Position numbers and translations under genes: made by a program. DNA of 64,000 bases, taken from positions 148,343-212,342 of IMG/VR virus record IMGVR_UViG_3300046170_000378. One strand, written 5' to 3'. Of the stretch, positions 1 to 64,000 are shown one piece after another; positions within the stretch are counted from its first letter, which is position 1; the number at the start of each line of letters is the position of its first letter. The notes beneath the pieces are model-generated. The model made no database searches. It worked only from the letters and a program-made list of their open reading frames with translations, and was not told the origin of the DNA.

Positions 1-2
1 AC

Positions 3-1280
3 GCAGACGGTGAAGAGTACGAAAAAGCTGACGATAGAGCAGAAGATAATTCAGACGAATTAGAAGATGAAATCGAAGACGGCGAAGAAGGTGCTAAAGA
101 AGTTACTGAAGACGAAGGTGAAGAAGCTGGCAAAGAAGTTGAAGAAATTGAAGACGACGCAGCTGAAGATCTTGGTGAAGATAAAGCTGAAGAAATCGAA
201 GACGACATCAACGACAAAGGTGAAGTTGAAGATCTAGACGACAAAGTAGAAGATACTCCAGAAGAAGTTGATAATGCTGAAGATCACGTAGGCGAAGATT
301 TAGAAGATGAAGTTTCTGATATTGCTAAAGATGAAATCGAAGATCACGAAGAAGAAATGCACTCTAAAGGTGAAGAAGAAGCTGAAGGTGAAGAAGAAGC
401 TGAAGAAGAAGTTGAAGCTGAAGAAGAAGTTGAAGCTGAAGAAGAAGTTGAAGCTGAAGAAGAAGTTGAAGCTGAAGAAGAAGTTGAAGAAATGACTGAA
501 GACGTTGAAGGTGAAGACGCTGGAGAAGAAGGTGAAGAAGTTGTTAAGAAAGGCGAAGAAGAACTAGACAAAATAGGCGATAACTCAGCTGAAGGTGATG
601 TTGATTCTCACAAAGCTGGTGAAGAAGGCGAAGATCTAGAATCTGATTTAGATAACAGTGATCAAGAAATTCCACCAACAGGTAATACTGACGAAGCAGA
701 ACCTGGTGAAGGCGAAGAAGAAGCTGAAGGCGAAGATGGCGCACAAGATCCATTAGAAGCTTATAAAAGCGAAATCTCTGCAAAACTAAACAATTTGATC
801 GAAACAGCTCAAATTAAAGAAAATGAAAATCCATCTTTCTTTAGAGTCGTATCATCATCTACAATAGAAAAGTATAACGCTCTTAACGAAGACGCTAAAA
901 CAGAAGTTAGATCAGCAGTATCTAAAAGAGGTTTTATGACTGAAAGAGAAATTACTTCTATTATTGAATCATCTCAATTAATCGTTGAGAATAAAAACGC
1001 TGAACCATTTTTCCTAGCGGCTATGCCACTAGAATACAAAGAAACATGGGAAAACTTAAGCGAAGCTAAAAAATCTCAAATTGGTGCACAATCTAAGTAT
1101 CACACTTTAAACACTGAATACCAAGTAAGAAACTTTTGGCAAACTAGAGATCTTAGAGAAACTAAGGTTGATTTAAACAAAGTAGCAATGGTTAACGAAT
1201 CTAAGACAGAAGATAAGCCTTCACTTGGATATGATGCATCTAGCTACGCTGACGCGTTTAAGAAAAGATTCAACAAATAA
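3..1280 (+). CDS. Prohead core/scaffold protein (T4 gp22-like), 5' truncated by window
   Basis: Frame is open from base 3. Very acidic, with (I/L/V)xE-type sites (LNEDA, IIESS, LSEAK, VNESK). Lies immediately upstream of the major capsid gene. Confidence 0.75.
   Translation, partial: ADGEEYEKADDRAEDNSDELEDEIEDGEEGAKEVTEDEGEEAGKEVEEIEDDAAEDLGEDKAEEIEDDINDKGEVEDLDDKVEDTPEEVDNAEDHVGEDLEDEVSDIAKDEIEDHEEEMHSKGEEEAEGEEEAEEEVEAEEEVEAEEEVEAEEEVEAEEEVEEMTEDVEGEDAGEEGEEVVKKGEEELDKIGDNSAEGDVDSHKAGEEGEDLESDLDNSDQEIPPTGNTDEAEPGEGEEEAEGEDGAQDPLEAYKSEISAKLNNLIETAQIKENENPSFFRVVSSSTIEKYNALNEDAKTEVRSAVSKRGFMTEREITSIIESSQLIVENKNAEPFFLAAMPLEYKETWENLSEAKKSQIGAQSKYHTLNTEYQVRNFWQTRDLRETKVDLNKVAMVNESKTEDKPSLGYDASSYADAFKKRFNK
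402..491 (+). repeat. 18-bp coding tandem repeat (EEEVEA x4 + EEEVEE)
   Basis: GAAGAAGAAGTTGAAGCT units read directly. Confidence 0.9.
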
Positions 1281-1283
1281 AAG

Positions 1284-1291
1284 GATATATA
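1284..1291 (+). promoter_or_regulatory. GATATATA late-promoter-like motif (capsid gene)
   Basis: The same octamer recurs upstream of structural genes at 2928, 9011, 11047, 13590, 16515, 18654, 35662, 37067, 43540 and 55449 (+) and at 39951 and 43415 (-). Confidence 0.7.
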
Positions 1292-1384
1292 ATAATATAA
1301 TCGACGAAAACGGGTGACAGAAGCAGAAAACCCAAGCATGTCGAGTTTAACTATAAACACAAACAAAAAAAGAACATTTACAAA

Positions 1385-2845
1385 ATGGCAAATTTAATTA
1401 ACGAATCTGAGATCAGAGGTACTTGGGCTCCTATTATTGAGGAAGCAACAGGAATCAATGAATCAGAAAAGCTAGCTTGGATGTCGACTTACTGTCACAA
1501 TCACAAGCTTTATGAAGACGCTCAAATGATGGCGTTAAACCCAGTTTCTCCGGGAACTCAAAACATCGGTGGTATGGGCTCTGTAGTCCTTCCAGATGCA
1601 ACTGCATCTTTCGCAAATCAAAGAGGTTCAGGTGACAAAGCTCCAACTTTATTACCTTTAGCAATGCAAGTTGCTGCTCAAACGATTGCATTAGACTTAG
1701 TACCAGTTGTACCAATGGCAGGTCCTATGGGCTTACTATCTTACTTAGACTTCGTATACGAAGGTGGTAGAATTGACGGTGGTGTTGCTCCAACATTCAT
1801 CAAGTCAGAAGATGCTGACGGTGCTGGTGAAGCAAGCGGTTACAAATTCACTAAATTAGACAAAGCATCAAGAATTGATGGTTTTGCTATCTATGAAGTT
1901 GAAGAAACTGGTGCACACGTTGACGCTAACGGTGCTCCTGTTACTTTACTAGCTGCATTTAGAGCTACTAATGCTGCTGATGATGCTGATATCGAATTAG
2001 TAAAAGCGTTAGAAGACCACATTCCAGGATTCTCTGGTGCTGGTGCATTTAGCGGCGAAGGCGGTGTAAGCAATGTTTATCCAATGTCAAGAGAGACAGG
2101 GGAAAGAACTCCAGACAAATTAATGGGTCTAAGCTTATTCTCTAAGTCAGTTGCTGCTGAAACTTTCCAAGTTGCTGCTGCAGTTACAAGAGAGCAAGTA
2201 CAAGATCTTAAGCAATTCGGTGTTGACGCTGTTGCTCAAGTAGAAGCAGTATTAACTAACGAATTGACTCAGTCTATCAACCAACACATCTTAGCTGAAA
2301 TGAGAAGATTAGCTAAAGAAAATGCTGGTACTGAATTAGCTGCTTCAGTTGATTTCACTACAGCATACGATTTAGGTGGTAACACTTTCGGTGATGTAAA
2401 CAGAAGAGTCCTTACTCACATCTTAGCTCACGCTAACTTCATCGCTAACAAAGGTAGAAGAGGTGCTGGTAACTTTGCAGTTGTTTCTGCAAAAATGGCA
2501 TCAGTTTTACAAGGTGTTGCAGGTTTCGTACCTAACCCAATGGCTAACACAGTTAACCAAGTTGCAGGTGCAATCTATCCATTAGGTTCAGTTGCAGGTA
2601 TCAACATATACACTGACCCTACTCAGAAATTTGAGTCAGGTGACGTATTAGTTGGTAGAAAAGGTGACGGTAACGGTCCTGGTTTAGTATTCATGCCATA
2701 CTTAATGGCTGAATCAGTACAAACTATTGCTGAAGGTACTATGGCTCCAAAGGTAGCTGTAAAATCTAGATACGCATTAGTTGAAGCTGGATTCCACCCA
2801 CAAACTCAATACTCTACGTTCGAGGTTAAGAACATCCAACTATAA
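1385..2845 (+). CDS. gp23: Major capsid protein (T4 gp23-like)
   Basis: PTLLPLAMQVAAQTIALDLVPVVPMAGPMG and FMPYL...PKVAVKSRY match gp23-family motifs; 486 aa, strong codon bias. Confidence 0.92.
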   Translation: MANLINESEIRGTWAPIIEEATGINESEKLAWMSTYCHNHKLYEDAQMMALNPVSPGTQNIGGMGSVVLPDATASFANQRGSGDKAPTLLPLAMQVAAQTIALDLVPVVPMAGPMGLLSYLDFVYEGGRIDGGVAPTFIKSEDADGAGEASGYKFTKLDKASRIDGFAIYEVEETGAHVDANGAPVTLLAAFRATNAADDADIELVKALEDHIPGFSGAGAFSGEGGVSNVYPMSRETGERTPDKLMGLSLFSKSVAAETFQVAAAVTREQVQDLKQFGVDAVAQVEAVLTNELTQSINQHILAEMRRLAKENAGTELAASVDFTTAYDLGGNTFGDVNRRVLTHILAHANFIANKGRRGAGNFAVVSAKMASVLQGVAGFVPNPMANTVNQVAGAIYPLGSVAGINIYTDPTQKFESGDVLVGRKGDGNGPGLVFMPYLMAESVQTIAEGTMAPKVAVKSRYALVEAGFHPQTQYSTFEVKNIQL

Positions 2846-2870
2846 GAGTTAAATAGCAATATTTAAATTA

Positions 2871-2900
2871 AAAGGCCCTCTTTTTGAGGGTCTTTTTTTT
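2871..2900 (+). terminator. Rho-independent terminator after capsid gene
   Basis: GGCCCTC-TTTTT-GAGGGTC hairpin followed by a T-run. Confidence 0.85.
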
Positions 2901-2965
2901 GCTTTAAACTTTAGGCTTATTTAAGAAGATATATAAACCATAGACATTTTAAAAAATATACACAA

Positions 2966-4887
2966 ATGATGAAACTTAATAAAAGAATCAAATTGTATGA
3001 AGAATTTGCAGGAACTGCAATGGATTCTTCAAATAATACGGCACCTGCTTCTAAAACTACGTCTAATTCTGTAGCAGTTGACAAGACTAACGTTAAATCA
3101 GATGATGCTACAAAAAAAGCAGAAGGTGAAAAAGTAAGAGCTAGTGTTATTAAGGATGTAGATGCTATTTTAACAAACTTATCTAAATTATCAGATCAGA
3201 TCAAAGAACATTATATGATCAATGAAGAGGTTTCTATGGAAAGTGTTTTAGCTTCTCTTAAATCTTCTTTCGCTATAGCTAAATGCGAAAGTAAACTAGG
3301 AAAGTATAAAAAGATTGCATTGATGGCAAATAAAGATCAACAAACTGCAGATAACATACAGAGTGAATTTAAAACAATGGCCAAATTTGATAAGCAGATA
3401 GAAGCAGCAGAAGGTGAAAAAAAGGTAAAACTTAAAGAAGCTAAGAAGAATGCTAAAACAGAATTAGATCATAATAAAGAAGTTAACGCTGAAAAATTAA
3501 AAAATGCTCTTCAAGAATTCGAAGATGAACTAGGAGAAGCTGAAAAAAACATAGCTAAAGACAGTCCATTAGGAAAGGTATATTTTAAAAGAAAGGCAGT
3601 TTTAAAGAACATAGTCGCAGAAGAAGGTTTAGAGAATAAGGCTAAGGTATTTAAAGCTATGGGTAAAAAAGAAGCGGCATTAGCTGCAGCTGGAGAATTA
3701 AAAGAAGTTCAACAAAAGGGAAAAGAATTAGCTCAGGCAATAGCAGATGGAGAAAAAGAAGCAAGTGACGATATTAAAGAACTAGAAGGCGTTAAAGCAT
3801 TCCTTCCTGAAATTGAAGCTATTCAAAAAACTTCGGTTGCTATAAAGAAAATCGGAGATCAAGCAGACGCTCATATAAATAAATTAAAGCCTGCTAAAAA
3901 GGAAGAAACAGCTGACGACACCAAGACTGACGACACCGAAGACTGACGACACCAAGACTGACGACACCAAGACTGACGACACGAAGACTGACGACACGAA
4001 GACTGACGACACCAAGACTGACGACACCAAGACTGACGACACCAAGACTGACGACACGAAGACTGACGACACCGAAGACTGACGACACCAAGACTGACGA
4101 GATACCAAGACTGACGATGATACCAAGACTGACGATGACAAGAATAAAATAAAAGAAGAATCTTTGGACATAGACAATGTTGTAGAAAACGCTAAAGTAG
4201 AAGATCTTTATTCTGCAGCAAAGGGTGCTAATGATGAAGGTGCTTTAAATAAGGCTAAAGAATTAGCTTCATCCTTTAAATCGGCAGCTGCAGCTGAAGA
4301 ATTAGCTGCAAAAACCTGCATTAGCAAATAAAATTGCAGGAAAAGAAGTTCCTAAAACTATTATAATTCTAGCAGGTGGAGACGACGAGTCTGCCAAAGA
4401 AGGTGAAGACGGTTATACTCTCGGTAACTTTATTGACAAATACGGAGGCGGATCTTCTATAGTAGGTAAAGAAGATTATTCACCTATTAAAATAGCAGAT
4501 GAAATTTTAGCTAGCGTAGACGATGCAATTGCAAGTGCTACCGGTAAATCAGACGACACTGACACTTCAAAAGATGATGACACTTCAAAAGACGATACAT
4601 CTGATGATGAAACACCAGAAAAGAATTCTAAGAAAGACATGATTGCTAGATACAAAAAATTAATTGACGGCACCGATGATGAAGAAAAGAAAAAGAAGTA
4701 TCAAGATAAAATAGACAAGCTAAGTAAAACAGAAGAATCTAAATTTTTAGATCCAGATTTTATAGCTGTATTAGAAGCTGAGCTATTAGCGTTTGAAAAT
4801 TCAATAAATGAATCAGAAGAACTACCCAAGAAAGTTAAGCTTTATGTAGGTATGTCAATTGCTGATAGATTTAAAGCATTAATGTAA
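2966..4887 (+). CDS. Large K/E/A-rich coiled-coil protein with KTDDT repeats, putative internal head protein (split by indels)
   Basis: ORFs 2966-3946 and 4639-4887 join through one reading path if indels in the repeat (~3937, ~4073, ~4100) and at ~4315 are corrected. Preceded by GATATATA; N-terminus IKLYEEF. Confidence 0.6.
3911..4140 (+). repeat. 15-bp tandem repeat AAGACTGACGACAC(C/G), about 15 units, encoding KTDDT
   Basis: Read directly; two 16-bp units and one shortened unit break the frame. Confidence 0.92.
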
Positions 4888-4889
4888 TA

Positions 4890-5396
4890 TTAAAGAGAGC
4901 GCCTAGCGTTCTTTTTAGCCAACTTAAGAAACTCCTCTCGTTCTGCGAGCAGGAGTTTTTTACATTCCTTGCGAAACTCAATTGAAGATTTAAGTATACG
5001 ACTGTCAATCATAGGAGCGTCTAAAACATCTAAGTATTCTGGATGAATAAAGTTTTCTAGATCAAAGTTCATAAATTTGGCCTTAATTGGTTTTAAGCTT
5101 ATTGCACATAACCAATCTACACTATTATAAGAAGCGTGTAAAGTGTCAATATCAACGACCTCGTTAGTACTATGATCCCAATATAATTTTAAACTACTTG
5201 CAGATTTACTACTGGTTCTGTGCATTCTCAGAATGCAGCCCATAAATTGATCACTATCTGACCATGTTTTAATATGTCTGTGTTCTATTAAGAATTTTCG
5301 ATGATTCTTTTTTAGACAACCTAAAATTATCCCATGTCTATTCCTAGGATTTGGACCATTTGTTCTTATTATTTGTATGTCAACCTTTCTAGCCAT
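4890..5396 (-). CDS. Hypothetical protein
   Basis: 168-aa ORF; GATAAATA variant motif on the minus strand at 5403-5410. Confidence 0.7.
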   Translation of the reverse strand: MARKVDIQIIRTNGPNPRNRHGIILGCLKKNHRKFLIEHRHIKTWSDSDQFMGCILRMHRTSSKSASSLKLYWDHSTNEVVDIDTLHASYNSVDWLCAISLKPIKAKFMNFDLENFIHPEYLDVLDAPMIDSRILKSSIEFRKECKKLLLAEREEFLKLAKKNARRSL

Positions 5397-5412
5397 ATAT
5401 TATATTTATCTT

Positions 5413-5442
5413 TGAAACTTTAACGCCTTGTGTGTGTATAAT
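5413..5442 (+). promoter_or_regulatory. TGAAAC-N17/18-TATAA promoter-like motif (clamp loader)
   Basis: The same bipartite motif starts at 22628, 34508, 36611, 52232, 52652, 53651 and 58478. Confidence 0.65.
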
Positions 5443-5458
5443 TACCAAAACATATTAT

Positions 5459-6418
5459 ATGCAGTCAATAAATCAACTCTTTACAGAGAAGTATCGTCCA
5501 AAAAATTTAGATGATTTGATTTTGCCAGATAGAGTCATGGCAAAATTTAAAGATGGATTAGTCCAAAACATGTTGTTATCAGGGTTCACCAGGAACTGGT
5601 AAAACTTCATGTGCAAAAGCAATTGTTAATCAGTTTAAGCTACCATATCTTTATATTAATGCGTCTACTGATACTTCAGTTGATGTTATTAGAACTAAGA
5701 TTATAGATTTCTGTTCAACTGTGTCTATTATGGATGCACCTGGAATGTTCAAAGTAGTAATACTAGATGAGGTTGATGGAGTATCAGATCAATTCTTTAA
5801 AGCTTTGCGTGCAACAATGGAACAATTTGCTAGTAATTCTAGATTTATTGCAACATGTAATTACATTAACAAGCTACCAGATCCAATTCTTTCAAGATTT
5901 GAAGTTATTAATTTTGACTTTGATAAAGAAGAAGAATCAGAATTGACAAAGAAGTATATTAAGCGAGTATACCAGATATGTGGTGATGAAGGTATGACAA
6001 TTGAAAAACCAGCATTGGTTGAATTTGTTAGACGTAATTTTCCAGATTTAAGATCAACTCTAAATAAGTTACAAGGGCTATAAAACACAAGGAACTTCTA
6101 ATATTACAGTAGAAGATGTTAAGAAATTTAATTCTGTTTACAAAGATGTATTTGAACTTGTATTTAATGAGACAGATCCAGCTAAGAATTATCAACTTCT
6201 AGTTAGTAATTATGGTAATAAAGGTAGATGACATATTACAAACTTTAGGTGAAGAATTTGTTGAATATATACAACAAGAGAAATTACAACATATTAAACA
6301 CATCCCTCAAATTATCATTACTGTTGCAAAACACCAAGCGCAACGAGTACATGTTATTGATCCAGTGATTACAATGTTAAGTTGTGTGTATGAAATACAA
6401 TCTATTGTTAACTCTTAA
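5459..6418 (+). CDS. gp44: Sliding-clamp loader AAA+ subunit (RFC small / T4 gp44-like), 3 apparent +1 indels
   Basis: EKYRPKNLDD, Walker A GSPGTGKTS (restored by removing one G at ~5583), Walker B ILDEVD, FIATCNY, FPDLR. Confidence 0.88.
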
Positions 6419-6444
6419 AAAATAAGTTAGTATAAATTTTTTAT

Positions 6445-6468
6445 TGTCAAATATTTTTGGTATATTAG
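6445..6468 (+). promoter_or_regulatory. TGTCAA-N7-TGGTATATTAG early-promoter-like motif
   Basis: Nine copies of TGGTATATTAG, starting at 6458, 24289, 25678, 33542, 33844, 45588, 47072, 47656 and 48585. Confidence 0.75.
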
Positions 6469-6492
6469 CAATAAGATAAAACAAATAAAGAT

Positions 6493-7761
6493 ATGAAAGT
6501 GGGAAAACACACACTATTAATCGACGGTAATTATTTTGTATTCAGTAGACTATTCGTCCTACCGAAACCTAAAAATGGAGTGCCATTGCTAGGCGATGAT
6601 AAGCAAAAGTCTCAGTTTATGAGAAAGCTTGCTATTGATTTTGCATCAGAGATGCGTAAACTAAAAATGTTTGTAGATGATGTTGTATTAACAGTTGATT
6701 CTAAATCATGGCGTAAGGACTTATATCCTGAAGCAGATTACAAAGGTACTAGAAAGCAAAGTTCAGATGTGGATTGGACTGCAGTCTACGGAGTCTATGA
6801 AGAATTTCAAAAGATTGTAGCCAAAAAAGGTGTAACAGTACACCAGATCCAAGGCGCAGAAGCAGATGACGTAATTTTCGGATGGTCAACAATGCTTAAT
6901 GCACGTGGCAAATCATGTATTGTATGGTCTGGTGATAAAGATCTTATTCAATTAGTAAACTATTCAAATACTAATGATGCACACACATTGTGGTACTATA
7001 ATACACGAAAGCAATTGTATGCATATAAAGGTTTTGCAGAAGATATGGCAACCTCTGCCGCTGCAGATCTATCAAACGACGATATGTTATTCAACATGGG
7101 CGGTCAAACGATGCTTAGAGATAATTATCAAGGTGACATTACGAATTGGATTACTGCCAATAAGATCTCTATTGAGGAAATAGATTGTGACGAGTTTATT
7201 CTTAAGAAGATCTTAACGGGCGACAAATCAGATAATATTCCTGCATGTGTTACATGGCAAAAAGAAATGAAGACAGGTAAGCTTCGTAATTATTCTTTAA
7301 CAATGAAACATGCTGACACCATATATGATCAGTTTATTAAAGAATACGACAATTTTATTATAGATCACCTGTTCTCTTCTGAATACAAAGATAAGCTATC
7401 TGATATAATTTATCGTGTAGTTGGTCATAGTACGCCCACACTCATTAAAGTAGCACTGTCAACGAATATTGCACTGATGTTATTGCATAATAAAACTATA
7501 CCAGATGCAATACAACGTGCTATCTATGATTCTATTGAAAAGGATTGGGAAGGTGCAATCGAGAATAAGGATTCTATTATGGAAATGGATAAAATATTAG
7601 AAGGCACTGGATGGTTGGATAAAGAAAATAGTTTTGCTCCCGATGCATTTGCAGGTATGGACATTCCAAAAGAAGATAGCAAACCTAAAAGAAAGCCTAT
7701 GAAATTGGTAGGTAAGAAAACTAAAAAAGTAACTAAGGATCCAACTAAAAAGTTATTTTAA
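6493..7761 (+). CDS. rnh: 5'-3' exonuclease / RNase H (T4 rnh, FEN family)
   Basis: LLIDGN, WRKDLY..YKGTR, EADDVI, SGDKDLIQL, GDKSDNIP. Confidence 0.9.
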   Translation: MKVGKHTLLIDGNYFVFSRLFVLPKPKNGVPLLGDDKQKSQFMRKLAIDFASEMRKLKMFVDDVVLTVDSKSWRKDLYPEADYKGTRKQSSDVDWTAVYGVYEEFQKIVAKKGVTVHQIQGAEADDVIFGWSTMLNARGKSCIVWSGDKDLIQLVNYSNTNDAHTLWYYNTRKQLYAYKGFAEDMATSAAADLSNDDMLFNMGGQTMLRDNYQGDITNWITANKISIEEIDCDEFILKKILTGDKSDNIPACVTWQKEMKTGKLRNYSLTMKHADTIYDQFIKEYDNFIIDHLFSSEYKDKLSDIIYRVVGHSTPTLIKVALSTNIALMLLHNKTIPDAIQRAIYDSIEKDWEGAIENKDSIMEMDKILEGTGWLDKENSFAPDAFAGMDIPKEDSKPKRKPMKLVGKKTKKVTKDPTKKLF

Positions 7762-7762
7762 T

Positions 7763-7924
7763 ATGACACTGACTGATTATATTCAAATAGAAGAAATATT
7801 AGCAGAAGCAAATGCACATAATCTAAAGCCAGAAGTTATTGAGCTAGCTAACAAAATAGAAATGCTCCATGATTTTTCAAAAGTAGATGCATATCAACAT
7901 GCATTTAATACACTTATAGGGTAA
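7763..7924 (+). CDS. Small hypothetical protein (53 aa)
   Basis: ATG-TAA frame read manually, abutting rnh. Confidence 0.55.
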   Translation: MTLTDYIQIEEILAEANAHNLKPEVIELANKIEMLHDFSKVDAYQHAFNTLIG

Positions 7925-7953
7925 ACTTTCTTACCTAATAACATATAATAAGT

Positions 7954-8385
7954 ATGCTAGACGAAACTAAATTATTTGACTTCGTAAAGATAATGTTTAC
8001 GAAAAAAAGTCAATACGATAAAATAAAAAATCACAACAAAAAACGCCATCATTTTATGATCAATCGTTTTATGGCTATTAAATATCCAGCGAATGCTCAG
8101 TTGTTTAACGTTAATGGAATTAGTGGTGCTAATGTTGTAGAATCTTGGGCAATGGTAGCTCAAAGATTTAAATCTGTACCAGGGTGGTTTTATACAAAAA
8201 CCAAGAAATCGGCCACAAAAAATAAAGCTGATAAATATATTCCAACAGAACAATCTATTCAAATATATCTTAATAAAAACGAGATAGGAATGAGAGAGTT
8301 TAATGAACTTAAAGTTTTTGCAAAAGAAGAACTTTATTCTGATTTAAAAAAAATAGAAGCCCAGGTCGATGTCTACAGGAAATAG
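7954..8385 (+). CDS. Hypothetical protein, possibly clamp-loader A subunit (gp62-like)
   Basis: FMINRFMAI..P..AQLFN...W..TK loosely resembles gp62; near gp44. Confidence 0.4.
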   Translation: MLDETKLFDFVKIMFTKKSQYDKIKNHNKKRHHFMINRFMAIKYPANAQLFNVNGISGANVVESWAMVAQRFKSVPGWFYTKTKKSATKNKADKYIPTEQSIQIYLNKNEIGMREFNELKVFAKEELYSDLKKIEAQVDVYRK

Positions 8386-9019
8386 AGATAATTTTTCAGA
8401 GGTAATAGATATTACATTACATAAATATAATTCTATTGATCTAAGATTGTGGGGAATAATCTCTAGATTTTCTACCGCTAAAACTTTAGGGGACAACACT
8501 ATGTTGCTTTCAGTAGAAGATCTTAGAAAAATAATTTACAATGCATTTAAATCTGAAATATCTAGGTTTAAAGCAATAAGTGATGTTGCCATTCATAAAG
8601 AAGCCACATCTATTTACTTTATAAATCAAATATTAGATACGATGTCTAATTTGATGTGGGTTAAATTTACACTTAACACTAATTCTAGTTATAGTAGAAT
8701 CGTCAATATCGATCAAATAAAAACTATTAAATTTAGTACAAAAACACTTAGAGGTAGTATTAGACTATTTGATATTTTTAATGAACACGAAGCTGATGTA
8801 GCAGGAATGATTCTAAGAAGGGCTAATCTATTGGGACCTGAAGATCATTTTATGGTCATGAGAGTTAGAAAGTTTTTATCTACATTAGATTTATTCTTAT
8901 CAGAGAATAATACCACTGAAGTTTATAACATAATCAACGCAATCATTCAACGAGTAGAGGTATACGAATCTGATGACCCAGAGATGCTTTTAATAGCTGA
9001 CAAAAAATCAGATATATAA
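8369..9019 (+). CDS. Hypothetical protein
   Basis: 216-aa ORF in operon. Confidence 0.7.
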   Translation: MSTGNRDNFSEVIDITLHKYNSIDLRLWGIISRFSTAKTLGDNTMLLSVEDLRKIIYNAFKSEISRFKAISDVAIHKEATSIYFINQILDTMSNLMWVKFTLNTNSSYSRIVNIDQIKTIKFSTKTLRGSIRLFDIFNEHEADVAGMILRRANLLGPEDHFMVMRVRKFLSTLDLFLSENNTTEVYNIINAIIQRVEVYESDDPEMLLIADKKSDI

Positions 9020-9049
9020 ATAAAAATAGGTCGTAGACTTTAATCGTTA

Positions 9050-10987
9050 ATGGTAACTAATTTTACAGCAAATCAAATCGGTGACTTTATGTTCGCTAAA
9101 CTTGTAGATCCTTATGAGGATATTACTAAAGTTACGGGCTGGAATGTTACTACGGGTGTTTCTACACCAAATACTGTTGGACTTTTATCTATGTCTCTTG
9201 GCGGTTTCAATATCACAGGAATAGACACTAACTTAGATTTAGTTCCAGGTGAAAAAATATTGATTTCTAATTATACAGTTACTGTTGATGCTATAATTAG
9301 CCCTAACGAGTTTACTATTTTAGAAGGAGCTCCGATTTCAACTACAGGAATCAAATTCTATAAAAAACCAGATTCTAATAATCATTTTGAATATTCATAT
9401 AGATGGTCTCAAAATGGTCCTAGTACAGATGGTGGACAAATGTCTCCATCTAGGGTATTAAATATGGGTACTGGACCTAATGATTTATTAGGCCAAACAT
9501 TTGATCCTACAAAGCCGCTTTGGTTAGACGTTAAAGCAGAGGTTAATAGATTAAGTGACTACAACACAATAACATTATTAAGTGTTACATTTGAATTACT
9601 TTCTGAGAACGGTGTAATAGAAAGTTGTCCACAATTTTGTGGGGATTGTGATGACGCATGGTCAATGAGTGGATGTGCTAATATTGTTATAGACTGTGAT
9701 GCACCGTTATATGATCCATATAATTTACAGAGGCCAGTTGATACTTATAGAGATATAAGTGAATTATCTTCAGAAATGTGGGGTCACCCAGTAAAATACT
9801 TTAGAGTAGAACCTGACAAAAGGTCGAGTGATGTGGTGTTAATGGAATATTCGCTGTATAATGTAACAGAAAACGCGGAACTTAAAATAATGGTGCCAGA
9901 CAATGCAATGCCTACCCAAGAATTTCAATATGATATTTTTGGAATGGGGTTTGAAGACTTTGAGGTGCATATTACGCAAGGCCAATTTAAAGCGGCATTT
10001 GGTTTAGGACCAAGTCCTAGATCTAGAGATTACTTATATTTCCCACTAATGAATAGGATGTACGAAGTACGTACGGTTTCTTTCGCAGATGAATTCAATA
10101 TGGATATGACGTATTGGAGAGTAATGCTAACTAAATACGAAGAAAGAACAAGCTCTATACATACCGATACTGCAATTGAACAAGAGGTAGATGATTTAGT
10201 TACGGGAATAGAAGAGGTATTTGGTGAAGAGTTACAAGAAGAATATGCAAAGGTAACTAAACCAGAACAATATAAAACAGTTTTTAGTGAAGTTAATGAT
10301 GGCACTAGATATAAAATACATAATGATTTAACTATCAAAGATACTGAAATTAGAAATCAGTGGACAATCGTAGCCAAAAACTGTTATGATATGTCTAGTA
10401 TTAAAGATGTTGGCGTTGAAGCATTACAATATGTAAAAAAATCACAATTAGCAGTTGATAAAAATCTAGCAATGACACTTTGGTTTAGACCTGGTGATAA
10501 ATCATTTACTTCAATTAATCCAAATATAAACTTAGTAAAGGGTAGAACAGGATCTAAGGGATTAAGCTTAGAAACTTCTAAAGATTCAATTACAATAAAG
10601 TTAAACAACGATACACATACATTTAATTACAATTCTGAATTAGAACACAATGTATGGTATGGTGTTGTATTTAATTTAAGTAATACTTATTTCGGGCTAA
10701 GTGTTGATGTTTATAGATTAGATCCTATGAGCAATTGGCAAAACGGCCAATCAATACAGGATACATTGACTTCAGTATTATCAGAAAAACTAGATAGTAT
10801 TACCCCATATGGTTGGACAACGCCTGACAGATGGTCTCTGATGCCAGGTCCACATGAAATAACAAACATAAGGTTATTTAATAAAGTTATTGGAGATGAA
10901 CAACATATTAATCTTTTACAACAGTATGTCGTTAGAGATAATCAATATGCACATATTATCGACAATGCAATACCTTCTATCAACTAA
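9050..10987 (+). CDS. Neck/head-completion protein (T4 gp14-like core) with N-terminal extension and C-terminal LamG/ConA-like domain
   Basis: SEMWGHPVKYFR and PRSRDYLYFPLMNRMYEV..TKYEE resemble gp14; MTLWFRP..WYGVVF..ITNIRLFNK resembles LamG; late motif at 9011. Confidence 0.6.
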   Translation: MVTNFTANQIGDFMFAKLVDPYEDITKVTGWNVTTGVSTPNTVGLLSMSLGGFNITGIDTNLDLVPGEKILISNYTVTVDAIISPNEFTILEGAPISTTGIKFYKKPDSNNHFEYSYRWSQNGPSTDGGQMSPSRVLNMGTGPNDLLGQTFDPTKPLWLDVKAEVNRLSDYNTITLLSVTFELLSENGVIESCPQFCGDCDDAWSMSGCANIVIDCDAPLYDPYNLQRPVDTYRDISELSSEMWGHPVKYFRVEPDKRSSDVVLMEYSLYNVTENAELKIMVPDNAMPTQEFQYDIFGMGFEDFEVHITQGQFKAAFGLGPSPRSRDYLYFPLMNRMYEVRTVSFADEFNMDMTYWRVMLTKYEERTSSIHTDTAIEQEVDDLVTGIEEVFGEELQEEYAKVTKPEQYKTVFSEVNDGTRYKIHNDLTIKDTEIRNQWTIVAKNCYDMSSIKDVGVEALQYVKKSQLAVDKNLAMTLWFRPGDKSFTSINPNINLVKGRTGSKGLSLETSKDSITIKLNNDTHTFNYNSELEHNVWYGVVFNLSNTYFGLSVDVYRLDPMSNWQNGQSIQDTLTSVLSEKLDSITPYGWTTPDRWSLMPGPHEITNIRLFNKVIGDEQHINLLQQYVVRDNQYAHIIDNAIPSIN

Positions 10988-11071
10988 GACGCTACAATCA
11001 AGCTAGATAAATTAGTAACAAATTAATTTGTTACAATGTTTTATTAGATATATAGATTATAATATAATAAT

Positions 11072-11738
11072 ATGAGCGAAGACAAAAAGAAAAGCATTTC
11101 GGATCAAGCTGATGAAATCAGAAAAGAATTAGATGCTTTAATAGGTGAAAATCAAATGGATGTAGAAACAGATCCGACCGATTTACCAATGATACAGAGA
11201 GAAACTAGTTTAGCTCCTGTAAATTATACCGAATTAAAATCAAGTGCTGCTAAAAAAGCAACAAAAACTATTACGTCCCTGATGAAGTTTTATCTCGATG
11301 CAGATATTATTGAAAAGGACGAATATATTCAAGCAAAAAAGAAAATGGATGAAATGACAATGTCGTCATTGATCTATCAACTACAGGCAGGCGAAAGAGC
11401 ACTTACAACACTATTAGAAACTATAGATTCTGGAGAATTGGCACCAAGGATGTTCGAAGTACTTGCAACTCTACAGAAATCAATGTTAGATATTATTAAA
11501 TCTCAGACCATGTATTTAATGGCTGCAGAAGAATCTACTAAAAGAATAGCCAGAGATATTGAGATTTATAGAAAAAGAGATGATGTTGCAGAAATTGAAG
11601 CAGCCGGTGGAGATTCATCAGAAAGAAATGTACAAAGAGGGTACAAAAGATTTAATGGCTGCAATTCAAGCAGGTATTAATCAAACAAAAGAAGAAGATA
11701 TAGAAGACGTCGATATAGAAGAGTCTGACGAAGAATAA
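11072..11738 (+). CDS. gp16: Terminase small subunit (gp16-like), +1 indel at ~11640
   Basis: PRMFEVLATLQKSMLDI motif; directly upstream of large terminase; corrected stop overlaps the gp17 ATG. Confidence 0.7.
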
Positions 11739-13571
11739 TGAGCGATTACGTAGGAGACAATAAATGGATACCAAAAGAAGACACTGCACAAGCAGCTTCT
11801 GATAGGATTGTTTGGTCTACTAAACAAGTAGACGATCTTATGCTTGCACTTGATCAAGGGTACAGGCCAAAGGTTGCAATGCCATTTTATGAAGGTAAAC
11901 AGTTTCTACGTAAAGGTAATATTGTATTTGAATACACAGATGAAGAAATTACTGAATTAGCTAGATGTGCTCAAGACATCGTTTACTTTGCAGAAAAATA
12001 TGCAGTAGTAATGACAGATGATGGTATTCAACAAGTAAAACTTAGAGAATATCAAAAAAGAATGTTGAGAAACTTTCAAAATGAAAGATTTAACATTGTT
12101 CTTGCATCTCGACAAATGGGTAAAACAGTAACTGCATCAATATTTAATGCGTGGTATGTTACTTTTAACACAGACAAAAATACACTTTTATTAGCTAATA
12201 AATCTGACTCGACAAAGGAAATTATAGATAAAGCAAAAGGTTGTAGTTGAAAATTTACCATTCTTCATGAAGCCTGGTATTATCAAATATGACGTGATGA
12301 ACGTGAGATGTGATAATGGTTGTCGATTAATAGGACAATCAACTACAGCAAAATCAGGTATTGGTTTTACAATTCACAACCTATACTTAGATGAGTTTGC
12401 CCACATTCACCCATCGATAGCCGATACTTTTTATGAAAATGTATATCCAACGCTATCGTCTTCTAAAGTTTCTAGAATTACTATTACTTCTACACCAAAC
12501 GGATTTAATAAATTTTATAATATTTATGCCGCTGCAGAACGAGGTGATAACGAATACCATGCAATGCGTATTGATTGGTGGGAACACCCAGACAGAGATG
12601 ACGCATGGTATGAAAGAGAGCTGGCAAATTTAGGTACTATTGAGGCATTTAATAAACAATATGGAAATGAATTTGTTTCGTCTTCAAACCTACTTCTAGA
12701 TCCAGTCGATATGAAGAAAATGCGTAAGCGTATGAAAAAATATATTCATAACGAGTTTGATCAATTTGATTACATTAGTATTGATGTAAAAGACTATTTA
12801 ACATGGGACCCTGAATTTGATATTGAAACATGTAAAGATGGTGGCAATTTTTGGTTATTTTCGGTAGATATAGCAGAAGGAAATGGAGGTGATTATTCAG
12901 TGATTAATATTTTTAAAATAGATCACATGAATGAACAAGAAATAAAAAACGTTGTAAATCCTGGAGCGATGTATGATTTCTTTAAATTTAAACAAGTTGC
13001 AGTCTTTAGGTCTAACGAACATGTTATTGAAGATTTTGCTAAAATACTATATACACTAAGCGTTGATATTTTCAATCCAGAGAATGTTAAGATGGTAGTA
13101 GAATACAACACATATGGTACTGTACTTTTCCAATACTTAGGAACTGTGTTTCCGCAAAGAAACGATTTTGATGAAGAGATGATTGTTAGATTTAAGCACA
13201 GACATGATAGTAAAACACTAAAACCAGGAATAAAATTAAAAACAGATAATAAAGCAATATTTTGTCAGAATTTTGCAAAATTATACAAGATAAATAGATT
13301 AGATTTGACAGATGAATCAACGATAGTAGAAGCTAGTTTGTTTGGTACATTAAGAAATGGAAGTTACGGAGCTCAAATGGGAAATGACGATACCATTATG
13401 ACAGCGATTACCGGAACAGAATTTTTTAATACCACAGACTATGCAGATTATATTGAGGAACTCTTAGATGTCATTGACCCTGATGTCCACGATGCAATGG
13501 AAAGAATCTTATTTAAAGATAACTCTGAGCAAGGGGATTTACAGTTTGACATTTATGATCTGCTTAAATAA
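11738..13571 (+). CDS. gp17: Terminase large subunit (gp17-like), +1 indel at ~12240
   Basis: LREYQK, ASRQMGKT, LLANK, LYLDEFAH, ITSTPNG, VDIAEG.GGDYS, DDTIM. Confidence 0.95.
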
Positions 13572-13629
13572 ATTTACTAAACGGAAACGGATATATAATA
13601 AAAGAACAAAAAAATAAACTAGAAAAATT

Positions 13630-16506
13630 ATGGCATTAAGTCCTCAATTACAACAGTTCAAAAGCTCAGGCGTATATCGTCTAGAGTTTGACAAATCACA
13701 AACTGTTAACATTCCAGCTGAAACTATTAGATTAGTTGTAGGTAGATCTAAAAAAGGTCCTTACAATACTCCAGTATTCATTGAAGATGTTGAACAGTTT
13801 ACACAAGTTTTTGGCGGTGTAGATAAGTCTTTAGAAAAGAAAGGAATGTTTTTCCACAGATCTGCAATCGAAACTCTATCAAGAGGCCCAATCTTGGCAC
13901 TAAACTTAACTGAAGCGGATATAGCTGACAAAGTAGCAATTGTATCTCCTTCAACTAATTCTAGTCAAGAAGGCGGAACGGCAATAAACTTAGAAGCACA
14001 ATATAGCGCAGTTTTCGATACAGATAAATTCTGGAATCCAGCTGACTATAAATTATTAGCTGCTGCAAATAATGAAGAAGAGACTTCTGATAACGCAATT
14101 TCATTTGTAAATATCAAGCAAGATCCTATTACTATCATTATTAGACAAGCTGCTAACACTGAAGGTTTCAACTTAACAGCAAGAGAATGGTACGGAGAAG
14201 CTAACATTCCAGAAGGAATCGAAGAATTAGAATACGTATCTGACTACATGGTAGATGTAATGATCTTTAAAGGTAAGTTTGATGCAGCTGCATTAAACAA
14301 TGACCCAACATATGGTGAAATGTTTGAACAAAGCGGTCTTAAAAGATCTGAGCTTTCAAAATTTGCTGCACTAAGAGAAGTTACTTTATTAGCACAATAC
14401 ACTGGATCACTTATTCCTGACTTTATGGATAATGAAGGTCGTCAATTATACATTGAGACTTTAATTAATCTTGAAGCTAGAAGAACTGGTTTATTCTGTG
14501 CAATTAATGAAGAAGCATTAGAAAGAATCGATCTAGTAGGTAAAAACTTTAATATCTACCAAGATTATCAAGTACTTTCACACAGAGTTGACCAAACTGT
14601 AACATCAGATGACGTTGCATTTGGTAAAGTAATGATCGTTGATGGTAATGAATTAGAAGTAGCTGATTTATCTGCTGCAGAATTAGCACTATTATCAACT
14701 CCAGTTGTACCTGGTAAATTCTTAAACTCATCAGTTTCAGGAGAATGGTTACAAATCTCATCTGTTGAAAACAGAGTAGACGGATCTGGCAACATTATAG
14801 GTTCTACTATTAAAACCTGAAGAAGGTACTTTTGACAAAGTTGAATACGAAGCATATGACAGTGACGCTGCAAATGTTGCACCAGGCTACATGGGTAAGC
14901 AGGCGTAGATATTACAGTTGATGTTGATGGTTCTCTTATCATATCAAGTAACGCATGGACACAAGGTCAAGTATTAGAAGGAAACTTCTTACCAAGTGCA
15001 TCTAATGGTGAATTTGTTGCTATTTCAGCAGTTGATGTTAATTATGGTCAAGACGGAGATCAAATTAGAATCGCACCTGCAGGTGGAGAAGCATTCTCTG
15101 CATCTTTCAACGGCTTAACAGGTATTACTACATTACAAGCTTCAGTTAGAAAAGCAACCGAAACAGGCATTAGTATCTGTAGGTTGATCCTAACGACAGA
15201 GCGGTATTATTACCAAACGTTGGTTCAGGATGGAGCTTTGATGATATGGGTGCAGGTAAAATTATTTACTCTTACACTGGTACAGAACTAGATCCATTTA
15301 ACTGGGCAGACGTTAAGGTTGGAATGTACATTCCTACTAAAAGCGGAAACTTAGCTAAAATTCAAAGAAAAGTAAAAGTTGTAGATGGTACAACTACTAA
15401 ATATGAATTCCAAGTTCATAGAGATGTTGAGAACGAAAGACCTGGACATGCTCTTAAGAGATACGAAGAATCTACTGAACTTTATACAATGTTCCCATTA
15501 AATGGCGCAACACATACGCCTAAGAAAATTGCAGAATTAATGGCAGCAATTAAGCCAGGTACTGGTTTAGGTAATGCATTAGTAGACAAAGATAACATTA
15601 CATTTAGATATGTTGTTGATACCTTTTGGATCATTAGAAGATGGTACTATCTTAAATAAAGAAGAATTAACACTTCTTTGTAAAGAAAGACAAAACGCAT
15701 CAGCTATCCTAAATGCACCAATGGTAAAAGAATTGAAGAAATCAACAAATCCTTCATTCTTAAATACTTTATCTGGAGCATTTGATGTTAACACAATAGC
15801 AACTGGTGGTAATTTAGATTTAAATCCATCATTATTGTATACACTACCTTCAATCAACGAAGGTGCTAACTACGGATTCTACTATGGTCCTGGTTTAAAT
15901 GTACTTGAGAACGGTAAAACGTTGGTAATTCCACCAGCAGGTTACGTATCTAACAACTACATTGATAAGTATACAAGTGCTTTACCATGGTCAATCATCG
16001 CAGGACCAAGAAGAGGTGTTGTTGGTGGTACAGGTGTACAAAGTGTTGAATTTGCATTCGATAAGAATGACAGAGATGTACTTGAGCCATTTGGTTACAA
16101 CCCAATCGTATTCGAAAGAGGCGTTGGTCTTACAATCAAAGGTAACAAAACTGCACAACAAGGAATTCAATCAGCATTATCTTCTGCACACGTTAGAGAA
16201 GCAATGATCTACATCGAAGATGGTTTAGCTGAGATATTGAAGAACTACTTGTTCGAGTTTAATACTGCTCAAACTAGATTAGAGATTAAAACTTTAGCAG
16301 ACAACTTTATGGAGTCAGTTAAGAAAGATCAAGGTGTTTACGATTACAGAAACATCATGGACGGAACTAACAACACTAACGAAGTTATTGACAACAACAT
16401 GGGTATTTTAGATACTTACGTTGAGCCAGTTAAAGGTCTTGAAATCTTAGTATCGAGAGTAACAATCTTGAATACAGGAGAAATCGCAACAGGTAACTTT
16501 GCATAA
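13630..16506 (+). CDS. gp18: Contractile tail sheath protein (gp18-like) with inserted domains, 6 apparent +1 indels
   Basis: SSGVYRLEFDKS N-terminus; PWSIIAGPRRG, YNPIV, GNKT, HVREAMIYIE, FEFN C-terminus. Removing bases at ~14816, 14885, 14902, 15166, 15182 and 15622 gives one frame. Confidence 0.9.
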
Positions 16507-16543
16507 GAAAACTAGATATATAAAATAAACAAAGATAAAAATT

Positions 16544-17101
16544 ATGGCTTTACCACATTATTCAGAGGATCAAACTCAAAAGAAAGGTAGAAATTTTGAA
16601 GCTGTACAGGCTAACCTGTTCGAAGTAACAATCTTACCACCAGACGGTGTAACAGGACAAGGAATGTTATTACAGCACATTAACTCTATCTCAGGACTTG
16701 ACACTCTACACAGGGAAGTAGCTGCGGTTGAACAAAAGTACAAGTTTGCTACCAGATCATTTGCTGGTATGCCTGACGGAACTGCGATTGACGTAACAGT
16801 TAACTTTACATTAAACCTAAACGATTCTAACCAAGCTTACTTATACAAGACTATAAGACAATGGTACAGATCTCAATATAATCCAGAAACTGGTGAAATG
16901 GGTCTTAAAAAGAATTACGTAGGTACAATTGTAATCGTACAATTCAACAGAGAAGGAGATATTTACAGAAAGGTAACACTTGATGATTGTTTCATTACTT
17001 CTGGAGTTGGTTTCACAGGTGAATTAAACTATGAAACTGCTGATCCACAAACATTAGAGATCACTTGGAGAGCTGATGTTTGGGCTGAAGAACTAAACTA
17101 A
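16544..17101 (+). CDS. gp19: Tail tube protein (gp19-like)
   Basis: NLFEVTI, YNPETGEMG.KKNY.G..V.Q.NREG, position after sheath. Confidence 0.8.
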   Translation: MALPHYSEDQTQKKGRNFEAVQANLFEVTILPPDGVTGQGMLLQHINSISGLDTLHREVAAVEQKYKFATRSFAGMPDGTAIDVTVNFTLNLNDSNQAYLYKTIRQWYRSQYNPETGEMGLKKNYVGTIVIVQFNREGDIYRKVTLDDCFITSGVGFTGELNYETADPQTLEITWRADVWAEELN

Positions 17102-17110
17102 GATAAATTT

Positions 17111-17143
17111 AAAGGAGAGGATGCTTCTGTATCTTCTCCTTTT
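17111..17143 (+). terminator. Terminator after tail tube gene
   Basis: AAAGGAGAGGAT/ATCTTCTCCTTT stem followed by T-rich tract. Confidence 0.75.
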
Positions 17144-17188
17144 ATTTTGCACAGAAAATATATTATATTATTAACATATCAAAATATT

Positions 17189-17411
17189 ATGAATAACAAT
17201 AAATTAACCAAAAAAGCTCCAAGTGCTTCTAACAGAAGCCGAAGTACGAGAGGTTAATCGGGTTATTTTAAATGAAGCATTAGAAACAGAAACTCGCCCA
17301 GTATCAGTAAGTGCATGGATACGAGATCTTATTCAAAAAGAGTTATCTTTAAAAACACCCGATCAAAAATCAATTTTAAAACAAACACTTAAAAACCTAA
17401 AAGACAAATAA
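17189..17411 (+). CDS. Small ribbon-helix-helix-like DNA-binding protein (indel in A-run at ~17215)
   Basis: KKLQVLLTEAEVREVNR...SVSAWIRDLIQKEL: beta-helix-helix pattern. Confidence 0.5.
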
Positions 17412-17412
17412 T

Positions 17413-18408
17413 ATGAGTGACGAATTAAACAAAAAAGAAGAAGCGGCTAAAAGGGCTCTAGAGTCAAAGGACGCTATTAATCAATCTTCTGTTCCAGAAA
17501 ACACAGAAGAAGTTTCTAACATGGAAGCCGTAATCGATAGTCAAGGATTAGGTAAAGTTAATATGGGTTCATTTAACCCACCAAAAGCTGCACCTTCTGA
17601 TGATCTATTAGGATGGCATGTTGAGAATTTAGATAATTTGCCTTCAAAGGGTAAATTCTATCCAGCAGATACTATTATTAAGATTAGATCTGCAAAGGCA
17701 GCAGAGATTAGACATTTCTCTACAATGGACGATAACAATTATATCGACATGGAAGAAAAGCTAAACGCTATTGTAGAATCTTGTGCTAAAATCATGTCAG
17801 GTGATAGAAGATTATCTTACAAAGATATTTTAGAAGAAGACAGAATTGTACTTCTTTTGAGTATTAGAGACTTAACTTTCCCAGAACCTGAAAATAAGTT
17901 AATCCTAAAGGGTAAAACTAAAAAAGGTAAAAAGACAGTTGAAATTGAATTAGCAACTAAAAACTTAGTACCTACTGTGATTGAACCAGAAATTGAAAAA
18001 TATTACAATTCTGGAGAAAGAATCTACACAATCCAAACTAGATCAGCTGGTGAAATCAGAATGAAACCACCTACAATTGGTGTAATGGAAGAAGTAACTG
18101 CTTACTTAAAAGATCGTCAAGAAAAAGAGATCGAAATGGATAAAGCATTTATTCAAGTTTTACCATATATTGTTGGTGATTGGAGATCTTTATCACTTCC
18201 TAAGATATTTCAATTAGAAGTTGATTATAAAGGTTGGGATGATAGAAAATACATGATCGTTTATAGATTAGCAGAAAAAATGAGAATTGGTGTACAAACA
18301 ACACTTGAAACAGAAATCGATGGGGAGATCGCAACGGCCCCTCTTGACTTCCCAGGTGGCATCAAAAGTCTTTTCATTATTTCAGATCTCTCTGCAGAAC
18401 TACTTTAA
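17413..18408 (+). CDS. Baseplate hub / tail assembly protein (T4 gp26-like)
   Basis: LPSKGKFYP..IKIRS..EE..DRIVLLLSIR; lies between tube and tape measure. Confidence 0.6.
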   Translation: MSDELNKKEEAAKRALESKDAINQSSVPENTEEVSNMEAVIDSQGLGKVNMGSFNPPKAAPSDDLLGWHVENLDNLPSKGKFYPADTIIKIRSAKAAEIRHFSTMDDNNYIDMEEKLNAIVESCAKIMSGDRRLSYKDILEEDRIVLLLSIRDLTFPEPENKLILKGKTKKGKKTVEIELATKNLVPTVIEPEIEKYYNSGERIYTIQTRSAGEIRMKPPTIGVMEEVTAYLKDRQEKEIEMDKAFIQVLPYIVGDWRSLSLPKIFQLEVDYKGWDDRKYMIVYRLAEKMRIGVQTTLETEIDGEIATAPLDFPGGIKSLFIISDLSAELL

Positions 18409-18652
18409 GACTAAGTTCTACCTGGGTATACATCTTAGAATGCAGCCCTCGGAGATTGAAGAAATGTACTACTATGAATATTGGTATTATGTTCAAAATC
18501 TTCAAGAGTACATTAAGGCTAAGAATAAACAAACATCGGAACAACAAGAACAACAGGAGAAACAATCGGCCGCTATGAGATCGCAGTCCTCTCCTAAGAT
18601 GCCCAAAGTTCCATCAATGAAAGCACCTTCGTTTAAGATGCCGAAATTGTAA
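18360..18652 (+). CDS. Small tail assembly/hub chaperone (gp51-like), no own ATG, +1 frame to upstream gene
   Basis: SLQNYFKTKFYLGIHLRMQPSEIEEMYYYE resembles the SLE.YYKTNF.L..H..EIENM..E pattern; start is uncertain. Confidence 0.5.
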
Positions 18653-18728
18653 AGATATATAGTATGAGAGACGGTGTGCTGGTCTAACGATCAGTACACC
18701 ACATACTTAAAAAATATTTCTCTAAAAC

Positions 18729-21700
18729 TTGAATTTAAATTTCATGAAAAACGCCTTCGATAGAATGGGGGCGCAGAGCAAGGCGATTGAAGAACTCAAT
18801 GAATCAGCTAAAGTAACTGCTGCGGCAGTTTCAGTAGGTGGAGATTTGTATTCTAGAATCGACGCTCTAGTAACAGTATTAGAGGATATGGCTTCCGGTA
18901 AATCTAGGCGGCGGAGGCAATAAGACAAGCATTAAAGAAGCTATGGCCATGGCTATCATGGCACCTACGCTAAAGCCAATAGGTACAGGTTTAGGTTATA
19001 TAGTAGCAGCACTTAACAAATTAGGACCTGACGGTGAGAAAAAGGCTAAGGCAATGGAAGGTATTGCTGGCGCTTTATCAAAACTTGGTGCAGTCGGTAA
19101 GTCTATATTCGCATTCGCAGGGGTATATGGCACTTTCAATTCCACTTTTAATAATAACAGCAATGGCATCGCCCTTTAATAGCGATAGCTCTTTTTGCGA
19201 CAATTGGTGCAGTGATGTTAGTGGCCAAAATACTAGATAAAAAGAAGTTAAAGGCATTAGCACAGCTTAAAAAAGTAGGTTTAGCCCTTTTAGTTTTTGC
19301 TGGATCACTGGCTTTAATATCTTTATTTATAGGACCTGCAATTAAAGGAGCTGTAGGGGTTGCTATTATGTTAGGTATAATAGGTATAACTCTAAAGGTG
19401 CTTGAGATGTTAGGTATCCTAGACGGTAAAAGATTAAAAGAATTTGGAACGGGAATGATGTTATTGGGTCTTGGTATATTAGCCATGGCTGTTTCATTCG
19501 CATTAGTTCAATTAATAATGCCACAAGCAATGAAAGGTGCTATATGGGCACTAGGTATTATATTAGTAATGGGATTAATGTTCTGGATGCTAGATAAGAT
19601 GGGAGTTGACAAAAGCATGCGAGAAGGTATTATGGCAATTGCCATGGCAGGTATCGCCATTGTTGGTTTAGGTCTTGCATTCGCAATATTTAAGTATTTA
19701 ATTCCAGATATGGAAACAATTTGGGCAGCTATTAAAATGTTAGCAATTATTGGTGTAACATTTGCAATAATAGGGGTGTTCCAAAAACCAATCATGACAG
19801 GTGCTAAAGCTCTATTATGGGCTTCATTGGCGATAGTAGTTGTAGCATTAGCATTTCTAATCTTAAATGCATTAATTCCACCTGGAGAAATGACACTCGA
19901 ATCATTTATGCCTCTTTTAGTAGTAGCAGGAATAGCAGCTGCATTCGTAGTTATAGGTTTAGGAGCTAGTTTAATTCAACAAGGTGCTATCGCAATGATT
20001 TTAGCAGGTGTGTCTATAATATTAATAGCGCTTGCAGTAAGAATGATCCAAAAGCCACTTGAAAAAGGAGGTTGGGAACTTATCGGTCAAATAGGTGCTT
20101 TAGTAGCGATGATAGCCGTAGAATTCGGTTTACTTGGTTTAGCATCTCCGTTTATATTGGCAGGTGCCGCGGCAATGTTAGTTTCTGGTGTTGCATTGAT
20201 CACTGTTGCAGGTGGTGTTGCAGCCATGGGCGCAGCAATGGATAAATCTAAAAAGTTATTAGCACAACACCCATCTGGTGATGGGACAAATTTAGGCGTA
20301 CTAATGAGTCAAATTGGAGATAGTTTCAATATGTGGCCATGGGAAGCAGCTGGTATATTATTAGGATCAGCAGCAATGTTAACCGCAGGTTTAGCATTAA
20401 TATCAATTGGTATAGGTATTAATAAATTCCAAAAAATATCTGAGAAGGCTGATTTACCTACGCTAGCTGAAAATATAGCGTTTATGGTCGGTTCATTAGC
20501 AGTTCCTTTTAATTTAATAGGTGGAGGTGGAACGCTTACTGTTAAGGATCCAATGACTGGGAAAGACACAGAAATTAAATTCACTGGTGGTGGAGGTGGT
20601 TTCTTCGGCTTAGGTGGTAGTAATCCAGTAGCTATGGGTATTTCTTCTGTACATGGTATGGGAGCTGCATTAACTGGTATTGCTAAAGGTGTTCAAAACA
20701 TGGCAAATCTTAAATTCCCAACAGGGTTTGATAAAGAAGGTAATGCTACAGGATATGAAACACTATCTGGAGATATTTGGAAAACAGTTATTGAAAATAC
20801 AGTAACTATGGTCGGTTCATTAGCAGTTCCATTTGCTATGATTGGTAACGGTCTTACAATAACAGATCCAGAAACTGGTCAACAAATTAAATTACCAGGT
20901 GGTGGTAAAAAAGGACTTTTAGCTTCTATATTTGGTGGAGGTGAATCTAATCCAGTAGCAGACGGTATTTCTTCTGTACAGGGTATGGGTGAAGCTTTAA
21001 CTGGTATAGCAATGGGTGTACAAGCTATGGCAATGCTTAAAATGCCAACAGGTTTTGATCCAGAAACGGGCGAACCAACAGGATTTGAGGTTTTTAATTT
21101 AGAGCATGCTAAAACAGTTACAGCAAACACTAAAACTTTGATAACAGCACTATCAGGTACTTTTGCACAAATAGGTAATTCGCCTAATGCCAAAACTAGT
21201 TGGTGGGGAGGAAAGTCTACAATACAAAAAGGTATTGATCTAGCACAAGGCATGGGAACACCTCTTAAAAACTTGGCAACAGGTGTTCAAGATATGGCTA
21301 ATTTAAAATTTGCTAAAGGATATGATGCTGAAGGTAAAGCCACTGGATATTACACTATTTCAGATCTAGATAAAATTGTACCTAAGATTGAAAAAAATTC
21401 ACAAATGCTAATTAAGGCATTAACAAACGTATTTACTACTATTGGTGGTAGTGAAGCTGCTAAAGGTAGAGGATGGTCATTCTGGAAACCTACCAAGTTT
21501 GAAAAGGGTATTGCTCTAGTTGAAAAAATTGCAGATCCATTTAAGAAATTAGCGGGAGCTGCAAAGAACGCTGCAAATATAGTTAAGGATATTTCGAACG
21601 CTCAAGAGGTTCAAGAAAAGGTTAAAGCTATGATTCAAGCTATTACTGAAGCTGGTGGAGAAAAATCACAATCAGAAATAGAAACGGCAATTAGGATGAT

Positions 21701-22613
21701 AAATGCCCTAGGCCACAACTACGATATATTTAGTTATGCTATACCCAAAATAGTAACCGCTGTAAATGGGTTCGAAGCTAAAAAGGGTAAAGCATTTATG
21801 AGTATTTTTGGTGGTGAATCAACACCGAAAACTTTAGTTCCTAAACTAATGATGTTAAAGGGACTTAGTACAGCATATGGTAAAATGTCATGGGCAATTC
21901 CAAAAATGACTGCAGCTATTAACAGTTTAGTAAAAGAACAAATGGATTCGTTTGTTAAAGTAATTGGAGGTAATGCTTGGAATCCTGCATTGGCAGGAGC
22001 CAAAATGGCATTATTTATGACAGTTGGTACCACATTTGGTATAATGGGTAATTCTATTCCAAAAATTACAGCAGCTATCAATGGTTTAAATCAAGTCAAC
22101 GCAGTGACTATGAAGGAAATGTTCATTGGTCCTGTAAGCTACCTAAGACCTATCGCAGGATACCGAGCTCAAGCTGAATTGTGGAATGCTATCGGCAGAA
22201 ACATGACTGCTAACTCTTCTGCATTCCCTAAAGTTGCTGAATCTATTAATTCAATGGATCTTACTAAACTTAAAGAATCCAGACAAATGTTTGAAGCACT
22301 TGCGGTTCTTGCAAGCGGAGATAGTCCAGATGATATACTTGCTGCAATGGGAGAATCTTTAGAAGATGCATTACAGAATTTAGCAGATATGATTGAGCAA
22401 TTTAAAACTTCGGTCGGTGAAGGTAATGCAGAAAATGCAAGTATTCTTGAAAAAGCAGCAGGTGGCATCGGTGGTGCCATTGGTGCATTTAAAGATGGAA
22501 TCACCGGTGGTGGTGGCGGAGACTCTGCTCAAGTAGTTGCAGCCGTTAATACATTAACTAAAGTATTAGTTAGAAGTGGTGTTAAGATTAGTAATATTGA
22601 CGACTTAGTCTAA
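18729..22613 (+). CDS. Tape-measure-like protein, 3 apparent +1 indels
   Basis: A/G/I/L/M-rich amphipathic sequence with internal ~100-aa repeats (MVGSLAVPF..SNPVA.GISSV.GMG.ALTGIA). ORFs 18729, 18943 and 19212 merge after removing bases at ~18907, 19121 and 19173. Confidence 0.75.
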
Positions 22614-22672
22614 TAAATAATTTATTTTGAAACCTTTTATACACGACGCGGTATAACTACTAAACAAAATAA

Positions 22673-22969
22673 ATGAGAACATCAACAACTTCACATTATA
22701 ATAGTTCTACTTTAACATCAGCTGAATATGATTTTAAAGAAAAGACATTAATTGTAAATTTTAACCATGCTAGTTACATGTATGAGGGTGTAGAGCCTGC
22801 AGACTTTAATGCCTTTGATCAAGCCGATTCTCAAGGTAAAGCACTAAACGAATTTATTAAAGGTAAATACGAGTATGATAAATTAGTTGATGAGAATATA
22901 GATACTAAATATCCAAAGGGTAGTCTATTAAATGAATTACCACCCGCGGATTATCAACTAGATAATTAA
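22673..22969 (+). CDS. KTSC domain protein
   Basis: SS.LTSAEYD..EKTLIVNF...Y.YEGV....F.AF..ADSQGK.LN..IKGKY. Confidence 0.8.
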   Translation: MRTSTTSHYNSSTLTSAEYDFKEKTLIVNFNHASYMYEGVEPADFNAFDQADSQGKALNEFIKGKYEYDKLVDENIDTKYPKGSLLNELPPADYQLDN

Positions 22970-22980
22970 TATATCAAATC

Positions 22981-23172
22981 ATGACAAAAGCAAGCATTGT
23001 ACAGAGATTGCTAGATGAAAAAAGAATTACAGCAGAAGAAGCGGTAATTTTGTTACAGTCAGAAACTGTAAATATTCCAATGTATACACCTAATCCTTAT
23101 TACACTAGACCAGATTGGTCATCACCACCACCAGTTTGGTGCGAAGATAACACAACAAGTAACATCGATTAA
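22981..23172 (+). CDS. Hypothetical protein
   Basis: ORF track. Confidence 0.6.
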   Translation: MTKASIVQRLLDEKRITAEEAVILLQSETVNIPMYTPNPYYTRPDWSSPPPVWCEDNTTSNID

Positions 23173-23183
23173 ACTATTTACTA

Positions 23184-23342
23184 ATGAAGAAGCGTAAACT
23201 ATCGCGTGAGGATATTAATCCCGAAGATCGTAAACGTAAACTCAACTTTAAAAAGAAGAGACAACGTAATCAAGAACCAACTTTTGACCACCGTAGAGTT
23301 AGAAGTTTAAAAGATTTAGATGACTATGAAGAAGAATTCTAA
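23184..23342 (+). CDS. Small basic hypothetical protein (52 aa)
   Basis: Manually read ATG-TAA frame. Confidence 0.5.
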   Translation: MKKRKLSREDINPEDRKRKLNFKKKRQRNQEPTFDHRRVRSLKDLDDYEEEF

Positions 23343-23429
23343 ATGGAATTGGACCATGATAATCACATGGTCTATTCTTATGACAATATCATATGCACTT
23401 TGGTCAACAATATTTAAAGCTGTTCTAAC

Positions 23430-23636
23430 ATGAATGGATATTATATAAGTGATGAGTATAGAACTAATTCAAAAAGTCTTGTTCCAGGAGGATGGGATGT
23501 TGAAGTAGAATTTCACAACAATGAAAAGAGAATTTACTCAAACATTAAAAACACAGAAGCATACGCTAAGCATATATTGGCAAATGATAAAAATGTGAAA
23601 TCAGTAACAGTAATCGGAGAAAGTAAGACGCAATGA
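23430..23636 (+). CDS. Hypothetical protein
   Basis: ORF track; ATGA overlap with next gene. Confidence 0.6.
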   Translation: MNGYYISDEYRTNSKSLVPGGWDVEVEFHNNEKRIYSNIKNTEAYAKHILANDKNVKSVTVIGESKTQ

Positions 23637-23842
23637 AAGAAGAAGATTTTATACACAGACACATTGAGAGCATATTAGATGTTCCTGGTGATCTTAGTTC
23701 TGGAATCAACGGTTGTATACTCGCAACTGCATTCGACAGAGCATGTAATATCCTAGAAGCTAATGGATCTAAAAAACCCAGAGTCGTGCAAGTAATAGAT
23801 GATCCAGAGTGCGAACTCACATATTTGGTAGAAAATGAATGA
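23633..23842 (+). CDS. Hypothetical protein
   Basis: ORF track; translational coupling. Confidence 0.6.
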   Translation: MKEEDFIHRHIESILDVPGDLSSGINGCILATAFDRACNILEANGSKKPRVVQVIDDPECELTYLVENE

Positions 23843-23907
23843 CGATATGATATTTTGGGACGATATGTGGAACATGTCGGATAAAAAATTAAAAAAAATA
23901 ACAAAAC

Positions 23908-24240
23908 ATGAAGATACTTCAGAAGATAGCGTGGAAGACACGCAAGTGGAACCTAAAGATTAACCTATTTGATTTATTCCTCCATGATGGCGATGGCTGT
24001 TGGGGATTTGTTTTGTTTGAAATAGTACATAATTTCGAAACAAAGTCATTGTTGGCTTTTGAGTTTAGATTACCAAACGGAGGCAATGTTAAAGAATTCA
24101 CCATTGATAACTGGGATTTCTTATTCGTTAGAAGTTATATGTATAAGCAATGGGCAAAGTTAGACGACAGAAAGATGTGGTCTGGACCTCTTTCTAGATG
24201 GGATGAGATTAAATTGAAGGTGCTTGAGAAAATACTTTGA
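23908..24240 (+). CDS. Hypothetical protein
   Basis: ORF track. Confidence 0.6.
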   Translation: MKILQKIAWKTRKWNLKINLFDLFLHDGDGCWGFVLFEIVHNFETKSLLAFEFRLPNGGNVKEFTIDNWDFLFVRSYMYKQWAKLDDRKMWSGPLSRWDEIKLKVLEKIL

Positions 24241-24335
24241 TTTTTTTTGAAAATAGTTTAGCCCAGATTTTTTTATGTCAAAAGAATTTGGTATATTAGT
24301 AGAGTAATTAATAGTTAAACTAAAAAAAACAAATT

Positions 24336-24710
24336 ATGCCTTACATTAGTAAAGAACAAGTAAAAGAAAAAAGAAAAGCTCTTAAAGCTGCACTTCCGCA
24401 GTACAAATTATCTATTACCACTGAGCATTATAGCGGTATCAAAGTTGCCATTATGGAAGGACCTACAGATTTTGGGTCTACATACGAGCAGCTTAATCAT
24501 TTTCACGATTACAGAGAAGAAAGATGGAATAGAGACACCGAACAGTATGAATCTAATCCACAAATAGCAGACGTTATGGATGTTATTATGCCTATTTTAA
24601 ACGAGGGCAAAGGTGAAGGATTTGAAGACAGTGATTATGGACATGTGCCGTCATATTACACTTGGGTACATATCGGTAAATGGGACAAACCATATACTAT
24701 TAAAAAATAA
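24336..24710 (+). CDS. Early hypothetical protein (possibly LPD29-like)
   Basis: Follows early motif at 24276-24299; the family guess is weak. Confidence 0.55.
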   Translation: MPYISKEQVKEKRKALKAALPQYKLSITTEHYSGIKVAIMEGPTDFGSTYEQLNHFHDYREERWNRDTEQYESNPQIADVMDVIMPILNEGKGEGFEDSDYGHVPSYYTWVHIGKWDKPYTIKK

Positions 24711-24877
24711 TGAAAAACGAAAAGTTTTTGGAAGCTGTAAATATTTTTGGTAAAGATGTGGTTGACGAGGTTATTGCCATCGTCAATCTCTCTGATCCAG
24801 ATACTGCAGCAATTCAATTTGAAGACGATGATCTAGAGGATCATGTAGCATGTGTAGAATTTATATACTTTAGTTAA
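24710..24877 (+). CDS. Small hypothetical protein
   Basis: TAATG overlap; manually read. Confidence 0.5.
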   Translation: MKNEKFLEAVNIFGKDVVDEVIAIVNLSDPDTAAIQFEDDDLEDHVACVEFIYFS

Positions 24878-25022
24878 TATGAAAAAAATCAAAACAATTA
24901 TTAGAAAAATAGAAGCAACCGACATCTTTTTGATTACGGCATTCGGCTTGTATTTAACTCTTTTAATTTCAAATCTTTTGAAAATGATGTAAATTTTCCA
25001 GAAAGTATGTAATTATACTTAT

Positions 25023-25214
25023 ATGGAAAACAAAATCAAAACACCAATCGTAGAATTAATTGAGCAATTTGAGTCAGAGCTACATCACAGTAGCACTCGT
25101 CAAGGATTACAATATGCGATTGAAATTTCTAAGCGAATGCTTAAGAAAGAACAGAAGATAATGTGCTGGTTTGCTCAAGAGTGGCACGAAATGAAAATTA
25201 AAACAGAATACTAA
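25023..25214 (+). CDS. Hypothetical protein
   Basis: ORF track. Confidence 0.55.
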   Translation: MENKIKTPIVELIEQFESELHHSSTRQGLQYAIEISKRMLKKEQKIMCWFAQEWHEMKIKTEY

Positions 25215-25639
25215 TGCAAGAATTATTTAAAGAAAGAGTTAATTATAACAAATTAGGTGGCAAAGAGCAAGAGGTTTATAATTTTGCTAAAACAGCAGCA
25301 GTACTAGTAGAATATGGATTTGCGTGTTCTCAGATCACAGCAGATAAGCATGGTGCAGACATGATTGCATATCATATAGATACAGCTACTCCATATTCTA
25401 TTCAGCTAAAAGGCTCCAGGGCTACACTGGATCGTAAGTATTCTGGTAAAAACATTTGGATTGCATATACAGATCGTAAAACAAATGAGCTTTGTATTTA
25501 TAATCATGATCAAGCTGCAGAGATATTTGAAAAAACCAAATCAGGTCAATGTGACACATGGAAAAACAAAGGATGGTATAGTGGAATGAGTATGCATAAA
25601 CATTTTGAAGAAATTATTACTCGTTTAAAAATAAATTGA
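25214..25639 (+). CDS. PD-(D/E)XK nuclease-like protein
   Basis: GADMIAY....YSIQLKG fits the D..(Q/E)xK pattern. Confidence 0.5.
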   Translation: MQELFKERVNYNKLGGKEQEVYNFAKTAAVLVEYGFACSQITADKHGADMIAYHIDTATPYSIQLKGSRATLDRKYSGKNIWIAYTDRKTNELCIYNHDQAAEIFEKTKSGQCDTWKNKGWYSGMSMHKHFEEIITRLKIN

Positions 25640-25712
25640 AAATAATTAGTCCCAGATTTTTTTATGTCAATTATTTGTGGTATATTAGTATTGTATTTAA
25701 AAGCTAAAAGAT

Positions 25713-25943
25713 ATGACAATTAAACAATTTTACTTAGAGAACTATCCAAGCGATGATTTGGGTACTGAGATCGATGAAAGCGCAACTTTTGCAGGTTTGC
25801 TAAATAATATAATTACAGCCAACGACGTGTATTCATATATTGGTGTAGGTGATAGTATTATTAGAGAAAGATTATTTTCTAAATTAGCAGAACAATTAAA
25901 CACAAGTTACGATTACGTTTATAATTTATGGTTAAAAAAATAA
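25713..25943 (+). CDS. Early hypothetical protein
   Basis: Follows early motif at 25665-25688. Confidence 0.65.
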   Translation: MTIKQFYLENYPSDDLGTEIDESATFAGLLNNIITANDVYSYIGVGDSIIRERLFSKLAEQLNTSYDYVYNLWLKK

Positions 25944-27238
25944 AAGACATGACAGATTTTCAACTTATTGCAGATTTCGTTGAAGCATCAAATGCTACGA
26001 ACTCTAATTCAGATAAACTAGAAGTTATCAAAGAATATACTCAGTATGATATTGTGTGTAAGGCACTTAATTATACTTACGACACATTTAAACAATATGG
26101 CGTAACTTCTGCTAATTGTAAGAAAAATTCAGATTTGGTAAGTCCTTACCACCAATTTGAAGACTTTTTCTTGTTGTTAGATTATCTAAACGATAGAACT
26201 CTTACGGGCCACGATGCAATTAAATCAGTTAACCGATATGTGTCAGATAATCCGCTTTATGCAGATCTTATTTGGAATATTATCGATCGTAACTTGAAGA
26301 CTAGATCTACTGCATCTATGATCAATAAAGTAAAACCTGGCCTAATTCCTACATTTGATGTGGCACTCGCTCAAGCATATGACGAGAAGACTAAGAAAAA
26401 GGTAGATTGGAATGATGGTTGGTATGCAAGTCGTAAACTTGATGGAGTTAGGTGTCTTGGTGTTATTGATGATAAAGGTAAAGTTAAATTTTACTCAAGA
26501 CAAGGTAAAGAGTTTTTGACTCTTGACAATCTTAAGCCATCGATTGAGAAGCTTGGCCTAACTAACATGGTTTTTGACGGAGAAGTTTGTGTAGTAGATG
26601 AAAATGGTAATGAAGATTTTCAAGGTATTATTAAAGAGATCAAACGAAAAGATCATACTATTGAAAAGCCATTCTATTATATCTTTGATTTATTGACTTC
26701 TAAAGATTTTGCAGATAAAGAATCTATCACTACACTTTCTGAAAGACTTGAAACTGCAAGAGCATATGTAATGAATGACGATTACATTGGAGTTTTAAAA
26801 CAAATTTTGGCAGATGACATGGTAATGGAAACTATGATGGAAAAGTCAAAGCGTGAAGGTTGGGAAGGTCTTATGTTGCGTAAAGATACAACTTACAAAG
26901 GTAAGCGTTCTAATGATGTTCTTAAAGTTAAGAAATTCTTTGATGATGAGTATGTAGTTGTCGATCTAGAAAACGATACACATCGTGTTATTGTCGATGG
27001 CACAGAGGTTGAAGAAGTAATGTTGAAGAATGTTATTATTGAACACAAAGGAAATCGCGTACAAGTCGGCAGTGGCTTTAATCATGAGCAGCGTAGATAC
27101 TATTTCCAAAATCCTAATCAGATTTTAGGAAAACAAATCACAGTTCAATACTTTGAAGAAACAACAAATATGAATGGAACTCACTCACTAAGATTTCCAG
27201 TAATTAAAGCGGTGTATGAAACACCAAGAGACATTTAA
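25928..27238 (+). CDS. lig: ATP-dependent DNA ligase
   Basis: SRKLDGVRC (motif I), FDGEV, YIFDLL, EGLMLRK, LKVKKF, VGSGF, LRFPV. Confidence 0.95.
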   Translation: MVKKIKDMTDFQLIADFVEASNATNSNSDKLEVIKEYTQYDIVCKALNYTYDTFKQYGVTSANCKKNSDLVSPYHQFEDFFLLLDYLNDRTLTGHDAIKSVNRYVSDNPLYADLIWNIIDRNLKTRSTASMINKVKPGLIPTFDVALAQAYDEKTKKKVDWNDGWYASRKLDGVRCLGVIDDKGKVKFYSRQGKEFLTLDNLKPSIEKLGLTNMVFDGEVCVVDENGNEDFQGIIKEIKRKDHTIEKPFYYIFDLLTSKDFADKESITTLSERLETARAYVMNDDYIGVLKQILADDMVMETMMEKSKREGWEGLMLRKDTTYKGKRSNDVLKVKKFFDDEYVVVDLENDTHRVIVDGTEVEEVMLKNVIIEHKGNRVQVGSGFNHEQRRYYFQNPNQILGKQITVQYFEETTNMNGTHSLRFPVIKAVYETPRDI

Positions 27239-27249
27239 ATATAAATAAT

Positions 27250-27474
27250 ATGAGATATACAGTAACTTACGAGGTTTACATTGAAGGCGACAATGACAAA
27301 CATGCCCTTTCTAAGGCAGAACTAATAGCCAAAAATCAAAACGCATTACATCCGAGTCAAAGATGGGATGTACATAAACTACATATCACTCCATTTGCAT
27401 CATTAAATGTAAAAGAAGTCGATATTGATGCTATTAGAACAGAAAAATTACTAAAAGAAGATTTACCATTTTAA
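27250..27474 (+). CDS. Hypothetical protein
   Basis: ORF track. Confidence 0.6.
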   Translation: MRYTVTYEVYIEGDNDKHALSKAELIAKNQNALHPSQRWDVHKLHITPFASLNVKEVDIDAIRTEKLLKEDLPF

Positions 27475-27476
27475 TT

Positions 27477-28331
27477 ATGCCAGAATTAGCCGAACTTAAA
27501 TTAACATCAGATTACGTAAATAATTGCTCAGAAGGAGTAACATATGCTCGCGTAGAAAAGAATCCCCAACACAAAGGTAAGGAGCTAGATATTCCATTTA
27601 AATATTTCAGGCTTAAATCAGAAAGTAAAGGTAAAGAAATTGTACTAACTATTAAAGATGAAGATAGCAAAGATTTTATTCCTATTCGTATTACTATGGG
27701 AATGTCAGGTCATTTTCAACTAACAAATACTGGCCAAGAGCCAAAGCACGCACACCTTAAGTTCCATCGAAAAGACGGCACTACACTATCGTTTGTAGAT
27801 GTACGTAGATTTGGTAAATGGACACAAGGTGTTGCATGGAACGAGGACAGAGGACCAGATCCAACGTCAGATTTCGATGCCTTCTTTTTGAATATTATGA
27901 CTAATCTTACTAAAAGAACATTTCGTAAGCCACTTTATGAAGTTCTTATGGACCAAAAATGGTTTAATGGGATTGGTAATTATCTAAGAGCTGAAATTAT
28001 ATTTAGAGCAGAGAATGTTGATCCATTTCTCCCAGCATCTCAGCAAATTGCTAAGTACCCAAAGATCTTGGAACTATGTAGAGATATTCCGATGTTGGCG
28101 TATGCCAAAGGAGGCGGAAGTATTCGAGACTGGGACAATCCATTTGGATCTGATGCCATCCAAGAAAAATTTATGCTCTGTTATGGAAACAAAACGATGG
28201 ATACTCGTATAGATCCTAAGGGACGTAGATTTTGGTATGATCCTAAATGGAACGCACCGATGCACAGAGACGATTTAAAAGATTGGGATTATTATAGCGG
28301 CTTACCAAGTCCTTCAGCATATAAATCATAA
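27477..28331 (+). CDS. nei: Fpg/Nei DNA glycosylase/AP lyase, NEIL1-like
   Basis: N-terminal MPE, GMSG, HAHL, FVDVRRFGKW, H2TH motif LMDQKWFNGIGNYLRAEI, zincless finger CYG..M...D..GRRFW. Confidence 0.9.
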   Translation: MPELAELKLTSDYVNNCSEGVTYARVEKNPQHKGKELDIPFKYFRLKSESKGKEIVLTIKDEDSKDFIPIRITMGMSGHFQLTNTGQEPKHAHLKFHRKDGTTLSFVDVRRFGKWTQGVAWNEDRGPDPTSDFDAFFLNIMTNLTKRTFRKPLYEVLMDQKWFNGIGNYLRAEIIFRAENVDPFLPASQQIAKYPKILELCRDIPMLAYAKGGGSIRDWDNPFGSDAIQEKFMLCYGNKTMDTRIDPKGRRFWYDPKWNAPMHRDDLKDWDYYSGLPSPSAYKS

Positions 28332-28336
28332 ATAAA

Positions 28337-28588
28337 TTGATAATGAGAAACACAGTTAAATTACCACAGCCACAAAAGGATATTATTGTAAAAGCCTTAC
28401 AAGTTTATCAAACAGCATTAAGAACGTTAGAAGATAAAACTGATGATCAAGAATTTACTGACTTTGATATTACTGCTTTAACTGGAATGTTTAAGGACAT
28501 TGATGTTGATATAAGAATTGAATTAGATGAAGAGGTACACAACTCATTTGTACACCGTCATGGTGTAGATTTTCCAATGTATGTTTAA
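28337..28588 (+). CDS. Hypothetical protein
   Basis: ORF track. Confidence 0.6.
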   Translation: MIMRNTVKLPQPQKDIIVKALQVYQTALRTLEDKTDDQEFTDFDITALTGMFKDIDVDIRIELDEEVHNSFVHRHGVDFPMYV

Positions 28589-28599
28589 CACCAAAGACA

Positions 28600-28749
28600 A
28601 TGGGTAATTACTTAAAGCAAGGATTTGTAAGAGAGTTGGAATGGAAACTCAACAGAGAAGAAATCTCTTACTCTAAAATGGTAGAGTTGATGGAAGAAGA
28701 ATGCATAAAGAACTATAATGCAGAAACCTTTAAAACCAAAGAGAGATGA
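28600..28749 (+). CDS. Small hypothetical protein ending FKTKER
   Basis: Manually read between junction repeats. Confidence 0.5.
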   Translation: MGNYLKQGFVRELEWKLNREEISYSKMVELMEEECIKNYNAETFKTKER

Positions 28750-28904
28750 GACCATTAGACAATGTTCAAATGATTGAAGTCAAAGAAGGGGTAGTAACCA
28801 TCACTTATAAAGATGGTACAACACTTACCACTAAAGAGGATATTACACTTGGACTTGGGTATAAGAATGAGAATGATATACCATTAAATGACCATTGTCT
28901 TTAA
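28746..28904 (+). CDS. Small hypothetical protein
   Basis: Manually read between junction repeats. Confidence 0.5.
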   Translation: MRPLDNVQMIEVKEGVVTITYKDGTTLTTKEDITLGLGYKNENDIPLNDHCL

Positions 28905-28916
28905 CACCAAAGAGAA

Positions 28917-29201
28917 ATGAGTGAAGTAAATCCAAATTACAATCCACAAGCAGATTTTGACAACTTTGGTGAAGAGATGGAACACATCGTTAAGACAACA
29001 CCTAAAGAGGTGCTAAAAAAGGAGTGGGATAAAGTATTAGCAGAATATGGTACTGATACACACGACAAGATTCTATCTATGACTGATGACTTTGTTCAGT
29101 CTAATCGTAGTGAAGGACAAACCTATGCTCATTATCACTATGATATGATGGCAGACTTTGCTCTACATATATTAGAAACCTTTAACACCAAAGAGAGATG
29201 A
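28917..29201 (+). CDS. Hypothetical protein ending FNTKER
   Basis: ORF track. Confidence 0.6.
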   Translation: MSEVNPNYNPQADFDNFGEEMEHIVKTTPKEVLKKEWDKVLAEYGTDTHDKILSMTDDFVQSNRSEGQTYAHYHYDMMADFALHILETFNTKER

Positions 29202-29277
29202 AAGAAGAAAGAATTTATACAATAATTAATATTCTTACAGTGATTGGATTTTTTACTCTAATGATACTAGGATCAAA

Positions 29278-29517
29278 ATGACAGAAGAACAAATTGATAG
29301 AATTATAGAAATGGCTTGGGAGGATAGAACTCCATTTGAAGCGATAGAATTCCAATTTGGTCTTAAAGAGAATGATGTTAGGAAGCTAATGAGGAAACAC
29401 ATGAAAGAATCCTCGTTTAAAATGTGGAGAGAAAGAGTTAAAGGCAGAAAAACAAAACATGCCAAAAATAGCGAAGGTACCAGATTTAAAAGCAAGAATC
29501 AAAAAGCAAATAGATGA
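29278..29517 (+). CDS. TIGR03643/DUF2805 family protein
   Basis: IIEMAWEDRTPFEAIEFQFGL.E..V..LMR...K.SSF..WR.RV.GRKTKH. Confidence 0.8.
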   Translation: MTEEQIDRIIEMAWEDRTPFEAIEFQFGLKENDVRKLMRKHMKESSFKMWRERVKGRKTKHAKNSEGTRFKSKNQKANR

Positions 29518-30137
29518 AAAAATTAGAAAGAATGCAGAACTTGATTGTAGTTGGTCATCCAGATCAAAAATCATTCTGTTACGATGGGATCTTTAAAACA
29601 ATTCAAGAGACGTTATTGTCGCAAGATGGATATTTAAATGAGATCGAAGTAATTGATCTTTACAGAGATGATTTCTCTCAGCCGAGAACAGATCTTATTA
29701 AGAAATATCAAGAACTAGTGACATGGGCAGACAGAATCTATTTTGTATCTCCTGTTTGGTGGTTTAGACTTACACCAAGAACAGAAATCTTTTTTGATGA
29801 GGTGATGACACCTGGTTTTGCATATAAATTTATACCTCTTTTTGGTAACTATGCATATCCTAAGCCATTCTTAAGTGATAAAAAGGTAAGAACGTACATT
29901 ACTCACGGTGCTCCTGCGCTTCCGGTAAAAACACTCTATTTGAACTCAGTTAAACTAAGATTAGTAATGGGAGTATTTACATTTGTGTTCGGATGGAACA
30001 TTTCTAGATGGCTAAAAACTAAACAATTTTGGGCAGTACCATTTGTAAGTGCAGAAAAAAGAGCTAAATATTTAGAAACAGTTAAGAAAGACATCATAAA
30101 AGATATTAAGAAACATCAAATAAAACAAGTAAAATGA
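29514..30137 (+). CDS. Flavodoxin-fold NAD(P)H:quinone oxidoreductase family protein
   Basis: VVGHPDQKSF, WADRIYFVSPVWW, EVMTPGFAY, THGAP. Confidence 0.82.
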   Translation: MKKLERMQNLIVVGHPDQKSFCYDGIFKTIQETLLSQDGYLNEIEVIDLYRDDFSQPRTDLIKKYQELVTWADRIYFVSPVWWFRLTPRTEIFFDEVMTPGFAYKFIPLFGNYAYPKPFLSDKKVRTYITHGAPALPVKTLYLNSVKLRLVMGVFTFVFGWNISRWLKTKQFWAVPFVSAEKRAKYLETVKKDIIKDIKKHQIKQVK

Positions 30138-30313
30138 AAAAGATTAACAAATTCTTTCAGAGCTGGTATCCAGTGATCTTCGCGTTTATGTGTCTACTCT
30201 ATTCAGTAGGTTTGGGATTAGCTGGTCATACAGAAGAGGCCCAATACTCAGCACATTGGCCAGGAACTATCCTCCTTTTTGCGATAGCAATCAGACAAAG
30301 ACGCACATCATGA
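30134..30313 (+). CDS. Small membrane protein
   Basis: Manually read, two hydrophobic stretches, ATGA overlaps at both ends. Confidence 0.55.
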   Translation: MKKINKFFQSWYPVIFAFMCLLYSVGLGLAGHTEEAQYSAHWPGTILLFAIAIRQRRTS

Positions 30314-30588
30314 GTCCAACGTTTTTTCTAGTAGGTGGAATTATTTTCGCAGCTTACATGTATTTTACTATATGGAACATATTCTATAGTTCAAGAAAAA
30401 GCAGAGAAGAAAACTACCCTACTGTGAATAGAGTATCAGATGAAGTGGATATGGATGGCATGGGAAACTTTAGTAGGTTTCCTTCTACTGAACCAGCTCC
30501 CAGAAAAAGAAATAAAAAGAGTAAGAAAAGATCAATTAACGAGATTAGACAAGTTAAAGATTCTGTTTACAAAGCACCTGTAAAATAA
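30310..30588 (+). CDS. Hypothetical membrane-anchored protein
   Basis: Likely start MSPTFF at 30310 rather than the 30190 start in the track. Confidence 0.55.
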   Translation: MSPTFFLVGGIIFAAYMYFTIWNIFYSSRKSREENYPTVNRVSDEVDMDGMGNFSRFPSTEPAPRKRNKKSKKRSINEIRQVKDSVYKAPVK

Positions 30589-31347
30589 ATGAAGTTCGAC
30601 AAGATCTACGTATTAGCAATAAATCATACACAAGAGAAAATTGATTCTATTGTAAAAAAATTATCTGCATTAGAAACAGATGGTGTAACTAACTATGAGA
30701 TTTTGGTCGGACACAATGGTTGGCAAGAAGAGCTACCTGAAGGTGCAAAAATATATGAGAATTGGGGTCAACCTGAAAGTTGGAATGATTTTTGGAAAAA
30801 GGATGTTCAACCCGGAGAAGTTGGCTGTACATTAAGTCACATCTCCGCTTGGAATAAAATAGTAGAAGACGGAGTTTCAAGAGCATTAATTCTAGAAGAG
30901 GACTTTGTACCCAAATTACCACTTTTAGAATTGCCAGAACCCGATGAGAATTGGCCATATAAATGGGACTATCTAAATCTAGGCCGATATATTTTTAATA
31001 AGGAAAATGACATCATGATCAACGATGCATATTGTATCCCATCTTTACACTATAACATGCACGCATATGTGCTGACCAACATAGGAGCTCAAAAATTAGT
31101 AGATTATAATTTACAAAAAAATATATTCATTAATGACGAGTTTATAACGGCGACATATATGAATCACAGGAGATCAGATATAGAAGAATTATATCCAATT
31201 AAAAATATTAATGCATTAGCAACAAACAAAAATTGGATAGGTCAAAACTCTAACGCAGAAACTACAATGGTGAGTGGACACACTAAAACATTTGAAAATC
31301 CAAATAGAGAAAGCCTGTTAAAGGCAAACGAAAAAGAAACAAAATAA
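30589..31347 (+). CDS. Glycosyltransferase family 25
   Basis: GEVGCTLSH..AW..IV...ALILEEDF, WDYLNLGR, HAYVLT..GAQKL. Confidence 0.85.
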   Translation: MKFDKIYVLAINHTQEKIDSIVKKLSALETDGVTNYEILVGHNGWQEELPEGAKIYENWGQPESWNDFWKKDVQPGEVGCTLSHISAWNKIVEDGVSRALILEEDFVPKLPLLELPEPDENWPYKWDYLNLGRYIFNKENDIMINDAYCIPSLHYNMHAYVLTNIGAQKLVDYNLQKNIFINDEFITATYMNHRRSDIEELYPIKNINALATNKNWIGQNSNAETTMVSGHTKTFENPNRESLLKANEKETK

Positions 31348-31367
31348 ACACATTACGTATAAGTTAT

Positions 31368-31841
31368 ATGAAAATAATACTCGTAGGCAAAGCAGCTGCT
31401 GGAAAAGACTTTTTAAAGAATAAACTCTCAGATAGAGGGTTTAAAGCTGGAGTTAGTCATACTACTAGACCACCCAGACAAAACGAAACAAATGGTGTAG
31501 ATTATCATTTTGTCAGTAAAGATGAATTTCTGATTATGATTGATCAGGGTAAGTTTATAGAGTATATGGAATTTAATGGATGGTATTATGGTCAAACAGA
31601 AGAAGATTTTGACGGTGCTGACATTATGATTATGTCTAAAGATGGTTTAGATATGTTACCAAAAAAATACAGAAGTCAATGTATTGTAATATATTTAGAT
31701 CCTTCTAGATTAGAAAGATTAAAAAGACTAGAATCTAGAAATGACTTAAATGATTCTATTGTAAGAAGAATGGACACTGATGATCAACAATTTAAAGGCT
31801 TTAGAGATTATGACATCCGAATCTCTAATGCTGATTTTTAA
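31368..31841 (+). CDS. gmk: Guanylate kinase-like protein
   Basis: GKAAAGKD, SHTTRPPRQNETNGVDYHFVS, EFNGWYYG. Confidence 0.88.
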   Translation: MKIILVGKAAAGKDFLKNKLSDRGFKAGVSHTTRPPRQNETNGVDYHFVSKDEFLIMIDQGKFIEYMEFNGWYYGQTEEDFDGADIMIMSKDGLDMLPKKYRSQCIVIYLDPSRLERLKRLESRNDLNDSIVRRMDTDDQQFKGFRDYDIRISNADF

Positions 31842-31878
31842 TTAGGATAAATAATAAATACACTTAAATATTTTAAAA

Positions 31879-32418
31879 ATGAGTACAGAACAAACTAAAA
31901 CTAATGAGCAATTAATTCAAGAAAGATTTGAGTTAGAGCAAGAAGTAAACAAACTACAAGTTGCTTCAGCTGAACGTAAATTTGAAATTAATTTCTCTGA
32001 TCAAAAGATGATCAAAACAGTAATGGATCACCTTAACAAAGGTTATACTTGGAAAACTGCGGATGCTGCGGTTCTAGTGACGCTTTATGACCAGCTTAAA
32101 AATCAAAATAAAGCATATACTAAAGCTAATGAAGAATTAGAAACGTATACAATTGAACTTAGAGGTCATGAGCTAAACGCACTATATCAAGCGCTTTTAA
32201 ATGTTACAGGAACTGGTGTTGAAAACGCTAGAAGATTTATTACAATGTTAACACACGTCGGTGAAACTGTTTCTATCGCTATGAGTGAGCTTGCAGATCT
32301 TAACACTGAGATCAATGAAATGCACACAAAACTAGCAGAACTTGATGCTACTATTGTTACTGAACAAATTGATGCAGAACTAGAAGAGAATAAAGAGACA
32401 GCAAACGCCGGTAAATAA
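31879..32418 (+). CDS. Hypothetical coiled-coil protein
   Basis: ORF track; GATAAATA at 31846. Confidence 0.7.
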   Translation: MSTEQTKTNEQLIQERFELEQEVNKLQVASAERKFEINFSDQKMIKTVMDHLNKGYTWKTADAAVLVTLYDQLKNQNKAYTKANEELETYTIELRGHELNALYQALLNVTGTGVENARRFITMLTHVGETVSIAMSELADLNTEINEMHTKLAELDATIVTEQIDAELEENKETANAGK

Positions 32419-32429
32419 AACCAGCAAGT

Positions 32430-32966
32430 ATGAAACAAGCTAGTAAAAGTCAGAAAAGAATAGACTTCTTAGACTTAGTCACAGAAGCTATTACTCACGA
32501 AGACATCTTCGGAACAATTGACTACAAGAACAAAAGCGAAGACAAAATCATACAATTCATTTATCCACACCTTGTGAGTTCCTTAACAGAATATGTTATG
32601 GAAACACAGGGCAAGGATAAGGATTCTGCCAAAGACTTCGTTAAGAAAAACCTTAAATGGGAAGGTAATGTTAATACAACAGTAAACCACATTCTATTTA
32701 TGGGTACTCAAAATAGACCAGATATGGTCTTAGAGATTAACGGTTTAAAGATTGGTATTGAATTTAAAAGAGGTCAAAAAGGATCAGAATTAAGAAGTGG
32801 TATTGGACAATCTATGGTCTATGCAACACATTATGATTTTGTACTCTACTTATTTGTTGATACTAGTGATGATAGTCGTATTAAGAATGCCCAAACGGGT
32901 GTAAATGAAACCGAATTCATAGATAATCTGTGGAATCAATATAACATAAAATTTATAGTAGCTTAA
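32430..32966 (+). CDS. Restriction-endonuclease-like PD-(D/E)XK protein
   Basis: RPDMVL....IGIEFK....GIGQSMVY. Confidence 0.6.
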   Translation: MKQASKSQKRIDFLDLVTEAITHEDIFGTIDYKNKSEDKIIQFIYPHLVSSLTEYVMETQGKDKDSAKDFVKKNLKWEGNVNTTVNHILFMGTQNRPDMVLEINGLKIGIEFKRGQKGSELRSGIGQSMVYATHYDFVLYLFVDTSDDSRIKNAQTGVNETEFIDNLWNQYNIKFIVA

Positions 32967-33484
32967 TGGCAATATTTGTAACATCCAATCTCCAGCTCGG
33001 AAGACCTGGTGCAATCAAAAAATATAATAGGAATTACGACAACGTTGATCAAATGACAGAAGATCTTATTCTGAAGTGGAACGAAGTCGTAAAACAAGAG
33101 GATACCGTATATCATTTAGGTAATTTTGCTTGGGATCCAAAGACTGCACAAGATGCACTATTGCGTCTTAATGGTAGAATTTATTTTACAAGGGGTGATC
33201 ACGATAAAGCTTTAGAAGTTTTAGACGAAAAGGGAATGCTTAGAAATAGAGTACAGATGATTGATTGTCTTACTACCCTACCAGAACTCAATCTTAGTTT
33301 AACATATTGGCCATTAAAAGCGTGGCCTAATAAAAGAGGTAAAAAAGCATATAACATTATAGGTTATCCTGAAAAGAAATTTAAATCAGATCCAAAAGAA
33401 AGAATCATTAATGTTTCTACTGATTTATGGAAGAACCAACCACAAGACCTTAATAAATTATTAGAAATATTTTCAGATTTCTAA
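32966..33484 (+). CDS. Calcineurin-like phosphoesterase homolog with degenerate metal ligands
   Basis: SNLQLG, DTVYHLGNF and RGDHD in place of SDxHxG, LGD and GNHD. Confidence 0.7.
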   Translation: MAIFVTSNLQLGRPGAIKKYNRNYDNVDQMTEDLILKWNEVVKQEDTVYHLGNFAWDPKTAQDALLRLNGRIYFTRGDHDKALEVLDEKGMLRNRVQMIDCLTTLPELNLSLTYWPLKAWPNKRGKKAYNIIGYPEKKFKSDPKERIINVSTDLWKNQPQDLNKLLEIFSDF

Positions 33485-33576
33485 TTGTTCGTAACTTTTA
33501 GTAAAATAACCGTCATTTAATTTTTTTATGTCGGTTATTTGTGGTATATTAGTACTGTATTTAAAAGCTAAAAGAT

Positions 33577-33801
33577 ATGATTAGATCAAAACAACCAAAA
33601 TCAGAAATAATTATCGATTTAACAGGACCGCAAGGAAATGCATTTTATCTACTTGGAGTTGCAAAGGATTTTTGTAAGCAATTAGATATGACAAAGAAAA
33701 ATACACAATCAATTCTTGATGAAATGACCAGTGGTGATTACGAAAACTTAATTCAAGTTTTTGATCGTGAATTCGGATCAGTGGTAATTTTAGAAAGATA
33801 A
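33577..33801 (+). CDS. Early hypothetical protein
   Basis: IDLTGPQGNAFYLLG; follows early motif. Confidence 0.7.
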   Translation: MIRSKQPKSEIIIDLTGPQGNAFYLLGVAKDFCKQLDMTKKNTQSILDEMTSGDYENLIQVFDREFGSVVILER

Positions 33802-33882
33802 TTAAAAATAATTCAGCCCAGATTTTTTTATGTCAAAAAGATTTGGTATATTAGCCTAGTAATAATTAAAAAAAGAAAACAT

Positions 33883-34494
33883 ATGTCAAAATCAAAAGAG
33901 TTAAGCTACCGTCAGCTATCAGAGAATTTCATCAATTCTAAATCAGAAAAAGATTATAATGCGCTTTACGTTCGTGTGAAGCCAGGTTTGAAAAACTACA
34001 TTCATAATGTGGTCAAAGATAATGAAGCTACAGATGATATTTTGACAAATACTCTTACGAAGATGTGGACCAAGATAGATCAATATGATCCTAAATATCA
34101 AATCACTACATGGCTTTATCGTATTGCCTTTAATGAATGTCTTGGTTGGATTCGTCAACGTAATCGTAAATATAGCATCGATGCAATGAAAGAATATGGT
34201 ATTGAAATCTCAGAACACTATTCTCATACATCAGCTCATGATCTTCTTATTGAGATTGAGAGTAAAACCGAAGCAGATTTTATTGAAGAAGACGAAGCAC
34301 TTATGAATTCTTATGAATTGGCACTAAAAGCAATTCAAGATCTAAAGCCAATGTATCGAGATATTATCGAAGATCGTCTACTTAACAACATGAAATACGA
34401 AGATATTGCATCAAAGTATGGTGTGCCTCTTCAAACTGTTAAGAATCGTATCCGTAGGGGTAAGATTTTGATTCAAGAATCAATGACAAAATAA
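33883..34494 (+). CDS. ECF-type (sigma-70 family, group 4) RNA polymerase sigma factor
   Basis: Region 2 (DDILTNTLTKMW..IDQYD....TWLYRIAFNEC) and region 4 HTH (LKPMYRDII..MKYEDIA..VPLQTVKNRIRRGK); no regions 1 or 3. Confidence 0.9.
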   Translation: MSKSKELSYRQLSENFINSKSEKDYNALYVRVKPGLKNYIHNVVKDNEATDDILTNTLTKMWTKIDQYDPKYQITTWLYRIAFNECLGWIRQRNRKYSIDAMKEYGIEISEHYSHTSAHDLLIEIESKTEADFIEEDEALMNSYELALKAIQDLKPMYRDIIEDRLLNNMKYEDIASKYGVPLQTVKNRIRRGKILIQESMTK

Positions 34495-34598
34495 ATATCC
34501 CACCAATTGAAACCTTGCAAATAGCGCAAGTATAAAGATAGCAATCAGCAACGGCAGATTGAATGAAGAGCGAATTTGAAATGTAGATAGAAATCAAT

Positions 34599-34687
34599 GC
34601 CGGAATGGTGGAATTGGTAGACACGAGGGACTTAAAATCCCTTGGGCAGTAATGCCCGTGACGGTTCGAGCCCGTCTTCCGGTACCA
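34599..34687 (+). tRNA. trnL: tRNA-Leu(UAA)
   Basis: Cloverleaf with long variable arm; anticodon loop CTTAAAA; encoded CCA. Confidence 0.93.
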
Positions 34688-34748
34688 AGCAGGGAGTTAT
34701 ACAATACATGTTGGAACTATATAACTTTAAAATAGAACCCTGCGATAT

Positions 34749-34822
34749 GGACCAGTAGCTCAGCTGGATAGAGCATCTGCCTTCTAAGCAGACGGTCACA
34801 GGTTCGAATCCTGTCTGGTTCA
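34749..34822 (+). tRNA. trnR: tRNA-Arg(UCU)
   Basis: Anticodon arm TCTGC-CTTCTAA-GCAGA; no encoded CCA. Confidence 0.93.
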
Positions 34823-34830
34823 CTAAATAT

Positions 34831-34946
34831 GGGGAGTTAGTCAAATAGGTACGACGCTCCAGCTATAAGGCCGAAAACATCATACTAGTTACGAGGTGTG
34901 ATTAGGCTTGTTGGCAGAAGTAGGGGTTCGAATCCCCTACTCCCCC
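34831..34946 (+). ncRNA. tRNA-like RNA with ~45-nt insertion in the anticodon arm
   Basis: Acceptor GGGGAGT/ACTCCCC, D-arm GTC..GAC, T-arm AGGGG-TTCGAAT-CCCCT, long hairpin replacing the anticodon loop. Confidence 0.75.
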
Positions 34947-35047
34947 GCTCTTAGATAGGTTTAACAACCGAACAACGAGGCGTCAAATCTCACGCCTACA
35001 AGTCGAAAGACGGAGTCTAAGTGGAGTAATTTAAATATATAAACCTC

Positions 35048-35135
35048 GGAGAGGTGGCAGAGTGGTCGAATGCACTGGTCTTGAAAACCAGCGTACAGCA
35101 ATGTACCGGGGGTTCGAATCCCTCCCTCTCCGCCA
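35048..35135 (+). tRNA. trnS: tRNA-Ser(UGA)
   Basis: CTGGT-CTTGAAA-ACCAG, long variable arm, CCA. Confidence 0.93.
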
Positions 35136-35137
35136 TT

Positions 35138-35214
35138 GGTCTGGTAGTTCAGTTGGTTAGAATACTTGCCTGTCACGCAAGGGGTCGCGAGTTCGAGTCT
35201 CGTCCAGACCGCCA
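35138..35214 (+). tRNA. trnD: tRNA-Asp(GUC)
   Basis: TTGC-CTGTCAC-GCAA anticodon arm, CCA. Confidence 0.93.
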
Positions 35215-35232
35215 AAAAGAAAGAGAGAGAGT

Positions 35233-35658
35233 ATGAGGTTGTTGGTGGCACTTCTTTTTAGTACAATGATGTGGGCACAAGATTGTTCACCATATCATAA
35301 GGTTGATAAGTGGGAAGTAAATGATGATGTAGATTTTACTGCAGCTTGGGTTAGTTGTTTCCACGCATCTGGCTTAGCGTTTTCAATGGATTATAACAAC
35401 ATCTCTTTAGGAACTCATCTGATGGGCGAAGGCCATATGAATTCTGCATACGTGTTCTTGAGCTATCAATATCAACCACTCGATAGAATTAAATTATCTG
35501 CTGGACCTCTGTATAAATTAAATAACAATAGTGGCTTAATGGTTGCACAATATGGTGGAGATATTAAGTTATATAAATCTATCTGGCTCACGAGTAGAAT
35601 TTTGCAAATTAGAACAGATTTAAATTATCTTAACGTAGGACTTAAAATTGTGCTATAA
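35233..35658 (+). CDS. Hypothetical secreted/outer-membrane-like protein
   Basis: Signal-peptide-like N-terminus, beta-rich sequence. Confidence 0.6.
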   Translation: MRLLVALLFSTMMWAQDCSPYHKVDKWEVNDDVDFTAAWVSCFHASGLAFSMDYNNISLGTHLMGEGHMNSAYVFLSYQYQPLDRIKLSAGPLYKLNNNSGLMVAQYGGDIKLYKSIWLTSRILQIRTDLNYLNVGLKIVL

Positions 35659-35689
35659 TTGGATATATAAAATAAATATATGTCCTTAA

Positions 35690-36148
35690 ATGTCATTCAC
35701 AGAATTCAAAAATAAATTCGGTAACGTTATTTTTACAGTTACTGCTATTGGTGCATTGGTTACATTAATTGGTTACATTAGCCCAATTGTTGACTATGCG
35801 TCTGACCTTAATAAATTAGTTAATGAGTACGAGCAAATTCATAAATCTATGCAGAGAATAGAAACTCACATAGATCAATATGAAAGTGACAGAACTAATA
35901 AGAAGAAAACCTTCTCTATCGGACTTAGATCTGATACTGAAAATGGACAAATGATCTATGTAGATGAGAACAATGGAATCTATAGAGCGTTTCTAGACCC
36001 TAAAACTAAAGAATATTTTTATTATGATTCCGATGGACATCCGGTCTATTGTTATTCACAAAGAAAGGTTAATGGCGAAAAAGATCATATAGAAATTAAG
36101 CCTCTAGTTCTACCTGAAATTATTATCCTTACAGACTCTATCCAATAA
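35690..36148 (+). CDS. Late hypothetical membrane protein (TM + coiled coil)
   Basis: GATATATA at 35662; N-terminal hydrophobic helix. Confidence 0.65.
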   Translation: MSFTEFKNKFGNVIFTVTAIGALVTLIGYISPIVDYASDLNKLVNEYEQIHKSMQRIETHIDQYESDRTNKKKTFSIGLRSDTENGQMIYVDENNGIYRAFLDPKTKEYFYYDSDGHPVYCYSQRKVNGEKDHIEIKPLVLPEIIILTDSIQ

Positions 36149-36203
36149 ATCAAATGAAACAGTATTATACTGTATTGTATAAGTATTGGCTGTCAGTCAA
36201 GCT

Positions 36204-36328
36204 TTAGAGAGGTAGTGAAGCTGTAGTTAAGAAGTAGAGTGTATTAATTGTCGAAAAAGGGTTTATAGTAGACAGGCGTTACTCATTGCACTTAACCAGA
36301 AACCCCGAAAGACCCGAAGCCTCTCTAA
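36204..36328 (+). ncRNA. Candidate structured RNA with pseudoknot
   Basis: Closing stem TTAGAGAGG/CCTCTCTAA; crossing helices GTTAAG/CTTAAC and GGGTTT/AAACCC. Confidence 0.45.
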
Positions 36329-36331
36329 TTT

Positions 36332-36403
36332 GCTCCGTTCGTCTAACGGTTAGGACATTAGGTTTTCATCCTAAAAATAGGAGTTCGATTCTCCTACGGA
36401 GTA
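36332..36403 (+). tRNA. trnE: tRNA-Glu(UUC)
   Basis: TTAGG-TTTTCAT-CCTAA; no CCA. Confidence 0.9.
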
Positions 36404-36435
36404 CAATTATATAGCAAGTTTATATAAGTAAACAA

Positions 36436-36508
36436 TGTCCCTTGGTGTAATTGGCAACACGTCTGGTTTTGGTCCAGAAGAGTATAGGTTCGACCCCTGT
36501 AGGGACAA
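36436..36508 (+). tRNA. trnQ: tRNA-Gln(UUG)
   Basis: TCTGG-TTTTGGT-CCAGA; no CCA. Confidence 0.9.
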
Positions 36509-36516
36509 CAATTTTT

Positions 36517-36591
36517 CGGGGTGTAGCGTAGCCCGGTTATCGCGCCACGTTTGGGACGTGGAGGCCGCAGGTTCGAATCCTGCCACCCCGA
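36517..36591 (+). tRNA. trnP: tRNA-Pro(UGG)
   Basis: CCACG-TTTGGGA-CGTGG; no CCA. Confidence 0.92.
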
Positions 36592-36745
36592 CATTTTAAC
36601 ACCATTTCACTGAAACCTTTCAAATCAGCTTAATATAACTATCAAATCTAACAAACCTAGATTTTAAAAGTTATTTGACTTGCTAAACAAATAGATCATA
36701 GATCGAGTCTTGCACCTCTACATAGATTATAGGTGTTTTCAACAT

Positions 36746-36822
36746 GGGGATGTAGCTCAGTTGGTTAGAGCAGGACTCTTATATAGTCAAGGTCGTGGGT
36801 TCGAGCCCCGCCATCCCTACCA
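36746..36822 (+). tRNA. trnI: tRNA-Ile(UAU)
   Basis: GACT-CTTATAT-AGTC anticodon arm, canonical D and T arms, CCA. Confidence 0.85.
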
Positions 36823-36843
36823 AAGGCAACTATGATTTATTAA

Positions 36844-36916
36844 GATCTCTTAGCTCAGTTGGTAGAGCATCACACTTTTAATGTGAGGGTCCAGGGTTCG
36901 AGCCCCTGAGGGATCA
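36844..36916 (+). tRNA. trnK: tRNA-Lys(UUU)
   Basis: TCACA-CTTTTAA-TGTGA; no CCA. Confidence 0.92.
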
Positions 36917-36919
36917 CTT

Positions 36920-37001
36920 GCGGATGTGGTGAAATTGGTAGACACGCTAGTTTTAGGCACTAGTGCTTTATAGCTTGAAGGTTCGAGTCCTTTCATCCGC
37001 A
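36920..37001 (+). tRNA. trnL: tRNA-Leu(UAG)
   Basis: CTAGT-TTTAGGC-ACTAG, variable arm; no CCA. Confidence 0.9.
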
Positions 37002-37023
37002 CGTGTCATGCAAGCGCAAAAGA

Positions 37024-37058
37024 CGGGGTCCCAAACAAAAGACAAGTTTGGGGCCCCG
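37024..37058 (+). terminator. 13-bp GC-rich hairpin closing the tRNA array
   Basis: CGGGGTCCCAAAC / GTTTGGGGCCCCG; lacks a U-tract. Confidence 0.5.
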
Positions 37059-37096
37059 GTAAGAATGATATATAGTATGTAAAATAAACTATTGTT

Positions 37097-38236
37097 ATGC
37101 AAAAATTTAGTAACTTTATGCTTCTTAGAGAAGCTGAAACCAAACTTAAAGTTAATGTACCTTCGGATATATTAGACTTATACAATCTTTTCAAAAAGAA
37201 TGGTAAAGAATTGTATGTGGTTGGTGGTGCAGTACGAGATGCATTATTAGGTAAAAAACCAAAAGACTTTGATTTGGCTACTGACGCATTTCCTGCAGAA
37301 GTTATTGATATTGTTACTAAAGGAGGTTATTCAACAACAGGTGAAGTTGGACACCAATTTGGTGTAGTTATTGTAAACGTACCTTCTGATCCAGCGGGTG
37401 TTGAGATTGCTACTTTTAGAGAAGACATTGGAAAGGGTAGAAGACCAGATGCAGTTGAGTATTCTACTATTGATAAAGATGTACTAAGACGAGATTTAAC
37501 AATCAATGCACTGTTCTATGATATGGGCAGACAAGAGGTTGTTGATTTAGTTGGTGGTTTGGATGATATAAAAAATTCAAAGATTAGAACTGTAGGTGTT
37601 GCAGCTGATAGATTCGCTGAAGATCCTTTAAGAAAACTAAGAGCTTTAAGATTTGCTGGTAGAACTGGATCAAACTTAGAAGAAGAAACTGCTAATGCCA
37701 TTTTAACAGATAATAGTTTAGAAGGTATTAGTGCAGAGAGAATTAGAGATGAGTTTAAAAAATCTATAGTTTCTGCTAAGTCCGCTAAGAAGTACTTAGA
37801 GATGGTCTCTGAATTCAACCTGTGGTCTGTTATGTTTCCTACATTAGAGATCAATAAAAAATTCATAGACACCAATACTTGGCTTGTTCAATTGGGTACA
37901 CTGTTTATTGCCAATGAACATAAAAAAGAAATGAACAAACTTACATTTACCAATGATGAGATTGATGCATGTATTTTCTTAAAGAGAATCATGGCGTTCG
38001 ATGTAAATGACGTGTTTGATTTACATAAGCAATTTAAAAACACCAACATGGACAAGAAAGAAGTTCTTGAATTTGCAAAAATACACAAATTAGATATTAA
38101 AACCTTGAAGGCGTTCTTTAAATATAAACCAACTACTAATGGTAAGGATGTAATGAAAGAGTTCGGCATCAAAGGACCAGAAGTTGCAATAAAGATAAAA
38201 CAAATAGAATCAGATAAATTTAAAAAGACTATTTAA
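37097..38236 (+). CDS. cca: CCA-adding enzyme / tRNA nucleotidyltransferase (class II)
   Basis: YVVGGAVRDALLGKKPKDFDLAT, EIATFR, RRDLTINAL, EDPLRKLRALRF; adjacent to tRNAs lacking CCA. Confidence 0.9.
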   Translation: MQKFSNFMLLREAETKLKVNVPSDILDLYNLFKKNGKELYVVGGAVRDALLGKKPKDFDLATDAFPAEVIDIVTKGGYSTTGEVGHQFGVVIVNVPSDPAGVEIATFREDIGKGRRPDAVEYSTIDKDVLRRDLTINALFYDMGRQEVVDLVGGLDDIKNSKIRTVGVAADRFAEDPLRKLRALRFAGRTGSNLEEETANAILTDNSLEGISAERIRDEFKKSIVSAKSAKKYLEMVSEFNLWSVMFPTLEINKKFIDTNTWLVQLGTLFIANEHKKEMNKLTFTNDEIDACIFLKRIMAFDVNDVFDLHKQFKNTNMDKKEVLEFAKIHKLDIKTLKAFFKYKPTTNGKDVMKEFGIKGPEVAIKIKQIESDKFKKTI

Positions 38237-38622
38237 TGGAATTAATTTCAACACACCCTGTTAAAAAATCAGATTTAGGTTTTCATGGTAATCTTTTCGG
38301 TGGTAAATTATTAGCATGGGTAGATGCAGCTGGCGCATCTTACGCATCTCAGGTATGTGATACGCCAAGAATGGTAACAGTACTTATTGACGAGTGTGTA
38401 TTTAAGAAACCTGCAAAAGAAGGACATTTACTTAAAATTTACGGAGAAGTAGAAACCATAGGTAGAACTTCAGTAATATTAAAGGTTGAGGCTAGATCAC
38501 ATAATGTGTATGATGGAAGGCAAGCTATTATTCTTGCTACAAATATTAAATTTGTTAGAATAGATGAACAAGGGGAAGCAATTCCTATTAGTCAAAGGGT
38601 AAAAGATAAATTTAAGAAATAA
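38236..38622 (+). CDS. Acyl-CoA thioesterase (HotDog, YciA-like)
   Basis: HGNLFGGKLLAWVDAAG, IGRTS..LKVE, FVRID..G..IP. Confidence 0.85.
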   Translation: MELISTHPVKKSDLGFHGNLFGGKLLAWVDAAGASYASQVCDTPRMVTVLIDECVFKKPAKEGHLLKIYGEVETIGRTSVILKVEARSHNVYDGRQAIILATNIKFVRIDEQGEAIPISQRVKDKFKK

Positions 38623-38836
38623 GAGTAATATATACTAGCCATAGTTATTTTAGCCATGGAAAGTAAGAAACAATAATAGCAATGAATAACGAGCAACAAA
38701 ACGGTAACACTCAGTTAAATCAAGACAGAAACGCTTTCAATCAGAAAGTAAGTAAACTATCTATGTTAGGCAGAACTAAGAAAGTTCAATGGTCTAATAG
38801 ACGTAGATGGAGAAACGTGTAAACACATAAAATCTT

Positions 38837-39430
38837 ATGGAATTTTTATTAAACGTCTTAACGGTGTTTTTAACACTGTTCGCTGTCATAGATATGCCAG
38901 GAAACGTACCTTTGATTATTAAGCTACGTAAAGAAAATGGTGAAATAGAATCTCTAAAATCTACAATAATAGCCACGGTTATTATGGTCTCAATTCTATT
39001 TGTAGGGCAAACTTTATTTAGACTTTTGGGAATTGAAACATTTCACTTTGCATTGGCAGGCGCGATGCTTCTCCTATATTTCGGTGTTAAGATGGTACTA
39101 GGGATAGAATCAGAATCTAATTCAGAACCAATGCCAGCAACTATATTTCCAATAGCATTTCCAATTATAGCAGGACCAGGAACCTTATCAACTATCATGT
39201 CACTGACTCAAGATTTAAGTAATATTGAAATTATTTTGGGTATTATATTGAATGCTATAATGATTTACATATTCTTAAAGACAGCACCTTGGATTCAAAA
39301 CAAATTAGGCGTTGTTGGAATTACTATTATGGAGAGAGTCTTTGGAATCTTACTAGTTGCCATTGGAATGAAAATACTAATCAATTCTTTGGTACTAAGT
39401 GTTGTTGCAGCTCAATCAGCGATAGGCTAA
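38837..39430 (+). CDS. marC: MarC family integral membrane protein
   Basis: LFAVIDMPGNVP, GIETFHFALAG, FPIAFPIIAGPG, ERVFGILL. Confidence 0.88.
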   Translation: MEFLLNVLTVFLTLFAVIDMPGNVPLIIKLRKENGEIESLKSTIIATVIMVSILFVGQTLFRLLGIETFHFALAGAMLLLYFGVKMVLGIESESNSEPMPATIFPIAFPIIAGPGTLSTIMSLTQDLSNIEIILGIILNAIMIYIFLKTAPWIQNKLGVVGITIMERVFGILLVAIGMKILINSLVLSVVAAQSAIG

Positions 39431-39577
39431 ATAATGGCCAATGTAAATACAAGTACCATAATTACTACGTAAAGTACTTTAGATATGTCAATTCTTTTTT
39501 CCATGTAATATTTATTTGAAAGCTACAGTGGAAACAAGATTCGGCACATTAATTAATTGTTAAGCAATTATTAAATG

Positions 39578-39946
39578 TTAGTACAGTATTTGTTTAGGAT
39601 ATTTTTCAAATAAGATATATCCGGATCTAATTCTAGCATCTACGTGAGGAGTAGCGTAGTCAACTATTTCTACTATTTTAGATAATTCCACATTGTCTTC
39701 ACCTTCTAATTTAGGATTATCAAAATAAGCATATCTGTTTTTATCAAAAACCTTTTGCATAATAATCCACTTGGAGATAAAGTAATCCATCTCATCTTTA
39801 AGCCTTTCTAAATGTAAAAGATGTGGAGAAACTTTCTTGCTAAGGTAAGATTTATCAACCGATTCCAAATAAGCATATAAAACATATTGCTTATGTTCAA
39901 AATCAACTGGAGCTTGAGAATACCAATCTAAATCTAATAGCTTCAT
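39578..39946 (-). CDS. Late hypothetical protein
   Basis: ORF track; minus-strand GATATATA at 39951-39958. Confidence 0.65.
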   Translation of the reverse strand: MKLLDLDWYSQAPVDFEHKQYVLYAYLESVDKSYLSKKVSPHLLHLERLKDEMDYFISKWIIMQKVFDKNRYAYFDNPKLEGEDNVELSKIVEIVDYATPHVDARIRSGYILFEKYPKQILY

Positions 39947-39958
39947 AATTTATATATC

Positions 39959-39985
39959 AAAAAAAAGAGGGCCGAAGCCCTCTTT
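39959..39985 (-). terminator. Terminator for the minus-strand operon
   Basis: AAAGAGGGC-CGAA-GCCCTCTTT hairpin; the A-run reads as a U-tract on the minus strand. Confidence 0.8.
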
Positions 39986-39986
39986 C

Positions 39987-40259
39987 TTATTGTCCATGTA
40001 CTTCACTTTTTACAATGAAGATATATTCACCAGGTCGTTCGGGATCTGGTTTGAAATCAATATCAATTATTTCATAATTAAATACTAATCTCATTGTCTC
40101 TCCTGGTTTTGCTCTCATAGTCCATGTTGTACCATAAGGATTTGCAAAATAATCTAGAATATCCACATCAGTATTAAAGTAGCGTGGAGATTTGATCTCT
40201 GAATAGTTAGCGCAACCAAATAGAGTTGCGAAGCATAAAAAAGTAAATAGTTTTTTCAT
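39987..40259 (-). CDS. Putative lipoprotein
   Basis: MKKLF...LFGC lipobox-like N-terminus. Confidence 0.6.
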   Translation of the reverse strand: MKKLFTFLCFATLFGCANYSEIKSPRYFNTDVDILDYFANPYGTTWTMRAKPGETMRLVFNYEIIDIDFKPDPERPGEYIFIVKSEVHGQ

Positions 40260-40273
40260 AATTAATTTTGTTT

Positions 40274-42073
40274 TTATCTAAATATGGTTATATGTCCGGA
40301 TCTTTGGTAAACTTCTGGAGAATTCCATTTACGTGCATAGAATGTATATGTGTAAACACCGTCTGAAACATAGCTCGGTCCATTATTAACACTTCCATTC
40401 CAATATGGATATGAATCAAAATCATCACCATATCCATGATAAATCTCACTACCCCATCTGTTAAAGACCCTAAACTCAACATCGACCCAGCAATTTAGAT
40501 CATAGATCATTTTCCATACATCGTTGATGCCATCGTTGTTAGGTGTAAATGTATTAGGTATAAAAACGGTCCATGGCCAGCATTCTTGCATACCGGGATC
40601 ATCAACACATGGCATACCGGTTTCGCAATCTACAGGAATGAACTCAGTTATAGTGTCTGTTAAATACACATACTCTACGACATCAATAAATGTGGTGTCA
40701 TATTGAGTTACATATAATGTATCAGTTATGAACACAGGAACCTCTACCTCAACAGTGTCTATCACATCAATATAAATAGTATCAGTTATGAACACAGGAA
40801 CCTCTACCTCAACGGTGTCTATTATGTTTACATAAACAGTATCGGTTATTGTTATCGTTTCATATTCACATGAACCATCGTCTTCTTCTGCATTTGGGTC
40901 AAAGTTAATTGCACATATATCTGTGCATCCTACTTCTGGCTCACACAGTGGAACAGGCGGTAAGTTCACAACAGTAGTGTTATTACCAGTAACTATTTCG
41001 TCATTAACAGTATTAACTTCTATTACAAATAATCCACCTTCAGACCAACCTTCTGGAAATACAAACTGTCCAGTATTAAATGTTTGACCTTCACCTGGCG
41101 GTATTTGTAAAATCATACTATCTCCACTATCATAACAAAACGTCGCGTCGGGATGCCAAAGTTCTACACAATATGTGTTCATATCAATGTCACCAGAATT
41201 AGTTATAGTAAATTGAACTTGATAATATGGATTTCCAGAGGCATCACAGCCGGTTATGAATTCAACATTTCCGGCTACTTGTGCATCTGTTGAGCCTTCA
41301 GGTGGATAGACACAGCTACCATCATCTTCAGTTGCATTTGGTTCATAATTTAATGCATCGGGATCGGTACAACCTGGAATAACAACAGTTTCGCAAATGA
41401 AATCTTCACCCTGGATCATTGCAGGTCCAGGATTGTCTTCTCTACAAACTGACCATGAATTATCACAATCCATATCTGGATATATTTGCACATTTGAAAG
41501 TGGCTGTTGTCCATCGTCATTAGCACCTAATTCAGCCCAACCTCCACCTGGGGCGTTAGGGCCATCATTTTGATACCATGAGTTTGAATAGTTTATTTGC
41601 CAAATAACAAACTCTACACATTCTCCTTGATCTAGCCAATAATCAATTACTGGAGCAGCACAGCAGCCTATTGCTGGAGAACCATCACAATTACCATTAC
41701 TTGGATTATCTAGCTCTACAACAAAGGTATCTCCAGTGTACAGTGGAAATTCTGAACTAGCATAATTTGATGGAAAATCAGAAGCTGATGGACCATACCA
41801 CCAACCAGGATGATTAGAAGTTGGTGCCATAAAACATGGACCATCGTCGTCTACATCGACAGCTTCATTTTGACCAGGAATATGAAAGCCAATCATTACC
41901 ATATTGACATGATCATTACTTCCATTATATCCAGTAGCTCCGCAGCCCTCGCCGTTAATGACTTCAACTGTAACTTCATAAGTATTTAAATTTACATCTG
42001 TAATTGCCAAATCACATTGACCTGAAATCACAAATACATGAAAAAACGTAAGTAAAAATAATAATCTTTTCAT
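40274..42073 (-). CDS. Secreted protein with T9SS type-B (gliding-motility-associated CHU_C) C-terminal domain
   Basis: Signal peptide; GCTDPDALNY..ATEDDGSC repeats; ITDT.Y repeats with a 60-bp duplication; IPNTFTPNNDGINDVW..VFNRWG..WNG..DGVYTY. Confidence 0.85.
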   Translation of the reverse strand: MKRLLFLLTFFHVFVISGQCDLAITDVNLNTYEVTVEVINGEGCGATGYNGSNDHVNMVMIGFHIPGQNEAVDVDDDGPCFMAPTSNHPGWWYGPSASDFPSNYASSEFPLYTGDTFVVELDNPSNGNCDGSPAIGCCAAPVIDYWLDQGECVEFVIWQINYSNSWYQNDGPNAPGGGWAELGANDDGQQPLSNVQIYPDMDCDNSWSVCREDNPGPAMIQGEDFICETVVIPGCTDPDALNYEPNATEDDGSCVYPPEGSTDAQVAGNVEFITGCDASGNPYYQVQFTITNSGDIDMNTYCVELWHPDATFCYDSGDSMILQIPPGEGQTFNTGQFVFPEGWSEGGLFVIEVNTVNDEIVTGNNTTVVNLPPVPLCEPEVGCTDICAINFDPNAEEDDGSCEYETITITDTVYVNIIDTVEVEVPVFITDTIYIDVIDTVEVEVPVFITDTLYVTQYDTTFIDVVEYVYLTDTITEFIPVDCETGMPCVDDPGMQECWPWTVFIPNTFTPNNDGINDVWKMIYDLNCWVDVEFRVFNRWGSEIYHGYGDDFDSYPYWNGSVNNGPSYVSDGVYTYTFYARKWNSPEVYQRSGHITIFR

Positions 42074-43345
42074 TATCTAATAAATATTTTTCTAGTAATA
42101 ACAATACCACCGATGTATTCTTCTACCTGAATATAAAATCCTGGAGTTAGATCACCATACTCAGAGTATGTTCTACCTAATATGTCCACCCATTTTACTT
42201 CAACTATGTCATCATCTAAGTTTCTCACTAAATTTTTAAGATTACCTGATTCAATCATACCCGCATCTCCAGTATCACATTCAGTACCATAATTGACTAA
42301 AAATAAAGTAAGATCATTAACATCTACGACTCCGTCATAGTTAAAATCTGCAGGCAAACATGCTCCGGTTTGGGTGTGCCACGTCAAATAATCTAAAAAG
42401 TCATTGATATTAATATATCCGTTTCCGTCTAAATCCCATGGACAATTACCTAAATCACATCCACTACATTCATTATTAATAGCTGCAGTTCTACCCAATT
42501 CTAATTGAGCGTGCATTCTATTAATTTGACCAGGAGTAAATAAATCTTGACAATTATCAGGCGCATATGACATATAAGATTCGTCGACCTCATCTATATC
42601 TGGACAAGCATCTTGACACGACCAATCAATTGCAGTTGGGGGCGTATCACAAACCCTATCACCTTCAAGTTCACAATCAACTTCGTTAAGAGCAGTAGGT
42701 ACAAGAATAGTTGTTACCGAATAAGTCTCTAGAAAAAGTGTGAGATAATCCACACCAGTGTCCAGCCTCATGTGTAAATGTTTTAGAATCAGAATCTACT
42801 ACTTCTGTAGCTCTAACCCAAACACCAACATTAGCAGGTGGAAGAGCAGTAAATCCTAAAATTCCACCACTCCATTCACCAATGTAGACTTCCATAATGT
42901 CACCGGTGTTTTCACCTATTTCATTTTGAACTTGATTATAACAATATATTGGGTTACTACACCACGAAGATAATTCCGATTCTTCATAAAACCTAACATC
43001 CTCCAAACAAAAAGAAATATCAGTGTTATTGATTTCAAATTGTTCATTTAGATAATCAAATTCATTTTGAATGTCTAATTCAGTAAAATCATACGTGCTT
43101 TGAATAACGTGTATAATTGTAGGAATTGTTTTAAGTGTATTTTGTTGTCTCGCTAACTTTTTTTCTACAGCGTCCTGTAGAGCAAAGAAGGATCTAGCGA
43201 ACTTCTCATCTTTGAGCTCTTCGCTAGTAGTTATAGCTTGCCCACATTTCTCAACGTGATGTAAGCTCTTTTGTGCAATGGCAGTATTAATAGTCAATAG
43301 ACATACCACGGCACTCATAAAAACAGATAGTTTTTTGAGTTGCAT
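42073..43345 (-). CDS. M43 (pappalysin-like) zinc metalloprotease with dockerin/EF-hand repeats and T9SS type-A-like tail, +1 indel at ~42699
   Basis: THEAGHWCGLSHTF, GDRVCDTPP, YMSY...FTPGQ..RM, DLDGNGYININD, C-terminal VDILGR..GFYI..TRKI. Confidence 0.8.
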
Positions 43346-43587
43346 TTAATAACAGTTTATTTTGATTTCTAGCCCATAGAAGTTTAAATGTCGGCGTTCC
43401 GACAGGGCATACCATATATATCGAAAAAGAAGCTTATTTTTATATTTGTGTTGAGCGTTTTTTAAAAAATATTAAATATTTTTACACTAAACACTATACA
43501 TAATAGATGAATATTTAAATAAATCAGACCAACAACCGAGATATATAGATTAATTACACTCATGTAATAAAAAAATAATCAGATATT

Positions 43588-43830
43588 ATGGCATTTAAAG
43601 ACATATTTAAAGACAGTAATGACATTAATGAAAAAAATGTTGTAGGTTTTGCATCATTCGCAATCATGTCGCTGTTTGCACTGGCTGATTTGGTTACTGG
43701 TTTCTTTGGTGAAACATTAACTATTGACGATACTATTTTTAACTCATTTGTAATTGTTACTCTTGGTTCATTTGGTATCGATGGTGTTACTAAAATCTTC
43801 AAAAAATCTGAAGGTAATAAAGAAGGATAA
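43588..43830 (+). CDS. Small 2-TM membrane protein, possible holin
   Basis: Two hydrophobic helices, charged C-terminus, late motif at 43540, upstream of endolysin. Confidence 0.45.
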   Translation: MAFKDIFKDSNDINEKNVVGFASFAIMSLFALADLVTGFFGETLTIDDTIFNSFVIVTLGSFGIDGVTKIFKKSEGNKEG

Positions 43831-43847
43831 AAAATACAAACTTAATA

Positions 43848-44042
43848 ATGAGAAAGAAGATGATAGCATTGTCGTTAAGTTCAATATTATTATTCGGATG
43901 TGGCGCTAGTAAGCCTGCATCGGACGGATGTTGCAAACAAGAGGCACATTTAACAGAAAGAGCAGCTGATGAAGGAATATTAAATGGTTTATTGTTTACA
44001 TTAATAACTTACGCGATACTTAGTACTTTAAAAATAAACTAA
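43848..44042 (+). CDS. Small lipoprotein-like protein
   Basis: LLFGC lipobox-like. Confidence 0.5.
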   Translation: MRKKMIALSLSSILLFGCGASKPASDGCCKQEAHLTERAADEGILNGLLFTLITYAILSTLKIN

Positions 44043-44055
44043 GAATAAAGAGAAC

Positions 44056-44937
44056 ATGATTTTAAAGAAAGGAACAAGAGGTAAAGAAGTTAAACAACTC
44101 CAAGAGTATTTAGAAATAGGTGCAGATGGTGTATTCGGGCCTGGAACTGAAGCTGCAGTAAAAAAGTGGCAAAAAGAAAATAGCTTAGTAGTAGATGGCA
44201 TCGTTGGTCCTAAAACATGGGAAGCCATGGGATTAGCAACTACGGACGAAAGCGAGCAAGTTTATACAACTGATAATGGTTTAATTGTTAATAGACATTT
44301 CTTACCAAAGGGTGAATACTTAAATGGTCCATCTAAAAAAGAATATTGTTTCTTACACCACACAGCTGGTTGGAATAATCCATATAAAACTGTTAGAAAT
44401 TGGGGTAATGACACTAGAGGCCGCATTGCTACAGAGTTTGTGTTAGGTGGGCAAAAACTCACTAATGGTAACAATGACTACGATGGTGTAATGGTACAGT
44501 GTATGCCAGAAGGAGCATATGGATGGCATTTAGGCAAGAACGGATCACAGTATATGCACAAACATTCAGTAGGTATTGAAGTTAATAACTTTGGTTACTT
44601 AAAGAACGGTAAAGCATATCAAGGTAGTACTGCTCACGAATCTCAAATAGTAGAGTTAGCAGAATCATTTAGAGGCTACAAACAATGGCATAGATATTCA
44701 GATGCACAAATAGAAGCATTAGATAAATGGATTCGTTGGATTGGCGAAAGAGATGGTATTGATATTAGAGCTGGATTGCCAGCATTGGTTAAAGAAAAAG
44801 GTGCAGCGGCATTTGAGTGGAACGCAGACGCTTATTATGGTAAAGTCAAAGGTCTATGGACTCACACTAATACTAGAAAAGATAAGACTGATATGTTTCC
44901 ACAGCAGGAGCTTTTAGATTTATTAACTTCGTTATAA
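44056..44937 (+). CDS. Endolysin: peptidoglycan-binding domain + amidase_2
   Basis: VKQLQ..DGVFGPGTEAAVK.WQ..DGIVGPKTW; LHHTAG, SVGIEV, WTHTN.RKDKTD. Confidence 0.88.
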   Translation: MILKKGTRGKEVKQLQEYLEIGADGVFGPGTEAAVKKWQKENSLVVDGIVGPKTWEAMGLATTDESEQVYTTDNGLIVNRHFLPKGEYLNGPSKKEYCFLHHTAGWNNPYKTVRNWGNDTRGRIATEFVLGGQKLTNGNNDYDGVMVQCMPEGAYGWHLGKNGSQYMHKHSVGIEVNNFGYLKNGKAYQGSTAHESQIVELAESFRGYKQWHRYSDAQIEALDKWIRWIGERDGIDIRAGLPALVKEKGAAAFEWNADAYYGKVKGLWTHTNTRKDKTDMFPQQELLDLLTSL

Positions 44938-45066
44938 GATATGAATAAGAATTGTAAATGCACTTCATGTAAGTGCAACCCTAAACCCGAGCGAGTTAGT
45001 TTGTGGACCAAGTTTAAAAAGAGGTTTATGAGATTAATGAGTTAGATTAAATATACGTAGAAGAAT

Positions 45067-45555
45067 ATGTTGAGGCAGATGAAATTTTTGATAATAATGA
45101 TCTTAATGATCACTCAAATAAAAACAAAAACTAAGCCCAAACCTCAGTCTATTCCTATAAATAATTTAATCTCTATTGATTATAAAACCTGGCAACCTAA
45201 AGATTTTCATAAAGAGTGGATTAGAGATAGTCTACAGCCAGGAATACCTCAAATTCCATGGACAATTAATTGGGAATATCAACCACTAAATCACAGAATA
45301 GCTGGAATTACCAGACACATTGACACACGATACATTCTAATAGATTTAAATCCATTATATGCATATGAATGGGATCATGTTTTTATGCACGAATTAATAC
45401 ATGCTCAGCAAATAATTAGAGGAGATCTTGTACAAGAAGGCGATATATGGTATTGGAAAGGCGAAGTAGTAGATTGGTCAATTTCATGGGCAAATAGACC
45501 ATGGGAGATAGATGCTGAAGAAAGGGCAAAAAGTTTTATAAATAGTAGAAAATAA
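45067..45555 (+). CDS. Putative zinc metallopeptidase (HExxH)
   Basis: FMHELIHAQQ...RPWEIDA. Confidence 0.6.
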   Translation: MLRQMKFLIIMILMITQIKTKTKPKPQSIPINNLISIDYKTWQPKDFHKEWIRDSLQPGIPQIPWTINWEYQPLNHRIAGITRHIDTRYILIDLNPLYAYEWDHVFMHELIHAQQIIRGDLVQEGDIWYWKGEVVDWSISWANRPWEIDAEERAKSFINSRK

Positions 45556-45615
45556 TTGCTTCTAGATTTTTTTATGTCAATTATTTGTGGTATATTAGTA
45601 GTATAATTAAAAGCT

Positions 45616-45777
45616 ATGAGCAAGAAAAGGAAATATGATGATAATTTAAACTTCAATGGAGGGTGGTCCTCTGGTGAAGCAGCACATCACATTTCTAAAA
45701 AAATGACTGAACAGACTGTAAAGTCAAAGAAAGCATATACTAGAAAGAAGAAGCATAAAAATAAAGACGATGAGTAA
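45616..45777 (+). CDS. Small basic early protein
   Basis: Manually read; directly follows the early motif. Confidence 0.55.
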   Translation: MSKKRKYDDNLNFNGGWSSGEAAHHISKKMTEQTVKSKKAYTRKKKHKNKDDE

Positions 45778-46447
45778 AATAGTAGTTGTAGGAGATATTC
45801 ATGGGTGTGACAGGTGGAAAGACCTTGTTCATATGCATTCTGATGCTACCGAGTTTGTATTCATTGGGGATTACTTTGATTCTTTTACCAGAAATCACGC
45901 AGAGTGTATTTATAATTTTAAAGAAATTATCGAGTGGAAAGAATCTACCAACATTAAAGTAACTATGTTGATCGGTAATCATGATTTCCACTATATGTCA
46001 GAATGTGGAGGAAGATATGGTGGATGGAGCGCTTGGCATGCTGCTGAAATTGGAGAATTGCTTAAAGCAAATAAACACCACCTACAAGTGGCATATCAGT
46101 ATGATAAATATTTGTTTACTCATGCTGGTGTTTCTAAACAATGGTACGAAGCCAATTTTCCGGAAGAAGGTGATATTGTAGAACAAATCAATGACCTGTG
46201 GTCATATGATAAGCGACCATTTAATCACAGCGGCATGGAAATGTATGGTAATTATGATGGTGAAGGACCGATGTGGATTAGACCCGCTGCGTTGAGAAGA
46301 AATATGCTTAATGAGTCTATTGTTCAAATCGTAGGACATACCCACATGGAAGTAATCGATTATGATGATAATCACTATTTTATCGATACTCTTCCACATG
46401 AATACATGACAATTGAAAATGGTGTTCCAGTCATTTACGAACTATAA
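45770..46447 (+). CDS. Calcineurin-like metallophosphoesterase
   Basis: GDIHG, GDYFD, GNHD, THAG, GHT all intact. Confidence 0.9.
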   Translation: MSKIVVVGDIHGCDRWKDLVHMHSDATEFVFIGDYFDSFTRNHAECIYNFKEIIEWKESTNIKVTMLIGNHDFHYMSECGGRYGGWSAWHAAEIGELLKANKHHLQVAYQYDKYLFTHAGVSKQWYEANFPEEGDIVEQINDLWSYDKRPFNHSGMEMYGNYDGEGPMWIRPAALRRNMLNESIVQIVGHTHMEVIDYDDNHYFIDTLPHEYMTIENGVPVIYEL

Positions 46448-46449
46448 AT

Positions 46450-47040
46450 ATGGAAATCTACGTAGCACCACCGCGAGGCAAAAAAGAAAAAGAGGCATGT
46501 TTGTTTTGGTTAAACCATTTCGGACATGAGGTTATTTGGTTAGATCTAAGGCGTAAAGTTAAAGGTCCATTATTGCTTTGTGGTGGTGCTGACATAGGAA
46601 AAGATCCAGAACGAGACAAGAAAGAATTTATTTGGATCAAACAAGCACTAGATGGTGGACATAAAATCCTCGGAATATGTAGAGGTATGCAAATATTAAA
46701 CACCTATTTCGGTGGTACAGTAATAGATTTACCAGATATTATAGTTGAAGAACATAAGGCTGCTGACTTTTCAGAGAACATAGATCACAGCGGAAAGCCA
46801 TCACAATTCCATACAGTAGAAGATCTTGATGGTAATTTGATCAATGTTAATTCAAGACATCATCAATACTGTAATATTATAGCAGATAATTTTAAAACAA
46901 CACATATATCATTTCCAATGAACTCGATCGTTGAGGGATTTGAAGATCTAGAAAACCAGATCTGGGCAGTACAATGGCATCCAGAAAAAATGGAGTCAGA
47001 AAACAACGAATATCCTTTAGATAAACTTTTTCGAAAATAA
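46450..47040 (+). CDS. Class I glutamine amidotransferase / peptidase C26 (PuuD-like)
   Basis: LCGGADI, GICRGMQ, VNSRHHQ, AVQWHPE. Confidence 0.88.
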   Translation: MEIYVAPPRGKKEKEACLFWLNHFGHEVIWLDLRRKVKGPLLLCGGADIGKDPERDKKEFIWIKQALDGGHKILGICRGMQILNTYFGGTVIDLPDIIVEEHKAADFSENIDHSGKPSQFHTVEDLDGNLINVNSRHHQYCNIIADNFKTTHISFPMNSIVEGFEDLENQIWAVQWHPEKMESENNEYPLDKLFRK

Positions 47041-47101
47041 TTCACCAGGATTTTTTTATGTCAATTATTTGTGGTATATTAGTACTATAATTAAAAACTA
47101 A

Positions 47102-47617
47102 ATGAGAAAGGCACCAAACACAGTTGATCATCAAGAATGGAACGAACAGTTCTTACCAATTATGTGGGCGTTTGTTCAGAGTTATCAAGCATCTGAAAAT
47201 AGTTTCTTAAAAAAGAAAATCAAAGAAGCACTTAAACGTACTATTTACAAGTGGACAGATTTGCCACCTAAATATGTTTCTACAGAGATCATAAGACTTT
47301 TTGAAGAGAATGGTATCGAAGAAGATCCATTTAATCTTATATACACCGACCGTAAAATGTTGGGTAGAGATGAGAACGGTAGAACTATTATGTTGTGGGA
47401 ACACACAACAACAAATCACGAAACTTATCAAACATTTGTTAAGTGTCAATCTCAAGAAGAATTAAAAGAAGCAATGTCAAACCACACTGGAGTTTGTTGG
47501 ATTACTCGCGAAGAGGACAACAGACTCAATAAGAGTGGATTTAGATCAAATAGAGAAGAAGGCTGGAAAGCGGTTTATGAAAAATGCGGTATAAACGTAA
47601 TTGTTCGTAACTTTTAA
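47102..47617 (+). CDS. Early hypothetical protein
   Basis: Follows early motif; WEH..C...EEDNRL may be nuclease-like. Confidence 0.65.
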   Translation: MRKAPNTVDHQEWNEQFLPIMWAFVQSYQASENSFLKKKIKEALKRTIYKWTDLPPKYVSTEIIRLFEENGIEEDPFNLIYTDRKMLGRDENGRTIMLWEHTTTNHETYQTFVKCQSQEELKEAMSNHTGVCWITREEDNRLNKSGFRSNREEGWKAVYEKCGINVIVRNF

Positions 47618-47697
47618 AAATAAACAGCAAAAAGCTTTCCCCGTTAAAATAAAAGTGGTATATTAGTACTGTAATTAAAAAGCTAAAAATAAAAAAT

Positions 47698-48015
47698 ATG
47701 TCAAACATCCTAACATTCGTACTTAGAAACTCCATGGGAGATTCAACAAACAACGGTCTAACTTCAAGAGAAGACTCAATTATTCTGCACCACGGCCCAG
47801 ATGTCGATTTAGCAGATTTAACTCTAATTCCAGATGATGAATTAGTTTTAGTAGAAAGACAACTATTTGGAGAAGATGCGTTTTATGCAGTTCCTGCCGG
47901 ATTATACAAGAACAACAAACACACAATGTTTGGTGGTAACTTTATCCACACTTCAGATTCTAGATTTCCAGGTAGAGCACCGATTCCAGTTCACGACAGA
48001 GTAGAAAATAATTAA
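47698..48015 (+). CDS. Early hypothetical protein
   Basis: MFGGNF..TSDSRF..PIPVHDR motif; follows early motif. Confidence 0.7.
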   Translation: MSNILTFVLRNSMGDSTNNGLTSREDSIILHHGPDVDLADLTLIPDDELVLVERQLFGEDAFYAVPAGLYKNNKHTMFGGNFIHTSDSRFPGRAPIPVHDRVENN

Positions 48016-48033
48016 TCACTTAAAAATAAAATT

Positions 48034-48219
48034 ATGCAATTATCAGAACTAAAAGCTTACGCTGAAAAATTATCCAACGCATTTCCACAAATGGATGAAC
48101 AAATTAGAGATCTTTATTTTCTAGCAGTAGATGAGGTAGAAAGTGGAGAATCAGAGGCAAACGAATGCGAATTAGCGTATTCAGATATGAATGAATTAAC
48201 GGGCGTTAATGAGCACTAA
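48034..48219 (+). CDS. Hypothetical protein
   Basis: ORF track. Confidence 0.6.
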   Translation: MQLSELKAYAEKLSNAFPQMDEQIRDLYFLAVDEVESGESEANECELAYSDMNELTGVNEH

Positions 48220-48562
48220 AACGTATACATTTCCACCAGATGATTGCTATGGTGATGTTTTCGCCATGGTAAACACTGCTTCGGGTACTTATGTATGCCC
48301 CGGTTGGCATCCAGTACCTAAGGGAACTACTAGGGATCAGATTAAATTTAGTAAGAGTACTAAAGTAGTAAAACCAAAAGCTGCGCCAGTGATCACTAAA
48401 ACTGAGAACAGATCATGGAAAGTAGAGTCATCAAAACCTGGTAAATTCTATGAAGTTACCGAAAGAGATGGAGTTTGGGGATGTGATTGTCCTGCAATGA
48501 ACTTCTTTAGAGGTGACTGTAAACACATTAAGGCTAAAAAAAGTGAAAATATTTTAGCCTAG
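48209..48562 (+). CDS. SWIM zinc-finger protein
   Basis: WGCDCP......CKHI. Confidence 0.75.
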   Translation: MSTKTYTFPPDDCYGDVFAMVNTASGTYVCPGWHPVPKGTTRDQIKFSKSTKVVKPKAAPVITKTENRSWKVESSKPGKFYEVTERDGVWGCDCPAMNFFRGDCKHIKAKKSENILA

Positions 48563-48621
48563 ATTTTTTTATGTCAAAAAGATTTGGTATATTAGTAGAG
48601 TAATAATTAAAGAAAGAAAAC

Positions 48622-48822
48622 ATGGCAGAATTAAAAAACAAACAATATATGTTCACCTTTGAAGGTGGCGGTTGGAACACAGTGTGGGCCAAAACCAAAC
48701 GAGGTGCAATTAAAGCAGCTCTTAAAGAGTACAAAGATTCAGATACTTTGAATCCACGTATTGATTCTTTTCACGTAGCTACCGAAGAAGGTCTTCGAGG
48801 TGCAATGTCTCTTTTTTACTAA
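48622..48822 (+). CDS. Early hypothetical protein
   Basis: Follows early motif. Confidence 0.65.
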   Translation: MAELKNKQYMFTFEGGGWNTVWAKTKRGAIKAALKEYKDSDTLNPRIDSFHVATEEGLRGAMSLFY

Positions 48823-48840
48823 TCTAAAATAAATAATAAA

Positions 48841-49317
48841 ATGAATAAATTACAAGCACTTAAGTGCATCGAGGTTACCTCACAGACACAAGCAGATAAT
48901 GGCAACATATGTTACCATGACCCAATTGCAAATTGCGATTACATTCTTTATGAAAACGGATATGTGCGCAGATCTCTTCCAAGAGTTCGCAACTACTATG
49001 GTAGACTAGATACCACACATGCAATTTATCAATTAAATCCAACTAGAACAGAAAAGCACGTCAGCGAATGGAGTGGCAATATATTCGATAATAAAATTCG
49101 TATTATGTTACCTACACATGAAGAGCGCATGGAATGTGCTGCACGTGGAGTTGTTAATTATCGTAATACTCTTAAAAAGCGAGATCGAGTTAAGCTCATG
49201 AGAGGTGCTATCAATAATATCAAACAACTTATTAATAACCTAGAAGACGAGCATGGACAATATAACCTCTCTAAACTAGATAATACACTAACTGAAATTA
49301 AAACCCTAGTAAAATAA
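48841..49317 (+). CDS. Hypothetical protein
   Basis: ORF track. Confidence 0.65.
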   Translation: MNKLQALKCIEVTSQTQADNGNICYHDPIANCDYILYENGYVRRSLPRVRNYYGRLDTTHAIYQLNPTRTEKHVSEWSGNIFDNKIRIMLPTHEERMECAARGVVNYRNTLKKRDRVKLMRGAINNIKQLINNLEDEHGQYNLSKLDNTLTEIKTLVK

Positions 49318-49322
49318 TCGAC

Positions 49323-49565
49323 ATGAACAAAGATAATCTAACACCATTTGAACAAGAGCTACTTAAAAACCTAAACAAAAAAGCCATGCTAATGGTGAAA
49401 GCTGAAGAATATCTCCGCGAAGCCAAAATTCCATTTACTACCGCTATATTTGACGAAATGTCAGAAGAGGATCTAGAAGCGTTTACAGTTACATGGAATC
49501 CCGAAAACCAAAAAAAGATGAGGGAAAAGTACATTAATAATAGTGAAACAAAAGAGGACAACTAG
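49323..49565 (+). CDS. Hypothetical protein
   Basis: ORF track. Confidence 0.6.
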   Translation: MNKDNLTPFEQELLKNLNKKAMLMVKAEEYLREAKIPFTTAIFDEMSEEDLEAFTVTWNPENQKKMREKYINNSETKEDN

Positions 49566-49574
49566 CATAGAAAA

Positions 49575-49889
49575 ATGGATTTAAACCAAAGAGAAGAATC
49601 TGGGCCAAAACCCATAGTTGTGTACTACCTACACTATTTTGACGATCTCCAACTCGAGCGCGCATTTAATAAACACAAGGACTTCGCAATTTGTGTTATG
49701 GCAGAATCAAGTGCAGAAGCAATTGAAAAGGCCAAAGTTATCGCTCAAAATCCTAATATCAAAATTATGGGCATTGCAAATGGAAAAGAATCGTGGGTAA
49801 ATGAAAAAGCACCTATGGGAACGGGCGAAGAGATCATGCCTCTTGGTGGTTGGGATAAAGCTTGGAGAAATAGGGCCAAGAAATCCTAA
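49575..49889 (+). CDS. Hypothetical protein
   Basis: ORF track. Confidence 0.6.
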   Translation: MDLNQREESGPKPIVVYYLHYFDDLQLERAFNKHKDFAICVMAESSAEAIEKAKVIAQNPNIKIMGIANGKESWVNEKAPMGTGEEIMPLGGWDKAWRNRAKKS

Positions 49890-49899
49890 TATATAATTC

Positions 49900-50730
49900 A
49901 TGGAGAAAGTAAAACTCTTTGAAGATTTCACTGCTAATACAAAAACATATGTCTTTGTTGGTGATATTATGCAACACCCCGAACAGATCAATTATGAATT
50001 AGATCATAACTTTTCTTATAGTGGAGTTTTTGATGAGGTTTTATTTTTATTCAAAGGCGCTGACATGGTTCTAGGAAATCTAGAAACTACAATTTCTAAG
50101 TCTATCGATACAGACGTTGAGGATAGAACAGGAAAATTCAAAGCGCATCCTAATTTTTTAAAAGCTCTCTTGCAAGCCGGATTTTCACACTTAGCCACAG
50201 AAAACAATCACATGCTAGATTTTAAAGAAGATGGTTATAAAGAAACTTTAAAATTAATTCAAGAAGCTGGTTTAATTCCAATTAATAAAAACTCGCAAGA
50301 AATTCTAAATTTCACAACACACATTAACGGTCAAGATAGATTATCATTAGAACAAATTAAGGAATTAATCAAATCATCTAATGACACTTCAGGTATTGCA
50401 TACATTCATTGGGGTGATCAATATAATACAAAACCAACGAACGAACAAATAGAAGTTGCTGAACTTTTACGAGAAGCAGGGTATCCAATCATTATCGGTT
50501 CAGGTACACACACTTACAATGCCACGGTGTATGACGGTAATCTTATAGCTTATTCTCTGGGTGATTTTTTATCTGATCATCAAGCACCAAATACGACAGA
50601 CGTTGGAAAAATACTTGTTGTTAAGACTACTGAAGATAGAGTAACTAAAGTAAAGGAGTATTATACGACTACGAACACAGATCAAGGTAAAAGCAAAATC
50701 GTTATTACGGATTCTAAAGTAATTTTATAA
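49900..50730 (+). CDS. CapA/PGA_cap-family metallophosphoesterase-like protein
   Basis: VGDIM, GNLET, ENNHMLDF, IHWG, IIGSGTH, AYSLGDF. Confidence 0.8.
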   Translation: MEKVKLFEDFTANTKTYVFVGDIMQHPEQINYELDHNFSYSGVFDEVLFLFKGADMVLGNLETTISKSIDTDVEDRTGKFKAHPNFLKALLQAGFSHLATENNHMLDFKEDGYKETLKLIQEAGLIPINKNSQEILNFTTHINGQDRLSLEQIKELIKSSNDTSGIAYIHWGDQYNTKPTNEQIEVAELLREAGYPIIIGSGTHTYNATVYDGNLIAYSLGDFLSDHQAPNTTDVGKILVVKTTEDRVTKVKEYYTTTNTDQGKSKIVITDSKVIL

Positions 50731-50759
50731 ACAATTTTTATTTACATCATATAAGTAGT

Positions 50760-50954
50760 ATGAAAGATAAAAAAACAGACGAAGTCATAGACATTTTAGA
50801 AGGAAGGACCAAAGAGTGGAATCCTAATGATTGGCAAGGTAGATCTAAATCACAAGTAGAAGGTAATTACAAGATTTTAGATTGGACTTTAATGGGTGTA
50901 GGAATATTTTTATTTGGTTGGGTAGTATATACCGCCATCACTTCTTTATTCTAA
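50760..50954 (+). CDS. Small membrane protein
   Basis: ORF track; C-terminal TM. Confidence 0.55.
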   Translation: MKDKKTDEVIDILEGRTKEWNPNDWQGRSKSQVEGNYKILDWTLMGVGIFLFGWVVYTAITSLF

Positions 50955-50958
50955 TAAT

Positions 50959-51165
50959 TTGAGTAAGTTGCCTGAACTAGACGAGCTTAATTACTATCAA
51001 ATGATGGATAGGCTCCACACTACAATGGTAAATATAAACACTCACATTCAACAAAACCCAGTTTCTAAAATAGACACAGAAGTAAAAGATCATGTGTGTA
51101 ATGCAGTAGATCATTTATTTAAGGCATATAAATTAGTAGAAGCTAAATTAAATAATAATGAATAA
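50959..51165 (+). CDS. Hypothetical protein
   Basis: ORF track (TTG start). Confidence 0.5.
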   Translation: MSKLPELDELNYYQMMDRLHTTMVNINTHIQQNPVSKIDTEVKDHVCNAVDHLFKAYKLVEAKLNNNE

Positions 51166-52234
51166 ACAAGAACAATTTTTACATGACTATTTGAATGCTT
51201 ATGCACCAGTAGCTCAAGAAACTGAAGGTCAACAAATATGGTCAGATTATATTAAACCATATTGTGATTTCTTAAAACAAGATGCATATGGAACTAGTTA
51301 TGGTATTTTAAAAGGAAGAACTGGATCTAGAAAGAATTCAAATCGTGTAATCATTGAAGCACACTGTGACGAGATTGCATGGATAATTACACATATCGAA
51401 AAAGATGGAATGATTAGAGTTAGACGCCATGGTGGGTCTGATAATATGATAGCACCATCAAAGTCTGTAATGATCCATACACATGATGGCAAAAAAGTTA
51501 GAGGAGTTTTTGGATGGCCAGCAATCCACACACGAACAAAAAGAGTCGAACAAGGATATGATCAACATGAATTGTGGGTAGATTGTGGACTTAAAGATTT
51601 TGATGCTGTAAATGCAGCTGGTGTTGAAGTTGGAAACCTAATCACATTTGACACACAATTAGAAGAGATTGGAGACTACTATGTCGGTAGATCGTTAGAT
51701 AATAAGATAGGTGGTTACATCATAGCAGAAGCTCTTAGAACTATTTGGGAAAAAGGTGTTGGTTTACCATATGATTTATATGTAGTAAACTCAGTTCAAG
51801 AAGAAGTTGGCCTTTATGGTGCTAAGAAAATAGCTAAAGAACTACAAGCAGATTTGGCACTCGTACACGATGTGTGCCATAATGTTAATACACCAAAAAT
51901 GGACCGAGCTAAGTATGGCCCAGTCGATGGTGGCAAAGGACCTTCATTAGAATACACATCTCAAAATCATAGAGGTATTTTAAATATGTTAAAGGACGTA
52001 GCTAAAGATGCAAAATTACCATTGCAACATCACGTTGGCAGTTATGGTAATGACACTGTTGCTTTCTTTTTAGAAAACACTCCAACTGCAATTCTAGCAA
52101 CACCTGTCAAATATATGCATACTACTGTAGAAATGGCACATAAAGAAGATGTAGAAAATTGCATTAAATTGTTTGTAGAATTCTTAGAGGCACTAACTCC
52201 AGAAAAAATAGATGAAATTAATAATAAGGGGTGA
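51158..52234 (+). CDS. M42 family aminopeptidase
   Basis: AHCDEI, LDNKIG, VQEEVG, HDV, YMHT. Confidence 0.9.
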   Translation: MNKQEQFLHDYLNAYAPVAQETEGQQIWSDYIKPYCDFLKQDAYGTSYGILKGRTGSRKNSNRVIIEAHCDEIAWIITHIEKDGMIRVRRHGGSDNMIAPSKSVMIHTHDGKKVRGVFGWPAIHTRTKRVEQGYDQHELWVDCGLKDFDAVNAAGVEVGNLITFDTQLEEIGDYYVGRSLDNKIGGYIIAEALRTIWEKGVGLPYDLYVVNSVQEEVGLYGAKKIAKELQADLALVHDVCHNVNTPKMDRAKYGPVDGGKGPSLEYTSQNHRGILNMLKDVAKDAKLPLQHHVGSYGNDTVAFFLENTPTAILATPVKYMHTTVEMAHKEDVENCIKLFVEFLEALTPEKIDEINNKG

Positions 52235-52283
52235 AACCTTTAAAAAATAACAAGTATAATACCCGAACAAAAATAAATTAAAC

Positions 52284-52643
52284 ATGTCTTATCAAATTAG
52301 AAAGGTAGAACGTTACACAAACTGGGAAGCTACACAAGCAGTAGATATTGATCCTAGTGATTTTACAGATCTTGCGACATTTCCCTACGAAGGCGATTCA
52401 GAACAAGATTTTGTTGAGTATATTCAAGATCTTTATTACGAAGATTGGTATGAAATTTGTGAAGAATTAGAAAGTTTAGATAGATTGACATCAGCAGACG
52501 CCTTGGCAACTATATTTGAAGGTGAAATGGAAATCTATTCCTCATCTGTAGAAAAAGAAGAGGTTTCGTGGATCGAAGTTGGGGAAATTGACGAATCATA
52601 TAGCAAGTATGGTGGTTTTAACGCAAGTGCTAGCACATTATAA
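52284..52643 (+). CDS. Acidic hypothetical protein
   Basis: ORF track; TGAAAC motif upstream. Confidence 0.65.
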   Translation: MSYQIRKVERYTNWEATQAVDIDPSDFTDLATFPYEGDSEQDFVEYIQDLYYEDWYEICEELESLDRLTSADALATIFEGEMEIYSSSVEKEEVSWIEVGEIDESYSKYGGFNASASTL

Positions 52644-52705
52644 TAAATTTTTGAAACAAAAAAGAGTAATCATATATAATTAGTATTAAACAAATAAATT
52701 AAACA

Positions 52706-52882
52706 ATGGAAGAATTATTAAACCAAATGAACGAGATTTTAGCTGACATCCAAGATGACGCAGTAAAATTTGAAGAAAAAGGAAATAAAGCAGCAGGTAC
52801 AAGAGTACGTAAAGCGATGCAAAACATCAAAGCTGTGGCACAAGAAGTAAGAGTTTACGTAAGCGCTAAAAACAACGCGTAA
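52706..52882 (+). CDS. Histone H1-like (Hc1 family) small DNA-binding protein, 58 aa
   Basis: Manually translated, missed by the track: KFEEKGNKAAGTRVRKAMQNIKAVAQEVR. Confidence 0.75.
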   Translation: MEELLNQMNEILADIQDDAVKFEEKGNKAAGTRVRKAMQNIKAVAQEVRVYVSAKNNA

Positions 52883-52929
52883 GTAAACAAAAGTCTATTC
52901 AGCAATTGAGACTTAAAATATAGATTGTT

Positions 52930-53003
52930 GGGGGATTAGCTCAGCTGGCTAGAGCGCCTGCCTTGCACGCAGGAGGTCATCAGTTCGACTCTGATATTCT
53001 CCA
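52930..53003 (+). tRNA. trnA: tRNA-Ala(UGC)
   Basis: CCTGC-CTTGCAC-GCAGG; G3:U70 pair; no CCA. Confidence 0.93.
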
Positions 53004-53029
53004 CTGAAGACACAGTTCTTTGAAATATT

Positions 53030-53430
53030 GGGAAGGCACATTTGATACTGATCATTGATGATGTGAGTGTATTGCCGAAAAAATCCTGACGGAAAGAGGG
53101 ATTAAGGCACACCAGACACCGAACACGTTTCGGCTTAGTTGCAGAAGTGAGTAACTAAGACTTGGCAAAGTAGATGGTGGTAGATCGAGAAAGATAACAT
53201 AAACTAATCTTTCTAGGAGCATTGCAAGTACCCGAGAGGAAATCTTGCCCAAGTGACCGAATATCCTGTCTTATTAGGGGATAAGGTACAATCAAAGCCG
53301 TTGCGGCGCTACAACGAGATTAACCATCTTGAGTAGAACTTGAAATAATAGTAAAGTTGATTGGTATGCAGTAATCATTACAATAAGTCGATCTTCTAGA
53401 GCTGGTATACTCTAGTACACGATCCTTCCT
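53030..53430 (+). ncRNA. Candidate ~400-nt highly structured noncoding RNA
   Basis: No + strand ORF of 60 aa or more; closing stem GGGAAGG/CCTTCCT; at least 7 internal helices; flanked by tRNAs. Confidence 0.6.
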
Positions 53431-53441
53431 TTTTTTATTAA

Positions 53442-53517
53442 GCGAAAGTAGCTCAGCTGGTAGAGCATGACCTTGCCAAGGTCAGGGTCGCCGGTTCGAA
53501 CCCGGTCTTTCGCTCCA
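53442..53517 (+). tRNA. trnG: tRNA-Gly(GCC)
   Basis: TGACC-TTGCCAA-GGTCA; CCA. Confidence 0.93.
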
Positions 53518-53611
53518 TCAACAAAGAGAAATGTATCCTTACTTCTCTTGAGTTCGAGGACACGCAGCATAAAATTCTAGACAAGCAGAAGTCGTAGGTT
53601 CCCGAACACCT

Positions 53612-53651
53612 AAACCGCCTATCCGATACAGGAAACAGCGGTTTTTTTTTT
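53612..53651 (+). terminator. Terminator after RNA operon
   Basis: AAACCGC...GCGGTTT followed by a long T-run. Confidence 0.7.
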
Positions 53652-53695
53652 GAAACAAACAACCCTTTGTAAATATAATATAAAAGATTTTAGAC

Positions 53696-53917
53696 ATGAA
53701 TATAGAATTATGGATTGACCAATTACAATTAGATCAAATGGTCAAAAATATAGAGAATCCAATTGAAGCTGCTGAAGAGGCATTTGAAAACTTAGTAGAA
53801 TACACAACATTGCCAACATTAGAAGGACAAATATGTGTCTCAGTTAACTATGATACATATATTAGTTTGATTGACAATGACCTATTGTCTGAGTGGACTG
53901 TAAATGAAAATCTATAA
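53696..53917 (+). CDS. Hypothetical protein
   Basis: ORF track. Confidence 0.6.
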   Translation: MNIELWIDQLQLDQMVKNIENPIEAAEEAFENLVEYTTLPTLEGQICVSVNYDTYISLIDNDLLSEWTVNENL

Positions 53918-53919
53918 TT

Positions 53920-54201
53920 ATGAATAAAGAAGATCTTAAAACAGGCAGAGTATTAGTTGATTTTTATGCTAATTGGTGTGGGCCATGCAGAATGCTAAGT
54001 AAACAATTAGATCAATATCAAGAAGAAATTACAGAAGTAAATGTAATTAAGGTTGATATTGAAGTGGAACATGAAATGGCACAAGCGTTCGGTGTTAGAT
54101 CTCTTCCAACACTAGTTTATATGGAAAATGGAGAAGTGATTGACAAGACAACTGGTATGATGCGAGTTAATGAATTAAAGCAATTTACTAAAACAGAATA
54201 A
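53920..54201 (+). CDS. trxA: Thioredoxin
   Basis: LVDFYANWCGPCR, VRSLPT. Confidence 0.93.
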   Translation: MNKEDLKTGRVLVDFYANWCGPCRMLSKQLDQYQEEITEVNVIKVDIEVEHEMAQAFGVRSLPTLVYMENGEVIDKTTGMMRVNELKQFTKTE

Positions 54202-54202
54202 T

Positions 54203-54688
54203 ATGAAATGGTTAACAAGTACCTTTACTTACTGGTACGACTTGTATAAAGATATAAGAATGTGGTGGATCTTTAGAAAAACCGCTAGAGAAAATATTAA
54301 GATGCTCAATGAAGAGCATGAACTTAGAGTCGATTGGTTGGGTAGAATTTACGGTGTGGTTAATCTGCCAGAAGAAGTAAGATCTGCATCATTAGATGTA
54401 CAACAAGCATACGTCTTACAACAAATTACAAAGTATGGTGATTGCATGCTCAAAATAGGATTAGCTGATGTTGTATATCCACAAATAGAAAAAGTCAAAG
54501 ACAGTGCCTCATTCCTAATAGTATTGTGGCCAGTATTTGATGATTTATCATTATTGCCTATTCTGGGTAATATTATTAAAACAACATTTGTTGCATTTAT
54601 AACATTCGTGATCGTTAAATTCACATACGGTAATCTAGATCTAGTTTCAGCTTTGTGGGAGAAAGCATCTAATTGGATTAAATCATAA
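54203..54688 (+). CDS. Hypothetical membrane protein
   Basis: ORF track; C-terminal hydrophobic segments. Confidence 0.65.
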   Translation: MKWLTSTFTYWYDLYKDIRMWWIFRKTARENIKMLNEEHELRVDWLGRIYGVVNLPEEVRSASLDVQQAYVLQQITKYGDCMLKIGLADVVYPQIEKVKDSASFLIVLWPVFDDLSLLPILGNIIKTTFVAFITFVIVKFTYGNLDLVSALWEKASNWIKS

Positions 54689-54692
54689 AAGT

Positions 54693-55457
54693 TTGGAAGG
54701 ATACGAAATTAATAGAGTCCAGGAAAATGGACTAAGATTCTATAGAGTAACCAAAGGTGACGAAGAAGTTGCAAAGTTACCATCTGTAACCACTGTCTTA
54801 GGTAATACCAAAGACATGTCTGGTTTAGAGAAGTGGAAAAAAAGAGTTGGTGAAGCAGAAGCCAACCGCATTTCTACATTGTCTATGAATAGAGGTACTA
54901 TTATGCACAGATTAATAGAACTTTATAAAGGAGAGACTTCGGGTGAACCAGAAGAAAGGTTAGCACAACTAAAGGAAATCTCTAAAGAAGACGAAGAAGT
55001 TAATCAATTCAAAGACGAAGAATTAGGAGCTTTCTTTTTACAACAAGCATGGACATTTTTTTACAAATTCTATTATAATCACGATGTGTACTTCGATAGA
55101 ATAAATGAGGTACTAGAAGCAGAAACTTTTTTATGGACCACTAAAGGTGGTGGATGGGCAGGAACAGTAGATAACATATCTGAACTTGTTGATAATAAAA
55201 TTATGATCATTGATTATAAGAATTCTCGTAAGCCTAAACAAGAAAAATGGATTCAAGATTACTTCTTACAGGCTGCAGCTTATTTTATAGCATATTGGGA
55301 TATGTCAGGTAAAAAGGCAGATGGTGCAGAGATTTGGATTGCTAATGAATTAGATAATTTACCACAAACATTTAGCATCACTCAAAGAGATTTGGAGTTC
55401 TATGCAAAGGAGTTTATGAAGCGCAGGAAGACGTTTAAAGAAAAATTCGATATATAA
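54693..55457 (+). CDS. PD-(D/E)XK exonuclease (Cas4-like phage exonuclease family)
   Basis: LPSVTTVL, GTIMH, AGTVD, IIDYKNS, YFLQAAAY. Confidence 0.85.
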   Translation: MEGYEINRVQENGLRFYRVTKGDEEVAKLPSVTTVLGNTKDMSGLEKWKKRVGEAEANRISTLSMNRGTIMHRLIELYKGETSGEPEERLAQLKEISKEDEEVNQFKDEELGAFFLQQAWTFFYKFYYNHDVYFDRINEVLEAETFLWTTKGGGWAGTVDNISELVDNKIMIIDYKNSRKPKQEKWIQDYFLQAAAYFIAYWDMSGKKADGAEIWIANELDNLPQTFSITQRDLEFYAKEFMKRRKTFKEKFDI

Positions 55458-55479
55458 TACATAAATTAAACATAACATT

Positions 55480-55779
55480 ATGAACAAATTTAATACATTT
55501 TTAGCAGATCACGGTACAAAATTAATTCTTGTATTGTTGGTTTTAACATACTTCAAATCATGCGGAATTGATTCTGAAGTTGAAAAAACAAAGAAAGAAC
55601 TTAGACAAGTTGAGGCAGAAATTGACACACTAAATGCTACATTAATTAACACTATCATTACTGAAGAAAAGATGATAGAATTGATTAAAGAAACTCCAGC
55701 TTGGAAAACTTTAAGAATTGAAGAGATTTCAGATAAAGAAAGAATTTCAATCAACGCATTAGAAGAAAAAGAAGATTAA
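55480..55779 (+). CDS. Late TM/coiled-coil protein (spanin-like candidate)
   Basis: Late motif at 55449; N-terminal TM, KSC, coiled coil. Confidence 0.5.
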   Translation: MNKFNTFLADHGTKLILVLLVLTYFKSCGIDSEVEKTKKELRQVEAEIDTLNATLINTIITEEKMIELIKETPAWKTLRIEEISDKERISINALEEKED

Positions 55780-55784
55780 TTTTT

Positions 55785-56130
55785 ATGTCAAAGGAGAATA
55801 ATCATTCAGAAATAGCCAAAAAATTTGGTATAATTACTCCACCTACAATAAAGACGCCTGATGAACAACCTTCACAGATTAGTCAAATATTTACAGGATG
55901 GGCTAATTATATTAAAGATAAATTTGATAGGCTTTCTCCAGAAGTAAAAGAACTCAGTGAATCTAGGTTAAAATCTTGCGACTCATGTCATATGAGATCT
56001 GGACACAAATGTGATCCTAGTAAACAGGGTAAAAACGTAAAAACAGGCAATATGGTAAATGGGCTGTGGATGTAATATTGCTGCTAAAACCATGTCACCT
56101 GGATCATCTTGTCCTTTAGGCAAGTGGTAA
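55785..56130 (+). CDS. Small Cys-rich protein (CxxC..C..CGC..CPLGKW), +1 indel at ~56062
   Basis: Removing one G extends the frame to CGCNIAAKTMSPGSSCPLGKW*. Confidence 0.6.
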
Positions 56131-56145
56131 ATATACAATAATAAA

Positions 56146-57163
56146 ATGGACAGAAATAAATTAGTAAAAAGATTTGTAATAGGTACGTTTATAACGACTA
56201 TACGCGTTAGTGTCTGTTATTTCTACTATTCACGTAATCGACTTTTTTGAGTTATCTAACCCATATTGGTTAGCAGTTACATTGGCAATAGGTTTTGAAA
56301 TAGGAGCAGCAGCTTCTTTGGCGTCTTTAGTGATTTTAAAGAAGATGAATAAAACTTTAGTTTGGGCATTATTCATTACTATTACATTAATGCAAATGCA
56401 AGGAAACATGTATTACGCATTTATAAATTTAGAAGATTTTGGAAGTTGGGCAGAGTTATTTGACCTGATAGATGAAGATATTATTGATCAAAAAAGAATT
56501 TTAGCATTTGTTTCAGGTGCAATACTTCCTTTAATTGCATTAGGATTTATTAAATCTCTAGTTGATTATATCAAACCAGAAGATGAGGACGAAGAATGGG
56601 ATGATGAAATCCCAGAAGACAGTATGTTAAATGACATTGAAAAAAATCTCGAAGAGGATGTTGAAGAAATGTATGATGCATATGTCGATAGACATGCTCC
56701 AGATCCAATAGATGAAGCTGAGTTTTTTGCAGCACATGATAACGGATTCGATGAGGAGCACGCATTAGACTTAGTACTTAATGATATGGTCGAGGACTTG
56801 ACAGATGAAGAACTAGATGATATTTTTGAAGAAGATTTAGATTTACTTGAAGAAGAACTAGATAAAGCTGAAGAAGAACTAGATAAAGCTGAAGAAGAAC
56901 TAGATAAAGTTGAAGAAGAGTTAGAAGAATTATCTGATAAGTTTGAAGTAGAAAATACTTCAGGAGATGTAGAAGTAATAAAAGTTAATCGTTCTAATCC
57001 ACCTTCTGCAACAGATGGAATGACCCAGTCAGAAATTGAAGCTTGGCAAACATTACACAGAAAGGGTGAAGAAGACTTACTAAAGAAGGCGCTAGATAAC
57101 AAGGCTAATTCAGACATGAAAGATTACATTAAAAAAGATTCAGATGCAAATAACAAATCTTAA
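56146..57163 (+). CDS. Multi-TM protein with acidic coiled-coil tail (indel at ~56195)
   Basis: Four hydrophobic segments; EEELDKA 21-bp repeat x3; upstream ATG at 56146. Confidence 0.6.
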
Positions 57164-57581
57164 TATAGATTTATCTAAAAAATATATTAACGAACCTTTA
57201 CAAAAAGAAGCACTAGTAGAAGTTGTTAAAGGTGGTAGCCATTTTACGGCACATAGGCTATATTTAATAGTTAATGGTTTAAAAGAAAGGTATAAGTTTT
57301 TAGAAGTAGACGATCATGAAAAATATGTTGTTTCGGCATCAGTGTATGTAAAATATGCATACGCAGGTAAAGCTAAACACCAAGTAGATTCTATTTCTTT
57401 TATGAAACCTCTTTTAAAACAGAAGAATGAATATAAGATTTCATTTTATATCACTGAACGAGAAACTAGAAAAGAGTTATTTTCATTTAAACACACAACA
57501 ACAAGCCAACAGGAATTGTGTGATCTGATCAATGATCTCAGAAATAAAACACAAAAGATATGCAATCAAAATACATTGTAA
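57144..57581 (+). CDS. Hypothetical protein
   Basis: ORF track. Confidence 0.6.
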   Translation: MQITNLNIDLSKKYINEPLQKEALVEVVKGGSHFTAHRLYLIVNGLKERYKFLEVDDHEKYVVSASVYVKYAYAGKAKHQVDSISFMKPLLKQKNEYKISFYITERETRKELFSFKHTTTSQQELCDLINDLRNKTQKICNQNTL

Positions 57582-58480
57582 AATTTGGGCAGACCGGTGA
57601 TTTAGTATCTATACTACAAGATGCGTTAGGTGTAAAACAGGATGGTGTTTTTGGGCATGTGACAAAACAAGCGGTTCGTTTATTTCAAATACAACACAAA
57701 TTACAAGCGGATTCAGTAGTTGGACACGTGACATGGCTTAAGTTGGGTATTAATCCACTAGAATTAGATGCAGATACTGACATTACTACTTCTGCAACAT
57801 GGATTGAGCAGTATAATTTACCAGAAGGAGAATACGTTAACGAGATAGATGCTAAGCGATATATTTTTATATCTGTAAATAATGGCCAACATTCGCCATA
57901 TGAAGTTATAGACAGATGGGCTTCTGATCAAAGAGGTAGAGTTGGGGCGCATTATGTTATAGGTGGATTAGCAACGCATTTAGATGTTGATAAATTATCA
58001 GGGTCAGATAGTACATATGACGGTAAAGTTTTGCAAGCAATCAAAGATGAAAACAGAGGGTTTCATTTAGGTCGTATTAAGTCACATAAATTAATTAAAC
58101 ACAGTATAAGTGTAGAGCTGTGTTCTGCAGGGTATTTGAAAGAACAAGGAGGTAAGTATTTTACGTGGTATAATCAAGAAGTACATCCTAGTCAAGTTGT
58201 TAGATTAGAAAAATCATATAGAGGTTATAGATATTTTCACAAATATTCACAGAATCAGTTGGAATCATTAGAAGCATTACTAAAACTATTATGTGAAAAA
58301 CATGAGATCTATAATTATTCCACAGATATTAATAAACTCAGAGTCTCTGGCGTTAATCATTTTGATGATGCTATTGAATCTGACTTGAAAGTTTCTTCAA
58401 GAGACGTTCTAAGAAGCGATACTATAAGTATATCTCCACAAAGTGGATTATTAGATGTTCTTAGTAGATTTACCAGATGA
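57560..58480 (+). CDS. Endolysin paralog (PG-binding + amidase_2-like) lacking Zn ligands
   Basis: Colinear with 44056 gene: DGVFGHVT, LPEGEY, RGRVGAHYVIGG, SVELCSAGYL, RYFHKYS..Q.E.L. Confidence 0.75.
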   Translation: MQSKYIVKFGQTGDLVSILQDALGVKQDGVFGHVTKQAVRLFQIQHKLQADSVVGHVTWLKLGINPLELDADTDITTSATWIEQYNLPEGEYVNEIDAKRYIFISVNNGQHSPYEVIDRWASDQRGRVGAHYVIGGLATHLDVDKLSGSDSTYDGKVLQAIKDENRGFHLGRIKSHKLIKHSISVELCSAGYLKEQGGKYFTWYNQEVHPSQVVRLEKSYRGYRYFHKYSQNQLESLEALLKLLCEKHEIYNYSTDINKLRVSGVNHFDDAIESDLKVSSRDVLRSDTISISPQSGLLDVLSRFTR

Positions 58481-58523
58481 AACTTATAATAGATTTTTTA
58501 TATAACTTTTAAATAATTATAAC

Positions 58524-58760
58524 ATGCAAAAAGTATCTAATACACAACCTAACAATACAGAAGCAGAAGCTCAAGTGCTTTCTTCTCCATTTGAAGAGGT
58601 AAAGAACATGAATCAAGTAATGGCGGTTAATGTTCTTATTCAAGCAGCAAATGCTGCACAAGGCGCAGGAGCACTAAGCGTCCGTGATTCAGTTTTGGTA
58701 GCTAGCGCTGCCGAGTTTTTAACTCAAAGAACTACTGATACCACAAATGAAAAAGCTTAA
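58524..58760 (+). CDS. Hypothetical protein
   Basis: ORF track; TGAAAC motif upstream. Confidence 0.65.
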   Translation: MQKVSNTQPNNTEAEAQVLSSPFEEVKNMNQVMAVNVLIQAANAAQGAGALSVRDSVLVASAAEFLTQRTTDTTNEKA

Positions 58761-58977
58761 AGACATCTCATTAGAAGAGTTAAATCAAAAGTATACCGAT
58801 TTAATTAGACCTACTAATTTTATTCACGTTTTTAAATCAGACGATGAATTTAGAGAATGGGCTAGATTAGGTAGCACTGAAGATTTAGAATGGGCAATTA
58901 AAGAATTTGAAAAGGATGAACTTTTCAAATACTGTAACATTTTAAAACAAATTAAAGATGAAAATAGAAGTATCTAA
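58747..58977 (+). CDS. Hypothetical protein
   Basis: ORF track. Confidence 0.6.
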   Translation: MKKLKDISLEELNQKYTDLIRPTNFIHVFKSDDEFREWARLGSTEDLEWAIKEFEKDELFKYCNILKQIKDENRSI

Positions 58978-59350
58978 CGGAGAAATAATTGACAAGTACA
59001 CAATCCTAGAGATTAAGTTACAAGAAATTAAAAATCCAGCAAAATTAGTTAACGTACAAAATGAGTACGATTCTCTAAAACCAGTTGTAGACCAGATTTA
59101 CAATGACACACACGCACAAGAAGTATTAGCAGAACTAAAAGAAGATTTGCTTAATATTAATAAAACACTTTGGAATATCGAAGATATAATCAGAGATCAT
59201 GAGCGTGAAGATAGATTTGATTCTGATTTTATAGAATTAGCAAGATCTGTTTATTTCACTAACGATGAAAGAGCAGAAGTTAAAAAACAAATTAATGAAT
59301 TAACTGGTTCGGCATTAGTAGAAGAAAAGTCTTACCAAGAATATAACTAA
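58958..59350 (+). CDS. DUF6165-like protein
   Basis: EVSNGEIIDKYTILEIK...N..LW.IED.IR..E..F..FIELARSVY.TND.RA..K..IN...GS..VEEKSY. Confidence 0.75.
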   Translation: MKIEVSNGEIIDKYTILEIKLQEIKNPAKLVNVQNEYDSLKPVVDQIYNDTHAQEVLAELKEDLLNINKTLWNIEDIIRDHEREDRFDSDFIELARSVYFTNDERAEVKKQINELTGSALVEEKSYQEYN

Positions 59351-59351
59351 T

Positions 59352-60320
59352 ATGCGTCATGCCTTGCAGGATGGGCAAAGAGTAGGCCTACTTATAAATA
59401 CACCAGCACTAGGTGATACTATTGCTGCAATACCAACATTGCGTAAACTTTCTAAAGCTTATGACAATGCACAATTGACCGTGTTTACAAGTAAGCCATT
59501 CCTGTTTGAAAATCATCCACTAGTATTTCAGGCATTACCGTTAGATTCAGAATTAAAAGATAACTGTCACTTACATGAGACATTTTATCCAATAGTTGGC
59601 ATAGCAAACGAATTGAGAGGACGTAAAGTAGAATTTAGATATTCTAACATGGATCTTAGACAATTCCATGCAGTTTCTTTGGGATTCACATTAACTGAAG
59701 CAGAGATGGAAATGGATCTCTACATCGAAAGTGAAAGAGAAATAGGATATGAAGACTATGTTATAATTCACCCAACACATACCTGGCCAACAAGAACATG
59801 GGATCAAGAAAAATGGCAAGAATTGACTAATAAGTTAAATGATCAAGGAATTCCTGTAATTGCTGTGGGTAGAGATTCAAAAGAAGTTGGTCATTTTAAT
59901 GTTGAAAAACCAGTAATGGATTTAAACATTAAATTGGGTGTTAATTTACTTAATGATCCTGATAATGATCCCGCTGAATTAAGATGGATGATGAACAACA
60001 AAGCTCGGGCTATAGTAACTATGGACTCAGGTATTTTGCATGTTGCAGGAACAACAGATGTTCATATCATACAATTAGGTAGTTCAATAGATAATAAACT
60101 TAGGGCACCATATAGAAATGGAACTCAAGATTATAAATATGATTTTATTAGAGGTGGATGTGGCATATTTTGTTCAAGTAATATGAAGTATAATATCAAA
60201 ACACATGGTAGTATTCAATCTATCCCACCACAGATAAATTGTTTAGAAAATAAAAAAGAATTCGAGTGTCACCCAAGCGTAGATGCCGTATATGATAGAT
60301 TAGTAAAATTATATGAGTAG
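59352..60320 (+). CDS. Glycosyltransferase family 9 (heptosyltransferase-like)
   Basis: LGDTI, IIHP..TW.TRTW..EKW, VTMDSGILHVAG; C-terminal Cys cluster. Confidence 0.82.
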   Translation: MRHALQDGQRVGLLINTPALGDTIAAIPTLRKLSKAYDNAQLTVFTSKPFLFENHPLVFQALPLDSELKDNCHLHETFYPIVGIANELRGRKVEFRYSNMDLRQFHAVSLGFTLTEAEMEMDLYIESEREIGYEDYVIIHPTHTWPTRTWDQEKWQELTNKLNDQGIPVIAVGRDSKEVGHFNVEKPVMDLNIKLGVNLLNDPDNDPAELRWMMNNKARAIVTMDSGILHVAGTTDVHIIQLGSSIDNKLRAPYRNGTQDYKYDFIRGGCGIFCSSNMKYNIKTHGSIQSIPPQINCLENKKEFECHPSVDAVYDRLVKLYE

Positions 60321-62526
60321 TACGAGAAAGAAAATATTGTATTTAGCTCCACACCTGAGCACAGGTGGAATGCCACAGTTTGTTCTCAAAAGAGTACAAG
60401 CTATGTTGCGTTTAGACGAATATGATATACACGTTCTAGAATATACACAATACAGTACAAATTATATTGTTCAAAGAGAACAACTTCAAGCTATTTTAGG
60501 TGATAGATTTACATCTTTGGGTTATTTAGACTCAATAAAAGAATCAGAAAGATCTGCCAAATTAAAGAACTATCTAAATAATTTAAACCCAGATATTATT
60601 CACATTGATGAGGCACCAGAATCTTTTGATAGTTTTAATAAAATGTCTGAGTCTACCCAAAAATGGCTCTATAATCAAAAGTGGAAAATAGTAGAAACTA
60701 ATCATAATATTTGGTTTGATCCTAAAAACAAAAGATTTGATCCAGATCATTATCAATTCTGTACACCATACCACTTAAAAACATTTAAAAACAGAGACAC
60801 GGATAAATCAGTTATTCAATATCCTGTAGAAAACATGGTAAGATCCAAAGAACTGGCAAAGTCAGATGCCATGGATTCATTAGGGTTTGACCCAAGTAAA
60901 ACACATGTACTTAACGTTGGATTATGGACAACTGGCAAGAATCAGTCAGAAGGCATTGAGATCGCAAGGATTGCTGCGTCAAAGGCAAATAACTTACATT
61001 TCCACTTTGTTGGTAATCAAGCTGAAAACTTTTCTGAGTATTGGCAACCATTAATGGAAAACTTACCACCTAACGTTACAATATGGGGTGAAAGATCTGA
61101 TGTGTCCCAGTTTATGATAGCGTCAGATGCATTTATGTTTAACTCTAATTGGGAATGTAGTCCATTAGCATTGCGCGAAGCACACAGTTATGGCCTTAAA
61201 ACATTTTCTAGGCAATTAGATCAATATGAAGACATGTTTCCTTTCATAATTCCATTCTCTGAGGATTTAGAGAAGAACGCATCGGTATTAATCAAAGAAC
61301 TCACAGAACTCGATATTAAAGGAGAAAACCCACCAAAGGACGATTTTGCCAGGTTCACTCAACAACTCAAAGACGCTTATCACGCTACATTGACAAAATC
61401 CACAACTGAACGCGCACATCAACTCGAAGTTACCTCAGACACTTTTAAAATTCAATGGGTAAATGGACCACGGTTACACGTAGAACAACTAGATCTTGCA
61501 ACATGGCGTGCAGAATTTTGGGACTCTACAGACTTAATCTACAGTACTGGAGAATTGGAAGACAGACACTGGTATCAACCATCTAGAAAATGGTGGACTG
61601 ATTGGACTGTTAAAATATACAGAGACAATCAACTCTACACAGAGCTACAACCAGATCTGGTAAACCAAGATCTAACAGTTATCTTTGATAGCTCATCACT
61701 TGGAGATACCTTAAGCTTTATGGGTCAAATGACAATGATCAAACAACGACACTCTGTTGACAGAGTCTTCGTAAAGTGTCATAAGCCATGGTTATTTGAC
61801 TGGAAAAGATATGCAACACACAAAGTGTATCCACTGGCATGGGACCAACCATCGACATACCATTCACAAACCATCGGAGTCTATTATACCATGGAAGCAC
61901 CATGGCAAAGACACGAGCACAGATATGATTGGCGTCAAATTCCCCTTGGAAAAATCGCCGCAGATCGCCTTGACCTAGAATACTGGGAAACCAGACCATT
62001 TATGGCACCTAGATACCTAAAGGCTAAAACCAAATCTAAACGCGCGCACGTTTGCATAGCAACACAATCAACTGCTCAAGCCAAATATTGGAATCATCCC
62101 ACTGGCTGGCAAGAGGTTGTAGATTGGTGTAATCAAAATGACTTAGAGGTACATCATGCTAGTAAAGAAGGAACTAAACTTCAAGGTGTTCAACAATTAC
62201 CAGAAGCCTTAGAAGAGGTTGCAGACTCTATTGTGACTGCCAAAGGTTTTATTGGAATTTCTTCTGGCTTGTCTTGGTTTGCTTGGGCGCTTGGAGCCGA
62301 AGTTATTATGATCAGTGGTTTTACTGACGAGTATGTAGAGTTTGAAGACATGTGTACTAGAATAATTAATAAACAAGCATGTCATGGATGTTGGGGATGG
62401 GACACCTTTGATAAAGGTGACTGGAACTGGTGCCCTTCATGGAAAGGCACACATAGACAATTTGAATGTAGTAAACAAATACAGCCATCGCAAGTAATAA
62501 ACGAATTAGAAAAATGGAAGACATAA
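60313..62526 (+). CDS. GT4 domain fused to TibC/Aah-like autotransporter O-heptosyltransferase domain
   Basis: HLSTGGMPQ, NVGLW..GKNQ, E.SPLALREA (GT4); SSSLGDTL, STAQAKYWN, IGISSGLSW.AWA, CHGCW..WCP..FECSK (TibC-like). Confidence 0.82.
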   Translation: MSSTRKKILYLAPHLSTGGMPQFVLKRVQAMLRLDEYDIHVLEYTQYSTNYIVQREQLQAILGDRFTSLGYLDSIKESERSAKLKNYLNNLNPDIIHIDEAPESFDSFNKMSESTQKWLYNQKWKIVETNHNIWFDPKNKRFDPDHYQFCTPYHLKTFKNRDTDKSVIQYPVENMVRSKELAKSDAMDSLGFDPSKTHVLNVGLWTTGKNQSEGIEIARIAASKANNLHFHFVGNQAENFSEYWQPLMENLPPNVTIWGERSDVSQFMIASDAFMFNSNWECSPLALREAHSYGLKTFSRQLDQYEDMFPFIIPFSEDLEKNASVLIKELTELDIKGENPPKDDFARFTQQLKDAYHATLTKSTTERAHQLEVTSDTFKIQWVNGPRLHVEQLDLATWRAEFWDSTDLIYSTGELEDRHWYQPSRKWWTDWTVKIYRDNQLYTELQPDLVNQDLTVIFDSSSLGDTLSFMGQMTMIKQRHSVDRVFVKCHKPWLFDWKRYATHKVYPLAWDQPSTYHSQTIGVYYTMEAPWQRHEHRYDWRQIPLGKIAADRLDLEYWETRPFMAPRYLKAKTKSKRAHVCIATQSTAQAKYWNHPTGWQEVVDWCNQNDLEVHHASKEGTKLQGVQQLPEALEEVADSIVTAKGFIGISSGLSWFAWALGAEVIMISGFTDEYVEFEDMCTRIINKQACHGCWGWDTFDKGDWNWCPSWKGTHRQFECSKQIQPSQVINELEKWKT

Positions 62527-62688
62527 CACAAGAACAGGGTTGGGTAGTTGTTAGAGACACTGAAACAGTGTATGAATTTAGAACCTTTGAAAAGGCTTTT
62601 AATTTTCAACTAGTTTTTATGGGACATCTAATGACACAGTGGTATTATGAACACCAATGGAAACCCGATAGATTAAAAAAGAATTAAT

Positions 62689-63575
62689 ATGAAAGCAATA
62701 GTAACCGGAGGTGCAGGATTTATTGGATCACACCTAGTAAAAAAATTAATTAATCTTGGATGGCAAGTAACAGTTATCGACAATTTTAGTACCGGAAGTT
62801 TAGAAAACATTGAAGGATTAGACTGTCAAATAATTGAAGAAGATGTTAATAATATTTCTATTCAAGATTGGCAAATTAAACACAATGCTTTATTTCATTT
62901 AGCAGCACCAGTTTCTGTTGAAGAGAGTTTAAACAATCCTAAAAAATACTACGATCAAATACTTAGAGGTACGGCAAATATAGTTGATTGGTCATTACAA
63001 CAGGGAAATAGAGATGTTATTATAGCATCAACCGCCTGCAATTTATGGAGACTCTGAAGATTTACCATATGTTGAATCAGGATCTATTGATCCTATTAGT
63101 CCATATGCCAAAGCAAAACATATGACAGAATTGCTTTTAAAAGAAGAGTATGAAAAGAGGACCATTTAAAGGCACTGCATTAAGATTCTTTAATGTATAC
63201 GGTGAAGGTCAAAGAAATGAAGGCGGTTACTTAAGTGCTGTTCCTGTTTTCTTGAATCAATATGAATCTTTCGAGCCAATTACTGTTACTGGAGATGGTA
63301 AACAAACTAGAGATTTTATTTATGTAGGTGATGTGGTTGAAGCGTGCATCAGTGCATATACTGACATTTCAGAAAATGGCATTCAAGTTATGAATGTTGC
63401 ATCAGGTCAAGAAACTAGTATTATGGATTTAGCCGAAGCATTTGGCGGTGAGATAATTCACATACCAGAAAGGTTAGAGCCTAAAAGATCAGTAGCAGAT
63501 ATAACTAAAATAAAATCAACACTTAGTTGGAAACCTTTAACTAGGTTACTAACTTGGGTAAAACAAATAAAATAA
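62689..63575 (+). CDS. NAD-dependent nucleotide-sugar epimerase/dehydratase, +1 indel at ~63035
   Basis: VTGGAGFIGSHL, FHLAA, STAAIYG after correction, SPYAKAK, LRFFNVYG, QTRDFIYV.DV. Confidence 0.9.
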
Positions 63576-64000
63576 TGTATCATTATAGAATCATTTTCGC
63601 AGTCATTTGTATCTTCTTTAATACATTACTATATGCACAAGAAGACGAGCTAAGAGTAATAGAAGTTAGAACAGATATTTATGAGATCACATATTCTCAA
63701 ACATATCAACAACCATTAACAATAAATTATACTGTTATTTGTGATGCAATGGCACCATCATATTCTAGACATGGTATGAGATTTGAAAAAGTAGATGGCA
63801 TTAAAACTTCGTCTTCATCTGATTACGTTGATAATATTTGGGACAAGGGTCATATGGCACCCGCAAATACATTCTCATGTAAAGAAGAGTGGTTAGAAAC
63901 TACATTTACTTATGTTAACTGTGCACTTCAACATCAGAATTTAAATAGAGGTGCATGGGCCGCACTAGAGGCCTTTGAAAGAGATTTAGCAGCAATTTAT
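63575..64000 (+). CDS. DNA/RNA non-specific endonuclease (NucA/EndA family), 3' truncated
   Basis: Manually translated: signal-like N-terminus, WDKGHMAPA, YVNCALQHQNLNRGAW..LE. Confidence 0.85.
   Translation, partial: MYHYRIIFAVICIFFNTLLYAQEDELRVIEVRTDIYEITYSQTYQQPLTINYTVICDAMAPSYSRHGMRFEKVDGIKTSSSSDYVDNIWDKGHMAPANTFSCKEEWLETTFTYVNCALQHQNLNRGAWAALEAFERDLAAIY

What the first reader, a model, noticed from the sequence alone, without database searches (positions are those of the whole stretch)
37067..38236. Late-expressed CCA-adding enzyme with a capsid-targeting-like N-terminus: possibly an injected tRNA-repair enzyme
Seen: cca follows the GATATATA late motif rather than the motif that precedes the tRNAs, and begins MQKFSNFMLLREAE. 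Seven of 12 tRNAs lack encoded CCA, and all seven encode only C74. Known: the T4 internal-protein capsid-targeting sequence is MKTYQEFIAE and is cleaved by gp21 after Glu. Inference: the enzyme is packaged and delivered with the DNA to mature phage tRNAs or repair host tRNA 3' ends damaged by defence nucleases.
Basis: inference. Interest (0 to 1): 0.7.

Follow-up and report, generated by a model that had tools for sequence, protein, structure and literature searches.

The report
Phage CCA-adding enzyme with removable leader
A T4-like giant marine phage encodes a tRNA CCA-adding enzyme behind a late promoter, and its short floppy N-terminal leader ends in the cut site of the phage's head protease, so the enzyme may be packed into the capsid and delivered with the DNA; this is still unproven.

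Summary
Window 37097-38236 encodes a 379-aa class II tRNA nucleotidyltransferase whose model best matches solved CCA-adding enzymes. GATATATA lies 30 nt upstream. That motif occurs 38 times on the + strand and 2 on the - strand, mostly in intergenic DNA, and it precedes the portal, protease-scaffold, capsid, sheath, tube and fibre genes. Seven of the 12 tRNAs end A73-C74 followed by a non-C.

The window is the end of a 212-kb T4-like phage record. It has a gp21-type protease, a gp23-type capsid protein and a gp55-like late sigma factor. Its nearest cultured relatives infect Bacteroidota.

For packaging:
- Residues 1-11 are modelled as disordered.
- Cellular homologues lack the leader.
- 57 of 117 distinct leaders of phage homologues carry [LIVMF]xE[AGS], against about 8 expected.
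- About ten other late proteins of this phage start with T4-CTS-like leaders.
- In relatives the cca domain sits in polyproteins with the same motif at domain junctions.

Against:
- An HMM built from this phage's leaders does not recognise the cca leader.
- Four relatives also have an early-type promoter.
- No virion data exist.

Verdict: the packaging reading is partly supported, at about 0.45. It would be a new variant of known kinds.

The parts
37067..37074 (+). GATATATA, a late-promoter-like motif 30 nt upstream of the cca start
   Evidence: 38 copies on the + strand against 2 on the - strand; 30 of 38 intergenic. It precedes the structural genes. A gp55-like late sigma factor is present. 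Close relatives carry [GA]ATA[TA]ATA exactly 12 nt before their cca ATG.
37097..38236 (+). cca: class II tRNA nucleotidyltransferase, 379 aa
   Evidence: PF01743 (2.4e-32) plus PF12627; phrog_2244. AF2 mean pLDDT 93.6. The best Foldseek matches are solved CCA-adding enzymes at TM 0.71-0.73, against 0.55 for E. coli poly(A) polymerase.
37097..37132 (+). N-terminal leader MQKFSNFMLLRE, with a putative cut after Glu12 (L-R-E|A)
   Evidence: Residues 1-11 have pLDDT below 50 and no secondary structure. E12 and A13 are invariant in 15 close homologues. Cellular homologues lack the leader. The motif is enriched in phage homologues.
37024..37058 (+). 13-bp G+C-rich hairpin between tRNA-Leu(tag) and the late motif; a possible terminator or processing site
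   Evidence: The 73-nt stretch 37003-37075 that holds it folds at -30.1 kcal/mol, z = -5.7 against shuffles. No T-run follows the hairpin.
34599..37002 (+). tRNA cluster: 10 tRNAs and one tRNA-like gene. Arg, Glu, Gln, Pro, Lys and Leu-tag end A73-C74 without C75-A76
52930..53517 (+). tRNA-Ala (A73-C74 only) and tRNA-Gly (CCA encoded), separated by a 437-nt non-coding spacer
33812..33857 (+). Early-type promoter consensus upstream of the ORF that precedes the tRNA cluster
   Evidence: PWM score 53.8; 14-15 copies in the genome
38236..38622 (+). 4HBT-type thioesterase whose start overlaps the cca stop (TAATG); probably co-transcribed; carries no leader
   Evidence: PF03061 at 4.6e-16; sequence
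3..1280 (+). C-terminal part of the 820-aa protease-scaffold fusion (genome 147160-149622). The protease domain lies just upstream of the window
   Evidence: PF03420 at 7.4e-13. The residues aligned with T4 gp21 His85 and Ser140 are conserved. It contains repeated (L/V/I)AE(K/S) motifs and an acidic tract.
1385..2845 (+). gp23-type major capsid protein. Its N-terminus, MANLINE|S, carries a phi-x-E-[AS] motif that is conserved in the clade
   Evidence: PF07068 at 3e-46; alignment with relatives and T4
49900..50730 (+). One of the other leader-bearing late genes inside the window (MEKVKLFEDF..., with AATATATA-N4-ATG)

Best explanation
The gene encodes a CCA-adding, or at least C75-A76-adding, tRNA nucleotidyltransferase. 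It belongs to a T4-like jumbo phage of marine Bacteroidota and sits next to a tRNA cluster in which 7 of 12 genes template only A73-C74.

Its first roughly 12 residues (MQKFSNFMLLRE) are a disordered, phage-specific leader. I think this leader most likely works like the T4 capsid-targeting sequence and propeptide. On that reading the enzyme is made from a gp55-type late promoter and carried into the prohead core. The phage's gp21-type protease then trims it after Glu12 (L-R-E|A), and it is delivered with the DNA into the next cell. There it completes the 3' ends of phage tRNAs and rebuilds damaged tRNA 3' ends.

Shown here:
- the identity and fold of the enzyme;
- the late-type motif;
- the T4-type head module;
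- the leader's disorder and its absence from cellular homologues;
- the family-wide enrichment of the phi-x-E-[AGS] motif;
- CTS-like leaders on other late proteins of this phage;
- polyprotein forms in relatives.

Inferred: targeting, cleavage, packaging, injection, and the tRNA substrates after injection.
For: (1) T4-type head machinery is present: Peptidase_S77 with the residues aligned to T4 gp21 His85 and Ser140 conserved, a Gp23 capsid protein, and a gp55-like late sigma factor.

(2) GATATATA behaves as the late promoter and stands 30 nt before cca. In 8 close relatives a [GA]ATA[TA]ATA box lies exactly 12 nt before the cca ATG. Six leader-bearing genes of this phage have the same 'leaderless late' layout.

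(3) A permissive CTS pattern matches T4 ipII and ipIII, and none of the other 45 T4 proteins sampled, ipI included. The same pattern matches 11 of 295 N-termini here against 2.3 expected (P = 2.5e-5), and cca is one of them. The others include two ATP-grasp enzymes, a GNAT and g142. A gp67-like acidic protein (g187) between the portal and protease genes carries a similar leader; it matches the stricter pattern and the leader HMM.

(4) Leaders are conserved at the peptide level and differ by synonymous changes.

(5) AF2 gives residues 1-11 pLDDT below 50, and the fold begins at about residue 13. Homologues without a leader start close to the predicted cut.

(6) 57 of 117 distinct N-extensions of phage homologues carry [LIVMF]xE[AGS], against 7.9 +/- 2.6 in shuffles. 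The baseline in this phage's own proteome is 7.9%. Cellular homologues give 4 of 54 against 4.8 expected.

(7) Eight of nine near-complete records with a close cca homologue have the S77 protease and Gp23.

(8) In relatives, cca is one domain of 600-1300-aa polyproteins (CTP_transf_like-X-cca-g142-like, AAA_33-cca, HAD-like-cca) with LINE|A or LLRE|A-type motifs at domain junctions. In this phage the same domains are separate genes, each with its own leader.
Against: - An HMM built from 11 leaders of this phage ranks the window's cca leader 138th of 251 (score -0.3). Only some homologues' leaders score: P0196 at 14 bits and P0021 at 11 bits. The resemblance therefore rests on a permissive pattern.
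- E12-A13 are conserved together with the next ten residues (EAxxxLKxNVP), which the model places at the edge of the fold with pLDDT about 69. The motif could be structural.
- Four relatives also have an early-type promoter just upstream of cca. Here the tRNA cluster is separated from cca only by a hairpin, and RNA-library contigs span the promoter. Expression need not be late only.
- The capsid protein's own cut site could not be located.
- There are no virion proteomics. The nearest cultured relative, PTm1, has no cca.
- My literature searches found no report of a virion-borne CCA-adding enzyme.
Confidence: 0.45

Rival explanations
1. This is an ordinary cytoplasmic phage CCA-adding enzyme. 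It is made in the infected cell, by read-through from the tRNA operon and from the late promoter, to mature the seven CCA-less phage tRNAs and keep tRNA 3' ends intact late in infection. The N-terminal extension has another role, such as stability, translation of weakly led mRNAs, or a contact with tRNA or a partner. It is neither cut nor packaged.
For: Phage CCA-adding enzymes are common and are generally read as tRNA maturation or repair enzymes (PMC7824862; 507 phage records hit). The tag HMM does not pick out this leader. Early-type promoters stand upstream of cca in four relatives. RNA-library contigs cross the promoter. E12-A13 are conserved together with adjacent residues of the fold.
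Against: It does not explain why phi-x-E-[AGS] is about seven-fold enriched in otherwise dissimilar leaders of phage homologues but not in cellular ones. It does not explain why the leader is disordered and dispensable in many homologues. It does not explain why the same motif marks junctions in front of unrelated domains in polyproteins.
Confidence: 0.38
2. The leader is a propeptide cut by the phage protease, or a handle for binding the scaffold, but it does not serve delivery. For example, it might keep the enzyme inactive or sequestered until head assembly, or it might be a remnant of a polyprotein junction after gene fission.
For: Polyprotein relatives carry the same motif at junctions. 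The window's leader is two residues shorter than in relatives that are 93-94% identical, and it is a poor match to the tag profile. Both points would suit a decaying remnant.
Against: F7, E12 and A13 are invariant in 15 homologues down to 70% identity, and similar leaders occur across the 40-50% identity range. That argues for selection on the leader. T4-type proteases are known to act inside the prohead (established knowledge of T4 gp21).
Confidence: 0.12
3. The enzyme is a poly(A) polymerase or other non-CCA nucleotidyltransferase that acts on RNAs other than tRNA 3' ends.
For: The top NCBIfam hit by E-value is the pcnB subfamily TIGR01942 (182 bits, residues 31-252). The stretch LGKKPKDFD resembles PcnB as I recall it.
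Against: The TIGR01942 and PcnB equivalog cut-offs are missed by a wide margin (182 against 305.65; 123.9 against 702). The Bacillus-type CCA model aligns over the full length, residues 32-371. Structure matches favour CCA-adding enzymes, TM 0.71-0.73 against 0.55. Motifs A, B (RRD), D (EDPLR) and E are all present. The gene abuts CCA-less tRNA genes.
Confidence: 0.05

Closest known systems
Bacterial class II CCA-adding enzymes (Bacillus/Planococcus type; PDB 1MIV, 6QY6)
   Same: They share the head, neck, body and tail fold (TM 0.71-0.73) and motifs A-E, and they align over the full length with NF009814.
   Different: Sequence identity is only 25-28% and the score is below the equivalog cut-off (179.8 against 290). 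The phage enzyme also has an extra disordered leader of about 12 residues.
T4 internal proteins IPI-III and Alt (capsid-targeting sequence, cut by gp21)
   Same: Late expression; a short N-terminal leader with an aromatic-x-x-Phe core and a phi-x-E cut motif 10-20 residues in; a gp21-type protease in the same genome; in the case of Alt, an enzyme as cargo (T4 biology from PMC3012670 and established knowledge).
   Different: The leader sequence differs (MQKFSNFMLLRE against MKTYQEFIAE). The cargo is a tRNA-processing enzyme. Neither packaging nor cleavage has been shown here.
Phage-encoded tRNA nucleotidyltransferases of jumbo and T4-like phages (phrog_2244)
   Same: The same enzyme family, and linkage to phage tRNA genes. 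They are read in the literature as tRNA 3'-end repair enzymes.
   Different: Cultured-phage homologues align only from about residue 20-40 onward. I found no report that treats any of them as a virion component.
Ejection proteins of giant phages (phiKZ, SPN3US) processed by a prohead protease
   Same: Many enzymes and unknown proteins are packed in the head and cut at x-E-type sites by a T4-related protease (PMC5694885, PMC7411985 and PMC10052503, as listed).
   Different: It is a different phage lineage with a different cut motif context, and no CCA-adding enzyme is reported among those proteins.
T4 Pnkp/Rnl tRNA repair
   Same: In relatives cca is fused to an AAA_33 kinase-like domain, a HAD-like domain or, by my reading of the sequence (Pfam gave no HD match for the fusions tested), an HD-like domain. 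These resemble end-healing modules.
   Different: Those T4 enzymes repair anticodon-loop breaks and are not packaged. No ligase is seen next to cca here.

Membership tests
Class II tRNA nucleotidyltransferase (CCA-adding enzyme) | PolyA_pol head domain with motif A (GGxVRD ... DxD) | tested here: met
   PF01743 at 2.4e-32; GGAVRD at residues 43-48 and DFD at 57-59; G43, R47, D48, D57 and D59 are invariant in 78 homologues.
Class II tRNA nucleotidyltransferase (CCA-adding enzyme) | Motif B (RRD), motif D (EDxxR nucleotide template) and motif E (ERxxxE) | tested here: met
   RRD at 131-133, EDPLR at 175-179 and ERIRDE at 214-219, all conserved. Motif names come from established knowledge of class II enzymes.
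Class II tRNA nucleotidyltransferase (CCA-adding enzyme) | Full-length head-neck-body-tail fold like solved CCA-adding enzymes | tested here: met
   Foldseek: 6qxn at TM 0.73, and 6qy6 and 1miv at TM 0.71, all over about 370-390 columns.
Class II tRNA nucleotidyltransferase (CCA-adding enzyme) | Score above NCBIfam's curated equivalog cut-off | tested here: not met
   NF009814 scores 179.8 bits against a cut-off of 290. It is a divergent phage clade, not an equivalog of the Bacillus enzyme.
Class II tRNA nucleotidyltransferase (CCA-adding enzyme) | Adds C75 and A76 (or CCA) to tRNA and then stops | not testable with these tools
   Needs an enzyme assay on tRNA ending A73-C74.
Poly(A) polymerase I (PcnB) | Score above the curated PcnB cut-offs and a PcnB-type C-terminal region | tested here: not met
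   TIGR01942 scores 182 against 305.65 and NF008634 scores 123.9 against 702, and only residues 12-252 align. TM to 3AQL is 0.56.
T4-type capsid-targeted, protease-processed head proteins | The phage has a gp21-type prohead protease and a scaffold | tested here: met
   PF03420 at 7.4e-13. The catalytic His and Ser align with T4 gp21. The protease is fused to a coiled-coil and acidic scaffold carrying repeated phi-A-E sites.
T4-type capsid-targeted, protease-processed head proteins | N-terminal leader shared with other head or late proteins of the same phage | tested here: inconclusive
   The permissive pattern groups cca with 10 other N-termini (P = 2.5e-5) and is specific on T4 controls. An HMM of the leaders does not recognise the window's cca leader (rank 138 of 251).
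T4-type capsid-targeted, protease-processed head proteins | phi-x-E cut motif about 10-20 residues from the N-terminus, ahead of the folded domain | tested here: met
   L10-R11-E12|A13. Residues 1-11 are disordered. The motif occurs in 57 of 117 homologue leaders against 7.9 expected.
T4-type capsid-targeted, protease-processed head proteins | Late transcription | tested here: inconclusive
   A late-type motif is present and conserved. Early-type promoters also occur in four relatives, and the RNA contigs were uninformative.
T4-type capsid-targeted, protease-processed head proteins | Present in virions in processed form | not testable with these tools
   No isolate or proteome is available. 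PTm1, the nearest cultured relative, lacks cca.

The most novel reading that the evidence does not exclude
T4-like jumbo phages of Bacteroidota may use a short CTS-like leader and their gp21-type protease to load a whole kit of enzymes into the capsid. The kit would include the CCA-adding enzyme, cytidylyltransferase-like and g142-like proteins, Pnk-like kinase and HAD or HD end-healing domains, ATP-grasp ligases and a GNAT. In some lineages these would be loaded as one polyprotein cut at phi-x-E|[AGS] junctions, in others as separate genes each with its own leader. The injected kit would repair or complete tRNA 3' ends before any phage gene is expressed, which would pre-empt tRNA-targeting defences.
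Probability: 0.3. Interest if true: 0.8.

Novelty: new variant of a known kind. Interest (0 to 1): 0.62.

Why it matters
Phage CCA-adding enzymes are usually read as helpers for phage tRNAs or as repair enzymes made after infection. If this one is packed in the capsid and injected, it would be the first tRNA-processing enzyme known to travel with phage DNA. It would be active before transcription starts, at the moment when tRNA-cleaving defences strike.

The wider pattern points to a large cargo system in a widespread marine phage group that nobody has described. That pattern consists of many late enzymes with CTS-like leaders, and of polyprotein versions with protease-type junctions. It also gives a simple sequence rule for predicting packaged proteins in uncultured T4-like phages.

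Separately, the A73-C74-only tRNA genes (7 of 7 here, and most tRNAs next to cca in distant relatives) are an unexplained regularity in tRNA 3'-end processing.

Tried and rejected
- **Complex prediction.** I folded the protease-scaffold (residues 1-375) with cca residues 1-45. The tool returned no answer, so this is evidence neither for nor against binding.
- **Read laying.** The second, over 37003-39500 with four RNA-library runs, gave only low-depth contigs (3-6x). Some cross the hairpin and the late motif, and there are no 5'-end pile-ups. DNA carry-over cannot be excluded, so timing and transcript start stay open.
- **Cultured relatives.** Tenacibaculum phage PTm1, the nearest by capsid protein at 35% identity, has neither cca nor a g142 homologue. 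No published virion proteome can therefore be used.
- **Literature.** I found no report of a virion-borne tRNA nucleotidyltransferase.
- **Tag HMM.** It separates about 14 N-termini of this phage but does not include the window's cca.
- **Capsid protein cut site.** The T4 LTE|A position is conserved in three more T4-like relatives but not in this clade. Only a short N-terminal LINE[AS] is conserved here, so the protease's specificity could not be read from the capsid protein.
- **Association test.** I could not test leader presence against a T4-type head module, because nearly all complete records with close homologues are T4-like.
- **Strict first pattern.** My first strict pattern found only cca itself; the family appeared only on reading all N-termini. 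The later patterns are therefore post hoc.
- **Poly(A) polymerase.** Considered and rejected as unlikely.
Full report
**What is there**

The window is the last 64 kb of a 212,342-bp virus record. The record is linear, about 76% complete and 34.6% G+C. The ORF at 37097-38236 encodes 379 aa starting MQKFSNFMLLREAE. It carries the PolyA_pol head domain (PF01743, 2.4e-32) and the RNA-binding domain PF12627, and it matches phrog_2244, 'tRNA nucleotidyltransferase'.

All class II motifs are present and conserved in 78 homologues: GGAVRD...DFD, RRD, EDPLR and ERIRDE. An AlphaFold2 model has mean pLDDT 93.6. Its best PDB matches are bona fide CCA-adding enzymes (6qxn, 6qy6, 1miv, 4x4w; TM 0.66-0.73), whereas E. 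coli poly(A) polymerase gives TM 0.55.

NCBIfam's Bacillus-type CCA model aligns over residues 32-371, but below its equivalog cut-off. The PcnB models align only with the head and neck and fall far below their cut-offs. I therefore read it as a divergent CCA-type enzyme of a phage clade, not a poly(A) polymerase. Its activity remains untested.

**The phage**

The genome has a T4-type head module:
- a Peptidase_S77 protease, with the residues aligned to T4 gp21 His85 and Ser140 conserved;
- the protease is fused to an 820-aa scaffold that carries repeated (L/V/I)-A-E-(K/S) motifs and a long acidic tract;
- a gp23-type capsid protein and a portal protein;
- a gp55-like late sigma factor.

By capsid protein, the nearest cultured relatives are Tenacibaculum phages PTm1 and PTm5 and the Lak phages of Prevotella. 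A marine Bacteroidota host is therefore likely. Homologues 70-94% identical to cca are abundant in seawater metagenomes.

GATATATA at 37067-37074 lies 30 nt before the ATG. In the genome it occurs 38 times on the + strand and twice on the - strand. Thirty of the 38 are intergenic, mostly 12-40 nt before a start codon. It precedes the portal, protease-scaffold, capsid, sheath, tube and a tail fibre gene. It therefore behaves as the late promoter, analogous to T4's TATAAATA.

A different 46-nt consensus (GCCCAGATTTTTTTATGTCAAATATTTGTGGTATATTAGTAG) has 14-15 copies and precedes small genes. One copy lies at 33812-33857, one ORF upstream of the tRNA cluster.

Of the 12 ARAGORN tRNAs, five encode CCA and seven end A73-C74 followed by a non-C. 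Seven out of seven has a chance of about 4e-6. In more distant relatives, tRNAs next to cca also end N73-C74 followed by A or T in 10 of the 12 that lack CCA. T4's own CCA-less tRNAs do not follow this rule. All parts of the observation are confirmed.

**Is the N-terminus a capsid-targeting leader?**

Several independent lines fit that reading.

(a) The model gives residues 1-11 pLDDT below 50 and no secondary structure. The fold starts at about residue 13.

(b) In 15 homologues down to 70% identity, the first 11 residues vary but F7, E12 and A13 are invariant.

(c) At 40-50% identity, homologues either start directly at the first helix or carry dissimilar leaders that again end in phi-x-E-[AGS]. 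Examples are MKIKSFYEFVNES, MRFKNYDTFVNES and MKTQIKQILREG. Overall 57 of 117 distinct leaders carry the motif, against 7.9 +/- 2.6 in shuffles. The baseline for the first 22 residues of this phage's own proteins is 7.9%.

(d) Cellular homologues, the best 80 at 30-45% identity, have unrelated N-termini and show no enrichment: 4 of 54 against 4.8 expected.

(e) Reading all N-termini of the genome shows a family of T4-CTS-like leaders. Examples are MKYLKLFEQFLLE, MKYLKLFEQFVNE, MKHLKSLKEFLNE, MKHIKAYESFVNE, MKIKDFQTFINE, MKIYTNFNTFLTE, MKKFEEFIGE, MKTFNKYLVE and MKVIKTIEAFAKE.
- A pattern written for them matches T4 ipII and ipIII and none of the other 45 T4 proteins sampled, ipI included.
- Here it matches 11 of 295 N-termini against 2.3 expected, and cca is one of them.
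- The bearers include two ATP-grasp enzymes, a GNAT, the g141-g144 late operon and g187, an acidic protein in the gp67/68 position between portal and protease; g187 and g141 match the leader HMM rather than this pattern.
- Six of them have the late box exactly 4 nt before the ATG.
- Identical peptides are encoded with synonymous differences.

(f) In eight close relatives cca itself has this 'box-N4-ATG' layout.

(g) In other T4-like relatives cca is one domain of polyproteins:
- CTP_transf_like-X-cca-g142-like, 1205 and 1302 aa;
- CTP_transf-like-HAD-like-cca, 995 aa;
- AAA_33-cca, 621 aa.

These have LINE|A, LLRE|A or ILE|G-type motifs in front of each domain. In this phage the homologous domains are separate genes (g143, g142 and cca), each with its own leader.

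(h) Eight of nine near-complete records with a close homologue have the S77 protease and Gp23.

**What weakens it**

- The patterns were written after seeing the data.
- A profile HMM of 11 leaders recovers g55, g190 and g129, but it ranks the window's cca leader 138th of 251. Leaders of some cca homologues do score: P0196 at 14 bits, and P0021, a relative about 86% identical, at 11 bits. The window's copy is two residues shorter than in its closest relatives.
- E12-A13 are conserved together with the next ten residues, which the model places at the edge of the fold, so a structural role cannot be excluded.
- Four relatives have an early-type promoter immediately upstream of the late box.
- In the window only a strong hairpin separates cca from the tRNA operon. 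The hairpin lies at 37024-37058, and the 73-nt stretch containing it folds at -30.1 kcal/mol, z = -5.7.
- RNA-library contigs cross that region at low depth. Expression may be both early and late.
- The capsid protein's own cut site could not be located.
- The complex prediction gave no answer.
- No virion proteome exists for any phage carrying this enzyme.

**Mechanism and verdict**

The most likely reading (about 0.45) has four steps:
1. cca is made late, perhaps also early.
2. Its leader takes it into the prohead core.
3. The gp21-type protease removes residues 1-12.
4. The mature enzyme, starting at Ala13, is delivered with the DNA. It then adds C75-A76 to the phage's A73-C74 tRNAs and rebuilds damaged 3' ends.

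The fusions with kinase-like, HAD-like and (by my reading of the sequence, not by Pfam) HD-like domains in relatives give indirect support for an end-repair role. That role agrees with the general view of phage CCA-adding enzymes (PMC7824862).

The main rival (about 0.38) is an ordinary cytoplasmic enzyme whose leader has another function. A propeptide or polyprotein remnant without delivery has about 0.12. A poly(A) polymerase has about 0.05.

**Novelty**

The enzyme family, its linkage to phage tRNA genes, the T4 CTS and prohead-protease processing are all known. A CCA-adding enzyme carrying such a leader is, as far as my searches reach, undescribed. So is the wider set of leader-bearing late enzymes and polyproteins in this phage group.

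I rate it a new variant of known kinds. It is of good interest because it is directly testable by virion proteomics and a simple protease assay.

Noticed in passing
window 34831-34946: A 13th tRNA-like gene that ARAGORN's default run misses. Rfam scores it as tRNA at 42.5 bits. With introns allowed, ARAGORN calls it tRNA-Val(tac) with a 27-nt insert in the anticodon arm and a long extra arm. It has no CCA.
   Followed up: partly
window 3925-4140: A 15-nt unit (AAGACTGACGACACC) repeated about 14 times in tandem at and beyond the 3' end of the ORF that follows the capsid gene. The repeat runs past the predicted stop. I did not translate it or work out its reading frame.
   Followed up: no
genome-wide; in the window at 6426, 24257, 25646, 33510, 33812, 45556, 47040, 48553: A highly conserved 46-nt early-type promoter (GCCCAGATTTTTTTATGTCAAATATTTGTGGTATATTAGTAG) stands in front of small genes. 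It has a TGnTATATT extended -10 box.
   Followed up: partly
genome 41838, 42869, 45799, 55507, 105634, 106688; window 49900: 'Leaderless late' genes: a [GA]ATATATA box exactly 4 nt before the ATG. Nearly all of them encode proteins with T4-CTS-like N-termini. They include two ATP-grasp enzymes and a GNAT.
   Followed up: partly
genome 147160-149622 (window 3-1280 is its C-terminal part): The prohead protease is fused to the scaffold in one 820-aa protein, with repeated (L/V/I)AE(K/S) motifs and an acidic tract of about 350 aa. PTm1 has a similar fusion, annotated as such.
   Followed up: partly
loci L038, L043, L048, L045, L030, L059: In related T4-like phages cca is fused to cytidylyltransferase-like, HAD-like (DUF2608), AAA_33 kinase-like and g142-like domains in proteins of 600-1300 aa. 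L030 and L059 also carry what I read as an HD-type stretch; those two were not scanned against Pfam.
   Followed up: partly
window 38818-39427: Contigs from two RNA libraries, 90-95% alike, join 38818 directly to 39427. They therefore lack the MarC-family membrane protein gene (38837-39430). The gene appears to be an insertion that varies among relatives.
   Followed up: no
window 39578-43345, minus strand: A block of genes on the opposite strand, with reversed GC skew. It includes a 599-aa protein whose C-terminus looks to me like a Bacteroidota T9SS sorting domain. That is a reading from memory: PHROGs gave no hit and Pfam was not run.
   Followed up: no
window 53005-53441: A 437-nt spacer between tRNA-Ala and tRNA-Gly has no ORF of 90 aa or more and no Rfam family at gathering score. 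A partial early-type -10 box (TGGTATAC) lies 39 nt before tRNA-Gly.
   Followed up: no
loci L037, L060, L080: In distant relatives, tRNA genes next to cca also template only N73-C74, usually followed by AA. The C74-only rule is wider than this phage and remains unexplained.
   Followed up: partly

What the first reader, a model, noticed from the sequence alone, without database searches (positions are those of the whole stretch)
40274..43422. Late operon of apparent host type IX secretion cargo: M43 protease and CHU_C adhesin-like protein
Seen: a minus-strand operon behind GATATATA encoding a signal-peptide M43 protease with a DILGR-type tail, a 599-aa Cys/Asp-rich repeat protein with a CHU_C tail, and a lipoprotein. 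Known: these CTDs route proteins through the Bacteroidota T9SS to the cell surface. Inference: a lytic phage hijacks T9SS to remodel the infected-cell surface (superinfection exclusion, gliding or grazing interference, matrix digestion) or decorates virions. It also points to the host phylum.
Basis: partly seen in the sequence, partly recalled or inferred. Interest (0 to 1): 0.7.

Follow-up and report, generated by a model that had tools for sequence, protein, structure and literature searches.

The report
Phage-encoded type IX secretion cargo operon
A large marine phage carries a late-expressed operon for a zinc protease and an adhesin-like protein that both bear the export tags of the Bacteroidota type IX secretion system, so the phage probably uses its host's own secretion machine to place a protease unit on the infected cell's surface; the idea has precedent, but this widespread gene pair has not been described.

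Summary
The operon is real and belongs to the phage. It is not host contamination. The window is the last 64 kb of a 212-kb T4-like marine jumbo phage contig.

- **Layout.** A GATATATA promoter-like motif (43422-43415, minus strand) precedes an M43 protease, a 599-aa CHU_C protein and a 90-aa lipoprotein. A hairpin plus T-run ends the unit. The motif occurs 40 times in the genome, always on the coding strand, including upstream of the capsid and sheath genes.
- **CHU_C tail: confirmed.** PF13585 scores E = 2e-13. TIGR04131 scores 35 bits, exactly its cutoff.
- **M43 gene: broken in the window by one extra base.** It is intact in all four seawater runs laid on it and in two independent assemblies (423 and 414 aa), so the break is an assembly error or a rare variant.
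- **M43 'DILGR' tail: partly supported.** The curated type A models miss it. A profile of its homologues matches genuine Flavobacteriales type A sorting domains (HHalign 96%, P = 5e-9), but the tail lacks their N-terminal third. A true dockerin precedes it.
- **Distribution.** The CHU_C protein belongs to a family of 788 detected homologues, seen in phage-like contexts only. The protease sits next to it in six of eleven contexts and is fused to it in a seventh.

Secretion and biological role remain untested. Phage-borne T9SS cargo has been proposed before (Bellas 2020).

The parts
43415..43422 (-). GATATATA promoter-like motif, 69 nt upstream of the M43 start codon
   Evidence: There are 40 copies in the genome, all on the coding strand. 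The same motif precedes the major head protein (1284), the sheath (13590) and other genes.
42686..43345 (-). M43 protease, 5' part as read in the window. Signal peptide is residues 1-24 (43345-43274), with cleavage AIA|Q. A conserved pro-segment Cys follows (VEKCGQ). The zinc motif HEAGHWCGLSH lies at 42772-42740.
   Evidence: conserved xCG motif in homologues. One search gives hits to ulilysin (E = 2.6e-9) and mirolysin (E = 6e-8).
42694..42699 (-). Frame break specific to this assembly. The window reads TGTACCTACTGC where the population reads TGTA-CTACCGC.
   Evidence: one base left out at 42698 and A>G at 42694, in 4 of 4 runs at full depth; alignment with L095.
42073..42771 (-). M43 protease, 3' part. 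Real coding starts at about residue 26 of this ORF. It holds the Met-turn region, then a Cys-stabilised dockerin at 42444-42277.
   Evidence: NF041540, 29 bits. P0121 aligns from residue 26; 2y3n_B dockerin, E = 1.6e-8. Z = 8.5.
42076..42210 (-). C-terminal tail of M43 (IVEVKWVDILGRTY...GFYIQV...TRKIFIR). It is a type A-like T9SS sorting domain that lacks the N-terminal 'PNP' third.
   Evidence: HHalign 96%, P = 4.7e-9 against 27 genuine CTDs, with all controls <= 2.6%; the best structural matches of the tail are the T9SS CTDs HBP35, RemZ, RemA and NucA (Z = 4.4-5.0); curated HMMs do not hit.
40274..42073 (-). 599-aa adhesin-like protein. Its start overlaps the M43 stop (TAATG). Parts: signal peptide 42073-42020 (ISG|Q); phage-specific N-domain 42019-41378; two CTDxxAxNYxPxAxxDDGSC motifs; CARDB-like Ig domain about 41302-40949; DTxY beta-repeats 40861-40634.
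   Evidence: 788 homologues; alignment; AF2 model, domain pLDDT 70-90; 60-nt tandem repeat.
40277..40564 (-). CHU_C / type B T9SS sorting domain (residues 504-599), with the PNTFTPNNDGIND motif and a C-terminal R
   Evidence: PF13585, E = 2e-13. TIGR04131, 35 bits.; 97% conserved between strains whose passenger domains differ by 17-33%.
39987..40259 (-). 90-aa lipoprotein, third gene of the operon (MKKLFTFLCFATLFG|C). There is no acidic surface-export signal after the Cys.
   Evidence: Present in close relatives L095 and L096 (93-97% identity). A small ORF occupies the same position in L013 (85 aa) and L097 (94 aa). No family hits.
39959..39985 (-). Terminator-like hairpin AAAGAGGGC-TTCG-GCCCTCTTT followed by a T-run, closing the operon
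39578..39958 (-). Neighbouring unit with its own promoter: a second GATATATA (39958-39951) and a 122-aa ORF of unknown function. It is conserved next to the module in relatives.
   Evidence: (69% identity in L013).
43540..44937 (+). Divergent GATATATA (43540-43547) driving a putative lysis cassette: an 80-aa protein with two hydrophobic segments (holin-like), a 64-aa lipoprotein with a C-terminal membrane segment (u-spanin-like), and an amidase endolysin with a PG-binding domain
   Evidence: PF01510 and PF01471.. The holin and spanin assignments are inferred from sequence features only.

Best explanation
This is a late-transcribed, three-gene operon of a marine T4-like jumbo phage whose host is a T9SS-bearing member of the Bacteroidota, most likely Flavobacteriales.

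**The two large products.** Both are built like host T9SS cargo.
- The first is a pappalysin-family (M43B) zinc protease. It has a Sec signal peptide, a cysteine-switch-type pro-segment, a disulfide-stabilised dockerin and a shortened type A-like sorting domain.
- The second is an adhesin-like protein. It has a Sec signal peptide, a phage-specific N-domain, a CARDB-like Ig domain, a DTxY beta-repeat stalk and a type B (CHU_C) sorting domain.

**Proposed mechanism.**
1. Late in infection both proteins are exported by Sec and cut before Gln.
2. The host T9SS translocon passes them across the outer membrane.
3. The type B protein is held on the surface by a host PorP/SprF-type protein.
4. The protease is released or tethered beside it.

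In some relatives the two are one polypeptide, so the working unit is a surface-tethered protease.

**Proposed role.** The unit cuts proteins on or around the infected cell at about the time of lysis. This could destroy or mask receptors, or loosen a protein matrix, so that progeny are not lost on debris.

**Status of each step.**
- Shown: the domains, signals, operon structure, conservation and phage context.
- Inferred: secretion, anchoring, timing and purpose.
For: - **Sorting domains.** CHU_C is firm. The M43 tail is homologous to type A CTDs by profile-profile comparison, with clean controls, and its best structural matches are T9SS CTDs.
- **Signal peptides.** They obey the Q-rule in this phage and in the homologues L002 and L003.
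- **Protease looks functional.** The zinc motif, Met-turn region and conserved pro-segment Cys are present (cysteine-switch latency of pappalysins: PMC6949598).
- **Operon structure.** The promoter motif is shared with the head and sheath genes. Stop and start overlap (TAATG), and a terminator follows the third gene.
- **Linkage of the two genes.** M43 is adjacent to the CHU_C gene in the window, L095, L096, L097, L014 (36% identity) and L099. It is fused to it in a 969-aa ORF in L013.
- **Constraint on the signal.** Between two strains whose flanking genes are 98-100% identical, the passenger domains are 67-83% identical but the CHU_C domain is 97% identical.
- **Not chimeric.** An independent 14-kb assembly has the same synteny from the CCA enzyme to beyond the endolysin. 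More than 15 seawater runs hold the stretch.
- **Plausible host clade is rich in T9SS cargo.** Two marine Flavobacteriales MAGs each have at least 150 type A CTD matches.
- **Precedent.** Phage-borne T9SS cargo was proposed in PMC7468147 and PMC6949934.
Against: - There is no experimental evidence of secretion, and the host is unknown.
- The window's own M43 tail fails TIGR04183 and PF18962, and alone gives only P = 0.04 in HHalign.
- The tail covers only the C-terminal two thirds of a type A CTD, which may be too short to work as a signal.
- From my own knowledge of the family, type B cargo usually has a cognate PorP/SprF gene nearby. None is in the 212 kb held (the genome is about 76% complete) or in the nine fetched contexts of relatives whose precomputed Pfam hits I could read (L011, L012, L013, L014 and L095-L099).
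- Late expression is inferred only from a shared motif. The RNA-library fragments cannot be told from DNA carry-over.
- The dockerin has no identified cohesin partner in this genome.
- The proposed purpose has no direct support.
Confidence: 0.6

Rival explanations
1. Nutrient-scavenging module (auxiliary metabolism). The secretion route is the same, but the purpose differs. A surface protease and a binding protein would work with a TonB-dependent transporter, like a peptide-directed polysaccharide-utilisation locus, to feed the infected cell amino acids for phage production.
For: - In two relatives a phage-encoded SusC-like TonB-dependent receptor lies next to the pair: directly upstream in L099 and 1.3 kb downstream in L014.
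- Marine megaphages are reported to carry SusC-like receptors and peptidases as presumed metabolic genes (PMC9723777).
Against: - This phage has no Plug/TonB-receptor gene in the 212 kb held.
- The operon shares its promoter motif with structural and lysis genes and sits back to back with the lysis cassette. That fits poorly with a role that needs time before lysis.
- The passenger domains are strain-hypervariable. This is more typical of conflict or recognition proteins than of metabolism.
Confidence: 0.2
2. The proteins are not T9SS substrates. They reach the periplasm and are freed only by lysis, or they are attached to virions. They then act as soluble or virion-borne enzyme and adhesin on neighbouring cells or particles. 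In this reading the C-terminal beta-sandwich domains serve as binding modules.
For: - Ig-like and sorting-type beta-sandwich domains are common decorations of phage particles (my own knowledge).
- In L003 the homologue lies just upstream of the large terminase.
- The M43 tail is truncated relative to working type A CTDs.
- The operon is next to the lysis genes.
Against: - Cleavable Sec signal peptides are conserved across the family, and these are unusual for virion proteins.
- The CHU_C domain is at the extreme C-terminus in all aligned members and is far more conserved than the rest.
- There are no PHROG structural hits.
- No homologue occurs in 50,697 GenBank phage records apart from CHU_C-only hits in two uncultured megaphages.
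Confidence: 0.12
3. The region is an assembly chimera with host DNA, or a decaying pseudogene cluster (the M43 frame is broken).
For: - The M43 reading frame is interrupted in the window.
- It is the only minus-strand cluster in the window, and GC skew reverses there.
Against: - The population sequence is intact in 4 of 4 runs and in two independent assemblies.
- Both flanks are phage genes with identical synteny elsewhere.
- The phage promoter motif heads the operon.
- The passenger domains matched no cellular genome of GTDB.
Confidence: 0.03

Closest known systems
'Cryophage' T9SS cargo genes (Bellas et al. 2020, PMC7468147) and T9SS-sorting-domain ORFs of crAss-like phages (de Jonge et al. 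2019, PMC6949934)
   Same: These are phage-encoded proteins carrying Bacteroidota T9SS sorting domains and are inferred to hijack the host system. In Cryophage the cargo genes are hypervariable between phage variants, as here.
   Different: - Those cases are type A domains on glycoside hydrolases, PA14 or BACON proteins.
- Here the firm signal is type B (CHU_C), on a passenger found only in phage-like contexts, and it is paired with (or fused to) an M43 protease.
- The pair is conserved across distantly related marine phages and sits next to the lysis cassette.
- None of these cases has been tested experimentally.
Mirolysin and the other KLIKK peptidases of Tannerella forsythia, with their potempin lipoprotein inhibitors (PMC9890683, PMC6949598)
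   Same: - Both involve an M43B pappalysin-family protease with a cysteine-switch pro-segment and a type A CTD.
- Both are co-transcribed with a small (about 100 aa) lipoprotein.
- Mirolysin is among the PDB sequence hits.
   Different: - Potempin genes lie upstream of the peptidase. Here the lipoprotein is the third gene of the operon.
- The 90-aa lipoprotein gave no potempin among its matches in a sequence search of PDB chains at E <= 10.
- The phage protease has a dockerin and a truncated CTD.
- An inhibitor role for the lipoprotein is only a conjecture.
SprB-type type B CTD surface proteins of Flavobacterium johnsoniae and their PorP/SprF partners (PMC9143113, PMC12618676)
   Same: Both have a C-terminal CHU_C/TIGR04131 domain with the PNxFTPNxDGxND motif, an N-terminal signal peptide, and a repetitive adhesin-like passenger.
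   Different: - The phage protein is far smaller (599 aa).
- No cognate PorP/SprF gene is in the phage.
- The passenger is unrelated to SprB.
Cohesin-dockerin assemblies (for example 2y3n, the type II dockerin of Bacteroides cellulosolvens)
   Same: The M43 protein carries a genuine two-loop calcium-type dockerin. A relative (L013) encodes a cohesin protein with a weak type A CTD hit.
   Different: - No cohesin is found in this phage.
- The dockerin is Cys-stabilised (NF041540 'GC-type').
- The binding partner is unknown.
Lipoprotein zinc metallopeptidase of Maribacter phage Molly (PMC8776804)
   Same: It is a flavobacterial phage carrying an exported zinc protease, which its authors suggested digests extracellular matrix to aid entry or release.
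   Different: It is a 199-aa lipoprotein-peptidase with no reported T9SS signal. I did not test sequence relatedness to the M43 gene directly, but the phage-collection search found no isolate-phage homologue.

Membership tests
T9SS type B cargo (CHU_C / TIGR04131) | C-terminal CHU_C domain scoring above the curated cutoffs | tested here: met
   PF13585 scores 50.7 bits against a cutoff of 27, and 53.8 bits in the six-frame search. TIGR04131 scores 35.0 bits, equal to its cutoff of 35.
T9SS type B cargo (CHU_C / TIGR04131) | Domain at the extreme C-terminus, combined with an N-terminal Sec signal peptide | tested here: met
   The domain spans residues 504-599 of 599. The N-terminus reads MKRLLFLLTFFHVFVISG|Q. 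The signal peptide was judged by eye, with no predictor available. It is conserved in 35 aligned homologues.
T9SS type B cargo (CHU_C / TIGR04131) | Cognate PorP/SprF-like outer-membrane partner encoded nearby | tested here: not met
   PF11751 is absent from the 212 kb held and from the precomputed Pfam hits listed for the neighbouring genes in nine fetched contexts of relatives. A host-encoded partner would be needed.
T9SS type B cargo (CHU_C / TIGR04131) | T9SS-dependent secretion | not testable with these tools
   This needs expression in a T9SS-proficient strain and in a T9SS-deficient strain.
T9SS type A cargo (TIGR04183 / PF18962) | Hit to the curated type A sorting-domain models | tested here: not met
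   The window's tail gives no hit at E <= 10 or in the six-frame search. Among 18 homologues, 6 give weak TIGR04183 hits (best E = 4.3e-4), 6 give weak type C hits, and 1 gives a PF18962 hit at E = 0.014.
T9SS type A cargo (TIGR04183 / PF18962) | Homology to genuine type A CTDs, with the conserved D..G(R/K), GxY and terminal K motifs | tested here: met
   HHalign of the tail family against 27 CTDs from marine Flavobacteriales gives Prob 96% and P = 4.7e-9 over 43 columns. The controls were a reversed alignment, 30 column shuffles, CHU_C and the dockerin, and all scored <= 2.6%. G, Y, G and K are invariant in the alignment.
T9SS type A cargo (TIGR04183 / PF18962) | Complete beta-sandwich CTD of about 70-90 aa, including the N-terminal 'PNP' strand | tested here: not met
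   The match covers template columns 32-86 of 88 only. The AF2 model shows three strands after the dockerin. Structural Z-scores to solved CTDs are 4.4-5.0, which is suggestive only.
Peptidase M43B (pappalysin / cytophagalysin family) | PF05572 above cutoff, HExxHxxGxxH zinc motif and Met-turn | tested here: met
   The intact gene (L095, 100% identical over both window halves) scores 42.4 bits against a cutoff of 23. HEAGHWCGLSH and ESYMSY are present. Ulilysin, mirolysin and pappalysin hits give E = 3e-9 to 3e-6. In the window itself each half is below cutoff because of the frame break.
Dockerin | Duplicated calcium-binding loop-helix segment | tested here: met
   NF041540 scores 29-30 bits against a cutoff of 29. 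The profile hit to 2y3n_B gives E = 1.6e-8. The structural match has Z = 8.5 and rmsd 1.8 A over 58 residues. Cohesin binding was not tested.
Bacterial lipoprotein | Signal peptide ending in a lipobox with an invariant Cys | tested here: met
   The sequence MKKLFTFLCFATLFG|C can be read directly. No lipoprotein predictor was available.

The most novel reading that the evidence does not exclude
Marine jumbo phages of Flavobacteriia assemble their own modular, cellulosome-like proteolytic organelle on the dying host's surface. It would be delivered through the host T9SS. A type B-anchored adhesin stalk would carry an M43 protease, either by fusion or through phage-borne dockerin/cohesin parts. 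It would work with the lysis cassette as a receptor-destroying or exit device that protects progeny from re-adsorption. Its recognition domains would diversify rapidly between strains.
Probability: 0.15. Interest if true: 0.75.

Novelty: new variant of a known kind. Interest (0 to 1): 0.5.

Why it matters
- **Mechanism.** T9SS is known as a Bacteroidota tool for gliding, feeding and virulence. If a widespread group of marine phages loads its own protease-adhesin unit onto that machine, phages can rewrite the surface of major ocean degraders of organic matter during infection.
- **Practical use.** The pair is a host-phylum marker for uncultured jumbo phages.
- **Testability.** It offers a compact, natural pair of sorting signals (a type B CTD and a minimal type A-like CTD) that can be tested in Flavobacterium johnsoniae.
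- **Leads from relatives.** The fused and split forms, and the linkage to phage TonB-dependent receptors and a cohesin protein in relatives, suggest a larger phage toolkit for the outer membrane.

Tried and rejected
- **PHROGs:** no hit for M43, the CHU_C protein, the lipoprotein or the 122-aa ORF.
- **GenBank phage collection:** no DNA match. By protein, only CHU_C-domain hits in two uncultured ~640-kb phages and one weak M43 hit.
- **Viral-contig scan with the M43 3' ORF:** nothing confirmed.
- **Curated type A models on the tail:** no hit.
- **Profile of dockerin plus tail against PDB sequences:** only the dockerin and EF-hand part matched.
- **Foldseek of the full 599-aa model (pLDDT 66):** only generic multi-Ig proteins. 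The N-domain fold is unassigned.
- **ESM Atlas look-alikes of the N-domain:** scores below 0.8, so uninformative.
- **Complex prediction, M43 dockerin-tail against residues 19-400 of the CHU_C protein:** no verdict. This is not evidence either way.
- **Contigs from RNA libraries:** they cover parts of the operon and the lysis cassette, but cannot be told from DNA carry-over.
- **Lipoprotein against PDB sequences:** only a weak hit to a collagen-adhesin B-repeat (E = 4e-4) and no potempin.
- **L015,** the best 'cellular' CHU_C match (59% identity): an ambiguous 7.9-kb MAG contig of mostly unknown genes, so it does not help name the host.
- **Genetic code:** no alternative code was used. The frame break was read by reference to natural intact copies only.
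Full report
**Setting.** The window is the last 64 kb of a 212,342-bp IMG/VR virus record that CheckV estimates to be 76% complete. It encodes a T4-type major head protein, a large terminase, a tail sheath and a DNA ligase. Almost all genes are on the + strand. The finding lies in the window's one minus-strand cluster, where GC skew reverses. More than 15 seawater metagenome runs hold 93-98% of the sampled words of the stretch, so this is an abundant marine phage.

**What is there.** Read on the minus strand, the order is as follows.
- GATATATA lies at 43422-43415.
- After a 69-nt leader comes an M43 protease gene (43345 to 42073).
- A 599-aa gene follows, and its ATG overlaps the M43 stop (TAATG; 42073 to 40274).
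- After a 14-nt gap comes a 90-aa lipoprotein gene (40259 to 39987).
- The hairpin AAAGAGGGC-TTCG-GCCCTCTTT and a T-run follow (39985-39959).
- A second GATATATA (39958-39951) then heads a separate 122-aa gene.

**The promoter-like motif.** GATATATA is not a chance word.
- The window has 13 copies against 5.3 expected, and none of 100 shuffles reached 13.
- The genome has 40 copies, 38 on + and 2 on -. The two minus copies lie in this minus-strand cluster.
- Nearly all copies lie 4-130 nt upstream of an ORF start.
- The motif precedes the major head, sheath and other structural genes, so calling it a late promoter is reasonable but inferred.
- A third copy (43540-43547, + strand) points the other way. 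It heads an 80-aa membrane protein, a 64-aa lipoprotein with a C-terminal membrane segment, and an amidase endolysin.

The operon therefore sits back to back with what looks like the lysis cassette.

**The frame break.** In the window the M43 gene is two overlapping ORFs whose frames differ by +1. Pfam places the junction at profile position 87-89. Contigs from four seawater runs, one of which may be the source sample, all lack one base at 42698 and read G for A at 42694, at full depth. A JGI contig (L095) carries an intact 423-aa gene that is 100% identical to both window halves. An ENA contig of an 80%-identity strain (L096) carries a 414-aa gene. The break therefore belongs to this assembly or to a rare variant, and the gene is functional in the population. 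I used the natural intact copy by reference and named no other genetic code.

**The protease.**
- The intact protein scores 42.4 bits on PF05572 against a cutoff of 23.
- It matches ulilysin, mirolysin and pappalysins in the PDB.
- It has the HEAGHWCGLSH motif and the Met-turn region.
- It has a signal peptide that ends AIA|Q.
- It has a conserved Cys in the short pro-segment, as in the cysteine-switch zymogens of this family (PMC6949598).
- Downstream lies a genuine dockerin: NF041540 at cutoff, E = 1.6e-8 against a solved dockerin, and structural Z = 8.5.

**The M43 tail.** The curated type A models miss it. Six of 18 homologues give weak TIGR04183 hits. I then took 27 genuine type A CTDs from two marine Flavobacteriales genomes and compared profiles.
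- The tail family matches them with 96% probability and P = 4.7e-9 over 43 columns.
- The reversed alignment, 30 column shuffles, the CHU_C profile and the dockerin profile all score at most 2.6%.
- The window's tail on its own is not significant (P = 0.04).
- The match covers only the C-terminal two thirds of the CTD, and the 'PNP' strand is missing.
- In the AF2 model (pLDDT 82) the best structural matches of the tail are T9SS CTDs (HBP35, RemZ, RemA, NucA), but at Z = 4.4-5.0, which is only suggestive.

The tail is thus homologous to type A sorting domains. Whether so short a version works as a signal is open.

**The 599-aa protein.**
- PF13585 (CHU_C) matches residues 504-595 with E = 2e-13, and TIGR04131 scores exactly at its cutoff.
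- The rest is a signal peptide (ISG|Q), an N-domain without known relatives, two copies of a CTDxxAxNYxPxAxxDDGSC motif, a CARDB-like Ig domain, and DTxY repeats encoded by a 60-nt tandem repeat.
- The protein search detected 788 homologues. More than 100 are full-length at 35-80% identity, and nearly all come from metagenomes.
- Every context I fetched looks like phage:
  - a 292-kb contig (L011);
  - a 195-kb contig (L097);
  - a 113-kb contig (L099);
  - a small phage in which the gene lies just upstream of the terminase (L003);
  - a 73-kb contig filed under an 'Akkermansiaceae' MAG that carries ribonucleotide reductase, a holin, queuosine-pathway genes, Thy1 and a B-family polymerase (L014).
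- In one genome per GTDB species, only the CHU_C domain finds relatives, at 30-59% identity. Almost all are Bacteroidota, with Flavobacteriales on top. That scan was seeded on CHU_C motifs, so the search was not blind to the rest of the protein.
- No isolate phage in GenBank has a homologue.

**Linkage of the two genes.**
- M43 is immediately upstream in the window, L095, L096, L097 and L014. In L014 it has the same dockerin-tail cassette (36% identity).
- M43 is immediately downstream in L099.
- In L013 the protease domain is fused directly to the N-domain of the CHU_C protein in one 969-aa ORF. That ORF lacks the dockerin, the tail and the second signal peptide.
- Five other contexts show no M43 neighbour: L002, L003, L011, L012 (which repeats the L011 gene order) and L098. 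In L098 the gene sits at the contig end, so that context is uninformative.

The fusion shows that the two act together at one place. A direct test of dockerin binding to the CHU_C protein gave no verdict.

**Variation between strains.** Between the window and L096 the flanking genes are 98-100% identical in protein. The identities inside the operon are:

| Part | Identity |
|---|---|
| CHU_C protein, whole | 81% |
| CARDB-like domain | 67% |
| N-domain | 83% |
| M43 C-terminal half | 72% |
| CHU_C sorting domain | 97% |

A conserved sorting domain on a fast-changing passenger is what one expects if the tail must fit conserved host machinery while the exposed part is under diversifying pressure. 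The same was noted for the Cryophage cargo genes (PMC7468147).

**Interpretation.** The simplest reading is that both proteins are Sec-exported and passed through the host T9SS late in infection, forming a surface-bound protease unit. I put this at 0.6. I favour a role around lysis, such as receptor destruction or matrix loosening, because of the shared promoter motif and the adjacent lysis cassette. That role has no direct support.
- A feeding role is suggested by phage TonB-dependent receptors next to the pair in L014 and L099. This phage has no such receptor in the 212 kb held.
- Release only at lysis, or virion attachment, is less likely given the conserved signal peptides.
- Chimerism and gene decay are excluded as far as contig data allow.

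**Comparison with what is known.** Phage-borne T9SS cargo has been proposed from sequence for Cryophage (type A domains on glycoside hydrolases and a PA14 protein) and for crAss-like phages (PMC7468147, PMC6949934). The new elements here are:
- a type B cargo family seen only in phage-like contexts;
- its recurrent pairing or fusion with an M43 protease that carries a dockerin and a minimal type A-like tail;
- the position beside the lysis genes.

The nearest cellular analogue is the mirolysin/potempin arrangement of Tannerella forsythia (PMC9890683). The 90-aa lipoprotein gave no potempin among its PDB sequence matches.

I rate this a new variant of a known kind, of moderate interest.

Noticed in passing
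window 42694-42699: The IMG/VR contig has one extra base and an adjacent substitution that break the M43 frame. Four public runs and two other assemblies have the intact sequence. The contig consensus may contain further such errors.
   Followed up: yes
whole genome (G000); window copies at 1284, 2928, 9011, 11047, 13590, 16515, 18654, 35662, 37067, 39951(-), 43415(-), 43540, 55449: GATATATA(A/T) is a strongly strand-biased, intergenic promoter-like motif (40 copies, all on the coding strand). It is probably this phage group's late-promoter analogue of T4's TATAAATA.
   Followed up: partly
window 43588-44937 (+): Putative lysis cassette: an 80-aa protein with two hydrophobic segments (holin-like), a 64-aa protein with a lipobox (LFGC) and a C-terminal membrane segment (unimolecular-spanin-like), and an Amidase_2 endolysin with a PG_binding_1 domain.
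   Followed up: partly
L013:2135-2872 (-): A close relative encodes a 245-aa protein with a cohesin domain (35 bits) and a Por_Secre_tail match (23.5 bits, below cutoff). It lies divergent from the fused M43-CHU_C gene. This hints at phage-borne cohesin-dockerin assembly on the host surface.
   Followed up: partly
L014:11285-14065 and L099:3153-5861: Phage contigs carry full SusC-like TonB-dependent receptors (CarboxypepD_reg, Plug, beta-barrel) close to the M43/CHU_C pair.
   Followed up: no
L014 (GCA_028033555.1, JAOFDD010000001.1): A 73-kb contig binned as 'Akkermansiaceae bacterium' looks like a phage contig. It carries RNR, Phage_holin_10, QueC/PTPS/GTP cyclohydrolase I, Thy1 and a DNA polymerase B. 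It is probably mis-binned.
   Followed up: no
window 41312-41371 and 40868-40927 (residues 235-254 and 383-402 of the 599-aa protein): A short Cys-bounded motif, CTDxxAxN(Y/F)xPxAxxDDGSC, occurs twice here and in variable numbers in homologues. No Pfam or NCBIfam model hit the protein there.
   Followed up: no
window 40240-40273 and 40389-40420: Logan contigs of several runs branch here into diverged versions of the 3' end of the CHU_C gene, and assemblies break in the DTxY repeat (40540-40815). Several strain variants of this gene co-occur within single samples.
   Followed up: partly
window 37097-39430 (+): The phage carries a CCA-adding/poly(A) polymerase-family enzyme (the PolyA_pol family is annotated on its 98.7%-identical L096 copy), a 4HBT thioesterase (phrog_18230) and a MarC-family membrane protein just beside the operon. 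All are 98-100% conserved in the 80%-identity strain L096.
   Followed up: no
L002:8203-8751 and 10321-10890; L015:5849-6460: Relatives carry secreted CAP/SCP-like proteins with Q-rule signal peptides near the CHU_C gene. This is another class of exported phage protein. The CAP domain was confirmed only in L015; for L002 it was judged by eye.
   Followed up: no

Follow-up and report, generated by a model that had tools for sequence, protein, structure and literature searches.

A tandem manA-like RNA gene between two tRNA genes of a large marine phage

What occupies the 437-nt gap between two tRNA genes of a large marine phage? The analysed stretch of DNA (64,000 nt, hereafter the window) is a part of the IMG/VR contig 3300046170_000378 (212 kb). 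The gap, at positions 53005-53441 of the window, lies between tRNA-Ala(UGC) (52930-53004) and tRNA-Gly(GCC) (53442-53517), all on the + strand. An initial annotation, made from the sequence alone, placed here (53030-53430) an ornate non-coding RNA candidate of roughly 400 nt with paired ends, a following T-run, nine helices and a G+C content above that of the surroundings. It found no match to GOLLD, ROOL, RNase P or a group I intron, and suggested a possible new family. We confirmed the observation itself: the element is a conserved, non-coding, highly structured RNA. The interpretation was only partly supported, because the RNA is not unrelated to everything known, and two of the nine helices are wrong.

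A conserved, structured RNA

Every string cited in the initial annotation was present in its place, and the T-run follows at 53430-53437. The G+C content of the element is 0.413, compared to 0.33-0.35 in the flanking genes and 0.346 for the window. Folding of the window sequence alone was not convincing, with an MFE z-score of -1.82 and 3 of 100 shuffles folding as well. No Rfam family reached its gathering score, so as a family the RNA is undescribed, and neither GOLLD, ROOL, RNase P, tmRNA nor the group I/II introns gave a hit even at E ≤ 10. ARAGORN found no tmRNA. Some RNase P-like strings were set aside because the Rfam RNase P models gave nothing.

The comparative evidence, which the initial annotation had named as the test of its proposal, is strong. 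We collected about 70 homologous loci from marine viral and metagenome contigs, with 48 distinct full-length sequences; individual loci are denoted below by L numbers. An exact 20-mer found five more viral contigs carrying the whole element. A gapped 3′-end pattern found 61 marine metagenome loci (TARA, ENA and JGI records), all of which carry the element, about 53 of them at full length. Searches downstream of hc1 homologues and with a core pattern added three divergent members free of the bias of that fixed 3′ pattern, L279, L283 and L359. One copy sits on a 5.6-kb contig binned with a Flavobacteriales MAG. The two halves of the RNA never occur apart. In contrast, blastn at E ≤ 0.01 returned no relative of the element among GenBank phages, and the 10-kb neighbourhood matched only through tRNA-Ala. 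Two further gapped patterns gave only chance hits in coding DNA (L199-L213).

In the alignment of 45 distinct homologues, RNAalifold gave 95 consensus pairs, in which 99.7% of cells pair and 33 pairs show changes on both sides. When the 3′ partners were slid by 1-3 columns, only 35-44% paired, with 3-6 such pairs. Individual pairs changed up to nine independent times on a tree while staying paired. For the 5′ domain alone, 20 of 37 pairs are compensated, and 0 of 500 shuffles reached that number. We must also note that the family has a few deep clades, so many single-column covariations are confounded; the argument rests on the helix-level and slid-register controls. An all-against-all column covariation scan was swamped by clade structure and is not usable for tertiary contacts. 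Many invariant G-U pairs fix the transcribed strand as +. The RNA is 78-93% identical in nucleotides to relatives whose flanking genes are 66-87% identical or no longer alignable. There is no coding signal, as gap runs are mostly not multiples of 3, no 3-periodicity was found, and the longest open frame varies from 39 to 99 aa.

Seven of the nine helices are supported, namely GGGAAGG/CCTTCCT, CCGAA/TTCGG, CTTAGTTGC/GTAACTAAG, AGAAAGAT/ATCTTTCT, GCAAG/CTTGC, TATCC/GGATA and CTAGAG/CTCTAG. The proposed long-range helix AGATGGT/ACCATCT is not supported, since its 5′ side varies while the 3′ side is invariant; CACC (53110-53113) with GGTG (53176-53179) covaries instead. CGTTG/CAACG is not supported either, since it gives an A-C mismatch in about 13 of 45 sequences, and the hairpins GCC/GGC and CTAC/GTAG fit instead.

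The element is preceded by a conserved, unpaired A/U-rich leader (53012-53030; GTTCTTTGAAATATT at 53015-53029, consensus GUUCUUURAMAUAUU), a candidate endonuclease processing site or 5′ tail. Conservation starts abruptly at GTTC in all loci, and no covarying partner of the leader was found. As a recurring promoter motif it is not enriched in the window (44 matches against 37 expected), the only exact match being this site. A -10 box read in the leader would put the transcription start inside the covarying closing helix. Pairing of the leader with CAAAG (53291-53295) is not kept in relatives (L216), nor is pairing of the P2 loop with the GAUC at 53421-53424 (L279, L359).

The closing helix P1 is formed by GGGAAGG (53030-53036) and CCTTCCT (53424-53430), with three of six pairs switching between G-C and A-U in 17-20 sequences; L359 has AAUAAAGG/CCUUUAUU. 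The 3′ strand is followed by the U-run (to 53437), which is absent in the L214 clade (UAUGUUAU) and partly pairs with a 5′ A-run in the L249 clade, so it is not a conserved terminator. Hairpin P2 (53037-53065; CACAT/ATGTG plus A53047-T53055) has a covarying stem and a 7-nt apical loop (53048-53054) that carries the palindrome TGATCA. The long-range helix GTGTA/TACAC (53067-53071 with 53416-53420) is a prediction, as its only variation is A-U to G-U in 6 sequences and its 3′ side was fixed by our search pattern. A second long-range helix, AGATCG/CGATCT (53182-53187 with 53389-53394), is invariant in the pattern-selected set but compensated in members found by other routes, as AAAUCG/CGAUUU in L283, AGAUCA/UGAUCU in L279 and AGGUUA/UAACUU in L359. 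The hairpin AGAAAGAT/ATCTTTCT (53188-53214) has a conserved TAAAC loop, and its stem changes to GGAAAA/UUUUCC and GAAAUAG/CUAUUUC in other clades. The hairpin GCAAG/CTTGC (53224-53248) has an inner CC/GG stem and a GNRA loop (GAGA, in others GAAA), and is compensated to GUAGG/CCUAC in L240 and L223. The hairpin CTAGAG/CTCTAG (53396-53415) has a GGTATA loop, with three of six pairs compensated and up to 9 independent changes per pair.

Tandem modules and their probable relation to manA

A permissive Rfam scan gave one notable hit. The manA model (RF01745) aligned over all 192 model positions at 53233-53436, with 28.2 bits and E = 3.4e-5, and the same full-length, same-place match recurred in all 14 relatives tested, at 20.2-32 bits. 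The gathering score is 55.2 bits, and canonical cyanophage manA loci scored 153-191 bits in the same runs. The matched region includes module B (53253-53365), which holds GTGACCGAATA, a hairpin, GGGGATAAGGTAC and a four-way junction in which CAATC/GATTG encloses GCC/GGC, CTAC/GTAG and AACTT/AAGTT. The manA core strands UGACUGAAUAA and UAAGGU, flanking a hairpin and closed by 2-3 outer pairs, have their counterparts in GTGACCGAATA and GATAAGGTAC at 53253-53289, where the outer pair C-G switches to U-A in 15 of 45 sequences. All four junction helices coincide with manA model helices, covary in our family, and are heavily compensated in L283, L279 and L359. The UGACYGAAUA and UAAGGU strands, the AGAAC junction and the GGUA and GGUAUAC motifs are shared as well.

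Nevertheless, several manA features are missing. The manA pseudoknot joins a GGGAG strand just upstream of the UGAC strand to the CUCCC 3′ tail, whereas here the corresponding strand (CCCAA) is not complementary, and the 3′ tail CCTTCC pairs, with covariation, with GGAAGG about 200 nt further upstream. The long 3′ hairpin of manA is also absent. Reciprocal searches were not significant: our model R2 gave 4.5-6.5 bits (E 0.4-1.7) at 2 of 6 canonical manA sites, and R3, built only from B modules, gave no match with E ≤ 1 at the canonical sites in L033, L034, L007 and L011, although both models are narrow, with an effective sequence number of about 1.1. We therefore consider the RNA a distant relative that would work like manA, and not a member. 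We hold this kinship with fairly good confidence.

The 5′ half contains a second, more diverged copy of the same module. In the divergent member L359, the 5′ domain reads UGACCGAA...GGGGAUAAGGUAC, which is 81% identical over 42 nt to its own 3′ module. In the window, module A (53069-53181) holds TTGCCGAA, a hairpin, TTAAGGCAC and a four-way junction CACC/GGTG with three hairpins, one of them GNRA-capped. Both modules are 113 nt long and are followed by GGUA. Model R3 matched module A over the full model at the expected coordinates in 5 of 5 relatives (13.5-24.2 bits, E from 3e-4 to 0.1) and, weakly, in the window at 53071-53181 (12.7 bits, E = 0.07); E-values from our models are rough. In the search of relatives the only chance hits at E ≤ 1 scored 12.3 and 9.6 bits, below all five module A matches, and in the window search they scored 9.6 and 7.9 bits. 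The RNA is thus a tandem duplication of a manA-like module, in which each module has a UGAC/UGCC-GAA strand, a hairpin, a UAAGG strand and a four-way junction with three hairpins, and three long-range helices clamp the two together. The 5′-domain model R1 found nothing in 71 loci of peptidase-related phages or next to manA in 100 canonical loci; a 15.9-bit hit in L128 was the end of hc1 plus a terminator.

Genomic setting and proposed mode of action

The phage is a myovirus with a T4-type capsid protein, terminase, tail sheath, DNA ligase, a CCA-adding enzyme and 12 tRNA genes called by ARAGORN in the window. Its nearest cultured capsids are those of Tenacibaculum phage PTm1 and the Lak phages. 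Together with the Flavobacteriales MAG, this makes a Bacteroidota host likely but unproven. In every locus with upstream sequence, an hc1 gene (here 52706-52882; 58 aa, histone H1-like protein Hc1, PF07432, E = 5.4e-21) lies directly before the RNA on the same strand, at 24-46 nt, or at 107-159 nt when tRNA-Ala or tRNA-Thr is inserted. A sigma-70-like promoter (52651-52680; TTGAAA, 18 nt, TATAAT; 11 of 12 matches) precedes hc1 and is the likely start, by inference, of the transcription unit that holds the RNA, and a near-identical site at 53650-53679 starts the next unit. In relatives, a tRNA or a short hairpin without a U-run always sits 5-11 nt before the conserved leader, which leaves no room for a promoter between hc1 and the RNA. 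In the window, tRNA-Ala ends 10 nt before the leader and has no encoded CCA; in relatives it lies either 5-7 nt upstream or 17 nt to 4 kb downstream of the RNA, always on the same strand.

The downstream neighbour differs between clades. In the window, tRNA-Gly begins about 10 nt after the element as matched by nhmmer (4 nt after the U-run), and a tRNA-Gly lies 10-11 nt downstream in at least 10 loci. Elsewhere we found tRNA-Ala at 17-42 nt, or a small ORF and then tRNA-Ala. In L238, L221 and L229 an intrinsic terminator follows within about 15 nt, with a new promoter right after it in L238 and L221, and in L216 a terminator and then tRNA-Ala follow. The likely terminator of the hc1-tRNA-RNA-tRNA unit in the window is the hairpin ACCGC/GCGGT plus a T10 run (53614-53651), which the terminator scan did not call because its loop exceeds 8 nt; the last 44 nt are conserved in 8 further relatives, those that carry a tRNA-Gly after the RNA.

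We consider it somewhat more likely than not that this is a gene for a stand-alone RNA of about 400 nt (about 437 nt if cut exactly at the tRNA ends) that acts in trans as a self-assembling particle. In this view, the RNA would be transcribed from the promoter in front of hc1 and released by ordinary tRNA end-processing where a tRNA abuts it, by RNase Z after tRNA-Ala and by RNase P before tRNA-Gly, the latter setting its 3′ end. Where a hairpin replaces the tRNA, an endonuclease would probably cut in the A/U-rich leader. Copies would then join through loop-loop contacts, with the palindromic P2 loop and the GNRA loops as candidate interfaces. The analysis establishes the sequence conservation, the secondary structure, the duplication, the synteny and the absence of a regulated downstream gene, whereas the homology to manA (a sub-threshold match plus shared architecture), expression and the processing route, oligomerisation and any role in infection are inferred. 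We hold the claim of an RNA gene with high confidence and the assembly step only tentatively.

The assembly step rests on analogy plus one palindrome-to-palindrome change. A July 2026 preprint (bioRxiv 10.64898/2026.07.01.735769) reported cryo-EM structures of several manA RNAs, which form decamers and a 60-mer built from pentamers held by kissing loops and a GNRA-receptor contact. ROOL and GOLLD, phage RNAs near tRNA islands, form RNA-only, homo-oligomeric nanocages, as cryo-EM shows (Kretsch et al., bioRxiv 10.1101/2024.12.08.627333). Here, the GAUC of the P2 loop, mostly UGAUCA, is invariant in 47 members. The same loop on a different stem is found in a sister RNA of roughly 350 nt that exactly fills the gap between two tRNAs in L358 and L360, the only two members, to which a further viral scan added none. 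In L359 the loop is GGCC, still a palindrome, while the other GAUC sites in L359 change differently; this single palindrome-to-palindrome change has a chance of about 1 in 16. Two loops also stay GNRA while varying in sequence.

It is also possible, though unlikely on present evidence, that the RNA is a covalently fused "dimer" of manA protomers, in which gene duplication joined two cage-forming modules into one chain. Five (or n) chains would then build the kind of closed shell that ten (or 2n) single-module manA RNAs build, and the P2 loop would add a new two-fold interface. Because the RNA would be released from a tRNA transcript, the particle might hold or present the neighbouring phage tRNAs or the Hc1 protein during infection. 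This would make tRNA-island RNA cages a recurrent phage invention in three unrelated folds: GOLLD, ROOL and manA.

Alternative readings and known systems

Among the alternatives, the one that survives best, although doubtful, is a monomeric partner or regulator of the co-transcribed Hc1, either a scaffold or decoy for this basic nucleic-acid-binding protein or a 3′-UTR element controlling hc1 mRNA stability. The constant position of hc1, kept even though tRNA-Ala, the M42 peptidase gene and the downstream genes move, and the lack of room for a promoter speak for it. However, about 70 of 79 other phage hc1 loci lack the RNA, some carrying a YrlA-like RNA or only ORFs there, and it is also missing from the hc1 loci of the huge phages LR756500 and LR745206. 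Canonical manA loci show no hc1, and the sister RNA of L358 and L360 sits between tRNAs, whether or not an hc1 is present there. All RNA-bearing loci belong to one phage clade, so the linkage may be inheritance rather than function.

A cis-acting, riboswitch-like leader is less likely still. Rfam and Weinberg et al. 2010 (PMC2864571) class manA as a cis-regulatory riboswitch candidate, and ligand binding could here stabilise P1 next to the U-run, present in most members, and so control read-through into the downstream tRNA or ORF. In the L249, L253, L232, L224 and L240 clades a small ORF starts 25-35 nt downstream, which would allow a leader function there. On the other hand, there is no conserved downstream gene, a terminator directly after the RNA in some loci leaves nothing to regulate, and a tRNA lies 7 nt upstream in many loci. 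Moreover, the U-run is missing in the L214 clade, P1 closes about 390 nt and is not a terminator hairpin, and no alternative pairing or expression platform was seen. An element that ends a transcription unit or is sandwiched between tRNAs fits a free product, not a leader.

A self-cleaving ribozyme, an intron remnant, or a guide for tRNA processing or modification is very unlikely. The size, the many invariant unpaired nucleotides, the tRNA array and the phage-encoded CCA-adding enzyme would suit it, but no ribozyme, intron or RNase P model matched even at E ≤ 10, the flanking tRNAs are intact and continuous, and no conserved cleavage-site architecture was recognised. A DNA-level element (replication origin, packaging or recombination site) or a conserved spacer, suggested only by four conserved GATC sites within 400 bp of an AT-rich genome, can be all but dismissed, because compensatory changes preserve RNA pairing, invariant G-U pairs would be A-C on the other strand, and the element always has the orientation of the flanking tRNAs and hc1.

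As for known systems, in sister phages that lack this RNA the same slot, after hc1 and before tRNA-Gly, holds sub-threshold matches of 30-42 bits to the YrlA / Y RNA-like RNAs (RF02553), so the locus is a general site for structured RNAs. Our element gives no YrlA signal; YrlA has a tRNA-like domain and binds Rsr (Ro60). The stable RNAs of the phage T4 tRNA gene cluster (species 1 and 2, rnaC/rnaD) are small RNAs with no known function, co-transcribed with the tRNAs and released by host tRNA-processing nucleases, which is the production route we infer here. They are about 140 nt long and are not known to be related in sequence to our RNA.

The manA motif is likewise a marine phage RNA, with a GGUA strand after the junction, a 3′ hairpin with GGUAUAC and a C/U-rich 3′ tail that closes the fold. 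Some canonical manA RNAs also abut same-strand tRNAs (11 of 120 loci, with a 0-nt gap in L019), and a PD-(D/E)XK nuclease homologue lies within a few kb in both kinds of phage. Our RNA is about twice as long as the single manA module of about 190 nt, and carries two modules in one chain, a nested closing helix where manA is drawn with a pseudoknot, extra long-range helices, the P2 hairpin and a conserved leader. Unlike manA, it is never in a 5′ UTR of sugar (mannose/fructose), nucleotide, chaperone or photosynthesis genes, and its host range looks Bacteroidota-like rather than cyanophage or gamma-proteobacterial.

ROOL and GOLLD are large, ornate phage and prophage RNAs with no known function, typically next to or inside tRNA islands, a location our RNA shares. 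GOLLD also has two domains, a conserved 3′ part and a less conserved 5′ part, and tRNAs can lie in its linker. There is no sequence or model similarity to either, our RNA is smaller (about 400 nt against about 580 to more than 800 nt), and its fold is of a different, manA type; the cage-like behaviour of ROOL and GOLLD is what we propose here by analogy. manA has been an orphan riboswitch candidate since 2010, and the present family shows its fold duplicated in tandem, in large marine myoviruses that look Bacteroidota-infecting, with tRNAs or a terminator on its sides. That argues that the native role of the fold is as a free RNA particle rather than a leader. The family offers a natural two-module construct for structural work and an abundant marine target for asking what such RNA assemblies do in infection, and it ties manA to the same genomic niche, phage tRNA islands, as ROOL and GOLLD.

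tRNA-related features and putative transcription signals in the window

Inside the first tRNA array of the window, a stretch at 34831-34946 (+) gave an Rfam tRNA match of 42.5 bits that spanned 116 nt and was not called by ARAGORN; it may represent a tRNA with an insertion or intron. A gene for a tRNA nucleotidyltransferase (CCA-adding enzyme) was located directly after this array, at 37097-38236 (+), and tRNA-Ala at 52930-53004 has no encoded CCA.

tRNA-Gly is followed by a 130-nt non-coding stretch (53518-53651, +), which ends in a hairpin plus a T10 run. Only the last 44 nt are conserved in other relatives, and the first 90 nt are shared only with the near-identical contig L255. We also observed two almost identical promoter-like sites, at 52651-52680 and 53650-53679 (+), with the elements TTGAAACAAA ... 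TATATAAT and 11 of 12 matches to the sigma-70 consensus, each positioned right after a T-run. The same motif follows the terminator of the RNA in L238 and L221, two of the loci that carry it. Such sites are unexpected if the host is a Bacteroidota, whose promoters differ. As to the host, the only hit among 185,579 species-representative genomes was a short contig of 5.6 kb (L357, PKDP01000085.1) binned in a Flavobacteriales MAG, which is probably a phage contig and provides a weak clue.

A sister RNA and the slot after hc1

A sister RNA of about 350 nt exactly fills the gap between two same-strand tRNAs in two further loci, L358 (2574-2922, +) and L360 (700-1052, -). It has a closing helix AUGAAGGAA/UUCCUUCAU, a hairpin with a UGAUCA loop, and one manA-like module (UGACUGAA...GGGGGAUAAAGUAC), and it was scored at 20.6 bits by R3, the covariance model built only from the 3' modules. 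We must note that only two members were found, and that they are 92% identical.

In related phages that lack the RNA described here, the stretch between hc1 and tRNA-Gly gave sub-threshold matches to the Y RNA-like family YrlA (RF02553), with scores of 30-42 bits against a cut-off of 69. These matches were located at L321:1879-1995, L291:1701-1831, L292:1855-1982, L297:1728-1840, and L299:1855-1995. The slot after hc1 therefore seems to be a general site for structured RNAs.

Genomic neighbourhood of canonical manA RNAs

A PD-(D/E)XK nuclease gene, positioned 1.3 kb downstream of the RNA (54693-55457, +), has homologues with 27-37% identity in 23 of 120 cyanophage manA loci (L037, L006, L061, and 20 more canonical manA loci). 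The homologues lie about 1.2-1.5 kb upstream of manA in the three loci that we measured, suggesting an old shared neighbourhood. Moreover, canonical high-scoring manA RNAs (150-190 bits) directly abut same-strand tRNAs in 11 of 120 viral loci, namely L019 (2344-2609, -), L005 (344-627, -), and nine more of L001-L120, and in L019 the gap is 0 nt. This arrangement is hard to reconcile with a purely 5'-UTR role for manA.
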